From Klebsormidium nitens (taxonomy: Eukaryota; Plantae; Klebsormidiophyceae): a stretch of 64,000 bases of DNA. Each line of letters begins with the position of its first letter. The first letter of the stretch is position 1. This document shows, piece by piece, positions 1-64,000 of this stretch. Under the pieces are notes generated by a model that was not told the origin of the DNA, did no database searches, and saw only the letters and a list, made by a program, of their open reading frames with translations. A program made the position numbers and the translations under genes. The stretch covers positions 1 through 64,000 of the forward strand of contig DF237141.1 of NCBI GenBank assembly GCA_000708835.1, written 5' to 3'.

Positions 1-1070
1 TTTCGTCACAATAGTCGAATGATGATAGATGCCACTTTCTGAAGTAAGCCGGCCAGTGGACTCAGGCCAGGCTGCATTCGCAACCAACACATCAGTATGG
101 TGCATACAGATGCATGGCAGTTTAGAGGTGACTGCGTACTTCGGCGGCTAGCTAGGCTCACGACATGCTTCACTGCCAACTTGCTGCGCAGAGCTTAGCT
201 GGTCATCGACCTCCGCGCATATGGAATGGCTTGCATGAATCCCTCAGATGGACATTTTCAACTTCCAAACAATACTAAACAACGCTGAACTTCGGAACAT
301 GCTCCGTCTGAGATTCCTTTGAAGCAACAGAAATATTTTCGTGGATATTGCGTATTCTGCTGAACATCATCCGCACACTCTGCATGTTTGCGATCAACGC
401 CCAATTCCTGGGGCTGTCCCAATACGTCCCAACAGAATGTCCTCAAGCCGTCCTTATGTTGACCAGTCATTCAGGTCCGGCTTTATGGCATGCAGACTGA
501 CAGGAAGTACGTTCCGGCAGATTTACGATAGACAAAGAGAAGTTTCATCTCGATCTTTCAGGAGTGACGTCAAACATGCCGCTTTTCTTAGCCATTGAAA
601 CAAGACGAGACGGCTCCTGACATCTATGCTTTTCGACGTTCTGCGCTGAACCATCTCAAATTGGTTGAAGGACTAGCGTCACGTAGCCTGAGAGCCTCAA
701 CTGATGTGTTGCAAAGTCTCTGCTTGAGAGTCAAACCTGGTATGCATCTCGAGCCAGCCTAATGGGCACTCTCGCATCGTTCGAGGCATCCTTGGAAGAC
801 GAGTCTGGTGTGCAGAGCCGTGGCGACAAGCTGGAACATCGGAACTCAGAATACCCTCAAACAGGTCCTTTAATTAGTGCTCCAATCCATATCAAGAAGA
901 ACAACCTTGCACTCATAATCTTCTGACATCTTTACCAGTCAAATCTGGCTGCGCGCACATACTGTCTGGCCAAAAATCACCCTTCTACAGGGCCAGATTT
1001 GCCTCTAGGCACCGCAAGCAAGGTCAACAAGGCAGCCAGATCTGACCGGTCTTGACCGCGTGTTTCACTT

Positions 1071-2594
1071 TCAAGCTGCGTCTACAGACCGGAGCTTAAA
1101 GGAGATCAGATATGTTGGATACGCCTGAAAGTCTTTGAACACTACGAAGATACTCGGCGCCCCTATATTATCCACAGCAGAGTCGTACCGTGACTCGGCC
1201 CCTGTCTGGCCTTCAGTCTTTTGGGGTGGCGCTTTCATGCTCGATGCGCCCTCGGTAAAGTCTCCGACGAGGACTTGGTTCAAAAACATACAGTACGTGT
1301 CTGTCGCATTCCTCAACCTTCCTCCAGCTTCGCACGAGAAGTACGACGCGTAGAAAGAGTCCACCGAGAAGTACGAGCCTTCGCCAAAGTAAGTTGCATG
1401 TTTGCCTGCAGCAATATGTGACGTAGTGAAGCGTCAGGCGTGAGGATGGATCTGATTTATTGGCAGCTTTTCAACATTATGGAAACTTTAACAGAATTCC
1501 GACTGGCTGCTGTGCTCTTCGAAGATCCTCCGCACTTTCGTGTTTTTCCAAAGACATGACAACTAGTGACATTCTCATAGAGGTCCCTTTACGACCTTAC
1601 TTATACGCTGGCGCAACCGAGACAACCAAGACTCCCAGTATTGTTTCTGAAATCCAGAATTTGGAAGCAGTCAAAAGGTAGAGGCAACACCTTAAATACC
1701 AGAGAACTCAAGCAGAATCACAAATTCTAAGAATCGCGTCATCTTACCAGCATATGACCGGTTGAATCCATGAGCAGAGATGGCCGGTGCAGTTCCCTGT
1801 GGCGTTCCATGGAAAAGCCACTTCTCGTTCTGGATGGTTGTCTTGTGCAGCGAGTAATGTCCCCAGAGCCGCTCGTTCTCCACTCTTTGAACCTCCGTGA
1901 TCGTGAAAATGTTGCTTCCGGTTCGCTCGTGGAACTTGGTAAAGCAAAAGCGCCACTCCTCAGAGTCTTGTGCCAGAGTGACCAGCTGCCCTTCTGCCTC
2001 CCTAACGGCTGTTAAGCTCCACGTGGCTGGCCACACTATAACGCTCGGTCTCTGCTGCATCTGTGCTTCTTTTACGCTTTGAACCTGCAGCTTGGAAGCA
2101 AGTTATTCTGTGGAGGCTTTGATCTTCCACTCCAAATCCTTCGTAGTCGCCTCCACTTTAGTTTTCAGCTCTTCCGTACCCCATTCAAATATCTTCTTCA
2201 CCTCTTCTTTGACAAGCTCCACAATGACCTTCGAACGGAAGGCGTGTGTGCTTCCCGAGATCGTCAACAGCGCACAGTGCTTTGTTCCAGTTTTTGAAGG
2301 CGTTACCACTATGGAGACTTTGTTCTCCTTCTCCAGTCTCTCCAACATGCTTAGAAACTCATCGACCCCAAGGAAGAGAGATGTGTCCACCTCGATTTCA
2401 CTCTGAGATTCTCCTGACATCCGAAACTGCCTTGCCTCAGACGGAGCACTCTCAAAGAGTATCTTTTGTGCTTGCAGATAGATCCTGCGACCGACGATGG
2501 TCACAATGCCCGTTGTAAGCAGAGAGATGCCTTTCACAAAGATGCTGAGGTCATTCTCTCCAGCAAAGTAGCTTATCTTCATCTCGGTAGTCAT
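1071..2594 (-). pseudogene. PARP-family (ARTD) mono-ADP-ribosyltransferase, copy a; 2 exons (2594-1748, 1405-1071); in-frame TAA at 2103-2105 (probable pseudogene or nonsense allele)
   Basis: ORFs 2594-2103 and 2060-1692 are in the same frame, separated by one TAA plus 14 codons. PARP motifs VQRVENERLW, NEKWLFHGT, GFNRSYAG|KHATYFGEGSYFS, QVLVGDF, YDSAVD, IFVVFKDFQAYPTYLISF. Phase-1 intron G|GTAAGA...TGCAG| at the same position as in copy b. Confidence 0.85.
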
Positions 2595-3237
2595 CTTTTC
2601 GGTGCTTACAGTGCTTGGTCAACGTCGAGAACCTCTGAATGACTCAATGCTGTCATAGTTCCATTTATTTCTCTGTCTAGGCAGTCTGGTAGTGAACGAG
2701 TGTTTTCAACCACGGTCTCTGGAGAAGGCACTTCAAAGAGTGATCCGTAGCACTAGCTCGACAATCGCAATATTCAGTCTGCAGCTGCATGTAGGCTTAG
2801 CTTGCTGCTATGTATTTGATCGACAGGGGATTGTGCGGTGAGGGGAGAAATAGCAGAAGAGAAGGTCGCGCTTTATGGATGGAGCTGCGCACAGAGGGTC
2901 GGCAATGGAAAGAACTCCTCCTGGAGAGATTCAAGGCTGGGTAAAGTTCGTCTTCAAGCCTACAATGTTCACCAGCGTCTCCCTTGTCAGGATGAACTGT
3001 GAATCAGAAGCTCTGAATTGCTGTTGTCCTGTCAAAGCTGAAAAGTCTTTTATGCTCACCTTCAAAAAGGGTGCCGCACTCTGCTGGCAGTTTGGTCCAA
3101 GACCTGACTAATCAGGTGTGCGTTTACTTTGAAGGCTCCGTGCATACTGGACATCGAATTCTAGGAGGTCACGTCTTGGCACCACCTCTGCAAGAAAATT
3201 CTCTCTGGTTTAGAGTACTAGAGCCAGCCAAAGTACT

Positions 3238-3360
3238 GGTCGCGTGACCCCAACAAAAACGGCAGGCAAATTGTCACATCATTAAAGGTATGATTGCTGT
3301 GCCTCTTCAAATATGCATCGCCAGGAGGCAACGTGCCAACCAAGCCTTGGTCGCGTGACC
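3238..3360. promoter_or_regulatory. two copies of near-palindrome GGTCGCGTGACC in the spacer shared by the divergent PARP genes
   Basis: Exact 12-mer at 3238-3249 and 3349-3360. Related TTGTCAC/GTCACGT words lie nearby. A regulatory function is inferred only. Confidence 0.4.
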
Positions 3361-3753
3361 GTCACCAGCTACCAAGCAGGATTGTCACGTCACGCAGAAA
3401 AAGCTTCTGGTTTGTACCTCTAGCTAGAACGACGGAAACAATTTGTTCTTTGCAAATGGCCCAGCTTTTCCCCAGCGTCTTCGTTATGCATCGCGCCGGA
3501 AACTGTGGCAGCTTGGTAGCCTTTGGGTCTCAATGCATCGCTTCTAAGGACTCAGCAGAAGTTCTGCAATTCCTTATATGTAGCACGAGCGCTGATAGCT
3601 CTGATTGAGAGATTGCAGCTGAAGCTTTGATCTAGTTGGATTCTTCAGTGAGCTGGAAGCTGCGCATATCAAATAACAGCGGCAGAAAGAGGTGTTTTCG
3701 CTCAGGGCTGGATTGAAGTTGAAGCGAAGCAGGTTTGGTGGCTACAAATTAAG

Positions 3754-5755
3754 ATGGCTAGTGAACTGCTCATAAGCTATTTTTCTCACGAGGGCGACTT
3801 GAAAGTGTTTCTGAAAGGCTTGGGAATGCTCGCTACGGGCCTCATGAGCGTCACTGGACTTCGAAGATACCTTAGCTTGCAGGAAGAAGAAAGACTAATT
3901 GAGCGAGAAGATATTATCGAGGCTTTCGAAAGCATCAGAAATACTTCGACGAGCAGATTTATTTCTCTGCCACAAAGTCAAGTCTATCCAAACCAGGCTG
4001 AGATTCGGACACAAATACGGGTGGACGCATCTGTATTTCTTGAGCGGGAAGACCTTGTTGAGAGACTTGAGGATGAGTATGGAGTTTTCATAATCGTTCA
4101 GTCCCCGTTCTGTGGGATGAAGGACAATACCAGACAGGTGACGATCCTGGGAAGCACGCGAGAAGTCCACAACCAGATCATCGGCCGAGTCGCCAAGGAA
4201 GAGCTGAAGCGGAGTGTGGAAGCTCAACTGGAAAAGCTTGCCTTTATCCAGACTCAGAAAGACTTAGAGCAGCAAGCGCAGCTTGGGCAGAGCGTTCTGA
4301 TATTGCCTTCTACCTGGAAGAGAGGTGTCGGCAGCAAAGTAGGAAAAGCTGAGTTGGTCGCGCTGGCAAAGGGTTCAGAAGAGTGGCGCTTTTGCTTCGA
4401 CGCTTTCTACAAGAGCAGCAGAAGCAATATTTTCACTATCACGGGGATTGAGCGTGTACAGAACGAGGAGCTCTGGACTCACTACTCGCTGCACAAGCGA
4501 ATGCTTGGAAACGAGAAGTGGCTATTCCACGGAACGAAGCAGATAAACGCGAAGGCTATCTGTACTCAAGGATTCAATCGATCATACGCTGGTAAGAAGG
4601 TCTCGTGATGTCAAACTTTCTTCATATCAAAGAAAGGTGTGGATCTCTTGCGGGTTGGGGTCAGTTACATCTTCGTGTTTGTTATTCAAGAAGCAGTCGT
4701 TTGCTCGCAGTCGATGTTTTAAGTGGCAATTGCACAAGCTGGCGTCACGGTACTCTTAAGAAAGGTAGATAAAGATACATTGTTTGCCTGCCGTATACAT
4801 GCTTTTAAACGTACTGCCGATTCCCGTTGATTTCAGAGCAGGTGCGCCTAGATACCTGAGCCCGTGGGAACGTTTGCTTTGGGAACACATTGCTAGTCGG
4901 AGCTTACATTAAAGGGTCCCCCTTCTAAAGTCTCTCAAACGGTAATGTTGATTGCATCAAAGACGAACATCAAGTAAGGGAAAAGCTGACGCTAGTCTTT
5001 TGTGTGGTGCAGGCAGCCACGGAACTTCCTACGGCGAGGGCACATACTTCGCGGGCGGTTCCTTCTATGCCTCATACTACTCGTGTTGTGCTGGTAGCAG
5101 AGAGCTGAGGGGTGCAACAAACACGTACTGCATGTTTGTGGCCCAAGTTCTTGTTGGGGACTTTACGCAGGGCGCATCGGGCATGAAGGAACCCCCTCGG
5201 AAGACAGGAGACGCGGCAGGCGGAATGGTTGGGGCCGAGTCACGGTACGACTCGGTTGTAGACAAACCAGAGGCACCGAGAATCTTTGTGGTGTTCAAAG
5301 ATTTCCAGGCTTACCCGACGTACCTCATCACGTTCAAGCTTCGATCCATTAGTGAAAGACTGTTGAGAACGATACCAGAGGACTACTACGATCTGCCTTG
5401 GGCCAACGTTCGAAGCGCCGAGCACTATCAGAGAGGATTATGGTGCATCATCGACGGGCTCGTGCATTCCATGCATACAGATTGGCCGCCCATTGCATGT
5501 GCATGCATGAAGCTTGCATGGTTTTTCCAAGAACAAACTCTCGGTCCAAGCCCTATGCAATCGCATGCTTCTTTCGCGAGCGACTATGTCGGCCCCCATA
5601 CTAGCAACTGCAATTATGCCGACAGGCTTTGCCAGCTCATCCAGAACGTCTCTGCCTATACGAATTTTCGCAGCAATCATCCTGTGGGCGGTGCGCTATA
5701 CCTGATTATGAGAGAAGCACAGTGCGATCCACCCGGTTTTAATCGGGTCGAATAA
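3754..5755 (+). CDS. PARP-family mono-ADP-ribosyltransferase, copy b (KH-like domain - helical linker - ART domain - ~140-aa C-terminal extension); exons 3754-4591, 5013-5755
   Basis: IERVQNEELW, NEKWLFHGT, GFNRSYAG|SHGTSYGEGTYFA, AQVLVGDF, YDSVVD, RIFVVFKDFQAYPTYLITF match the PARP12/14/15-type catalytic domain (H-Y-I triad). Donor GTAAGA at 4592 and acceptor GTGCAG at 5012 join in frame. Confidence 0.9.
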
Positions 5756-6554
5756 GTAAAGAAGAATATGCGAGGATGTTTGAACATCTTATCCTTGTAA
5801 GTTGAAATGCAGTAAGCAATGTTAAAACAGCAGTTTCCAGTCTTAGCCTCGTGCTAATCACAGGCGGGCTGCGCTGATCTAATCTACCAGTTTCTAGCTC
5901 TACAACTCCAATAATGAAAAGGTCTTTGCAGCAGTTTGATTACAATGTAGTTCACCTGACCGTGCGTTGTCAAAAATGGTCTACCGGCTCGCTGCTGACA
6001 GCCAAGTAGGCTTCTAAACGAGAAGACGTTTTGCAGACGATAAATGCGGATCAGCTGCTCCGTTCCGTCGTGCTTCTTGAATCTGCTTGTCGACATGCCA
6101 GCTGGCTCATACATGGTCGAACACTATCATACTACCTCGACGGCCGGATCTTCACCAGTAGCCTTAATTTATCCAAACCCCGTCTACAGTCTACCCAACG
6201 CCATGTGGTGGAGATCGTTTTGTCTAGGAGAACCACCTCTTCATCACCTCTCCAATGCCCGCTTAGCTTCTAATCCTCTCGCTTGAGTCGAGCCTTCCGT
6301 ACTGGCCCGCAGTTCATCCGTCTTATGACGTATCATCAACGTTCATCACGTTTCTTATAACCATTCGGGATGGTCTTTCGTCGGTTGACGGCCCCCCTGC
6401 TCTTCCCCTTCCTTTGCCAGTGCACCCGTTTCTGCCAGAACTCATCCTGGCGACACGAACCGTCCGCTCCTTCCAATCCGCTCGCGCACTTTTACTGCTC
6501 TCCCGTGCTCCGGCTCTCTACCTTCGCCGACCCTTGTCCCTCATGCGTGCCTTG

Positions 6555-9500
6555 CTACAGCGCCGCTCCGTTTTCGCCCTGACCGTTCATTTGTCTTTGC
6601 GACTGCCCAGCTTCTCCGTCCCCGGCACTATTTGCCGCCGCATTTGCCGCCGTCGGGTTGACCTGGTGAGCCGCTGCGCCAGTTTCAACCGGGCGGGGCT
6701 GCTCCGCCGGCTCCCCCTCCAAATGCCCCGTTCCCTGACCCCCCGAACCATTTTCTGCTTGCCTTACGCCTGAATCCGCAACGTTTACCTTCTCCTCCGT
6801 CCCCCCCCCTTCGATTTGCCGCTCTTCCTGCCCCCCCAACTCGTCGATCCTCGCTTTCAGATCGCTCTCCTGCTCTTCCCCGTGCTCGTCAATCTGCCTC
6901 TTAGCCTCTTCATCCGTGATTCCCTCTTCTTTTTCCGCCACCTCTTCTATGTCTTTCGGCTTCATGAATCCTTTTCCCCAGGGGTACAGCCCGACCGCTA
7001 AAACGCCCGTCATCGCAACCCCCAGCGCCGAGAGCAGCGGGTTTCCCCCGCCGGTCAACCAGGTCGAGACACGTGGATTTACCGCGGTCAACTGCCCGAC
7101 TTGCACCACGTAATTCGCGGCGATTAACCCGGAGTGCAGGCCCATCGGGAGCGCGAGGTTTCCCTGCGCGCGCGCGCGCGCTCCGATAAGAACCAGGCCG
7201 AGGAGGAAGAGCCCCGGAGCGGCCGCGCGCGACCAGTGCGCGAGCGCGAAGAGCGTGGCTGAGAGGAGCGCAGCGCCGTGGGGGCCGACGTCGACGGCGG
7301 CTTCTTCGTGGATCCAGGACCTGGTCAAATAAACCAGGGATAGTTAATGTTGATTGTTAAGAAAGATCGATGTTTTCTGCTGCTTGGATCAGATTCACGC
7401 GCTGTTCTCCTCTTCTGATAGTGAATGATTGGCCAAATCCTAGGACGTTGTTTGCAGCAGTGCGAGCTTCAAGAGGAAGGTGTGACCCAGCAACTTCACG
7501 TTGGATCGGATCCAAGAACGCAAGCGACTGTGGCTGATCAGACCTGCTCGCGAATAGAAAACGGCGTCTTCTTGGTTACAACCGTAGATCAGGGTCTTAA
7601 CTTATCACACTACAAATCGGACCAGGATTTGATATTGCAAGAAATTGTTTCTGGATATGATCAGCTGGCAGGACGAAAACGGCGACTTCTTGCTTGAGCC
7701 AGAAACCTTGCTTCCATCAAGAACGGCGCTAACCCGGGCCTTGACCCACCTGAAGATGAGCTCCTCCACGAGTGACACCGTCACCCCGACCATCCACGCG
7801 TGCAGCACTAAATGCACCTTCCCGAACTCGCGCAAAACGCCGGCCGCGACGTTCGCCGCCGGTTTCTGGGTCGCCCCCCCGAGCCACGTCACGTGCCCCA
7901 GCCTTAGCTGCAACCCGTAAAACGCGGCGACCAAAAAGGCGCCCGCGAGCTGGCCGGTGATGAGCTGGCCCGCACTCTTGCGGTTAAACATGCGGAGGCC
8001 GTAGCTGGTGAAGGGGCGCTTGAAGCCGCGGACAACGCGGCCCCAGATGTGGATCTGGAGAGATGTAGCGAGAATCAGTTTTGAGATCCGGAAAGACTCG
8101 GGCCCAGATGTGGATCTGGAGAGACAGAGCTGAGTTTCAGGGTTCGAGATATGAGAGGAAGATTCAATACGAGCATGACAGAGGGAAAGGAAGATTGTTT
8201 CATCTCAAGAAGTGCCGGAAGCCGCGCTTATGCGGCCCTTAGTTCGAGTAAGAAGAAACGCGAAGTTACTAATCGTATCTGTCCAGCGGTTTGTGTCTGA
8301 TCTTCAAGAAACTTGTCCTCAGATCTGGTAATCTTGAAGGTAGCCCAGAAGTCGTCTCAGAAGCTTTGCCTTCCCAACGAATACCGGCCGCTCCGACAAG
8401 ACCACTGCAAAAGCGGCGTCGTCCCTCTTTTAGAGTAGAGCAGCTATTTGCGTGAAACTTGCCACCTTTATCTCCAGTCTAAACCCTTTCTACATGATTA
8501 TGGACCCTTCGATCTCGGAAGCTAGCCGATCGGACGGCCCAAAACTCTGTCATTGGCAATTCTCGCAAGCTTTTGAGGGTGCGAGTTTCACGCAATCAAT
8601 AGCTGTAATGCTAAGCCAAAACACAGACGACGCCGCTTTTGCAGCTCTGCCAAAGCCGAATATGTAGGTGAGCGCTCACCAGCATAAGGACCGCCAGATA
8701 CAGGCCCGCGGCCGCGGCCGCCTCCGCGACTCCGCCCTTTCCCCCGGTCGCCCGGTGCTGCAGAATGGTCGGGAGCAGGGGCACCAGGACTGGCGTCCAC
8801 AGAATGACGGACATCGCGGCGAAGGCAAAAATCCTGGAAATAAGCGTAAGACTCTAGTGAAGCCAATTTCTTCAGGGATCATCAGGGACGGGCGGCGAAG
8901 TGAGTACTCTGGTAAGGTGGCAAGGGAGGGTTTGCAAAAAGCTTTTCGGGCGTTTATGTGGGTGTCGTAAGGGCTCACAGCAGCAAGCTTCTCATTGGAT
9001 AGGTAGTACCGAGTGTGGTGACCATACCGATAGTCACATGTATCATCCATGGATTGCTCTCTTGACCCGGAAATTAAAGGCACATGCCAAAGCTCAATGG
9101 CCCTGGCCCTGGGTCTGGGCTTCAGGCAGCAGAGGGGCAGAGGAAGCTAGGGTAAAGATATAGACAGCACAAGTTACCCCCAACTGCTTGGAGCAGATTG
9201 TCAAGCGCACGTGAAAGAAAATCAAAGCGGGTTAAACATGACTATCGGCTACATCGAAGAACAATATGCAAGCTGTCAAAGCACCACCTGTTGATCCCCA
9301 AAGTTGAGTCGATGGCTCGAGCAACAGTCCAGGGAAGGCCGGTAGCCTGTGACGCACTCCCAATACAGCCAAACGAGCTCAGCTCCCAAACCGTGAAAAG
9401 CGCGCGGACAAAGTGCTCACCGCTTCGCCAGGTTCTTGTTATCGATCTTCAGGAATCCGAGCAGCCGCTCCGTAACCCTCGTCGCCCCGCGCACTCCCCC

Positions 9501-12500
9501 CCAGAACAGCGCCAGCTTCCCCGCGACCCGAAACACCCCCCCCGCCCCCCCGCGTCCGCCAAAAGCATCACCAACCTCGACTGATCGACATCCCCATTTG
9601 CATCCCTCGGAATCTGGCTCTTTACCACAGCGACCGCCTGAGTCGCTAAGTGACCCACAGTGTCCGAAAGTCCGCCCCCCCCCTGCGGCGGATTCTGCCC
9701 TTCCGGGGGGGTCGGGTTTATAGCCCGGGGCAAGTCTGCGGCGGTGATCCCCGTTGCTTGAGAAGCGACGGCCGCGGCCGTGGCCGCGACGACCCCCCCC
9801 GCGCCGATTATGGTCGCGGTTTGCTCGGAGCTGAGGCCCTTGCGGGGGGGTGCGGGAGTGCTTTCTTGGGCCTGGGAACAAAGGGGGGAGGGTTAAGATT
9901 TTTCTGCGGGGTTACAGGGGTGGAGTTCCCAGCGCGTTTTTCAAACTCGTCCTGTGCATAGCGTGCGCGAAAGGTGTTTGACCTGGGCCCGGATCGCTGA
10001 AAAGTTTATGTTCCATGCTGTGCAAGCTCATGCTCCACCAATGTTTGACAAAGTGACCAATGCAAGCCGCGCGGAGTTCAACGTTGTCTCAAGTTTCGAA
10101 GTGAAAGCGTTGTGTTTGGACACGATGACTTGCCGGGTGCAATCGTGAAGCAAGCTTTTGTTTTGATTGGAACTTAGCCAGCCCAAAAACTTCCCCCAAC
10201 AGACAGCGGTGGTAACAGCGACCGGGTAGACGCGCCTGAGAGTTCAAACTTTCCATCCCTTGTATTCTCGAACTTCTGTATTTTGTCAAGTGGAATCAAT
10301 TCTTCTGTTTTGCCAAGAGGCCTGTCGATATCGTCTATTACTTTCTAATCACACCAGCTAAACGGATGCGTAAGGGCACAAGCCGGAAGGATGTGTAATT
10401 GCAGAACAAGCCTCGTCCAACAAAAAGAACCCAAACAAAAGTAGGAGCTTTGGACTGAGTGAGACTCGGGATTATGCCTTTAGATTTCAAAGAGATAAAA
10501 TCTGACACCGGTTCCGTCCCACCAAGACTCTACCATGTGGTTCATACCTACAAGGAGAATAGACGGTCACATAGCACCACAAGGAAAAGAGACGGTCACA
10601 TAGTATCAAAAGAGAAGAGACGGTCACAGTCCATCAATCAGGTCGTGCGGCTCAGCTTGCCAATATCACAATCAGCAAATCTACGCACCAGTTCCGGCTC
10701 GATCTCCGCCACCCCAGTCTCTCCTTCCGGCTCCTCGTCCCACTTGGTGCCCAGTCCCATCGCAATGTCATCCTCCGTCTCGAGCGGCAGCAGCTCCATA
10801 TGGTCTGCAGCTTCGAGCTTTGCTGCATCTGCATTGATGACGATAATGAAAAGCTTTGCTGTATATCCAAACGACTCTTCTTCTGGGCGGAAAGGATGCT
10901 GACTTATTCAAAAGCCACGCCGGGTCTGCTTCACAGAGGAAAAAAGCCATGCACCTCGTCTATGAATTTTGAATTTATGCTTCTAATCACTTAACCAGAC
11001 GTTTTGCCACCTTTCAGGACCAGCCATAAAACCTTGGGGCCGCCAATAGGAACACGGAAACGCACAGCTATCGGTCGCCACTATGCATCCGCTAAGCTTT
11101 GCCCGTAGAAGGTCTCAACATACTACGCTCAGGTTCTGAGTGCTTCAAGTGCACTGCTTAGAGTGGAACAATAAGAGAATCGACGAATTTGGAAACTTGT
11201 AGCCTTTGAATCCGTTTCACAAAATCCTAACAAGTAGAGAAGCAGTGAGCAATCTGGTCAACGAATTCCTGCGTTCCTTCCCCAGAAATACTAGCTCATC
11301 CAGACTACAGCGCTGCTAGCGTCAAACCAGATGCGTCCTCAGAGTCTCAAGATGCTCAGGCGAGGGGACTCTATTGAAGCGTCTGAGATTTGAAGATCCA
11401 GAACTCAATCCTCTATCAGATCGGTTGAGATTGAAGGATATCAAGCACTTCAAGTCCTGACCTTAGCGGTCGATTCTCCGATGGAACTTGGTGAATATCT
11501 CGGATGCTTTCAAGGAGTAAGCGAAGACTCCCAGCATTCAGACAACTGAAGACCAATGGTCTGGCTTGATTGCGAATACAGAGAAGCCGAACTAACAGAA
11601 ATGACACGCCGGAAAGCAAGAAATCGACTTAAGTAGTTCACCTTCCGCCTTCTGCTTTTCTTCCGCTTCCTTCTTCTTGTCCTGCACCACGTGGTACACC
11701 GTTCCAATCGCCGCCACGACAATCCCAACTAATACCCCCATAGGCAATAGCCCGCCAAACAATCCCCCGGTTCCAACTACTGACCCAATCGCTTTCATGA
11801 TCGCCCCCACGTCCAGTCCCCCGGGCATCTGCATCCCCGGAGCCACTTGCCCGGTTGCCGCTGTGCCGGGGGATCCCTCCCCGCGCCCGTTCGGCCCGGG
11901 GGGTTCCGCCAAGCCCTCCATCGCGCCCCCCCCCCCGACGGCCTCCGCAACCGCTTGCGCGACGCGCCCCGCCTCCGCCTCCCAGTTGACACGTGTCAAC
12001 GCGTCGAAGCCCGACTGCCCGACGCGCCGCCCGATCTCGAGTTTGAGTGACGTCAGGACGACGTCAGCAATTTCTAGCTTCCGATGCTCGGGCAAACCGT
12101 TGGCGACTGCGGCCGCTGTTGATCCCACGCTGGCGACAGCGCCTGTCACTGCTGCAATTGGGGGGGCGCTCACCACGGCTTGGAGGACCCCCCCTTTTGA
12201 GTTGCTTTCGTCTTTGGAACCGGACCCTTCGCTAGGTGACTCTGTAGGCGCGTGTTGAGAGCTCTTGTTGTCAAAAGCAGTCGGATGCGCATTTGGATCT
12301 TGCACTTTGCCGTTCTCTAATGAATCGGTCGCTCCGTCAGCTGACGAGTGCTTCCCCGTCTCATAGCCCTTCTGCAGCCTCTGACGAGTCTCCTCTATCC
12401 TCTCCTTCTCGCCAGAAGCACCTTCCGAAGAACTTTCCGCCGGAACGTCCGAAACCGTCGTTTCTTGGTGAGTTGCGACTGCCGCCCGACGCCCGGTAGG

Positions 12501-15500
12501 CTCCCCCGACTCATCCCTTTCTATGACGACAGCCCTTTGCACCTGCTCGGTGGTTTGTACCGACCCCTCACCCCCTTGAGACGCCCGCCCGTTGACCGAC
12601 CCCCGCGCTTCCGAACCGTCCGATCGTCCGTTTTGAGCGTCCGAAACCGTCCGACTTGTGCTACTGACCGTCACTCCCATCCGCCCGTTTTCCGGCGCCC
12701 TTCCGTTGGAGGAGGCCGCCCCGTTTCCGGACGCCCTTCCGTTGGCGGACGGAACCTCGTTCTCGGGTTGTGACACGGCTTTCGTCGCCTGAGCACTAAC
12801 CTCATTCTCTACAGAAGGCGGCGCCCCTCCCCGATCAGTCCGCACCTGCGTGGCAGTCACAGTCGCCGTCTCCACTCCCGTTCCGTTCCGTTCGTGCCCC
12901 GGCGTTCCGCTCAACCCAGCTCCGGCAGAACTTTTCGCCGCGGACTCCGCACCCTTGTCAACCAATCCGTTCCCTTCTCCCCCGCTTCCTTGCGCTCCGT
13001 TCTCCGCAGCCGGACCCTTTCCGGTCACACTTTCCGCTCCGGTCTTCGAAGCGACTCCGTTTTCCGATTCCGTCTCGGGCTTTGCTTCCGCTTCTTTCGA
13101 ACTGGACGCGGCTTCAAGCGTGTCGAACACTCCCTCGAGAACGCCGAAAACGTTATGTACAGCGCGCTGCGTTCCGTCGTCAAACCCCTGGTCTAAGGTA
13201 GTCAGAGCGGAACCGACACTTGGCAAGGACGCAGGAGGCAGCGGAACCTGGACAACGGAACCGAGCTGTGTGAGGCACAGTGCAAGACAGCTTGAGAGCG
13301 TCTGTTCGAGTGAGGAGATTATTAAGAGGTCCACGTTGATGCTCCGCTGTTTGAAGCTCAAAGACCATTCTTGATACCAACTACCTTCTTTTGAGATGGT
13401 GTAAAAAATTGCCGAGAGACCCTCGTAAGGTTTCCGTCGAGAAGATAGTCTCGCTATTTTACCGGCCAACGACGACTGTTAAGCCGGACATAGGCACTAT
13501 CTGCGAAGTAATAGGAAGACTTCGGAGCTTCAACTCTAAGAGACGTGTCGACGTCGAGAAAATTAAAGCCTGCTGAATCCCAAGCTTTCTCAAAGAGTTC
13601 CCCGCACATGTAATCTAACGTGCAGTCCACTCGAAACCCAACTCGCACGTCTTGTGCGCACTCTTGCAGGAGATCAACATTTAGCCACTGGTTGCTTTTC
13701 TTCGTCGAATCAAAGCTGGTGCACCCTATTCGACCGGTTTTGAATCACGGGCAAAGCCGACATTGCATTCCGGACCATGTGATCCAGCCTACGGCCGCAC
13801 ACGCGCATTTGTACCATGTGTCGCGCGCGGCGCTCTTCTCTTGATGGTGCTCTCAACGGGACATTCAAAGCCGACGCGCTCGAGCAGCCGCAAACTGGGG
13901 TAACCGAGTCCAGAACAACATTATGGGTTTTGCCCGTCAGCATTCGAAATCGTCCGAAGTAGGTCGCACCAGTCTTGCAGCACAGTAGACCTTCACACAC
14001 CTTCTGTCAACGTTAAAGAGGACTCACCGCGGGTGGCGCGGCGGAAGGGGGTCCCGCCGGGGGGGCCCCCGGCGCAGGCGGCGCTTCCGCATTCAGAGCT
14101 GGCGTGACGGCCGCTGCCGCCTGAGAGGCGGACTCCGCGGGCGTTGGGGGGGGGGGAGCGCCGTCGTTTGTAGCCGGGGCAGGCGGTGCTGCAGATTTGA
14201 AAGTCACATTCTTAGATGTTGCGGTGACTTAAGAAAGTAAATTTGGGGTGCGGTCGAATCTGAAGTCGGCATGCAGATCTGACGGTGAAACGTTTGTGTA
14301 CGTTTGTGTACGTTTGGGTACACAACACAGAAACGTACACGGAGCAGAAACGACTTTTGCGGATGCCTCAAGTCGTGGGTGACTACAAGGATCGCACCTC
14401 GAAGCGTATGCCGAACTAAAAAAGGGTTGCAACAAATCTAAGGACTAGAGCTAACTCGCCACCTTCTCGTTCAAGCACCGAGCACTTCAAAGTGTTTGGG
14501 GCGGTCTTTTAGACAGCTCCTCGTTGCATTCAGAAATCACGCTATCTCCTCCATTCACATGGCACATCCTAATCCAGGACACGGAAAGGGTTCAGCAACG
14601 ACATCTCACCGTCTTTTGGAGCGTCAGATGGAGGCGGGGCCGCCGCTGTATCCCCTGGCGGTGGTGCATTCTCCGGACCCCCCCCACCTTGCTTCTGAGC
14701 CGCATCACCCTTTGTGGGGGGCGCAGACTCTGTACTTTGTGGGGGGGGCGCGGGGGTGTCCTTGGCAGGCTCCGCTGCTTTCGGCTGAGGGGGGGCAGTC
14801 TCCCCCTTCGGAATCTCATTTGGCGGGGTGGGCGTGCTGCTTCCTGAGTCGGATTTGGATGCTTCCGGAGGGGGTGTGGCGTCTCCACCTTTAGGGGCCG
14901 CTTCGCTTTTCGGCGAAGTATCGTTTTGCGAGGGGGGCGGAGTTTCAGCTTTTGATGTTCCCGGAGGGGGCGAAGCGTCCCCCCCCTTTGCGTCAGCTTT
15001 CGCTGGCTCGGAAGAGGCAGCTTGGGGCGGTTTACTATCGGTCCGAGGGGCTTCCGACTTGGGCGGTTCGTTCTGTGGGGTGGTACTGGGGGGCGAGCTC
15101 TCGCCCCCACTTGTGGGCGCTTTGCTTTCCCCCCCACTTGGCGCCGCTCTGCTTTCCCTTCCGCTTGGGGACTCCGACTTAGGCGCGGCGGGGGCTTCCT
15201 TTGGGGGGCTGTTTGAACCAGAGTTTGAGGGGGGGGCGCTCTCGGCTTTGGAGCTAGATCCCCCGTCACTTTTTGGTGGGGGCGGTTTTGACTCTCCGCT
15301 CTTTTCTCCCCCTGCCGGGGGGGCCTTCGGCGGTGCCGCGGGCGGATTCGGTGCTTTCGGGGGGGCTAGGTTTCCCTTAAACCCCCCCGCAATCTTGCTC
15401 ACAAGATTACCCCCCTGCGACGAAAACAGCCCCGACACGCGGTCCATGTCAATCTGTTTCGTCAGCACCCCGGCCTGGCCCTTACTCGTCTCCATAAACG

Positions 15501-18500
15501 TCTGCACCGCGCCTGTGACTTTCATGCGGACGTCCGGAGGCACCGCCAAATCCAGTGCGGACGCTAGTGACTCTCCGTTGTTCACCGCCGCCACGACTTG
15601 CTTCTTCTTCTCCTCGGAGAGCGTTCCCGGAAGTGCCACGTCAGCAACGTTCAAAAAGCTCTCAGCGGTCGCGGTCGCGATGCCCTTCTCGTCCACGGGA
15701 GGCGGGGGGGGCGCCTCGTCGGATTCCGGCCCCTTCTCGGCGGCTCCGGAATCCGGTCCCAGAGCGGCGCCAGATGCGCCCCCTTCCTTCTTGCTGCCGT
15801 CAGCTTTCGCCTTTCCCTCGCCACTTGTGCTACTTTCCGACGCTTTCGGATCTTGCGAACCATCTGTCTTTTGCGCCGCCTTCGCTTTTAACTCCCCCTT
15901 TCCGTTCTTATTTTCAACATCACTTCTTCCGTCACCGGATTCAGCGTCCCCGTCTGCCGTTCGTGCAATCCGCTCTCCGTTCCGACTAGAATCAGACCCC
16001 GCCCGGGGTTCGCCCTCCGGCCGACGACCGCTTTCTACTCCGCTCGCTTCCGACCTCCCCGTCTTCCCACCTTCCTCCTTCCTTCGTTCCAAAATCGCTT
16101 CGCCGTTCTCTAGAAAAACTTCTTCGTCCGCGTCTACTGTTCCTGACTCAATGGGCTCTCTCTTTCCTTCGACTGCCGCTGCAGCCTTCCCTACTGCCTT
16201 CCCTTTCTCTTTCGCATCTGCTGACCGCTCATCGGCCCCTTTCTCCTTTTTCGCCAGATTCGCTTCTGCCCTTTCCCGCCCCTTTTCCTCCGCCCTCTCC
16301 AACTCTACCGACGTCTTCGGATCTACTCCAACCTGATCCTTTCTCGCCTCTAGTTCTTCCACGCCCGCAGCCGTGACATTTCCCGTCCCGTTCGGAACCC
16401 CCGAAGTCCCGTCCACATCCTCGGACGCTTTCCCGGACGCGGACGCAACCTCCGAACCGTTTTCTGCCCCGTCCGGATCCTCGGAAGCCTCCGACCTTCC
16501 TTTCGCGCTCACTTCCGCTGGCCGGTTCTTGGACTCAGAAACAGCGTCCGAATCGTCCTTCCTGCCGTCCGAAACTTCTAAACCCTTGTCCGACGCCCTA
16601 GGCACCTCCTCCGACTTGGACGAAAGGTGCTCTGCCTCTTCTTTTCCGTCCGGGTGTTCTGGTGCCGAATCGTTCGCTTTGGCGTCCGAAGCTTGCCCTA
16701 CGTCAGCAACACCTTGTGCTTCGGCGCCCGAAACTTGTCCGACGTCAGCGACGACTTGTGCTTCAGCGCCCGACGCTTGTCCTACGTCAGCAACGACTTG
16801 CTGAGACGGAGACCCTGCCCCATCCCCCTGCCCGTTGTCCGAAACCAAGTTTGCTTCGCTCTCTTGCATTGCAGTGCCTGAGACCAAGATCAAAAGCGTG
16901 AGTGGGTCAGAATGGGTGTTGTAGTCCAAGAATGAGTTCTTCAGAGCACAGCCGTCAAACACTTGCAAAAACGTCGTCTACTTGGTCCTCGTTTGTGGAG
17001 AGTACGACCACAGTCGGAACCCAACGTGCGTAGATGAAGGATAACACCCGAAAGGCAAAAAATAAATCAAGACTTGAACCCTCTTCTTGGCTGAGCGTGG
17101 GCTTTGTTTGGGAGACACTACGCAAAGCGAATTCTACGCGACCAAAAGCTACGTTCTTTAATAGAATACACTACGAAACCAGAACGTCTTGATCTCGTGG
17201 CACTCCTGGGGCGTGACAGCGATGAGACGACTCGTATGATCTATACGGCAGTGAAGACTGTGTCGGCTTCGAAACACCCAAGCATCGATCACCAAATTCA
17301 TCAAGAAAAAAAACGTTAACAACCCGTACTGACAAGTGGCACCTTGCCAAACCTCACCTGCGCCCAAAGTAGGTACCCCTTTCTCACTTCTATCTGCGTT
17401 TTCAGAAATGCGTGGATCCTTCCCCTTCAGCAGTGCAAGCTCGACGGCGTCCAGCCACTCAAGTGCCACGTCAGCAGTCCAGCCGCCCAGCGTCCGGCTG
17501 ACGTCATGCGCGCCACGTGTCAGCAGGAGAGTGGTGCAAGGGTTGCTGTGGATGGCCGCACGGGGGATCGCTGCTGCTGGAGCCTCCACGTCGGTTGCAC
17601 TCTGCAGATTGAGTGATCCGCTATCAATCGACCTTGCATTACGAAATCAATAGAATGCGAAAAGTGGGGATGTATTAGAACTCTGTCAACTCAACCTTCA
17701 ATCAAAAATTCAGCAGTCAGACCGTACTTTCAAACCCGTAAGGATGATGCGGAAACCATACAAGAAGCGTTCTGTGAGACTTAACTATAGGAAGGCGCTT
17801 TCTCATTACGTTGTCAGATAGATTTGATACCCCAGTATCAAGCAAAGCAATTTGCTCCAAAGGTGGCACTCAGGAAAATATACAGTCCCGTGGCGGTGTC
17901 GCAGCTGAAAGGGAGCCATACCTGGATAAAGAGCAAGGGCGTATTCACACTCGGGACATGGCCCCCGCAGCTAGCCGACCCATAGTACGCCTCCCGTGAA
18001 GCGAACCCGTTTGCTGGTGAGGTAAAACGGTCGTCGAACTCCGCAACAGAGGTCGCAGCCATGGCGGGTTCGACGTCGTTGAAGTGGCCTTCGAACAACG
18101 GCTGTGGAAGATGAGACAATGTGGCTGACGTCAAATACCGGCATCGAAGCATAACGTTCTGGTATCCTGCCGCCAAAGAGTTGGTATCAGAGTTTAAGCC
18201 CCAGCACTGGGCCCAGCTAAAAGGGGCCCAGCTAAAAGGGTGATGACATTGCGTAGACGCCCTCTTTAACCCGACTCTTAACTTACCAGATGCTGCCGCA
18301 GCAGTTCTGTCCTCTCCTTTGCGAGTGCCTCTCCGCGCTCCTCGTTCCCAGGCCTTGTCAGATTCTCGGTCGACGCAGCCAAGTCAAACGGGCAGCCCAC
18401 CGCCACCGCCGCGGCGATGGGCAGGGCCTCTGAGGCCCTCTCCTCAACGTACTTGACCTGCAGATGCGACGTGAGAGTTTGGGGTGAAGAACTTCGACAA

Positions 18501-20533
18501 AAGCACCACTGTGTTGTCGGCATTTCACAAACGCCATGTGCAAGCATCAACACTTCGACTTTCAGAATAGGGGACGGCACACTGGTTAAGATCTTGGTGT
18601 CAAGGAACCCAAAGACAATCTGTACGTCCTACGCCCAGGTCAATCTTGCGCCGGTCACCGACTTTCATTTGAAATTGCATCGTCGAGCTGGCCGCCACAC
18701 CCCCAGAATTGAGCCCTGTTCAATATGGAATAGGGAGTATGGTAGCATCATAGCTGACGTAACTTCCTGCTGTACCAGGTTTAAGAGACAAGACTTACAA
18801 TTTACCCCGCGCCGGTAACAATCGGTGTCTTCTACCAATTAAGAAAACATATTTGGCAAGAACAGTGGAGTAGAAAGATGGACATTCACTATACGATTCA
18901 ACCCAAAACTGGTGGTCTGGCTGACCAGAACTGTGGTTGAGTTTTTTTCAATTAGTAAACATGTGACGCCACTCACCAGCAGATTGGCCCCGGAGCCTAT
19001 TGCCACCGCTGTAAAAGTGGCCCAGGGCCGCTGCTCCTGGAGGAACGCCAACGCGTGTGCCAAGTCCCCTGTGGCGCCCGCATCAAATAATCTGTAGAAC
19101 AGGTTGAAGTGGTTAAGGGGTTCCTTGGTGTTTAGGGTTCAAGGAGTTTGATTGTCAGGGAAGGAAAATCATACTGCAAAAATGCATGGTTTCAATGGTA
19201 ACTGAGTCAGACTTCAAACTGCATTGTGCCTCTTGAAGGCAAGACGACTCTGAGAAACTAGTTCGTACATTACCTTTCAACACCCTGATTTTGCCACGAT
19301 CTTCCAGGTAGAGGAGTCTCAACACTCAAAGTTCCTCAAATCTACAAGGCTGCCAATTTCCAACATGTGGATCAAATTTCCTGTTAAGATTACCTTTTTC
19401 AGATTTGTCAATCTCGCACCCATACGAGGACCATCGTTCCTTACTGACAACAAACATCAAGTATTTGTCCACTTGTTTCGATCAAACAAAAGTGTGAAAA
19501 CTTACTTTGGAGTGGTGACGGGGCTCTGTGCAAACCCTCTCTGATTGACCACCACCGGAAAATGGCCCGAATCCGCTGCCTTTCGGACTAACGTTTTCAC
19601 CCCCTCGTCGAAACTCCCCGCCACCGACCCCGGCACAATCAACACCAACGACTCCCGCCCGTCTCTTTCGTCAATCGCCAGGTGGGCGGGCCAATCGAGC
19701 GCCAGGTGGCCTCCATCCGGCAGCCGCACGCAGTGGCGCCGATACTTGACATCCTTCTCTAGTCCTCCGCCACTGCGGGGAGCCACTTTCGCTGCCCTCG
19801 TTGCTGATGCTTCTGCAAGAGTTTCTTTTCTAAGTCCGCCGATGAGAGGGCTCCGCGTGAGCACAAACCGGTTAAACTCATTGTCCGCTGCTGAAATGAG
19901 CTCGCCCTGGGGGGCTGACTCGTGCACCTCCGACGGCCCCCTGGAATGCGCGAGCGCCCAAGCCGCCAGCGCCCCTGCACTTATTCCTGTGGCCGTTGCA
20001 ATACCCACATCCCACCCTCCAAAACTTTTTATACCCCCAAACCCTTCGAAAAACCCGCTGGATAATGAGAGTGCTGCATATGCCCCCGCCACAGCATTCT
20101 GAGCGCCACTGAAAATGTCTAGAGATGACCTGGCTGGACGAGAGATAGCATTTGACCGGTTTGGAGAGGGGTTATGGCCATGGGTTGCTAAAGCGCGGCC
20201 GAAAAAGCGGCTGGAGAGAGGGCTACGAGCGGTGGCTGGTCGACCTATCTCGAGACTTCTTGAATTCCTGCCCCCTCGCTCGCAAGCTTTCTTGTGGCAC
20301 TTCACAGGCAGGAGATTCAAGGGCTTTCCCGATGCAACAATGCTATGCCAATATGAGCAACTCACAGACTGCCTGCAGGGATTCGCTGCAAAACCAATCG
20401 ACCTGCTGTGACCAATTTGGACTCCTGGACTCTTTGTTGACTGCCGCCCATGCGAATCTGGATGTCTCGAAAGGCCGCAGCCTTGCACCAGAAGGGGCGG
20501 ATGGCCTCCTGACAGTCGTATACTTGCCTCCAT
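6555..20533 (-). CDS. large plastid-type alpha/beta-hydrolase (YheT/EMB8-like) + low-complexity middle + C-terminal CPBP/CAAX-protease (Abi) domain, At2g03140-like. Exons 20533-19506, 19091-18977, 18457-18287, 18101-17922, 17601-17358, 16877-14610, 14188-14028, 13265-11642, 10858-10689, 9871-9421, 8833-8680, 8054-7750, 7320-6555
   Basis: Hydrolase motifs DGGHLALDWP, VVVNQRGFAQSPVTTPK|LF, PFDL, WLDAVELALLKG. Family blocks LDQGFDDGTQRAVHNVFGVLE, LKLEIGRR, RLVMLLAD..GG..RVAGKLALFWGGVRGA, VILWTPVLVPLLP. CPBP motifs EELIFR and FALAH. All introns are GT-AG with matching phases. Exon sum is 7637 nt, one short of a whole number of codons, explained by one missing G at 9536-9543. Confidence 0.88.
10550..10628. 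repeat. intronic tandem repeat, ~3 x 28-29 bp (core AGACGGTCACATAG)
   Basis: Core starts at 10561, 10590 and 10618. Confidence 0.8.
16682..16801 (-). repeat. coding tandem repeat, 3 x 42 bp (VADVGQ(A/V)SGAEAQ)
   Basis: CGTCAGC recurs at 16701, 16743 and 16785; the peptide repeat is visible in ORF 14569-16968. Confidence 0.85.
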
Positions 20534-21826
20534 GTTTTCAGCTTGTTACATCAAACTGTCAGCTCAGCGTGGTCCGACGAGCGGGCAAAGGAAAGCCATG
20601 ATATAAGATCAGGCACATGCATGAGTCTTGAGCAAGAAGATTTCCCTCTTTGCCATGATACCTATAGCGCGACGCCTGCGACCCACAACAGACGTCTAGT
20701 GTGGCACTTCCGAGGAACCTGTGAGGCAGATGTTTGCAAAGGATGGAGATAGGTATCGAGAAGGGCAGCCATTGGAAAAAGCTCTTCCGTACCTAAATTA
20801 GTATCACAGAATCAGGGGGGCGAAAGCACGTCGCTCAAAATTGATGGCTCACATGCCTCAAGAAGATCAGGGGCGAAGCGGGTGCCAGTTGGCAGTTTTG
20901 AAAGTTGGCCATGTCAGCATGAGGGCCATGAATCATGATGACGTCGCGGCCTATCTGAGCAGGCGGACGCAGATGATTTGACTACTTTCGTACGGGTTGA
21001 AAAGCTGCGCGTCCGAACCGCACACGCTGTCCGACCTGAGTGTTCGCATTTTGAATGTGAGGTGAGCCCACTCGCGCGCACAGCATTCGAAAAAGATGGT
21101 GCACCTGCCTGCAGCTTCTACGCAGCTGCAAGTTGCAAGCGCAGGTCACATGCAAAGAGGCCACAGTTTCGGAGTCAGAGGGGCAGATCGCCTGGATCGC
21201 CTCCAAATCGCATTCTTTCCTAGGTGAAGCTGAAGTGTCGCAATCACAATTGCTTCAGCATTGCGTGCGGCAGCAGCACGATGGCAGCATTGCGTGTGTA
21301 GTCCTCTTTTTTCTGATTTTTAGCTGGTGTCGCGTCTTTGCTTGCACGAGGTTGCAAAAGAGGATCAGCAAGCGCAGTGGCAGCACAATTGCTGTCATCA
21401 TTCATCGGCAGATGTTCGTCGAGCTAGTATGACCTTTCCTTTGATGCAAGTTCCAGTTGAAACCAGGACAGATTGGGGGATTACCCAGAAAACGCTGCCT
21501 CTTTGAGCCCTTGCTTGGCTATCAATTGCAGAGTTCAGCTGCTTGAACGCCCCTTTGAGCGATCCGCGCTTGAAAATGTATCCCTGCCGTTCAGACTGGA
21601 CAGGAGAGAGTCCAGGTCCTGAACTGGTAGCAAGTACAAACAGCCAGACAAGGCACACCTTCTGAGCTGAGGAGGTAGCTAGTTTGATTGAGCCATATAC
21701 CTCCTCCTCACATCCGCAGCAAGCAGCAAGCACTGATTGACTCCCGTATGACCGACGTTAGGCTCACTTCTCCCCCTGCTATCCCTCTCTCTGATTCAGT
21801 GGATTTAATCAACTCAAAATCTAACC

Positions 21827-23721
21827 ATGTTCTCAACCAACCAGGCCCGCGGCTGTATCTGCCTTCTGATTGCAGCCGTTGCTTTTTACCACAAGTCTGC
21901 GAATGCTGCAGTCGCTGCCGTCTGGGATACCTACCGCAGCATTCCGCTCGTACAGCACGATTCGTTCGAGCCCCTAGTGGCCGTGACGGCGTTCTTCATA
22001 TGGACGCGTATGTGGCACGTTCTGGACGTCTACGTGCCGTCGCTTCGGGTGTACAAGTGAGTGCCTCGACGAGCCGCAACAACTTTCTGCATTCTACAGC
22101 CCAAGCACATTCTCACAAGTTTGTATGTTGAAATATGCGAACCTCTCATTTGAGGACTTTCCCCATTGGGTTGAATAAGCTCAGATTACTTTCTGAAACT
22201 ACACGCTTGTTCGGATTGAGAAGACGGTACTTTCTGTTTGCTGCTACGAATGTTCGGGCGCTTCGCTAGCTGGACATGACTTTAAGGAGGACCAAACTTT
22301 TGTGTACGGACGACCTAGATGAAAAGCACGGTCTCTGCCTATATCCTGTAATGTACGGAAGGCTGGTTGTCATTCTCTGTGATTGCTCTCAGGAACGAAA
22401 TCAAAGCACTTATTTACCTCCTTGTGCTCTCATGCCTCAAGTCGTTACTAACTTTTACCAACTTTTTCCATGAATCCGGAACAGCTTCTCCAGAGAGATT
22501 GTCTGCTGAAGATTTCTTAGTCAAAAAGTCCGATTAAATAGGTCTGACCTTTGTCACGTGCAGTGGTGTTTCCCGGCCTTCGGGCTCTCGATACCAGTTT
22601 CTAATATGTTCCATCTCTTCCGTCAGTTTGAATCGACCTTAAAACTTCGATGAACGGCTAACACAAACTCCCATCTCATTTGCCTCAGGTTGCACTTGTC
22701 CCACAACATAAAGGCCTGGAAGCTGGAGGGCTATCCTCGCTGGGAAGCAGTTTACTACCTAGCCCCCCTCCTGGTGTTCGACTGGATTTACCCCAGGAGG
22801 AAACTCGACCAACCCCCCCCTTCGGTGGAACGGGTCGTTTTCGACGTCATTGGAGCTCTCCTTATATACGACCTCCTGTTCTTCTTCTCACACCTGGCGC
22901 TGCATAAGGTAAGACCCTCCCTTGTTCCACTTCTTCTCGCTTCTTCATCTGATGTCTTTCGGCATTTCGTCCCTGTATTTCAAATGCCACGTTCCAAATG
23001 CCACGGCAGAAACGACGTCCTGACAAAGGAGAGTCCTGTTGTTGCCCCACAGCCTTCGGTTCAGAACGATGGGTCAAAAGACCCCATTCTAAGGAAACGA
23101 CGCAGAGCCAACGGAGGGGCAAGACGAGCTTGAGAAGAAGGATCCGGACAGGAAGACCGATGAGGAAGGTAGTCTCTCCTTATGCGCTACAAGTGGGCAC
23201 ACCCAGAATTGACCTTTTTGGGAATCTGTGATTCGTAGCCGAGCAGCGACACTTTCGACATCCATAGAAATTGACCGAAGTGGATTGCTGCCTGACTGCC
23301 TGGTGCTCCTTTGCTAACTCTGCAGGTCCCCTTCCTTCGGCGCTTCCACGCGCGGCACCACGTAATGGGGGGTGACATGCGGGCCTGCGACGCCACTCGT
23401 GCGCACCCCCTGGAAGAGTTGGCGCTCGTCACGTTCGCAATCACGTCCCTCAACCTTTTAAGGTGCCACTTTCTGTCCCGGTTTATCTTCAACATAACCA
23501 TCGGTTACATGTTAACCGAGGTGCATTCCGGGTACGATTTCCCCTGGATGCTACACCGGGTTGTGCCGTTTAAGCTGGTTGGGGGAAGCGTCCGGCACGG
23601 CCAGCACCACGCGAAGGGCGACCGGTACTATCAGCAGTTCTTTACCTACTTGGACGATACCTACGAGTGGGTTCGTCGAAAGCAGCAGCGGATCGGAGAG
23701 TCGCCTGATCAAGAAGGTTAG
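21827..23721 (+). CDS. fatty-acid hydroxylase / sterol desaturase superfamily membrane di-iron enzyme (cholesterol 25-hydroxylase-like); exons 21827-22056, 22689-22908, 23326-23721
   Basis: His boxes HLALH, HARHH, HSGY..PW and HGQHH, followed by YYQQFFTYLD. GT-AG introns join in frame. Confidence 0.85.
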
Positions 23722-24800
23722 GGAACACAAACTGCTGTAACTGCGAAGAGCCGTCAGAGTCATTTTTGTGTACCGTGCATCACCCAGTTCGGAGAGTGGG
23801 ATCGTCAAAGCAGCGGCCGGGTTTAATCCGAGGGGTAAGAATTGAGAGCCCAAATTCCGCAGGGTAAAGCTTTAGTGTCATTCACTGAAGCGAGCGGGGT
23901 TTGTGAAGTGTTTAAGGACAAGGACCGGAGTTCGTCGGCGGACGGCTCCGGACGTTCGATCAAAGCGTCGGACACGCTGATACACGTGAAGAGAATACAT
24001 TTGATACATTGATTCTTATATAGTACGTAGGTTGCCGACAGTGCTACAGCAGCTTCGTAACTTCACGTATACGAGGTCGACTTATTCCTGGGTTCTCTAG
24101 TTGCAAAGTTTGAGAGGATTGAGCGTTAATCGTACGTACAATATTGCAGTATATACCTCAGGCTTAATGTGCATGCACTGCATAGAATCATTTATATTTG
24201 CTCAAGTCAATGCTTGACTGTAATATGTCGGTCAACCATATACTCGCCGTCGGTTGTGGCCGTCTGTCTTCAATTTATGACACGTAACTTACTGAGATCG
24301 CCTACCATATCTCCATATGCATGGCGCTTATTTCATTCGAGTCGTTGTGGCTTCGCATGTACACGCGATCAACTCTGCATACCAAAGTTGCATTGAATCT
24401 TGAGGGACTTCCAAAACCGCTTTCAACATAGAATCTCGAATTTGATGCGGTTTACCTGCCTCTCGCAGGGCATGAATCTGTCACTCACTAGCTCTGGTCG
24501 CTGACCGGACATATGGATCCTAAAATCTGCGATCGGACATGCACATTTCTGTGGTTTCGGCTCGCAGAAACTCAGGCTCGTATACTAAGTAAGACCGCGT
24601 CACTATCATAGAACGCGTGTATGAGAAAGCAACTCCGACTAGCTCGCATGATTTTGTTGACACGTCGGTGAATTTCTCAGTTGCTTGCTGAACCCTGGTT
24701 TTCCGTCCAACAATGCGGACCGCAGTGGCTCCTCAATCAGACAATCTTGCAACGTCTTAGCAATGGGACTGACTTCAAAGCTTTTGGAGCGGAGCCGAAC

Positions 24801-27800
24801 TCAGCCCTTCTGCACGGTCTCGGGAGGCTCCTGCCCCGTCCGTTCCGAGTACGCCTTTTCCAAAGCCTGGCAAAGATGATGTCAACACGATGTCACGTCA
24901 TGAACAACGAGAAGCAAGATTGCACGGTTGCACAATAGCAACAAAGCTAGAGTCCAACTGAAGAGATTCAGGAAAATGTTGACATGAACAAAAGTCGAGG
25001 AACAGATTCTCGCGCAATTCGGGCGGCTCCCAGAATTAAGATGGAAAGAGGCCGAGATCAGGGACAATAAACTCTGGTTGTCAAGTGCACGACAAGGCGA
25101 CTGAGCCGTTGACCTGTTGTGAATGCGAAACCAATTCCCAATCGGCGTCTTCCGGTTCCCACATCGACGCATAGGCAATCAGAAGAAAGTCCAACATATC
25201 GAAGCATAGGCAAATCAGACAAAAGGCCCACCATGTAAAAGCATAGGCAACCAGAAAAGAACCCCACCATATCAGAACATAGGCAATCAGGAAAAAAGCC
25301 CACCATATCAAAACATAGGCATTGAGTAAAAAGCGGACTACTCAAACCCTCCGTTTGGCAGAGCTCACGCTCCTCGATTACTCTGCATATCATTTTCTGG
25401 GCAAAATGGAGAAGTGTACGGGAGCTATAGACTCACAAGCAGTTCCTCGCGAATCTCCTCTCGCACCTCCTCCGTCATCCGGTCGTGGTACAGAGTCCCC
25501 TGCGGGAAAACGAACCAAAGCGTCAGCGAACGGTCAGCTTTTCAACGTAAGCTCTTTGAGACTTTCCTAAGAGCTCCACGTGACAGAATTTGCGCCCCTG
25601 GCCGCGCATCATCCAACTACCGACTGACACGTGGGCGAATTCTATCCGAAGCGCAGCAAGTATCACGAGGGGTTTTGGAGCCATATGGGACCTCTGCTTG
25701 GCTCCCTTCTAAGTTTAACAAGCAAACGAGAGACATCTGTGAGCCGTCCGTTATGATGAAGAAGCCGGACGACGCTCTGTTCTGGGAACCGAAAGAACGG
25801 CAGAGCTCACAACAGAGACACGGGCAGCCTACATGTAACTGGAAAACGCCGTTCTCAAGGAGAGAGGAAGAAGGCGTGATGTTCTATTCAAATCAGCGCT
25901 TCCAGGGAGACCGCTAAGCAGCGGAACACCAGGAGGCTTCTTGCAAAGCAGACTTCCCGTAGGGGCGAGAACAGTAAAAAAAGCGATGAACCGTCCTGCT
26001 CGTTTGCAATGGATCCCTGCAACTTCGGAGCCGGGCCTGGGTCGGAGTAGGATGTCTTTGAAATCTCAAAAGCTTCAAACCCCGAAAACGTAATTTGTCA
26101 AAACCGTACATGAGGAGCTGAAAATCGAGGCGGCAAAGAGGGGTGAGGAAAAGTCTCACCTCTAGATGGTCATACTCGTGTTGGAAGATGCGCGCCTTCC
26201 ATCCCTTGAGCGTTAGCGAGAAGCGCTTCCCTTGCAAGTTTTGCGCTTGCACCTTTACGTCCAATGGCCTCTGCACACGTGGCAAGCAGGCAGGCTCGCA
26301 GTGAGACGACGGCCCAGCAATCCACAAAAACAGCGGACCTCATCTTGTCCTCACTTAAAGACCCTGCTGCGTTCAACGTACCAACTTTGCAATTTTTACT
26401 AGAGTTGCCACCCCTTAGACCGAAAGCTCCCCGCTTGGGACGCCCTGACATAAAGTTTGTATTACGTTCCTTGCTTATCAACTTGCGGCTTGACTCAACG
26501 AAAGCGACGTTCAAGAGGGAAGTTTCACCGAAGTCTCGTAAACTTCGTAGCAGGACAAAAGGTTCCATCAAACAAAGCTTCCTCAAGGACAGTGTTTGAG
26601 GATAAGGTACTTCGCTGGAGGCGGTTCTGATGAGATAACCGACTTTGTTAGAAATCTGGTTTGTGTGGAAGGAAGGGTTCAGAATTAGGATTTTAGGTTG
26701 GGAAGGGTTTACGCCACTCACCACGACGTCAGCATGTATCTCCGGAAACGAGAGGCACCCCTCCTTAAACACATCCTCTTTTTTCGAGCTGCTGACAATT
26801 TTCGGGTTCACTAACACGTACTCCACGCCTTCCCCCTTGACTCCCTCCGGGTTATACACCATAACCCGGTAGTTAACCCCGACCTGCGGCGCTGAGAGCC
26901 CCACGCCGTCCGTTCTGCAAGACCAACGAATGGTCCGTTCGGACTCGAGTGCACTTTTGAGAGGGCAAACTTGGTTTGGTTTGAGGCTTTGATCTCCGCA
27001 AAAACGGGCCTTGCAAACCAAAAACGTGTGTGACACGGAACAGGTGCCTCGATCCATACATGGAACTCGGTTGTCTTGCTTGGGCTTCAAGTTTTGGAGT
27101 GGGAATAAGACCAGCGGATTCTCTTCGAGACTCCCAACGTGCCAGCCCCTGATACCGAATCTTTGACGAGGTACCAAATGCATTGAACTTCGGTCAAACC
27201 TGGCCGCCTAACCCAAGTTCAATCCGGACCAATCGCAGAAGTAAGCGCAGAACTTGAGCCGTTCAATGGGTTGCCTCTGGTTCATCTAAAGGTCCAAGTT
27301 TTGCGCATCGAGCAGAGTTCTGGCCGTTCGAATTAGATCGAACCTGGGTCAGGCGACCAGGTTTGACCGAAACTGGTGATGGAGGATATTTCGAACCCTC
27401 TGAGACACACCAAAGAAAGATCAAGAACGAACTGGCACCCGCTTGGCCAACTGCGCTAGTGTTTGTTGAGCCCCTCGTCTCTAATGAAGGACGTCCAGCA
27501 CTGGCAAAACCTAGTATGATGCTCTTGTTTCCTTTTGAGTCCTTACAGCTTATGTCAAAGTGGGCACGGTTAGCTGCCGTTCTAAACACTTCCTCACTCT
27601 TCAGGGGAAGGATATACGAGATGCCTCGGTAGGCCCTGCTACGGGGCCATGCGAGAGGGAGTCTTGCAAATTTACCTGTACATGACGTCAAACATTTCCT
27701 TGCACAGGGCCTCCAACTTGGCGTCGAACTTTCGTACGGCGGCGTTCTTGGCCCGCAACCGGGGGTCCGGATACAAGACGATGTTGAGGGGGGACTCGAA

Positions 27801-29032
27801 CTCCAGGTCCTTCTCAACTGTTGGTTACGAAGTAATATTGCTCAGTGTGTGCAGAAAGAGGCTGCTAAGCGACTGTTGTTTGCAGGGCTGGGGGCGCTAG
27901 GGCCCCAATACCAAGAATCCTGCTTTCGCTATGTTGTCCCACCCTGAAGTTTTTGAATCCTGCTGATTCCTATGCTGTCAATATGGCTTTCCGACAAGAG
28001 TCTTTGAGAAATAGGGAAACGACGTGCACTTTTTGCCATAGACGTTCCCGCAAAAGGAGACCGATTCTCACCCGAGAAAAGTAGGTTTCCTCCCTAGTAC
28101 CTTGCCAATTGGAATCAAGACCATATGAAACACAGACCAGGAAGGCTCCTTCAAGTACAATGAGTCACAGATGCCGAATAAAAGATGAGTCAAAGAGGGA
28201 GGGTGTAAGGAGTCTGGAAACTATAGGGACATCACTTTGGAACATGCCGACAATTGGATCTGTGGGGTCAGATTGTGACATGGGCTCGGCAAACACAAAT
28301 CAGCTCTCTACATCACAAGCACTCTCGACATCGGTTTGAAAGAAAAGATCCTTTCCCTCCATTTCATATTATCCAAGTTCAGACAGGCTGGTGCTGCCAC
28401 CCAAGCCACCGGGCTCTACAAACATCACACCCAGTGCACTATAACTGAGTGGTATAGAAAACACTTACTACCAGCCTTAAAGGCTGTGCCAAAGTTGATA
28501 CTCATGCAACTTAAGCACCAAGACAATCCTGGTTCCTCTTGAAAATATGGCACTTATCACTTATGCAGCAAGAATAGGCCCTCTATTGTGAAAAATACCG
28601 TATGATTTGACCACCTGTGGCTGCGAAAGAAAGCAGTCTACCCCAAAGTCAATGAAAAAGCTAAAATCACTCACTGATTGGATTCTTGACTTCCTCAACA
28701 GCCCCCAGCAGCCCGCGCCCCATGCGCGTGCGCACGCCCCGCCGTTGCTCGACTTTTTCCACCACCCCAGGCCGGCCGACAGCTGTCAAAGTGGACAACC
28801 TCCGCTCACCATCAGACAATGCTGACATCATCATCCTGCATCTTGCTGGTGTCACCTTGTTACGCAGTCCTACCCCACCACAAAGGTCTCTTGTTCGTGC
28901 CACGCCGCACAGAAAAGCGTCTCGATCGGGCAACACAAAGTTGGGGCGCAAACGTTTAAGAACGTCTGCAGCGGACCGACTCCTAATGCCCCGCCAGGAG
29001 GGCCGTAGGACTGCCCCAGCGGTCGTCTGCAT
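24801..29032 (-). CDS. PDF1B: peptide deformylase 1B (plastid-type) with transit peptide; exons 29032-28675, 27817-27676, 26914-26722, 26270-26160, 25499-25437, 24866-24801
   Basis: Signature motifs GVGLSAPQ, EGCLS, HEYDH. N-terminal PLNIVLYPDPRLR and C-terminal LYHDRMT...ALEKAYSERTG are typical of plant PDF1B. All splice phases are consistent. Confidence 0.93.
25170..25322. repeat. intronic minisatellite, ~4.3 x 35-37 bp (CATAGGCAATCAG...CCCACCATATC)
   Basis: CATAGGCA occurs 5 times at ~36-bp spacing in the PDF intron 25436-24867. Confidence 0.85.
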
Positions 29033-29802
29033 GTTAAAAGCCCTATGGATATTGGGAGTAATGGACCGTAGAATATAAACTGCTATTTGCGAACTTTTAT
29101 TTGGCAAAGATCAGTACATGAGGGAGGCCTTTTGTATGCCTCAACTCCCTGCCTTGTGGTGCTTTGGAATCAAACGTTTTGCAGCTGGCACGTTAAACAG
29201 CACGACCTCCCAGATGTTCCGTCAACAAGCGGGACGAAAAGACTCGAGTAACTTCTTAAAGGAAGTACGTACACCTTTTTCTCTTTCGTCTCTGCCAAAT
29301 CGCAAGGTGGTCTGCCAAGTTCTCCCCCAAGTGCAAGGCAAAAGTGCCGGGTTAGGGCTGCGGTTAGAGCATTGTTAAGATAGACTGAAGCCGGGATGCG
29401 GGGCACCGACAACGGCAAACGCTGGAGCTAGGCGGTCGCTGTCTCACAAAGCATCGTGCCTACACAAGAGAACTGGAGACTGCGTTTCGCAGCGCCCAGG
29501 ACCCCTCAATCTCTGCCGTTCTCGTTGCTTGTGACGGTTGTTTCAATTCGTCCGTCAACGCAGAACTGTTGCCCAAGTTCAAGCTTGGGTCTCTTCAGCC
29601 TTCACTTTCAGCCTCAGGTGTTGCCTCGGAGAGAGCAACTTTGGCCGAAGAGCACTGTGGACGTACAGCGCTTTTCAGATTTTTTGATAATATTAATCCT
29701 GTCCAGAGCTGGCACTGATTGTAACTTGAAGCGCACAGCAAGCGGCAACCCACAACTTGGTCATGAAAGTGTCTACCTGTTGTTTCTGTAAACCTCTCTC
29801 GA

Positions 29803-32800
29803 ATGGTGGTGCGGGCAGCGCTGCAAAGAGCGGTGAGAAAGTCGTTGACTTCGCAGGCTGCACATTGGTGCACTCCTTTCAGCATCGCTTCGGATATCAG
29901 CAGTATCACCTGGCGCAGTCACGGGGAAAGCGTCAAGGTTCAGAGCGTGCGTGCTAGTACAGGCTCCCCTTTAAAAAGCCACCTGCAAATCAGCCTAAGG
30001 TCCGATCAAACAAATTTATTCCACGTAACCAGTGCTTCTAGTGGTCTTCTTTCTCCTGAAATTCCCTCTGCAAAGACAAAACTAGTGCGAGTCACTCACA
30101 GCCTGCAAAGCACCAACCCTGCAGCAAACCACCGCTTGTCGATGACTAGCTCGTACTGCACTGCTGGCCAGCGAGTGCAATCAACAGTTGATCTTTTGAA
30201 CGGCATACAAGCCACACCCCGCACCGCTGCTACTGAAGGCTATGCAGTCGCTGCTCGGGCAAGGACTGGATTGCTAGCCAGAACAAATGGGACAATTCCG
30301 CCGACAGAACAACTGAGGCTCCAGTCAGCAGAGGCGTCTTGTCGCAGATACCCCTTGAAAAATTTCAGCTCCCTTCTGGCGATTAACTACTTGAAGCGTT
30401 TAGTTTGTGGTCAGTCTTGCAACTGTAGTTTAGCAGTCCCCTTGAGAACGCCCCTCTCGTTCAACGCTTCTTGTGGGCACTTTGGGAGCGTGTCAAATCG
30501 CCCCCTCAGCACAGCCAATCCACATTCTTCAACTTTGACGGCTCTGAATCAAACCGCAGCCCCACAGTCCCCGCGAACCCACCGACAGCTGTCGGGCCAA
30601 ACAGCACAGGTGTCGTCAAACACCAGAGAGAGCCTCATGGTGGTTTCAAGTGAGGATGTGAGTGGCGTGGGGGGAAGCGTAGATGCGGCAGTGAAAGCAC
30701 TTGAAGAAAAGCTCGGGGTGCCAATCGATCACGGGCCGCAAGTGCCTCCCCCAAAACCGCTAGTGATCATAATTAGTGGGCCGAGCGGAGTGGGAAAGGA
30801 TGCGGTGATCAAGGTGAGGCAGGAACCATGTATATTGTCCATGTTCTGGCTTGATCACAAGCGAATTTGTCTAACATCGGTCGTAGACGGCTGGAGAAAA
30901 GTGCGGCAATGAGCTGGAAAGAAGTTGAGTTGAATTTATGGATGTTGTTTGCTGTTTTGACCAGGGGTCAAAGAGGATAGCATGTTGGTAGATTGTCTTT
31001 TCCAAGGTCGAATGTAGCAGGCCCTGGCTCGTTTCGTTGCTCATGACACAATGTGACTCGAGCTGACAATAGTCACAATTCGATGCAATTGCCCTGCCGC
31101 AGCTACAGTTGCCTTGTTGCGTGCCTTAATATGCTCATTACAAGCCTGGGTTTAGTAACCGAGTCATCTTGCAGACCCGGCTAGTTATCATTGGCTGCAG
31201 AAGCTTCATAGGTGGTGACGTGAGCTGCAGAAGCTCGCCAAACGTGTTTACGTTAGCTTTGTCGTTTTGTGTCAAGCCCATTCGCTTACCAAGCTGTTAT
31301 CATCTTTTTGACACAGCAGCTTCAGGAGCGGCTGCCCGAGCTGCGCTCGCAAGTTCGACCTCTCTGGAGGCCCTTTCAAAGAAACCTCCGTGCTTAAGCC
31401 GGTGGTATGATACATCTGTCTTTCAACGCAGCGGCTCCAAGAAAGGCGGCCCGAGCTGCACATGGTCGTAACCGCAACGTCCCGGAAGGCGCGAGCCGGG
31501 GAAGTTCACGGGAAGGACTACTTCTTTATCAGCAAGGAGGAGTTTCAGGGAATGATCGACGGTGGGGAGCTGCTGGAGCATGCGGTCGTGTATGGGGAAT
31601 TTAAGGGGATCCCCAAGCAGCAGGTGAGGTTTGCATTGCGGGTTATGCCCCTGGTTAAGTTTCCGGTTAGTCATTGGTAAATCGGATGGTATTCACGCTC
31701 TGGGTTGTCAAACTTTGCACAAATCCTGCCCTGGTTGCCTCTAACATGTGATCTTCGTCAAGATTGCGTTAAAAGCTTGGCTTCGAGGGAGGGGGCGCAG
31801 CGCCTTGTTGAAAGGTCGAGTATGCTTCTTTAGAAAGGGGCTCTTTAGTCTTGAAGGTATATCCCTCATCGATCCAACACACAGGCGGTCCTGCTTTACA
31901 CATCTAGGCTCAACAAGTATAATCCCTTGACCTACAGTTCGAGATCCACAGTAGGCAAGTGACAGCACGATGGGAGAGCGTAAAAACGGAGCGAAGCTCC
32001 TGCATCACAACCGAGCGAAGCTCCTGCTCAATGAAATTTGAAGTCCGAGAGGTCTGTACGAATTGAGGCAGATCTCCCGCTCCTCTACAACCTTGTAGTG
32101 AGTGGGTACTTTTTCTGGCGGTAGACCATTTGGCCGCATGTGTACGTCTCCTTGTGCCGGTCATATTGAATCCATCCCTCCAGCTTCGATGGACAGCACT
32201 AACAGCGACCCAGACACTGGTCTAAGGTTCCGATGCTTTCAAGTATATAGCGCACAGGGGCCACGTCAGGACCGAAACAAGCTTAACGACCGTGTCATCA
32301 CTGGACTGCTCAGATTGAATGGAAGGAAGACGGGCACTTGCTAGATATTTCACCAACGTCAGCATTGCCTCGAGCCTTACGTGCTATCTTCGGAACCATG
32401 AACAGTCACGCCGAGAAGGCTGATCGTATCAAAACAGAGGATGGAAGACACTAGGAGTCGGCCGACCTCGGTTCTACTTCGTTGACGTCACCACCTATCC
32501 CTTTCGCTGTCTTCATGATGCCGTCTTGCTGACGTCAGGTTCGCGAGACGATGGACCGAGGCACGGACGTGGTGCTGCGGATCGACGTCCAGGGGGCGGC
32601 CACGGTGCGGTCGATGCTGGGCGACGGGGGCGTGTTCATCTTTCTCGCGGCGGAAAGCGAGGCCGCTCTAGTTCGCCGGCTGGTGGAGCGGAAAACGGAG
32701 TCGCTCGAAAAGGTGCGTTCACTTCAGGACACCTCTTTGTGCGGCGAACAACCGTGGAAAAAAGCCCCACAATATCGAGGGCCTGAGAGGAGGCCGCTCT

Positions 32801-33291
32801 ACTTTCGCCGGCTGATGGAACCAAATTTGGAGGATGTACGTGCAATCTGTGAGGTATTGATCCATGACCTTCAGCTCTGCGGGGTTTCCATTAAGGGGTA
32901 TCAATGAAGTACTGCTTCTTGCCGTCAGATAATCGGATCAGGATAAGAGTTGAGTCGTTCCAGGATTTTTTTCACTCTCCAGGAAAAAGATAGTCGGCGT
33001 CTCACTGCGACTGAAGACGAACAGCCGACAAGCGGTCAAATGACGATGGCCTCGCCAAAAGCGCCTCGATTCCTTCATTTTGAGTGCGGACGGGCATTAC
33101 CCACAAGTCTATCAATCTCGCTGTAGGTCCTCCTGCGGTTAGAGACCGCCCGAGAGGAGTCCAAACGGATGGCCGACTTCGATTACGTCGTTGTGAATGC
33201 GGACGGGCAGCTCGATCGGACGGTCGACATGATCGCGGCGATCATCGACGTGGAGAAGGCGCGGGTGCACCCGCGGGAGCCGAAACTATGA
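29803..33291 (+). CDS. GK3: guanylate kinase, organellar (GK3/V2-like) with long N-terminal extension; exons 29803-30813, 31432-31623, 32539-32712, 33127-33291
   Basis: P-loop [67 protein letters not shown] phase-0 introns. Confidence 0.92.
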
Positions 33292-34396
33292 CAGGAAACC
33301 TGCGGTCCCGGTTTAGGTGTTTACGGATTACAAGAACGCAGTTCGCACGGGCTTGCAGAGAAGACTTAAACCTGCGGTTCCTGTCCGCTTTGAGCCAAGA
33401 GGAGTCTGAGTACTGCAAGCGACCGTTTCTTCCTGTTCTTGAGATTTACAATGTTCTGACATTACAGCCGGTACGGATTCTAACAAAACGCCACCGAAAG
33501 AGTTGCAGCATTATGTATATTTCGTCAAGGCCGAAGGGTCCGAAGTTGGACCCGCTTGTACGAAACAACAAAGTGGAAGCTGATCAAGACAAGGAGCTTC
33601 AGAAACTTGAAAGCTCCCGAAGTCTTCTGTGAACGTCCGGGCCGAATACCGCATGTAGCCTGGCAAACGGTGCGGGTATCGAGGAGCTGATCCATGAAGC
33701 GAAATGATGGCCCATGCTGCGCAACAATTTGACATGCAGACGCACATAATGTGCCCGCCGTTGATATATCGTCCTGGACCATGCATGCATATGAGCCTGT
33801 GATTCCGCTGTGAAGTTGCGAGATTCTGTGATCGAGCTAGCGCGCCGCTGCCATATCTCTAAATGCATGATTCCACACGCAGTGCTTGGGTCGCATCATG
33901 GTCATCGTGATTTGGACGGATGCAACATGTTTTGATCACCGATGAGATTGAGTAAAGCCGATTACGATCTGTGCGGTCAACATACCGGTCCGCGCAACTT
34001 TTGCCGCCATGCAACAAGCAACACTAGTCGTGATCATAAATAGAGCCAGAAAGCTTACTGGCATGCCGTTGTTAGGTGTTTCAGGCTGATCCCCCAGTAT
34101 GCAAACCTCTAAACAGGAGACGATAAGTTGGAGATCAGGATTAAACGATAGGTAGCCCATCAGGGAAAGAAAGCAACATCGATCCAAACGTAGAAATTAA
34201 GATGGGCGCGGCCGCCCACTTCGAAACTGACCTACATCAGTCCAGCTTCAGGTAGACTTGTAGGCAAAGCTACCAACCGATTGGAGTCACTTAGAAAGCC
34301 ACAGGCCGATGCAGAAGAAGACGCTCCTTCTTCTGATCGGAAATATGGTTCTCCAGCTATGAACGTGAACGGGGTCCATACGAACGCTACCAATTG

Positions 34397-36451
<2,055 letters not shown>

Positions 36452-37842
36452 GAGCACGGATCAGAAAAGAAGATTCAATTCCTGAGGGCGCCGGCAAGCG
36501 AAAAACCTAACTCAACTGTCAAGAGGGCTCATTCTAACACTGATCTTCGCGAAGGCTGGACAGAGCTCTGGCTGTAAGCTGTGCGCCGGGTCTTCAATCG
36601 GCGGACCCCGCCGCCATTGTCACGTGAATACCTGCAAATAGCTAATATGCCAATGGATACGCTCACAATCGGCGACGCAATAAAGCCAGAGGCAGTAGAA
36701 GGATAATGATGACTTGGGGCTCATGTGCACATGCTCAACGCGCGGCACACTTGGGACTTGCATGAGTGCACATGGGATTCATTGCACAGGCAGGCAATCT
36801 CAGCCAATCAGAGCACCCGACATTATAGTCGGAGGCCTGCGTATCACCCTTCATCATGCGCCAGCCGTCCGATATACCACGTCACTGGTTGGAAACGTCA
36901 TGCCTCTATGTGTCCCATTGGTAGAGATCTCGATCCGACCAATTGAAACCCTGGAAATGATCGTGGACACTTGCACCATGGTTCGCGCAGAGCGGCGCTC
37001 CTTCCAGATCTCACAGTGAAATGTTCATTCCCGAGTCTTTGAAGCTTGAGCAAGCACCGCCAACAGCTTTTGGACAGAAGCTGGTGTGACTTTCAGATTC
37101 TGTGAAAAGACAAAACGCGTAACCTGCTGGTATGTACCCTCGCACCAAGGTCCGTATACACCAAGGAGCCGGGTGCTCCAGGAGCTCCCGGTACAAGTTT
37201 TGAAACGTGACCGGAAGACTTCCGTGATGCTACGTCACACGTCCTCGAATTGGCCTCCAGGGAGGTCGGTTCGAACAACTTTGTTGAAGTTTGAAGGCTA
37301 GGTCGCAAGCACCGGGCATCTACAACCTTGAGGTGGGCAGACTGAGTTTACCAGGGTACGTACTGAAGTCGTAACCTGGACGCGTTAAATTCAAACCGCG
37401 GAGCGCGTTTGCTGTACCTATCCGGTACAGCAGAAACAGAAGCCGAGTACCTATCGTACGCTGTACGCCCTGTGCGGTACATACCTACCCGCTGTTGCGC
37501 AGGTCTGGAGCAAATAGGTAAGCCAGACTTCTGTTGGTCCGTATACGTTAGGTACCGGGTAATAGGTTCATACCGTAATCCGAGGGAGAGAACAGACCTG
37601 CAGGGCTGCAAGCCGTGTTGCAGAAGACTGGCACCAGTGCAAGTTCAACGTGAAGAAGGGCGCCTTGGCCCTGGGCAGGTAGGAAAGGACAAAAGGCGTT
37701 GCCGCAGGTCTCCCCTGAAGATGCTCTGCACCGCAACTGCCAGCCCCATGGGCAGGGACGCGCGCCGTAGTAAGAGGTAATAGATTGCTAGTATCTAGAG
37801 CCTTTATCTACAAGGCGCCGTATCCAGGAACAAGCAGCGACC

Positions 37843-40800
37843 ATGGAGTTGGTCGACGAGGGCCTCTACGCCATTGATCGCCCCTACCCCAACCCTGCCG
37901 ACCTCACGGACGAGGTTGAGAGGCCTGGCCCGGGTCCCCAGTCAGAAAAGCTGTCCCCCCATCCTATGTACTCCCCTGGTGCCCTTTCTTGGTTTGATGT
38001 CCGAGTAATCTACGTCCGAGTCTCTGGCTGTCCGCAGGAAGCTTCTCCGGACACCCTGCTCTGCCGCTTCCCTCCGCGGGGAAGTACAACGAGTGTAGAG
38101 TTGAACGGGGTTGTCATCCCCCCCCAGGAGGAGATTCTGGTGACTCTCAGACGGGACCGGGTGGACTGCAACTCAGAGGAAGCAACCTACGTAAGCACGG
38201 ACAACATCCGTGCGAACGGGTCTCTCAATTTTGAGGTGGGCGCGGCACCCGAGAACGAGCTGATTGTGTGTGGTGTGCTGGAGAGAAACGAGACGCCGCT
38301 GAAAGGGTTCGGAGGATATGGGGTGCCGGTCAAGACGGAATGGAGCCTCGACGTCTCCTGTGCAGTCAGCAGCATCGGGTGCTGCTTCATCAAGCCGGAC
38401 CCGCTCGACTTTGACACGCCGCCGTCACAGCCGCTTGTGGAGGTGTGCCTGGTGGGCAAGTTTGAGGCAGCCCCGGTGAGGTTAAGACTGCCGCACGCTT
38501 TTTGAAACGGGTCGAATAGTTTCCGAGCATAGGTGGTTGTTGTCTCCTTCACTTTGTCAAATCATTTGCAAGTGAATGGATGATGCCCTTGTGGTTGTTG
38601 TTGAGTTTCTTCATGCGGATGCAGCGCTCGTAGTTTCAGCCCCAACGATGGAGTCCTTACATTCTTGCTCAAACTGGAACATCGTGATGTCACCCTGTCT
38701 TTTCTGTGCGCTTGTTGTGGCAATGGTCGGTGCCTTTAGTGCCTGCATCAGGTTTAGGGTCTGCATCAGGTTTGGTTGCTCAAGGCACTATTACTGGCAG
38801 CATAGTGATTATTAAAGTCCGGTTCATTAGTTGCTCTGAGCTGATTGGCAATATTGTCTAGTTGCTGCTGTTTGAAGATTGCAGTCATGCAAATGGAGCG
38901 GGGAAATAGTGGTCATGGCAGAAGCTGCACCCGTCCACCAACTACCTGTTTCCGGCCGTCTCTTCACATTTGTGCAATGCATCTTCATCTCGCCAAATTG
39001 GTTTAAGAGGATGAAAATGTAGAGGAAAGCACCTGACGGGCACTGGTCCTGGTGATCTGAGTGTTCATCCTGGGAGGTTGAGGTTTGGGGTTTTGATGCA
39101 AAGCGGTGAAAGACTTTCTGAGCAGTTGACGAAGCAAAGTCGGCAGCTTGATTTGGTTTGTTCCTCTTCGCTTTTCTGAAGTCTGGGGTCCTTACACACG
39201 CAGCATATTCTGCTCGATGTGGTTTAATCTTCAGTATTTTCTCCCTCCCCTGCACGAGCTTTTCTTTGGAAAGCTCGTCCTTTTTTTCTTGAAAAGCTGG
39301 GAAGCAATCCTCTCTTCTCTACATTGGGTCAGATCAAGCATTGGTTGAGCACTTTGCATGCCACTAGATTGGGAGTGCATGAGCCAACTTAAGCAGCCAG
39401 TTGAGGACTCGTGTCCAACATTCCTCATAGGTTGATTTCTTGTAGGATGCAATCACGAGAAATCAAGAAACCCATCCTGCAAGGCCTGCATGGTTGCATC
39501 TTCTCTCAGAGGGGCAATTGAGAGCTCAGTTCTTGGCATGCCCCGTACTTCTCTGCAGAGCTATATTTCAGGAGGGGGGCAACTGAGAGCTCAGTTTCTT
39601 CGCATGCCCCATACTTTTTTGCAGAGCTGTTTTTATGATTGTTTCATCCTGCATTCTGCTTTCCTTGTAGCAGCCACCAAAACGATGGGCTCCCATATGT
39701 TGACGTCGGGGGCAACTTAAATGCCAGTTCTGTTTGAGCTTGTAAGACTGGTTAACGAAGCCTCCGATTCAATCTGGGCCAGCAGCGCTTGATATCAGTT
39801 GCATTGAGGCCTTGTGTTGCTTTGCCCAGCCAGCATTGAATGGTTTTTGATACACGGGTGACAATCCCCATCTGCTTTGGTCATGATGCCCCCAAGGAAT
39901 TGCAAAAAGCTTCATCTTCAAGCGTTTTACTTGAAATGGTGACAAATGAGTCAGCACTTCAGTCTGTGTAGTTCACGGGCTCTGCAATTCATCGGGCAAG
40001 ATTAGGAAAGCTGCCCCTCCAAGGCACCCTGAGTCTGTATTAAAGTAGGCCAACCCCCACTTTCAAGGATACTTTTCTCAAGTTTCTGGTTTTCACCTAT
40101 CTCACAACTGCTGGGGATGGTCTCCGAAAGGGATTTTAAGCTTGTCAGAAGGCTCCAAGGTCTATTTTAACCTTGATTTGTCAAGACCAGGAGCTTCTGA
40201 CAACCGCGGGATTGTAGGTCTGCGACTTGACCGCAGCAGCCCATGCTGTTCTGCTGACTCTGACCAAATGAAGATGGTTCCTCATGTGTGGCCTTTCTAT
40301 CCATTTCAATGTTTTCTCACCAAAAGACAGTCTCTCTTGTGGTACAGGTGTGTCTGGAGCAGACCGTGAAGTTGGTGGCGCGCAGACGGAGTCTCCGGAA
40401 GACGGCTCTCGATGCAATCCCAGAGGATGATGAGGGGGCCAAGTTCTACAGGGAGGTCCATGGCGACATTTACGAGAAAGAGGTCAGTCCTCTTGTTGAG
40501 TTTCGCCAGCCCTAACTTCGATTGTTCCTGTCAATTGTTCCTGGTCTCAAAGCAGTCAAGCTAACTTTGACACAAGAGGGAGTCTTTGGAGGAAGACAGT
40601 AAGTAGGTAAGCGCTCAGCAGTGCAGACCTCTGAACTGCAGCAGTGAGTGCCTTCCTCAAGATGACGTCTCTGCTTCCATCTCTAAACCAGGCACACTAC
40701 AATCTGCACTGTCTCTTGTTGAATCTGCTCGTTGGGGATTGGATGCCTGGCAAATCCATTTCTTGTTTCACCTTCTGAAGATTGTCGTTCTTGCTTGGCC

Positions 40801-41030
40801 AGGACCGGGAACTGATGCCTTACAGCAGGCAACAGCTCGCATACTACGAGAAGCTTTCCCTGGACGATTATGGAGAAGGGGAAGAAGGGGAGCTGACTTG
40901 GTTCACAGCAGGCGTGAGAGTTGGCGTCGGTCTTGGCCTTGGGCTTATGCTGGGCGTCGGAATCGGGATCGGATTGATGGTCAAAACGTATCATACGACA
41001 ACTCGCACGCTGAAGAGGGGTCTGTTTTAA
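37843..41030 (+). CDS. At1g01500-like uncharacterised plant protein (often mislabelled erythronate-4-phosphate dehydrogenase family), C-terminal membrane anchor; exons 37843-38475, 40348-40482, 40803-41030
   Basis: WFDVRVIYVRVS, LRRDRVD..SEEATYVSTD, EGELTWFTAGVRVGVGLGLG...GIGIGLMVKTY are the family hallmarks (recognised from memory). Phase-0 GT-AG introns. Confidence 0.85.
39511..39628. repeat. intronic imperfect direct repeat, 2 x ~53 bp
   Basis: GGGGCAA(T/C)TGAGAGCTCAGTT...GCATGCCCC(G/A)TACTT...TGCAGAGCT at 39511 and 39576. Confidence 0.75.
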
Positions 41031-42402
41031 GCTGCTCATGTGGCCAGTTGAGTTCCTTTCAGAATAAGCAGAGTGCTCCGCTCGGAAGGAGTTTGCCTCT
41101 CAGGGTTTGACGGCCATTCTTCACGCGTTTGAAACACCTTGTTACCATGGTCCGTGAGCACCAATATCGATGTTAGGTTTAATGAAACTTGACTCTTAGT
41201 CAAAAGTCCTGTCAAACTGAAGCTCAGTTTGTCATGGGAGCTTCTCCCAGTTGCACTGCATAGGTGCTAGACACTGTCCTTGTCAATTTGTAAGTAATAA
41301 ACCGATGTGGCCCTCCCAAGTTTGGGCAAACTTCCAATCTTCTGAATCCTTTTTAGTCCTAATCGGCATGAGCCGCTGATTACGTACAACCAGGAACGGG
41401 ATTCTGCCCATCTCGATAATCCATCTTCTTTTTGCTTCTCTTTGCTTCTCTTTGCGGATGTGCATGACTGCATCATATGGTAATCCGCAATACTCCCTTA
41501 TCTATACACATGACATTGCGGGTGGCAATCATAGCTATGTCCATTGTTGCAGGGCCCATGCACAACAGAGAGCCAAACGGTCTATCTGCGCGGTCCCGTT
41601 GTGCAGAAATGTTATAAGCGCAATCAAACGTCATGTGCTGCAGACATGGCAAATCCGACTCAACCACTACAAGTCCATATCGATTCTACGATGACTTGCC
41701 GGGTTGAACGCAGTCCATGCCGCAATGTCGAAATGCATGTAAACCTCAAATACTGGGTGCACCATCATGAAAACATTGTCTCAAGCTGTACACAGCATGT
41801 GCAGAGTCGGCGAACATTTCGAACATTTTTCACATCTTTCGGGGTTCGATCTGTAACTTCTGCACATGAGCCGTCAACGCGACTGAGGGCAATCGGGCAA
41901 CAACACTGAGCGCAACTTATTGTACTTGCGTTGCCATCATTCATGCTGAGGAGCGATTGCCAGAGTGGATGAAGGACTGCAGCTTGACTACAGGTATGTA
42001 TCATGATCGGAGAAGGCATGCACAGAAATCCTTTTCGAATTGAAATATGCAGTTAGTTGCTGTCTTTAGCATCTCAACTTCCTTGCGATGCTTTCTGCCA
42101 CAAATTTAAGCACGCATGGAGTCTGGTTGACGATACAGAGTTGAAGATTCAACAGCCACTTAGCATTTCTGGTAAGCTCCATTGTCATCGCATCCGCAGA
42201 GACTTGCTAAGACGGGTCCACAAAGGACAGGCAGCTTAAACGCATTCTTAAACCCCAAAGTCCAGCATCTTATCTGCTCGTAACAGCAGTAGCGCCGCAA
42301 CTACCTAGATGCGAGGTTGATGCCGCCGTTTCAGAGTGGCATGCATACGCTACAGGTACAACTGTTCGAAGCTCCTTAGCGGTAAACAGTAGGCAGTTGC
42401 TG

Positions 42403-43617
42403 TCATAGAGGCTTTTGCTCGGAAGGGTTTGCACCTCTCGATGCTGTGGCGCCCTCTCTCTGCATTCTAAGCAATTTCATCCGGGCCTGAACTTCACGCA
42501 ACCGGTTTTCTGACCCCCGCATCCGGCCATAAGAGAAAGCGAGCGCCGCAGATAGGCTGCCTGCAAGGAGGACAAAGTCGAGGGGCAGTGATTACTTCTT
42601 CAATGAGTAAAGGGACAACAGAATCTACATGGCTGACCAAACGATTCAAGGGGACACCACCTTGTTGTTGACGCTGAAAAGACACCCGCCTGAGTCTGAA
42701 GAGCACTGAGAATGACCTAACGTATTTTGGATTTGAGGACAGCTTCCAGCTTCTGGTTTCATACAAACACCGAGATAAGGAGAAAACTGGCAAGAAACTC
42801 ATTCGTCTGATGTGGTCGACCAAGCTCCAGGTTGATGGTGCAGCCAACAACTCAACAAGAGTCTGCCAATTAGATACTCAGGTTCTCAAAGGGGCACACG
42901 GTCCTTCCTTCTTTCTTTCAATCCTCTACAAATGCATCCACTCAGCTTAATAATCCTACGGGGTCTGTATGAACCAGCGGCAGCCGGCGTTCTGGTTTGC
43001 CTCTGGAGTCTGGAGCCACGATTCTGAGCAACTAACCACCGACTCGATGCACCACAGAGAATGAAACCAATTGGTTTTAAAAAGATACTCGTGGTCGAAT
43101 TAAAGGGTGTTTTGCGCAACCAGCCCCTCCGTGGACCAGACGAGAAAACCGCAACATCTGCCTAGGGCTAGGCCACCCATCTATGGATGAAGTGCCCCTC
43201 AAGTTGTGAAGAATCGCGGAGAGGGGCTCAAAAAGTTGCCTGGAGAAACGTTTTCTCACCACCTTTGAAGTTCACCAGGTCAATGTCCAAAAGTTAAGAT
43301 GGTGGCACAACCACACGCATAATGAGGTGAAGGCACCAGTGAACCTGCTGAACAGAGCCAGTCAATCAAACCACACGACCTTGCAGTGTTCCCATTTGTT
43401 GAGGTTCTGCCCCAAAACAACTCAAACTTGCACTTCCATGAGCGGGTTGGTACAATGTTGAAGCACGCAAGCAACGCCTGACTGCTGTATACTCACCAAA
43501 AACAGTGATGTATGAATACCACACGTATGGATAAGTGTGAAAGTGCTCCTTTGCTGCATAAAACTTCCCCTCCCAGCTCTCCTGCCCCTCCTGCGGACGG
43601 TCAGCACTATCTACCAT
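42403..43617 (-). CDS. ~92-aa single-pass membrane microprotein; exons 43617-43497, 42560-42403
   Basis: Spliced product MVDSADR...AKEHFHTYPYVWYSYITVF|GSLSAALAFSYGRMRGSENRLREVQARMKLLR...; donor GTGAGT, acceptor CCTTGCAG, phase 1. Resembles a small land-plant family with HF..YPYVW.SY...(Y/F)G plus a basic coiled coil (recalled as At5g03460-like; unverified). Confidence 0.7.
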
Positions 43618-44500
43618 GGTCTAAGATGGTTTGGCTTAACGGATGCACAAGCTCCTCGATGCCAATTTGCTGGCCGTTCAGCGGACCTATACGGCGGCTT
43701 TAGCTTGCACGGCTTTGCAGAACTTGGCAGCTGTACTTGCTACCTACTTTCACAAGCTGATTAATCTGCTATCGGCCCCTTATCGCTTCTCATACGTCAT
43801 ACCGTCCAGCAGTGAAGCAGTTCGAAGCCTCAAATTAGGGACCGGGAGGAGTTGTCAATCTTGCAAAAGCTGTTGGGGCCAGTCAAACCGAAGAGGCTCT
43901 CCCTTCCTCCTCCCTTCCTTTCCTGCAGCTGCTTGAGCCTTGAGCGTCCCCCTTCTTCGGACTTCCGCCCTCTTCCTGTGGCGAACAACTAGAGCTGAAG
44001 CTTCTTGGGCTCCAAGTTCCAACTTCGAAGTCCATCCATTGCAACAATTTCCACCAATGAAAATATTTCAAGAACCATTACCGGGCAACCCTCTCGCGAT
44101 TGGGCCGGATGCATGGCAGTCCTACCTGGCATGAAAACCATCCACGTGTCCCGCTGCCGACAGTGTGACACCGAGTCTACGTGGCTTCTGCAGTGGTGCC
44201 GCGGTGAATTCTCGGCCAGGAATATTGGCTGCTCAAGATTCCTTGATCCTCGGACAATTTTGACGGCCCAACAGGCTACAGAGACTCGGAGCTCTGCTCA
44301 AGGAAGGACTGCGCCACAGAAGCAGAAGGCGCAGGGTGGAAGGCTATCGCGGCCAATTGGGGGTTCTGTGAGGACTGCATTCTGTCTTTCCTGCAGGAGC
44401 GAGGTGTGACAGAGCTGCTGTAGGTCTTTTAACGTCTTTTAGAAAGGGCGCGGCAGCCAGGGCGGCTCTTGTCGTCAGCAGTTCGAGCGCAGAATGGGAG

Positions 44501-45676
44501 ATGGTCTATATGGTCTCGTGCGTCGCAATGCCGACAGTGGCTGCTCTTGCTGTCATGCTGGCTCGGTGGAAGGGCAAGAAGCCTGCCCCGTCTGTCCCCT
44601 TGTCAGGCAAAGCCCCCTCTCCTGAGGTTCAAGAAAGTTCAACAAGCAATCTGAAGTCCTGCAGTGATGACAGCATAGCATCCCCCCAGCATTGCAGAAA
44701 GCGGAGGGGAAAGTCACAGAGAAAAGAGAGCAATGAAAAGATTATTAGGCGGGTCACCAGTTGCCCCGACTTTGCGGTTGTTCGGGTGCTGAAAACGAGC
44801 GCCAAGAGCGGGCGGCAGGCGTCGTACAGCAACCTCAAAGATCGGCGCCTGCAAGACGAGATTGCGAAACTGGCTGATAAGCTATTGCACCAGGCAGAGC
44901 GGCGGTGTGAATGGGGGCAGGACTGTGGGTGCGAATGGGGGCAGGGCTGCCAAAAGTGGGGCTGTGACTGTGGAGAGAGTTGTCAGCAAATAAGCGCTTT
45001 TGGTGGGGCGAGCGCAGAGTGGTTCTCAGATGCGGCGATGTCAGACCGGGGTCGAAAGGCGTGCGCGTCGCTCGATGCGCTGTGGGCCAGGCGCGCGGTG
45101 ACAAACCGGGCGAAACAGGTGGAGAACTTTGTGACGAAAGGGATCCCCTCAGAGGCGGAGGGGCCCTCTGGGAATAACCGCGCTGTGGCAAAGCAGGGAA
45201 CGGGAATGCAGGGTGATGCGACGGTCGGGGTTGGTAGGAAAAATGAGCAGAAAGTAGGGGGGGCGCTGATGGGGCGATTAGACTACTACGACCAGCTGCG
45301 GCTGGCCTTGTTTGAGAAAACAGATGCAGCGCGAGTGAGCGTCCGTCGCTCGCTTCTGTCGGGGGCGCTGGCGAGGCCTGGAGACTGCAATGTGGTGAAA
45401 TACTGGGGAAACCAGGATCGCGCCGGCGGCGTTGCGGAAGCGGGGCTGAGGGGAGAAAGCGACATGTTGTGGAGTGTCAGCACGGATGCAATCGTAGAAA
45501 GCTGGGATTTGAGGGCGGCGCACACACCGGTGCTGCGCCACGTAATGCAGCTAGGGGAAGGGAAGTGGGGCGTGAAAGGTTTGGAAGTGACTGGCTCGCA
45601 GCTGCTTGTCAAGTTGGCCGCTGAACAGGAGATTAGCTTAGACGGAAGAAGACTGACGGGAGCAGTGACATGTTGA
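44501..45676 (+). CDS. intronless orphan protein: N-terminal hydrophobic anchor, Cys/Trp-rich segment, C-terminal WD40-like fragment
   Basis: 391-aa ORF with ATG. N-terminal PTVAALAVML-ARWKGKK; CEWGQDCGCEWGQGCQKWGCDCGESC; LWSVSTDAIVESWDLR resembles one WD40 blade. Confidence 0.6.
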   Translation: MVYMVSCVAMPTVAALAVMLARWKGKKPAPSVPLSGKAPSPEVQESSTSNLKSCSDDSIASPQHCRKRRGKSQRKESNEKIIRRVTSCPDFAVVRVLKTSAKSGRQASYSNLKDRRLQDEIAKLADKLLHQAERRCEWGQDCGCEWGQGCQKWGCDCGESCQQISAFGGASAEWFSDAAMSDRGRKACASLDALWARRAVTNRAKQVENFVTKGIPSEAEGPSGNNRAVAKQGTGMQGDATVGVGRKNEQKVGGALMGRLDYYDQLRLALFEKTDAARVSVRRSLLSGALARPGDCNVVKYWGNQDRAGGVAEAGLRGESDMLWSVSTDAIVESWDLRAAHTPVLRHVMQLGEGKWGVKGLEVTGSQLLVKLAAEQEISLDGRRLTGAVTC

Positions 45677-46989
45677 CAGGACGGCGTTAGGACAAGTAGG
45701 CGCGGGCCAATTGCCCATTTTGGTGTGGGCCACTGAGGCAGTTGTTCGACCGTAGATGTATACTGAAAGTCGGGAGTGAACGAGACAAGTTGAGTTGCCT
45801 TAGAAGTTCATTTGTAGAGTAGACTCGGATCACACCCTTCGACGACGGGCAGTTCTTTACAGGTTAGGAAGTGCATCGTGTTCATTCTGTAACATAGTCC
45901 ATCTTTTGGGTTTTGTGGTCTGGTAAATTTGCAACGTAAGTGTACAAGCGGTGCTTTGCTAGCTGAACATCAAGTCGTCAATTCTGACAGTGCTAGCGGT
46001 CCCCACGGACATGTATTTTGCTCCTCAAAATACTGGTCAGGCAGGCCAACCATTTGTACCTTTGCTTCGAACCAGGTTCGACATTCATTACATGCTTGCC
46101 GCCAAGTGCAAATGGAACAATCACGTTTGCCAGTGCGAGGCTTTCAAGTCTAAGAAGGAAAATTTTTGCGCGTTCGTTTTAGACACATGTGAAGAGGACG
46201 TACGCATGACAATTCACTCTGGCAGAGTGTGACTGTTCTGAGCCAATGTATCATTCAGCATGGCCAGCGTTTGCAAGTCTCATGTATCTGGATTTGCAGC
46301 CAGGACTACGGTAGTGACGTAATACATACACACAGCTGTCGCACGGAATGACTAGCAAGCTAGACATACCAGTCATTCCCATCAGCTTAGCAATCTGGGC
46401 ATTCGTTTATCACAACATTCATGTACGCTTCTCAGTCATTCGAAACCTAGCTCGAAACCCAGTAAGAAGGCCTCAATGATAGCTGCAGAGGGTCACTGCA
46501 TCTTCAACATTGTTTGTTGTGCCGTTGGCCGGGGACGAACTTCAAGTTGGGGTGAGGGATACTACATAGGTAGTCGCCAGCTTGAATGGCATGACGGGGA
46601 TGGATCATTATCATCCAGAATCATTCTCGTGCAGATGTAGGCAAGCTAGCGTCTAGAAACGAGCACCGACAATTACTCTAAACGTGAGTCGATGTGCGCG
46701 ATCTTGTTGCAGCGTGATCATGAAGTCTGATAATCTCTCGATCGACTATGTGGGCTGAATTCACATGTTTACTTTCAAGTGTTTCACATGTTTATGAGTA
46801 AGCTACTGGGTTCGCAGTCGAGCAGAAACATGTTGGCCGTTTGGCGTCGTTTGCATCGTTTAACCATTAGTGTCAAGGTTTGAATACACGAATAGTGCTG
46901 AATCAACATGTATTGCAGTCTGATGACTTTGCAATCTGAAGGTTCCGTTTTCAGCATCTCGGCTGCGCCCATGTGCATCCCTCTTCGCC

Positions 46990-48169
46990 TCTCTCAGTCT
47001 AACAACCTCTGCGTGCCCGGCAGAGCAGGGTACCTCCCACAAGTAATACAACTCCACTACCTCAATCTTAAGAGTCATATCTGCTAAGCAACTTCGAAAC
47101 GCTGAGGGCCATATATCATCCAAAACAGGGTGGCGTACAAACTGAGAAGACCCACAATAACGTTCCAAGCAATAAAGATAGATGTGGGTTTAGAGGGACG
47201 TCCGACTGACTGACGACTTGAATCCGTTGTACCGATTGCCTAGCTGCTTGCAGTTATCTGGGAATCCAACATAAGTGTTCCTTTTGGGCGCTTTGCGTAG
47301 TTTCAAACTCAGCCTTGTGCCCTCCCTCCCTTGAGCCCTTCAGACGGGTCGGGCAAGATTAGCGGCCCCAAGCTTCGGACAGCTGTCCTTGGTATCAATT
47401 CGTTCATCGCCGCGAAGGTCATGTAGACAGCCAGGACCACCACGAGAATAAAGGTGACCCGGAGATATGCAAGTATGAGAACCTCTGCTTGCTCGCGGGC
47501 AGACAGCTTCTTTCATTTTTGAGTTGTCTTTGCGCTCCGAATCCCTTGTCTCTTCTCGAATTTACCAGATTAAGACCGTGATGCCGAATCCACGGGCGCA
47601 GCGAGCGGCCGTTCAGAACCCTCCTTTCCTGCCCTTTGTCGATTCCACATTTAAGCTGCTCCGAGTCTGGTATACCGTATTGTGCTGCTTCCTGCGAAAG
47701 CAGCAGGGGCATACCCCACGAAGTCCATGATGTGCATCCTTAAAAGGATCAAAGTTGCGCAAAGCACCTTAAAGAACGAAGCCCAGTACTTGACGGTTCT
47801 CAAATGACAGGGACGCGTACGCACAGCGGTTTCGACCAGCCGCGGCTGATTACACGCGCTGTTGGGCGCCGGTACCTGGTACGATTTGCAGTGGGCCCAA
47901 CGAATGTGAACTCAGGCTCGAATGCTGATCGAAACGCGTCTTCGGGGAAAAACCATGGCCAGCATCTAATCACCTTGAGAAGACCAGCGTCTGTTTCTCC
48001 AAATAGGGAAACGTTACGTCCGAGGCACTTCTTGAGCAGAAACTTTTTCATCACATCTGGCTCGGGGAGATTCAACCGGGCACCCGGGAAGCTGTGCTGA
48101 AGCCCAGCGCACCGCAGAGCAGACGCATACATGTAAGTCACACCAACAAGCCATTGGCCGTTGCTTCAT
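46990..48169 (-). pseudogene. decayed paralogue (copy E) of the unknown membrane-protein family
   Basis: Homologous blocks in shifting frames: ARLNLPEPDVMKKFL..LLKVIRC; YQVPAPNSACNQP..VKYWASF; AMNELIPRTAVRSLGPLILPDPSEGL; LSLKL..YVGFPDNCKQLG; SIFIAW. At least 4 frameshifts and 2 stops (e.g. TAA 47651-47653). The 3' boundary is approximate. Confidence 0.85.
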
Positions 48170-48346
48170 ATTGCCAATGTCCGCCTCTTGGCGAGCCTCG
48201 GACTTCCTCAATGCTGCCGGATTTTGGAGTCGACAGTTTTTAGCTCCAGCATCAGAAACTTCCAGAGTGCGCGGCAGCCCGGCCGTGGCAGCTGCCTCGC
48301 GGCCGCACCGCGGTCAGGGTTCGGCATACATGCCAGTGCCGGTGCA

Positions 48347-48356
48347 CGCGGCCGCG
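48347..48356. promoter_or_regulatory. CGCGGCCGCG palindrome upstream of copy E
   Basis: Exact 10-bp palindrome ~180 bp upstream of the ATG. Confidence 0.5.
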
Positions 48357-49393
48357 CGGTCGCACGCTCCGGGTGGATCAGAAGGCAGCTTTAACATCAC
48401 GTCACCTCGTGTTTGAAATAACACAGCCGTCATGAATATCTCAAGAGGGTAACAAGAGCGTCAGCGCAGCAATCTCGACGTTCTCGCGTCACGTGCGTGT
48501 TTCATTGTTGCTTTATCTGTCTGGCGACGCTTAGCTTCTGCCTAACTTCTGGCGATAAAGATCCTACGGACTCCGTAATGTTATTCTGGCCCCCTTCTGC
48601 TGGACCCACGTTCTGTCCTTAAGCTGAGCTGACGCACACTCATACGCCTCGACGAGACGCTCTTGTTGCCGTTCGCTCAGGTCCGAGTCTCTCTTCCTCT
48701 CTGATGAAGTTCTTATCAAGAAGCCCCATGCCAGGCTCGCTCGTTACCGTGTTGCTTGAAGAACACGGCTCCAGGAGGCAGAGACGGTGAACATCGTTAT
48801 CTCGTACGCATGTGGAGCTGACGCCAAAGGTACGCATGTGAGTCACCGCGAGCAATAGCTGTCGCTAGGCATTAATATGGGAACCAACGGAGAGCCTACT
48901 GAAAGTCTCATTAGGGGCGTATATATCTGCATAGGTCTGATAGAATCAAGTGCCCGATATGCCAATACACATGAGTGGCTGCACTCTCCGCACCGTTGCA
49001 TCGTCTGCTTGGGCCAGTACTCTTGACATGAGACACGAAAGAAAACGCAAGATCAACATTCAAACCAATAAGCAGCATGTGCTACTGATGCCACGTCTGT
49101 TTGAACAAGTCGTCGGAATTGAAGGTCCATTTGAAGCCACGAGTCGTCGATCAGATCAGCCACTTTGTTATCATGAGGCATCTGAAGTCGAGGTAACATG
49201 CCGGATTGGAGTAAACATCAATACGAGACATCTCAAACTCTACTGCCAACATCTTGTCCGTCACGTCTAGTAACGCCCACTCCTTAAAGAGCGGACCAAA
49301 GCGCTTCTCTTGTTTCAAATTTTCCTTGATACAGTCTCACGTTCCGGTCCAGCATAGTGATAGATTGATTGCTAGATTAACGGCTACTGCTCG

Positions 49394-50584
49394 TTATTGA
49401 CAGAGTTCACCACTTATTCGAATGGGACGTTTGCCCATTTCAGTCTCGATTTCTCCCTTCCGTTCTATAAGCTCCACACGCAGAGCAGAGGCTACTTCTT
49501 TCAGCTGGTCGGCCTCGCACGTCCCGAGGAAGAGGAGAACAAGCGCCACATTTCCCGCGACGCTCAGAATGACGACCCAAAAGGCTGCCAAGTACAGGTG
49601 AAGGGACCCCAATTTTGTCAGCCACACAAGGAGGAACCGCTTCGACTTCGAGGGTCCGGTTTTCGCGGGCGCCTCGATGCCGCCGTACGGGTCGCCCAAG
49701 CGTTCGCAGTTGTCCGGAAAGCCCACGTAGAAGCTCATCTTTGGCGTTTTGCACAGCTCCAAGCTTAAGCTTCCGTCCATCTCTTTTAGGAACTGGTTGA
49801 GGCCCTGTGAGGGGTCCGGCAAAGCAACCGGCCCCAGGCGCTGAATGGTCGTCTTTGGGAACATCTCCTTCATTGCCGCGGAGGTCGTGAAGGCAGTTGC
49901 CACCAGGATGAAGATCAAGGAGAGCATATCATAGGATGTGATGAGATTACTGGCGTGCTCACGCGAGGCCATACTTTTCACACGCTCTTCCGCGTCCGCT
50001 TCCATTTCTGATTCATAATCAGGTTCCGCGAACGGATCCCCGCCCGCTGCCTCTTGGGGTGCCGCTTGTGGTTCCGACGCAGGCGCTTCCAGATCCGGAG
50101 CGGAGGGCTCTTCCGGCGGACTCGCTTTCCAGCGGTTTTCCAAAAAAGTACCGGCAGCGAAAGGGACCCCCAGAATCACGGTAGAGAGGAGTAAAAAAGA
50201 CAAGCTTACGTAGACTGCTATGAACGAAGCCCAGTACTTAAAGGAACCCACGTGGTGATGATGCACAACAGTCTCTACTGGGGGCGGAAAGTTGCACGCC
50301 GTGTCAGGTGCCTGCACTTGGTAGAACTCGTAGGCAGGTCCAACGCTTTTCTTCGTGCTTCTAAGTTTTGGTTGGCACTTGATGACCTGGAGAGGTCGGG
50401 GGCCCTCCGCTCCAAACAGGGGGTTGAACAGATTTGTGGCGTTGTTCATCAGAAAGCTGTTCACCAAGTATGGCGCGGGGAGAGTCAACCGGGAAAGCAC
50501 TGGCCCGCTGCTGGAGCCCTGGACTAAGGTGGAGGTGACAGAGATGAGGAAAAACACGGCGGCTACAGCAGGTAGCCGGTCCAT
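49394..50584 (-). CDS. unknown-family signal-peptide multi-pass membrane protein, copy A (396 aa, intronless)
   Basis: Uninterrupted ORF with signal peptide. Blocks RLTLP.PYLVN.FL.NNAT, PLQVIKCQP, GPAYEFYQVQAP.T.CNFPPP, PDLEAP and LGPVALPDPSQGLNQFL...LSLELCKTPKMSFYVGFPDNC.RLGDPYGG are shared with B, C and D. Confidence 0.9.
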   Translation of the reverse strand: MDRLPAVAAVFFLISVTSTLVQGSSSGPVLSRLTLPAPYLVNSFLMNNATNLFNPLFGAEGPRPLQVIKCQPKLRSTKKSVGPAYEFYQVQAPDTACNFPPPVETVVHHHHVGSFKYWASFIAVYVSLSFLLLSTVILGVPFAAGTFLENRWKASPPEEPSAPDLEAPASEPQAAPQEAAGGDPFAEPDYESEMEADAEERVKSMASREHASNLITSYDMLSLIFILVATAFTTSAAMKEMFPKTTIQRLGPVALPDPSQGLNQFLKEMDGSLSLELCKTPKMSFYVGFPDNCERLGDPYGGIEAPAKTGPSKSKRFLLVWLTKLGSLHLYLAAFWVVILSVAGNVALVLLFLGTCEADQLKEVASALRVELIERKGEIETEMGKRPIRISGELCQ

Positions 50585-50824
50585 ATCTGCTCGCTTATAG
50601 GTGAAGCGGCAGAGCGTCTTGGCAAGGAATAACCAGTATGTATGTGACAGGAAGATGGGAAGAATAAGCGTTCAAAAAGACGCCGCTGTTGTAAAGTGGA
50701 GAGCGAAGCTGCTGTTTCCGCATTTTTTGAACGCTCTTCGAAATCTCTCTGCTTTCGAAACTGGATTTGTTCACACGTTAGTGTGGTGACCCAAGCCCAC
50801 TGTGTGTGGTGACTTGGCGGGCCG

Positions 50825-50834
50825 CGCGGCCGCG
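50825..50834. promoter_or_regulatory. CGCGGCCGCG palindrome upstream of copy A
   Basis: Exact 10-mer ~240 bp upstream of the ATG. Confidence 0.5.
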
Positions 50835-50937
50835 TCGACAGATTGACGCGGTGCTGCAGGCGGCAGCGCGCAAACTCACTCTCCTTGCACTCTCAAGGTT
50901 ACGTTACCTTCTGGTAAGAAATATGTTATAAATTTGT

Positions 50938-51643
50938 TCAGAGCGATTGGAGCGTCGGCGTAGCAATCCGAAAGCTGTGAAGCGTCCAATATGCATCAAT
51001 CGTCGGTTCAATCCCGGCCGCCGACTTTTCGAAACCTTCCCTTTTGTGAGCTACGTTAATTACCAGCGTTTGTGCGGTCAATTCCTGCGCGAAGACGTCT
51101 TCGCGCACCGCGTCCAGCCGCTCGTCAAATTTGTCAGTCCTACTTTCGACCTTGGTAGAGATGACATCCATCGGGCGCTGCCTCTGTCCCCAGGGCACGG
51201 GCAAAATGGCGCCCCTCCGACCCTGCTCTTTTTCAAAGTCGGTTCAAAGGTCGATGACGTGTCCAGAGTCTGGAGATGGTTGGCGACATTGCTGTTCAAG
51301 TCGGAAGGCAAAGTAGTCCTGTGACGAAAACGGAAAGGGATTGACGCGAAAGCTTTCTGGCGCCAAGATGAATGACGCAGACATCGGCACTTCCATTTTC
51401 ACTCTTTCGTCGCTGCGGAAGTGTGACGGACTCGGGTTCAACCGAACCGGAACGAGAGGCGGGAGCTTTTCTACTCAGCTCGGAGCTCTCCACAAAGTGA
51501 CCCCCGGCCCCTGAAATACAACCGACCTGCACAACGGAGCGATTGAAAGACGAAGCCGCAGACGTCACTTTCTTCTGGGTCGACTGTTTCCCAGGCTTGC
51601 GAAAAGCGCTATCTACCCGCCCTCCTCGCCTGGGCTTTCCCAT
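50938..51643 (-). pseudogene. possible decayed unknown gene (two same-frame ORFs split by a TGA at 51244-51246, plus an upstream ATG ORF)
   Basis: QDYFAFRLEQ...HVIDL*TDFEKEQ...ILPVPWG...SAAGIEPTIDAYWTLHSFRIATPTLQSL. A more degraded homologue lies near 54250-54420. No family recognised. Confidence 0.3.
50954..51029 (+). ncRNA. tRNA-like element 1 (degenerate tRNA or tRNA-derived SINE head)
   Basis: 7-bp acceptor stem GTCGGCG/CGCCGAC, then TAGC at positions 8-11. T-arm GTCGG-TTCAATC-CCGGC. 72 nt followed by TTTT. D and anticodon arms are non-canonical. Confidence 0.5.
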
Positions 51644-52759
51644 CCCGTTCCACAGACCTTATATTCGGACCGGGCGTTTACTAAGCCTGGCTTAATGATT
51701 GCCCGGTAAATGTTTGCTCTTAGTTCACTGCCTTCCGCTTCCCTGCTCTTTTTCTGTCATACTTATGTGCGCTGCGAAGCGCTCCGCAAAGGCCGACCCG
51801 GGCAGCCACAGGAGGGTTTCTGACGCCCGCGGCTGGCCGCGCGGCCGCATCGTTCAGATTACTCCGGGCGGGCACAAAGGCTTACTCTACAGTATTGTTT
51901 CTGTGTTGACTTCAACAATGTTGATTCGTGTGCCATGAACTTTACAGATTCAGCCATCGACCTCCATATTTCTTAGGTTTTCTCCTTCTTTGCAAAGCTT
52001 TTGTCCAGCACTTTCCAATGTATGCTGGATATTCCTAGACCAATACAATCTGCACGAGTTACAGAAGCTTATAGAATCTTCCTTTTGGATGATTTTGAAG
52101 CCCTCTCACTCGCGCTCGATTCAAGTCCACGGTACTAAAATGTTACTTTCTTTAGGAGGAAAATCAGGAACGAGGTACCAACGCTTACTAAGGCGGCTGT
52201 GCTGATTAACGGCTGGGAAGGCCTAGCAACATTGAAGAACAATGAAGTAACGCGTTTGAGAGGAATTGTGTGTTCCCATCGAACTAACTCTGCAGTAGTA
52301 AACATGAGTGCGGGGCTCGTGGCGTAGTGGCTGCACGCGAGAATTTTAAGCCGCTACGTCGCTTTGTTGCCCTAAACATAAGTACCAGATTCACCATTGA
52401 AAAAGCATGCTTTCATGCATTCAAAGGTCCTTGTAGATCCGGCTGAATGCATCTAAATCTCGGGGCCCATTAAAATCATGGGAGCTGCTAGCTTTCGGTC
52501 TCGAGAATCGCTTCCCTTATCAGAACGTAATCGACATTAAGATAATGGTCCGAAGTAAAGACATTCTGCGACGAGACAAAGTAGACCCTACTTGTTTATC
52601 GTATCTACTAACTTCCTCTCATCAAACAACCAGAACGTTAAAGCTTCTCTTCCTGTTGAAACATTTTAACAGAGTTACCGATTCCTGGCAAGCATAATTG
52701 ATAGGATAGCTGCTACTGCGGAAGTTTTAATCGGACCGAGAGAACCATGTCTTCGATTG

Positions 52760-53914
52760 TTACCTGCGCGAGTCATCCGCCGTTGCTTCCTTCAAATGTA
52801 TAAGCTCCACACGCAAAGCGTAAACAACTTCCTTCAGCTGATCGGATCCGCACACCCCGAGAAGAAGGCGGATGAGCGCGATGTTTCCCGCGACGCTCAG
52901 AAGGACGATGCTAAAGGCCGCGGAGTACAAGAGCAGGGACGCCAGTTTCGTCAGCCATACAAAGAGCCCCCGCTTCGGCTTCGAGGGTCCGGATTTCGCG
53001 GGCGCCTCGACGCCGCCGTACGGATCGCCCAGCCGTCCGCAGTTGTCCGGAAAGCCCACGTAGAAGCTCATTGTCGGCGTTTTGCACAGCTCCAAGCTTA
53101 ATGTCGCGTCCGTCTCCCTCAAGAACTGGTTGAGCCCCTGCGAAGGGTCGGGCAAAGCAACCGGCCCCAGAGGCTCGATTGTGGTCTTTGGATACATCTC
53201 CTTCATTGCCGCCGTAGTCGCAAAGGCAGCTAACACCAGAACGAAGATCAAGGTGAACAAAGTATAAACACCGATGAGATCCTTAGCGGTCTCAAGGGAG
53301 GCCACACTTTTCACTCTTCCTTCACTTTCCGCTTCCGCTTCCGCTTCAGATCCTTGTCTCGGTTCCTCGACCGGATCGCTTTCTTGCGGTGCGTCTGAGA
53401 TCGACAGCGGCGCTTCCAGGTCCGGAACGGAAGGCTCTTCCAGTGGAACTGCTTTCCAGCGTTTCTCTAGTAGGGATCCAGCAGCAATAGGAACCCCAAG
53501 AAGCGTTATCATTAGAAGTGCGAGGACCAAAGTGAGGTAGAACCATGCGAACAAAGCCCCGTAAACAAAGGAGCCCAAGTGATGATGACGCACAACAGCC
53601 TCCAAGGGGGGCGGAAAGTTGCATCCAGTCTCAGGTGCCTGCACTTGGTAGAATTCATAGGCAGGTCCAACGTTCTTCTTCAAGCTTTTAAGCAACGGTT
53701 GGCACTTGATGACCTGGAGAGGTCGGGGTCCCTCAGCTCCAACCAGGGGGTTGGTCCAGTTTGTTGCGTTGTTCACCAAAAAGATGTTCACCAAGTATGG
53801 CTCGGGGAGAGTCAGCCTAGCAAATTCTGGCCCGCTGCTGCTAGCGCTCCCAGCAAGGGTCGAGCTGAGAGCAAGTAGGACAAAGATGAACGCTGAAGTA
53901 GAAACCCGCGCCAT
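52760..53914 (-). CDS. unknown-family signal-peptide multi-pass membrane protein, copy B (~384 aa, intronless)
   Basis: Uninterrupted ORF. Likely ATG at 53914 (MARVSTSAFIFVLLALSS). Same conserved blocks as A and D. Confidence 0.9.
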   Translation of the reverse strand: MARVSTSAFIFVLLALSSTLAGSASSSGPEFARLTLPEPYLVNIFLVNNATNWTNPLVGAEGPRPLQVIKCQPLLKSLKKNVGPAYEFYQVQAPETGCNFPPPLEAVVRHHHLGSFVYGALFAWFYLTLVLALLMITLLGVPIAAGSLLEKRWKAVPLEEPSVPDLEAPLSISDAPQESDPVEEPRQGSEAEAEAESEGRVKSVASLETAKDLIGVYTLFTLIFVLVLAAFATTAAMKEMYPKTTIEPLGPVALPDPSQGLNQFLRETDATLSLELCKTPTMSFYVGFPDNCGRLGDPYGGVEAPAKSGPSKPKRGLFVWLTKLASLLLYSAAFSIVLLSVAGNIALIRLLLGVCGSDQLKEVVYALRVELIHLKEATADDSRR

Positions 53915-54164
53915 ACCTGCTTCACGGTGGGAATTCGAAGCAGGAGATTGTGTAAGCCAAGGACGTTTTGCCAAGAGGAATTCGCGTCTCAGAAATCAGA
54001 GGACCGCTGGTGTGTCAGTTAGGTAGCAAGAATGCTGCTTCCGCTTTAGCGAACGATGTTCTGCTGCAGCTGTCTTCTGCTTTCGAGTGTTCAAGCGCGT
54101 GTCTTGTTACCGGATCAGCGCCGCGGGCGCGTCGAGTCCGCGGCCGGACGACGCAAAGGATGCA

Positions 54165-54174
54165 CGCGGCCGCG
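54165..54174. promoter_or_regulatory. CGCGGCCGCG palindrome upstream of copy B
   Basis: Exact 10-mer ~250 bp upstream of the ATG. Confidence 0.5.
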
Positions 54175-54267
54175 CGCAGGATCGCTCTCTTTCAAGAGGA
54201 AGTAACGTCACCTTGTGTGCACCAACTTGTTGAATACATCATAAAATTTTCTGAGAGCAGTTTGAGA

Positions 54268-54337
54268 GTCGGCGTAGCAATCTCAGACCAATGAAGCAAT
54301 CATTCATAAACTGCCGGTTCGATCCCGGCCGCCGACC
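54268..54337 (+). ncRNA. tRNA-like element 2
   Basis: Acceptor GTCGGCG/CGCCGAC; TAGC; 5-bp stem ATGAA/TTCAT around a 7-nt loop GCAATCA; 5-nt variable loop; T-arm GCCGG-TTCGATC-CCGGC. The D-arm is short and unpaired. Confidence 0.5.
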
Positions 54338-54666
54338 CCCCTTCCACATGTCTTTCTTTTTGCGAGCTCTACCCATGCCAGCGTCTGCTGTAATCTTTTG
54401 AACATTGATAGCTTCAGAGACCCGGTCGGTGAATAGTGAACTGCTTTTTGGATGGTCGCGCACGCTTGCCGGCGCAAAGCAATGTAGACAGCACTGAAAG
54501 AACCCGACTGCAGTAGCAGCACGCTCATTCGACGACTTTCGCAAGAACGAGATTGAAATGGAAGTTGGTGACGGACTTTGGGATTAAAGGTAACCTGGTA
54601 TCAGACTGACTGTTTGCTAGATTCGACTTCGCTTGAAGCCGCCAATGCATTCAGCTGAAAATGCAC

Positions 54667-54710
54667 GCACAAAAGGCCGTCTTCACAGGCACAAAAGGCC
54701 GTCTTCACAG
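54667..54710. repeat. perfect tandem duplication, 2 x 22 bp
   Basis: GCACAAAAGGCCGTCTTCACAG twice. Confidence 0.9.
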
Positions 54711-55652
54711 GGATTCTTACCATGTCGGAGACCCATAAATCGTTGACTGATTCTCTCTTGATCGACTATATGCTGAAAGCGGCAAGGGTAAGCGCAATGG
54801 TCCTATACACCCTTCCCATTGGAAGTTCGAAGTCGAAGAGCACAAGTACTGAGTCACCATGACAGAAGCTCAGCATAGTCAGAATGGTAGCCCAAGTGGT
54901 TATAGGCCTGCCTGGCCTAAAGTGGTTGACGAAGTTTCACGCAGTAACTTTCAAGCGTTGCTGTCTTGGTCGCTGAGCAAGATATCGATCCATCCGAGTC
55001 AAGAGATTCAGACCGTCATGGCTGATGAATTGGCTTCATCAGTGTCAGGGTCGTGCTATTCATAATTCTTCAACCTAAGTGACATGCTGCTCGAGAAAGA
55101 CGGATGTCAATTACATGATTTATATTCCACTTTGAATTGAATGTCCGCATCAGAAACATTTGAACGACTCTGTCCATCCATCTAACTAACCGGATCGCCG
55201 AGAACGTTGATACGTTGGTATTTGCCTTGAGGCTTCAACTTTTCAATGTTGATTCCGCATTGAACATCCAAAACTTGCTGATCTAAGATGGAAACCTGCC
55301 CGGCCGAGTCTTACCGCATACTAAGGAAAATCACGCTCGGAAAGGTTTTGGTACAAGATACATACATCGAAGACAAGATTCTGTCGGAAAATGAATGTCA
55401 CAGATCCGTTGCTTACTGCGCTTTCTTATCTACACATTCTGCTTGCCATCCTTATCGCATATCCATGTGATTCATTTTAAGCTGGTAAACCCACAAATCA
55501 TGATCTCTTCACTATGCGAGTTGGATAGCTCTCTTCCTTGCAGCCAGATTGCCGATGACCAATAGTATCTTTGATTGGTCCTGACGGCTCCAAAGAAGCG
55601 TAGCTTAATCTTCAGGGCCGGGAAAAACACTTCAGACAGCAACCCGCTGCTG

Positions 55653-56835
55653 CTACGCACTTCCCTTCCAAAAGCGACATCCACTTCTTCGCGGAATATT
55701 AGCGCGACTCCACCTGTCGGGTTTTGTGGCCTCAACATACTCTCTAACCGAAAGCAGAACGGCGTGCAGCGAAAAGGAGACGTCCTTCAGCTGCTCAAGC
55801 GTGTATACCCCGAGAAGAAGGTTAAGAAGGACAGCATTTCCGGAGAGGCTAAGAATGATGAACCAATATCCGCTCAGGTAAATGCAGATAAGCCCTGCTG
55901 CTTGAATCCAAGCGAGAAAGAACGACTTCGATTTAGACCGCGCCCCACTCTTCACAGGTGCCTCAAGTCTGCCGTACGGACTCCCCAGCTGTTTGCAACT
56001 GTCTGGAAACCCCACGTAGAAGCTCATCTTTGACTTCTTGCACAGCTCCAGGCGCAGACTCGCGTCCGAATCTTCCAGGAACTGGTTGAGTCCTTGCGAA
56101 GGGTCTGGCAGGTCAACCGGCCCCATCCGCTCGATGGTCGTCTCCGGAAGGATCTCTTTCATCTGTACGGACGTCACCAGAGCAGCCAAGCAGAGCAACA
56201 GATACACCGTAGTCCAGAAATAGGTTAGCTTGAGAACCTCCGCTGCTTGGAGGGGAGTAATACTTGCCAATCGGCCATAATACTTTGCTCCAATTTTTGC
56301 TCCTTCCTTAGTCTTGCTGGAGGCTGCGGTCTCTTCACATTCTTCACAACTTGACGCCGGCTGCCAGTCAGGCGCTTCCAAGTCGACAGGCTTCGGTTCC
56401 GAGCGATCCCTAAGAGCATAGTTGACTTCAAGAGGTATCTTGAAAGCGATAAGTAGTACAAGGATCCAGATCAGACTCACAGAATGCTATGGAAAGCAGC
56501 CAGTACCAGATTCTTCCCACATGGTGATGATGCTCGGTGGTCTCCACAGGCGGGGGGTGCTCGCATGCGCTGCTTGGTGCCTCAACCTGGTAGAAGTCAT
56601 AGGCAGGTCCAAACCTCTTCTCCTGCACGAGCTTTGGCTGGCACTTGATCACCTGAAGAGGCCTAGGAATTCCCTTGAAAAGAGGGTTCGTGCACTTTGT
56701 GCAATTGTTGATCAGAAACTTGTTCACCAGATCTGCCTCAGGAAGGAGCAACTTGACGCATGAGCCGTTGCTGGCGCCCTTGACAGAGCAAACTGCTAGA
56801 AGCAGAAAGACGATGGCCACAGCATACCTCCCCAT
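55653..56835 (-). pseudogene. unknown-family membrane protein, copy C, frameshifted in TM1 at ~56481 (pseudogene, assembly indel or spliced variant)
   Basis: The N-half (MGRYAVAIVFLLL...GPAYDFYQVEAP...HHHHVG..YW) and C-half (VSLIWILV...DLEAP...LPDPSQGLNQFL...MSFYVGFPDSC) are in different frames. The junction reads GCA TTC T GTG AGT. Confidence 0.8.
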
Positions 56836-57272
56836 CTTTGATGCTTTGCAATCGACGATATCCTCTTTTGAACGTATCAACTGCTAGAATCGTTGGAGCG
56901 CCAGAGGTGCAAAGCCGATTGTGCAAGAACCCTACAGAGGGCGCCTTTGCCTTGTTTCCTTGTTGCCTTGGTTGCTTTTCTGACCCTGCAAGATGTTATT
57001 CGCAACTCTCAGTAGTTGCTCACGCTCATTCTCCTTGCCGCTGTACTGCACTAGTGAGCCTGAGGCGCTGCTATATATTTTTGCGGCTGCTCTCTGACTC
57101 TATTGTGGACACTGGAACTTCGCTGATTGCAAACTTCGAATTGGAGCTGGAGTTCGTGCAGGCCGCGTCGCGTTGGGAACGCGCCACCCGGGCGACCGCG
57201 ACTCGCGGCGAAACCCTGAACCCTTCACTCAACAACCGCTTGATGCGCGCGGCTGCCGCGCGTCCAGGCGCG

Positions 57273-57282
57273 CGCGGCCGCG
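57273..57282. promoter_or_regulatory. CGCGGCCGCG palindrome in the spacer shared by divergent copies C and D
   Basis: Exact 10-mer within a CGCG-rich block at 57245-57285. Confidence 0.5.
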
Positions 57283-57615
57283 TTGGAAGTGTACGCGCTA
57301 TGCGGCTTGGCAAGAAACTTGTCGAGTCCGCACTAGTCCCTGTACGCAGTCTTATGTAGAGAAGCGCCTTCGCAGCACTTTCGATCACACCTGTGTGCCT
57401 TGAGAGAGCCAGACCCTTTTCCTTCGCTGCCAACGAGGATTGAACAGACTCAGAAGCTTGGCAGTAGGAAGGAGTGAACAAACCCAGAAACAAAACATTC
57501 AAAAGGACTGGAAAGGAGAACAGCAACGCTGCGGCTTCTCATTAGACGTAGCGCCCTTTCATCCCCGCAAGACGTCCTTGGCTGAGACGACTGTTCGCCT
57601 TGATTCTGAGGAGGG

Positions 57616-58794
57616 ATGGGGCGGCTTTCTAAAGTTGCTCTCGTCTTTTCTCTTTTTGCTCTAATCTGCGCCCTGGTCGGAAGCGCCAGCAGCAGCAGCG
57701 GACCGGTGTTTGCCAGGCTGACCCTCCCTGAGCCTTCTTTGGTGAACAGTTTCCTAATGAACAACGCCACGGACTGGACCAACCCCCTGTTTGGATTGGA
57801 GGATTCCCGACCACTCCAGGTCATCAAGTGCCTGCCCAAGCTTGAGAAGATGAAGCATACCTTCGGACCTGCCTATGAGTTCTACCAAGTGCAGGCACCT
57901 GAGACCGCCTGCAACTTTCCTCCCCCCCTGGAGACTGTGGTGCGTCACAACCACGTGGCCTTCTTTGAGTACTGGGCTTCGTTCATAGCTTTTCACGCAA
58001 GCTCCGCCATCGCCGTGTTTTTTACCGCCGTCATTGTGGGGTCTCCTTCTTCTCTCGGTAACCTCATAGACGGGCGCTGGAACGCGATTCCGCCGGAAGA
58101 GGTTTCCGCTCCGGATCTGGAAGCGCCTGCTTCGGAAACCCTCCAGGGCAGAGTGGGCAGTGATGCGATCGAGGATCCGGTACAAGACTTGGAACAGGGA
58201 CCGGAGATTCAAGGGCGTTTGAAAAGCGTTTCCTCGCGTGAGTACGCAAACAAGTTCCTTGGTGCTTGGTGTGCGTTACCGACGATCTTCATTCTGGTGT
58301 CAGCTGCCTTCGCGACTCACGCGGCAATGGAGGAGATCTTCCCGAAGACAACGGTCGAGCGCGTGGGGCCTGTCGCTTTGCCGGACCCCTCGCAGGGCCT
58401 CAACCAGTTTTTGCAAGAAATGGACGCAAGCTTGAGCTTGGAGCTGTGCGTTACGCCGAAGATGAGCTTCTACGTGGGCTTCCCGGACAACTGCGGACGG
58501 CTTGGCGATCCGTACGGCGGTGTTGAGGCGTCCGTAAAGACCGGACCCTCGAAGTCAAAGTCGTTCTTCATCGCTTGGCTGAAAGAAGTGGTGTACCTAC
58601 ACCTGTACTTGGCAGGCTTCTGCTTCGTCCTTCTGAGCATTGCGGGGAATGTCGCGCTCGCTCTAGTTATCCTCGGGGTGTACCGGTCGGATCAGTTGAT
58701 GGAAGTCGCTTCTGCTCTGCGTGCGGAGCTTATAGAAGAGAAAGACAGATTCGAGGCTGAAATGAAGCGGGGAAATCAGTCGAATGCACGGTGA
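57616..58794 (+). CDS. unknown-family signal-peptide multi-pass membrane protein, copy D (392 aa, intronless, inverted)
   Basis: Uninterrupted ORF with the same conserved blocks as A and B. Confidence 0.9.
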   Translation: MGRLSKVALVFSLFALICALVGSASSSSGPVFARLTLPEPSLVNSFLMNNATDWTNPLFGLEDSRPLQVIKCLPKLEKMKHTFGPAYEFYQVQAPETACNFPPPLETVVRHNHVAFFEYWASFIAFHASSAIAVFFTAVIVGSPSSLGNLIDGRWNAIPPEEVSAPDLEAPASETLQGRVGSDAIEDPVQDLEQGPEIQGRLKSVSSREYANKFLGAWCALPTIFILVSAAFATHAAMEEIFPKTTVERVGPVALPDPSQGLNQFLQEMDASLSLELCVTPKMSFYVGFPDNCGRLGDPYGGVEASVKTGPSKSKSFFIAWLKEVVYLHLYLAGFCFVLLSIAGNVALALVILGVYRSDQLMEVASALRAELIEEKDRFEAEMKRGNQSNAR

Positions 58795-59660
58795 AAAACA
58801 GCTTTTACTGCAGCCAAATCAGAAGCTTGCTGGGCTAGCTCGGAAAGTGTGACGTTTATTTGAGGAAGCCGCAGAGAAGCGGTCCGAGTGCGCCACAAGT
58901 AGACGCTAGCAAGTGTGACGGACGCTTGAAATCTTAAGTTAAGCAGTCCCATTATTTCTTTGGCGTCGGATACCTTATGACAAGGCGAAGGGATTGGATT
59001 CGAAGGTCGGGACCAATCGCTGGAAGCTTCGAATTTAATCAAACGAAGCCTAATCTTAACCCATGGAACCATGTGCTTGCTTTTTTCTAATTCATGATCG
59101 ACTTGAGCTATATATGAGCCTTAACTGTATGACTACTGTTATAGTTTGTGAATCTAATTCGATGCTTGCATATGCATTCACCTCCATGTTTCGCTCTTAT
59201 TCCATCAAGACTGTGGCATGCAAGCTCAAGTTCAAGCTCATGTGGCACGAGGCCGTGCATGATGCAGACGTACAATAGAACGAGATGCAGCCGCGGACTG
59301 GAGTATATGCTGGCTGTTCATGCATATGAACTACAGTGAATTCGAAGTTGTGGTAAAACGAGCTGTAAGTTACTTCACACGCCATAAACCGAGCTAGATA
59401 CCCTATTCTCACCATGTCCAGCGCAGGTCTATAACGGTAAGGCTAGCAAACTGTCAATACCGTCTAAGAGGTACGTATGTACGTGGTCGCAAGTGACAAT
59501 ACCTCTTCACCGGCCTTTCTCCAAAAAGCAATCGCTGGCCTAGCCTGGCCACAACCACCATGATTATGGTCAACTAGACTTCCAGACTGGCAACTAATGG
59601 AAGCCAAACCTGGTGGCCCCTTCGCCCAAGACAAGTAATACCTAAGAAAGTACTAGCGCC

Positions 59661-62600
59661 TCAAGCAGCCGTTGTTCTACTTCGTCGCCTTTTGTCTCGC
59701 TGCTCCTGAATGCGCAGAACAGCACAGATGAGCGACCGGAAGCAGATGAGCGAGCGTACGAAGTGGAGTTCGGTATTTTGGATACTGGTAAGTTAACAGA
59801 CCTGATTGACACAGCAAGCAGCTACTGACAAGTAGAAGCAGAGAATCAAACGAAGCGTTGGGAGCTACAAAGAAGATCCGCGTCGGTACTGGCCAGCCAA
59901 AGATGCCCCAGGTCAAGACTGGCGTCAGTCCAGTCAATCAGGGCCCCAGGACATGAGAGAACAGCTGGTCAAAATCAAGACCGCAAAGCCAACCGTTAAG
60001 CTCTGTCAAAGCGCTCAGGAACCAAGGCAAATCAGAACTTCGCCTTGCGGATATCGCATGGGATAAACATCATTCGCTTGCGCCGAGTTTCGAGAACTCG
60101 GAAGCACCACGCAAGACGAGCGACAAGTGTCGACCTAAGAAGCAACTGCAGCTATCCGGCGGTCGAAATGCCTCATGCGGAACCTTCATGAGAACCCCTA
60201 CCAAACCTCGCAGTCTCTCGTATGATTTGAGAGTGGGCCACACAGAACCAAAGCTCCATAAGAACTAGCTGGATCGATCTTACGCACCTTGTCAAACGCG
60301 AGCGCCTTTTCCTTGAGCTCAATGGCCCGCTTCCGCTTCTCCGCCTCCTCCTTGCTCCCGGGGCGCCCCCCCGGGTCCTCCTCCGCCCCTGCCCTGAGGG
60401 TGTCCTCAAACCTCCTGCCAGGCTCCTTGACCCGGGCACTTAACCCGCTGGTTATGCTGCTCCAGGAGCTCGTGACCGAGCTCGGTGTGGGCGGACCGGA
60501 CTCTCTGGACGGGCTTCGGACGGCGCCGCTTTCGCCGTCCGCAGCTGGGGAGAACTCCCCCCGTTGCTTACGGAGCTCCGCTGGCGGAATGGAAGCGGTT
60601 CCACGCCGTCCAGCGGAACTCGCGTTTCCACCCGGACCGGACACTTTGGACGGGCTTCGGACGGCGCCGAGTCCGCTGTCCGCAACCAGTGAAGTTCCCC
60701 CCGCTTGCTTCCGGAGTTCCGCCGACGGACTGGGGGCCTTTCCGCCCCGTCCAGCGGAATTTGCCGGCCCACTTTGCCTCGTTCGTTCCGCCGAGCGGGC
60801 CTTGTTCCGTGGGGGTTTGGGCAGAGGACTGAACGACCTCGAGCGCGCGGCCAGGAAGGTGCCTTTCCCGGCGACCATCCCCTTGCCCGCAGCAGACGCG
60901 GTCGCCCTTCCGGACGCAGAAACTGGCCGCTGCTCAGCTACTGTGGGCCGGCTCGAAGAAAGCTTTGCGATTTGGGGTGTCTTCCGGTCTTCTATCCGCT
61001 GTTCTTGACCCCCCGCCTCTTGTTGTCCCAAAACTCCAGACCCCCCTCTCCCCGCCGCTTTGCCGATGTCGGTACGAACCCCTCCTGACTCCGACTGCAA
61101 ATCTGATCCGTGCAGAGAATTACCTAGATACGGTGACAAGTATTCTTCTCCTTCAGCTTCTATGCCTTTCTCAGACGCTGTCAGCCCACGACCGAAAGCT
61201 GGCTCCGAAAAGGGTACACTCGACTGCATGCCGGTGCCTCCTTTCGCTAGCCTCCCAAAAGCAGGCGACGGATCCGAGACGTCGCTTCCCCGCCAGGGCG
61301 AAAAGTCTGCGGATCCTGCGAGCAGCGAATCTGGGCCGTCGATGTCCAGCGCGGCAGCCCATCCGACGGACGAGAGTGACGCGATGTCGACCCGGCCCGC
61401 AACTGGGGGGAGTGCCCGCCTTTGCTCCGGACTTGCAGAGTTTTCTGGCTCCGTTCGAAGCTCGCTCGCTTTGGAAAGATCGCCGCTCCCGCTCCGTTCC
61501 GCTTCTGTTCCGTGCAAAGGGGCCCCCGACCGCACGTCCGAGTCCTCGCGAAGCGGACTGTTGGCGTCCGCTTCTCCGCCGCTGACGTCAGCAGTGCCGG
61601 CTTGAGGGGAAGCATCATCCGCCATTACACTCGATACACCGGCAGTGTCGCCACTCGTCGGGCTGGTGACGTCAGCACTCGCTCCCCCCCCAGCTTCGTC
61701 CCTTCGAACCGCGTCGCTGTCTCCGGGGGATCCCCTCCGATCGCCCACATCCCTGCTCTTTTCCCTCACACCTTCCCGGTAGACCTCCCTGCTTCCGTCA
61801 TCGGGCGGCCCGCTTCCAAGAAGGCTGCTGACGCTCTGTGACGTCGCCACGTGTAGCCTTTGATCCAGCTTCCGCAACTCTCCGGCCAGGGCCTCCAGCT
61901 GTTCGTCGAACGTCAGCAGCTCCGAGGGGCGGTCGAGCAGCGCCAGGGCGGCCGCGACGTTCGGAGGTTTGAAGGTTTGCGCGGCGGCTGGGGGCGACAG
62001 CGATCGCCGCAGAAGGTCTTCCGCGAAGTGCGCCTTGGGCTTCTGCAGGGGAGGGGGCTGCCAGTGATTGGAAGACATGTCTTCGCTGGGAAGGAGACGG
62101 GGGCTGAGCGGGAGCGGCGCGAGCGACAGGGCCTCTTCGTGGAACTCTGCCTCAGCTCTGCTTTCGGAAGGCCCTGCAACGGGCGCCGCTGCTTCCGCTC
62201 TTCCATCCTTCCGTTCTGCGCCTTGCCCCGCCTGCCTTTCCGTGGAGACGGAACGTACCTCAACGCCGCTCCTCGGCACAGCAGCTCCCAAACTTTCCTC
62301 CTCCGAAACCCCTTCCTCCAAAGCCCTGAACCCCTCCGACCACTCCTCAGAAAGTGGCGCCATCTGTGTGCCCGTTTGATACGCAGCCGGAGCCGCAAGG
62401 AGCGAACTGCTCCGGTACTGCCACGTGGTCGTCAGCGACTGGTCGCTGGGAGACAACCGCTCGGACAAAGCTGGGCTAGACGGATTTGAGCTCTCGACAA
62501 ACGGAGCAAGATCGCCCGCATCGGGTGACTTTCCGGAATGGTTGCTCTCTCCCGCAGATCTTTCTTGCTCGGCCCCTCGAAAAGCAGCCTCCCTGAATTC

Positions 62601-63286
62601 GCGGCCAGCTAACGTTGACCCTCCTCCTTCGGGAGAGCTAATGGCCGAGTTGGAAGAGAGCTCGCTCTTTCCTGAAGACCCTTCCCCAGACTTTCCGGTC
62701 TCGCCAAGCGCAGTCCGTTCCGTTTCCGCCGCTTCCGATTCTTCCGAGCTGGTTTCGCTGAGCCCCAGCGCGGCCGCAATCGACGGCCGCCCGGTTTCCG
62801 CGGACGGCTCCGCAGCCCGCATGTCAAAGTTAAGGCGACCGTCGAGGGCCGTGACGTCAGCATCTTCACTTTGCTGATCATCACTGGGATCAAGTTTCTG
62901 GGCGTGAGGACCTTCAGAGTCTGACGCCGAGTCGGGGGAAGCCCTGACGTCACGATGCACGTGTGGGTTTCCGGCAGGATTCACATGGGGGCTTTGACTA
63001 ACCGGGCTGGAACCAGAGGTGGTTAGGCTGAAGCTGGAGACGGTCAAAGTGGCCGCCAGGAGGGAGGCAATCGTCGTCGACGTCAGCGTGGCGTCAGCAA
63101 CGCGCTCAGGAGGCGCAGTCCCAGGGAGGAACGCTTCGACTACTGGAGGCAGGGCGACGTCAGCAGGGCGGCCTTCCGTGCTGACGTCAGCGGCCGGAGC
63201 GTCGGACGGCTTGGATTGGGACGAGGGGGGCAGGGGCGGGCGGGCGTTGCCGTCTGAAGTGCTCGTGGTGGGTGTCGAAGGGAGAC
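59661..63286 (-). CDS. 3' part of a large Ser/Ala/Gly/Pro-rich disordered protein with a C-terminal basic helix; 3-kb internal exon 63286-60288, probable last exon 59705-59661; 5' exons unresolved
   Basis: The frame is stop-free from acceptor TCTGCAG (63287) to donor AAG|GTGCGT (60288). A candidate last exon gives KALAFDK|EQRDKRRRSRTTAA*. No family recognised. Confidence 0.6.
60490..60790 (-). repeat. coding repeat, 2 x 141 bp (AELRKQ....S..ADS(G/E).GAVRSPS..SGP)
   Basis: GGACGGGCTTCGGACGGCGCCG at 60507 and 60648. Confidence 0.8.
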
Positions 63287-64000
63287 CTGCAGACAGTAGT
63301 ATCGATTCTAGGTTGAGGTCAAGCCGTGCTCGGAGAACGGGTGGGGTTATTTAAAATTTCAGCGTGGAAAGGAATGCGGAACGGATAAAGTTTGTCGATT
63401 ATAATCCATTGCTTCCTCCCGAGTCCCCTTACATATCTCAACCGGTCCAGATCAACCCCAGAATGAGACTCATCCTGCAGAGGGGATGCGTCAAGAGAAA
63501 ACGTTTCGTGCTCAATTGGATCAGTTGCTTCGCATATTATGTTTTATCACATTATGAAGCACAACAGAATCACGATTGGATGCAAGATACCACAGCGTAA
63601 GTTCGAAAATCGGTTTCCATCAAACGTCGACCCACTCCCACACGAAGGTTTGAGCGAGTGCAACATGACTTGGGAAGCAGTGGGAAGGTGCCCACTAGTA
63701 GTCATTAAGTCTGATTGAACAAGCAGAGGGCCGCGAGAGTTCAGTCAGCTTTCACATGTTCTGATGGGTGCAAACTTTTCTGTAAGCAGGATCGCGGGTG
63801 CGACTATTGGCAATAAGCTGCCACAAAAGAAGACTGAATGATGGCAGGAGTTCTTATTCATATGTACGCGGACTACAAAAGCACGGCAGAAAAGCGCGGA
63901 CGGTCGGAGGTCATTCCGAACAAAGAAGAGACGAAAAGAGACCAGAGAAATGCAAGGATCATATTGTTATTAAGAAGCCAAATCATCCAAAGTGATTGTC

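Follow-up and report, generated by a model that had tools for sequence, protein, structure and literature searches.

What are the five homologous loci that lie together in this Klebsormidium nitens window (the whole 64-kb stretch of DNA analyzed), and what might their products do? Klebsormidiophyceae are early-diverging filamentous streptophyte algae living on land, and Klebsormidium serves as a reference organism for the way in which such algae coped with that life. We conclude that the cluster consists of genuine protein-coding genes, members of a large family confined to Klebsormidium-like algae, and that they encode predicted membrane glycoproteins of the secretory pathway.

Composition and surroundings of the cluster

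The ORF list and tblastn agreed with the preliminary description of this DNA in the positions and states of the loci, three of which are intact, one frameshifted and one decayed:

47.1-58.8 kb, scaffold kfl00192: cluster of five homologous loci
47114-48081, minus strand: copy E, decayed pseudogene
49394-50584, minus strand: copy A, intact ORF of 396 aa (KFL_001920110)
52760-53914, minus strand: copy B, intact ORF of 384 aa counted from its ATG (KFL_001920120)
55653-56835, minus strand: copy C, two frames, 2-bp deletion (KFL_001920125)
57616-58794, plus strand: copy D, intact ORF of 392 aa, inverted and head-to-head with C (KFL_001920130)

B and D share 67% and 61% identity with A, the two pieces of C 40% and 58%, and E 28%. 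The frames of C are split by a single 2-bp deletion near 56480, in the part coding for the first transmembrane segment (TM1), as judged against its orthologue from a second alga (L001:550-1686, 79% identity in the DNA alignment); apart from this deletion both frames are open. The deletion site is supported independently by a contig from run X1 that covers 56461-56838 with zero differences from the window. E aligns with A by tblastn across aa 31-338, changes frame once, between 47881 and 47917, and contains 6 in-frame stops within a 256-codon piece. Its best match is P0015 (39.5% identity), the intact third gene in the array of the second alga, of which E is the orthologue.

The copies are intronless: their ORFs run without interruption and in colinear order with ORFs of the second alga that are likewise unbroken. 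The neighbors are spliced, as had been noted before: the PARP catalytic domain is divided over two ORFs, at 3754-4608 and 4952-5755, and only profile positions 41-104 are found in the ORF for peptide deformylase. The published models are probably wrong in three of the four cluster genes. In the model of A the signal peptide is replaced, in that of D (KFL_001920130) TM2 is spliced out, and that of C (KFL_001920125) "splices" across the frameshift.

A blastn self-comparison detected one non-coding similarity among the units, with 75% identity over 97 bp (E 4e-11):

50930-51025, no strand assigned: 97-bp upstream element of A, about 350-440 bp 5' of the ATG of A
54244-54336, no strand assigned: its partner upstream of B, at the matching relative position

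Otherwise DNA similarity between the units is confined to coding sequence, and the same comparison found no repeats flanking them. GC content is ordinary, no further family fragments occur elsewhere within the 64-kb window, and host genes such as those for PARP, peptide deformylase and a histidine kinase flank the array in both algae. All this speaks against the genes being cargo of an endogenous giant virus or a transposable element, a reading that would account for intronless genes of many copies and low expression among spliced neighbors. We judged it highly improbable on the absence of flanking repeats and of any match among the viral predicted structures of BFVD.

Architecture and internal duplication of the proteins

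Hydropathy, cysteines and a glycosylation sequon all agree with the membrane architecture proposed earlier, which we mapped on copy A, encoded on the minus strand throughout:

50516-50584, minus strand: signal peptide, aa 1-23
50249-50515, minus strand: ectodomain 1, aa 24-112
50138-50233, minus strand: TM1, aa 118-149
49946-50137, minus strand: acidic loop with DLEAP, aa 150-213
49868-49945, minus strand: TM2, aa 214-239
49625-49867, minus strand: ectodomain 2, aa 240-320
49511-49621, minus strand: TM3, aa 322-358
49397-49510, minus strand: helical tail, aa 359-396

The hydropathy peaks lie at residues 3-24, 118-149, 214-239 and 322-358, the last of these (TM3) being long, with about 37 residues. 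The N-terminal segment looks like a cleavable signal peptide, and therefore three TMs remain. Both ectodomains have a Cys pair: each of C70, C97, C278 and C293 is shared by at least 57 of the 58-61 family members compared, and each ectodomain contains only two conserved cysteines, 15-27 residues apart. A NAT sequon is present at residue 48. Sidedness is indicated by the density of N-glycosylation sequons, which per 100 aa is 2.1 and 1.1 for the two ectodomains versus 0.6 for the loop and 0.3 for the tail, and by a lysine plus arginine content of 7-8% in the ectodomains versus 13-16% in loop and tail. Hence, the N-terminal part would comprise a cleavable signal peptide, ectodomain 1 on the outside or in the lumen, TM1 and an acidic, disordered cytosolic loop, and the C-terminal part would continue with TM2, ectodomain 2 on the outside, TM3 and a cytosolic helix.

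An AlphaFold2 (AF2) model built on a 64-sequence alignment had a pLDDT of 79.5 and a pTM of 0.64, with the ectodomains above 90 and loop residues 155-189 disordered; an earlier model from a 7-sequence alignment had reached a pLDDT of 48.7. The DLEAP sequence of the loop (residues 164-168) belongs to a motif, [DE]-[LVIM]-[EQ]-A-P, found in 18 of 64 members versus 0.66 expected from shuffled sequences, a count inflated by the relatedness of the sequences.

Profile comparison indicates that ectodomains 1 and 2 share a common origin and that the protein is therefore an internal duplication. The decisive hhalign comparison, built on 56-61 sequences, aligned ectodomain 1 with ectodomain 2 over 44 columns, both cysteines among them, at 96.4% probability (E 1.3e-9). 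A further comparison aligned one half of the protein with the other at 95% (E 3.4e-8) over 96 columns; an initial test for the duplication with just 7 sequences had yielded a probability of 10% (P 0.003). In the repeated unit, an ectodomain with a disulfide-bonded Cys pair would follow a hydrophobic segment and have the putative pattern L-P-[DE]-P-x3-N-x-[FY]-L ... L-x-[LV]-x2-C ... [FY]-Y ... C. The preliminary description, which covered the other elements of the architecture, does not mention the duplication.

Selection, age and expression of the array

Which part of the protein is under selection? Among A, B, D and P0003 the dN/dS is 0.40-0.44 (B 0.42, D 0.42), and by domain it falls to 0.31-0.43 in ectodomain 1 and 0.17-0.19 in ectodomain 2. 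Constraint is weak in TM1 and TM2 (pN/pS 0.54-1.24), and TM2 and the acidic loop are near neutral. The pS of ectodomain 2 (0.37-0.43) is as high as elsewhere, and the conservation of this loop is therefore due to selection on the protein. Gene conversion was ruled out as its cause by the same divergence of synonymous sites. Selection that is focused on the ectodomains and leaves TM2 and the loop near neutral argues against two functions suggested in the preliminary description, a channel and a recognition receptor.

The first suggestion would make the proteins subunits, with three or four membrane helices and Cys-stabilized outer loops, of an oligomeric channel or ligand-gated pore resembling those of pannexins, innexins and connexins. 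These are four-helix channel subunits that share with the family a polytopic chain of about 350-400 aa, two Cys-stabilized extracellular loops, a cytosolic loop and a tail; the topology, the conserved Cys pair in each outer loop and the long TM3 would all suit such a role. However, pore-lining helices are normally conserved, whereas few parts of the family's proteins are under less constraint than TM1 and TM2. Unlike in the channel subunits, the first hydrophobic segment is a likely cleavable signal peptide, leaving three TMs, the two loops are mutually homologous and the TM helices are poorly conserved. None of the 64 members searched matched these or any other channel families in Pfam, no channel fold was matched, and no such chain was among the VIA wide rows. 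Pannexins, innexins and connexins are not known from green algae. We consider a channel improbable.

The second suggestion, an immune or arms-race recognition family whose tandem arrays grow and shrink as they track variable pathogens or mating partners, draws on the very large copy number, the tandem arrays on many scaffolds, the pseudogenes C and E and the lineage-specific duplication that gave A and B. Low or absent expression in standard culture, which is usual in inducible genes, would also fit. It is nevertheless quite unlikely, because conservation within the protein is highest in the exposed domains (dN/dS 0.17-0.43), which are not the diversifying part, and variation is found in the TM segments and the cytosolic loop. 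The age of the array is a further argument against it. In the tree, C groups with P0005 (support 100/99), and the three lineages of the array (E-type, C-type and A/B/D-type) predate the split from the second alga. Of the earlier claim of rapid gene gain and loss, births and losses are borne out by the A/B duplication, the broken C and the dead E; "rapid" does not hold for three lineages older than the split. The cluster evolves by birth and death within an old array. Taken over the whole protein, constraint is fairly relaxed (dN/dS near 0.4), and of the five copies C and E are dead.

Are the genes used at all? No full-length assembly of any copy was present among the contigs of 24 K. nitens runs, and a search for the exact ORFs in public assemblies found them on record in none. 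Read mapping spanned 52800-58799, the stretch of B, C and D. Four runs of one study covered 2.5-11% of the stretch with shallow fragments (depth 2-7) on C, D and the spacers, and 20 runs from eight other studies covered next to none of it. Contig fragments of D span 58171-58577. Because fragments also fall in the spacers, they may represent background or DNA. A high-light table of differentially expressed genes lists the neighbors kfl00192_0010 to 0050 and none of 0110-0130 (PMC9121098).

These data, together with the two dead copies and the overall dN/dS of about 0.4, are what one might see in a largely silent, decaying lineage-specific family, or in one used at a rare stage (zoospores, resting cells), with little or no present function in vegetative filaments. 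However, contigs cannot prove absence, the mapping covered B, C and D only, and A, B and D have each kept about 390 codons open after a dS of about 0.6. Purifying selection is clear in ectodomain 2, and the proteins have therefore been made and selected over most of that time. We regard a silent family as rather unlikely and favor functional membrane glycoproteins whose ectodomains are maintained by selection.

Distribution of the family and possible function

An exhaustive profile search gave 71 matches, comprising 69 real cluster representatives and 2 repeat artefacts. The family includes at least 14 gene models of K. nitens, spread over 9 scaffolds, and the traced sources are all K. nitens, the second alga (run SRR23617307) or a single JGI metagenome. 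Neither the 64-sequence profile nor a half-unit profile, used in word-indexed searches, brought in a further organism or a relative with a single unit. We are highly confident of the anatomy, the duplication and the restricted distribution of the family.

The view that the family was unrecognized held in every resource searched. Pfam-A gave nothing below E 0.4 for the five proteins of the window; for the 64 members it gave FAM163, TMEM52 and CYYR1, unrelated small-TM families that each matched one member at E>0.001. PDB chains searched by sequence (phmmer, hmmsearch) returned designed coiled coils and TM segments only, i.e., hydrophobic or low-complexity noise. Fold searches against Foldseek PDB, VIA wide, pdb_via, BFVD and the ESM Atlas returned generic helix matches only, for the full-length model, a query by which the ectodomain parts are barely tested. 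An ESM Atlas feature search with the whole protein and with ectodomain 2 was blank. The ectodomains may be remotely linked to a known small disulfide domain. We found no paper mentioning the four cluster gene ids, KFL_004230020 or run SRR23617307, and a general literature search on the family found nothing.

Two groups of surface proteins offer useful comparisons. Plant DUF26 proteins (CRKs, CRRSPs, PDLPs), whose ectodomain probably binds a partner that is conserved and resembles a carbohydrate, also carry two homologous disulfide-stabilized ectodomains per surface protein and form large lineage-expanded tandem families. However, DUF26 domains are adjacent, in a single-pass or secreted protein, whereas in the family two TM helices and a cytosolic loop lie between the ectodomains, and the family, in contrast to plant DUF26/cysteine-rich receptor-like proteins, has no kinase. 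The C-X8-C-X2-C motif is absent, and none of the 64 members matched PF01657. In tetraspanins and claudins, likewise small polytopic surface proteins, the helices are a scaffold and conserved Cys-bonded outer loops, a feature shared with the family, mediate binding; the family differs in its loop sizes, cysteine pattern and internal duplication, and had no Pfam or fold match to them.

How might the proteins work? Most likely they would reside at the surface or in endomembranes and display a conserved binding module. The two homologous ectodomains would be the selected functional part, with the membrane spans and the loop behaving as anchors and linkers. We propose only tentatively that the paired ectodomains form a binding module, which would act as one conserved extracellular unit for a non-polymorphic partner, for example a component of the cell wall or matrix, or a second copy of the same protein. 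The role would then be that of a surface sensor, an adhesion protein or a wall-contact protein, and coupling to the cytosol may run via the short [DE]-[LVIM]-[EQ]-A-P motif. The explanation as a whole, which blends this mechanism with the anatomy, is the best we can offer and stands at about even odds. It is conceivable, though doubtful, that a new family, possibly with a new small disulfide ectodomain fold, was founded in Klebsormidiophyceae and grew to dozens of tandem copies there alone, giving a pseudo-dimer of homologous outer domains on a three-helix anchor that serves as a lineage-specific surface sensor or adhesion system.

The wider importance of the family is moderate for now, because its range is one genus-level group and its expression and function are putative. 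In summary, the family can now be defined by a two-part signature, and selection preserves its ectodomains rather than its membrane part. Its dozens of members, its duplicated architecture and its lack of relatives elsewhere make it a concrete case of how a gene family was born and expanded in the Klebsormidium lineage. It is also a candidate for a lineage-specific role at the cell surface, for instance in filament adhesion, cell-wall contact or environment sensing.

A new family of predicted membrane glycoproteins from intronless genes

The window belongs to scaffold kfl00192 of Klebsormidium nitens. Five homologous loci span 47.1-58.8 kb of it, and their coordinates and states agree with the preliminary description of one decayed, three intact and one frameshifted copy, with copy D inverted.

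Copies of the cluster (window coordinates, strand, state)
Copy E: 47114-48081, minus; decayed, 28% identity to copy A, one frame change, 6 stops
Copy A: 49394-50584, minus; intact, 396 aa
Copy B: 52760-53914, minus; intact, 384 aa
Copy C: 55653-56835, minus; one 2-bp deletion near 56480 relative to its orthologue, frames otherwise open
Copy D: 57616-58794, plus; intact, 392 aa, inverted and head-to-head with C

The DNA similarity between units (72-77% identity) stops with the coding sequence. Only one non-coding stretch, 97 bp long and 75% identical, is also repeated; it lies at 50930-51025 and 54244-54336, at an equal distance (~330-440 bp) upstream of the A and the B start codon, and may be a promoter or 5' UTR element common to both. 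No family fragments were found in the rest of the window. An independent contig of run X1 equals the window base for base over the break in copy C (56461-56838), and a mis-assembly of this window is thereby excluded as the source of the frameshift. Copy C is probably a pseudogene.

The cluster ORFs match the NCBI models KFL_001920110, KFL_001920120, KFL_001920125 and KFL_001920130, and three of these four look mis-modelled. KFL_001920110 (A) has the conserved signal peptide swapped for an unrelated 5' exon, KFL_001920130 (D) loses 22 residues including TM2 as an "intron," and KFL_001920125 (C; window 55653-56880) is spliced over the frameshift. Because the plain ORFs are colinear with one another and with the uninterrupted ORFs of a second alga, the early reading of intronless copies amid spliced neighbors, which the adjoining genes indeed are, is the better supported one. 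Elsewhere in K. nitens, the models P0010 (KFL_000390070), P0012 (KFL_003300020) and P0052 (KFL_003620120) hold two family copies or copy parts in one protein, one example being 679 aa long with two full units; these are either true tandem fusions or neighboring genes joined by gene prediction.

The family appears to be unrelated to any described family, as the initial failure to recognize it had suggested. Pfam gave no family link for 64 members, the PDB sequence search returned only noise, and Foldseek (PDB, BFVD), VIA-align (48,161 chains) and the ESM Atlas, queried with the whole model, gave long-helix matches within noise, a comparison that barely probes the small ectodomains. These genes are mentioned in no paper that we found.

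The distribution of the family is restricted. A word-indexed search found only 9 proteins, and a profile run exhaustively against 1.84 billion cluster representatives gave 71 hits at an E-value of ≤1e-3 (58 of them at ≤1e-10), two of which were rejected as repeat-protein artefacts; none of the family matches was traced to land plants, other algae, bacteria or viruses. Searching the word index with the 64-sequence profile and a half-unit profile added nothing. Among the sources traced (the 9 first hits and 30 new representatives), all were K. nitens models or Logan contigs except that of P0018, a JGI metagenome whose 75-103 kb contigs are eukaryote-like. Family models of K. nitens number at least 14 and lie on 9 scaffolds, among them KFL_00039, 00074, 00192, 00197, 00330, 00362, 00423 and 00484. 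The contigs of five Logan representatives all stem from one run, SRR23617307; in this second alga the genes are again uninterrupted tandem ORFs (contigs L001, L002, L003 and L004), in a collection whose gene calls detect intronless copies only. The N-terminal piece of the pair formed by copy C and P0005 has a dS of ~0.25, and the alga is thus probably another Klebsormidium species.

In the window, neighbors of the cluster match kfl00192_0020 (PARP2 homologue) and kfl00192_0050 (peptide deformylase homologue) by Pfam. Both have entries in the supplementary expression table of PMC9121098, where kfl00192_0020 is induced by high light. The PARP catalytic domain of kfl00192_0020 is split by an intron (3754-4608 and 4952-5755, plus strand; Pfam profile positions 20-72 and 75-198). 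Two long uninterrupted ORFs without a Pfam match flank the cluster, 44501-45676 (plus, 391 aa), with an odd Cys/Trp/Gly-rich repeat (CEWGQDCGCEWGQGCQKWGCDCGESC), and 60198-63047 (minus, 949 aa). The long ORFs 11592-13469 and 14569-16968 (both minus) code for proteins of 625 and 799 aa that are of low complexity and rich in Ser, Gly, Ala, Pro and Glu; in the longer one, the C-terminal half is Pro-rich.

Architecture and internal duplication

Hydropathy, an AF2 model and conservation yield the order of parts given in the preliminary description.

Protein architecture (copy A residues)
1-23: signal peptide
24-112: ectodomain 1, with C70 and C97, an NAT sequon at 48 and a His-rich stretch ahead of the membrane
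118-149: TM1
150-213: acidic disordered loop carrying DLEAP
214-239: TM2
240-320: ectodomain 2, with C278 and C293
322-358: TM3, long
After TM3: helical tail

The model, built on a 64-sequence alignment, has a pLDDT of 79.5 (ectodomains above 90) and a pTM of 0.64. Family-wide, N-glycosylation sequons number 2.1 and 1.1 per 100 aa in the ectodomains versus 0.6 in the loop and 0.3 in the tail, and basic residues make up 13-16% of loop and tail versus 7-8% of the ectodomains. From this composition we infer that both ectodomains lie outside and that the loop and tail are cytosolic.

In distant members, both ectodomains open with LPDP..N.FL, followed by L.L.C ... FY ... C. With 56-61 sequences per block, hhalign matches ectodomain 1 to ectodomain 2 over 44 columns including both cysteines (96.4% probability, E-value of 1.3e-9) and half to half over 96 columns (95%, 3.4e-8); the latter alignment begins in the hydrophobic segment ahead of each ectodomain and pairs the signal peptide with TM2. 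The protein thus consists of two copies of one unit, a hydrophobic segment plus a Cys-pair ectodomain, an internal duplication newly recognized here.

The motif [DE]-[LVIM]-[EQ]-A-P lies in the loop of the window subfamily and in the C-tail of a short (~320 aa) subfamily. It occurs in 18 of 64 members versus 0.66 expected by shuffling, a count inflated by relatedness, and may be a cytosolic docking site. The tail of the short subfamily is strongly conserved, [KR][KR]V[YH][NS][VI]E[ML]QAP.GS.V-COOH (family alignment A3; e.g., P0053, P0056, P0057, P0071; L003:7796-14300), and could be an ER-export or PDZ-type C-terminal signal. A C-terminal valine is found in 22 of 64 members (background valine frequency, 8%); the window copies are without the valine-ending tail.

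The His-rich stretch just outside TM1 (window 50240-50275, A residues ~104-115) reads HHHH in A and C, RHHH in B and RHNH in D. Family-wide, the pre-TM1 segment contains 5.1% His versus 1.7% overall, with at least 2 His in 16 of 57 members, and the stretch could respond to metal or pH.

Evolution of the array and selection

In the tree, the window copies and three L001 genes group together with 100/99 support, and this clade divides into P0015; C with P0005; and D with the group of A, B and P0003. The order and orientation in which L001 carries P0005, P0003 and P0015 are those of C, B/A and E here, and dead copy E best matches P0015 (39.5%, versus 28% for A). The three shared lineages and the matching gene order place the origin of the array before the two algae diverged. 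In the K. nitens line, an A/B duplication followed, C broke and E was lost. Hence, the array evolves by birth and death, as first suggested, but not especially rapidly.

Pairwise dN/dS or pN/pS (Nei-Gojobori) by region
Whole gene: 0.40-0.44
Ectodomain 1: 0.31-0.43
TM1: 0.54-0.67
Loop: 0.67-0.93
TM2: 0.88-1.24
Ectodomain 2: 0.17-0.19
TM3: ~0.5

These are genuine genes on which selection acts, and the contrast noted early on between conserved outer domains and a variable cytosolic loop is evident in these values. Synonymous sites of ectodomain 2 have diverged as much as those of other regions, which rules out gene conversion and attributes its conservation to purifying selection on the protein.

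Expression and proposed mode of action

Expression of the cluster is at most very low under the sampled conditions. Next to none of a 9.5-kb stretch was present in 20 of 24 organism runs (eight studies), and four runs of one 2024 study contained 6-10% of the words sampled from it; that the runs are RNA is only a guess. Over 52800-58799, an interval with copy A outside it, these four runs gave nine short contigs (depth, 2-7) in the N-half of C, mid D and the C-D and B-C spacers, with none over B, although contigs cannot show absence. No public assembly on record contains the exact ORF of A or of D. A serious rival to the functional reading below is that the family is silent or expressed only rarely.

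The preliminary description suggested an immune, stress or recognition receptor, or a ligand-gated or oligomeric sensor or channel. Arms-race recognition is unlikely, since conservation is highest in the exposed parts (0.17-0.43), and a channel is unlikely given the weak selection on the membrane helices. Selection is concentrated on the two outer domains and weak on the helices and loop, and the likeliest mode of action is thus binding outside the cell by a conserved module, which the paired ectodomains would form together and the helices would anchor.
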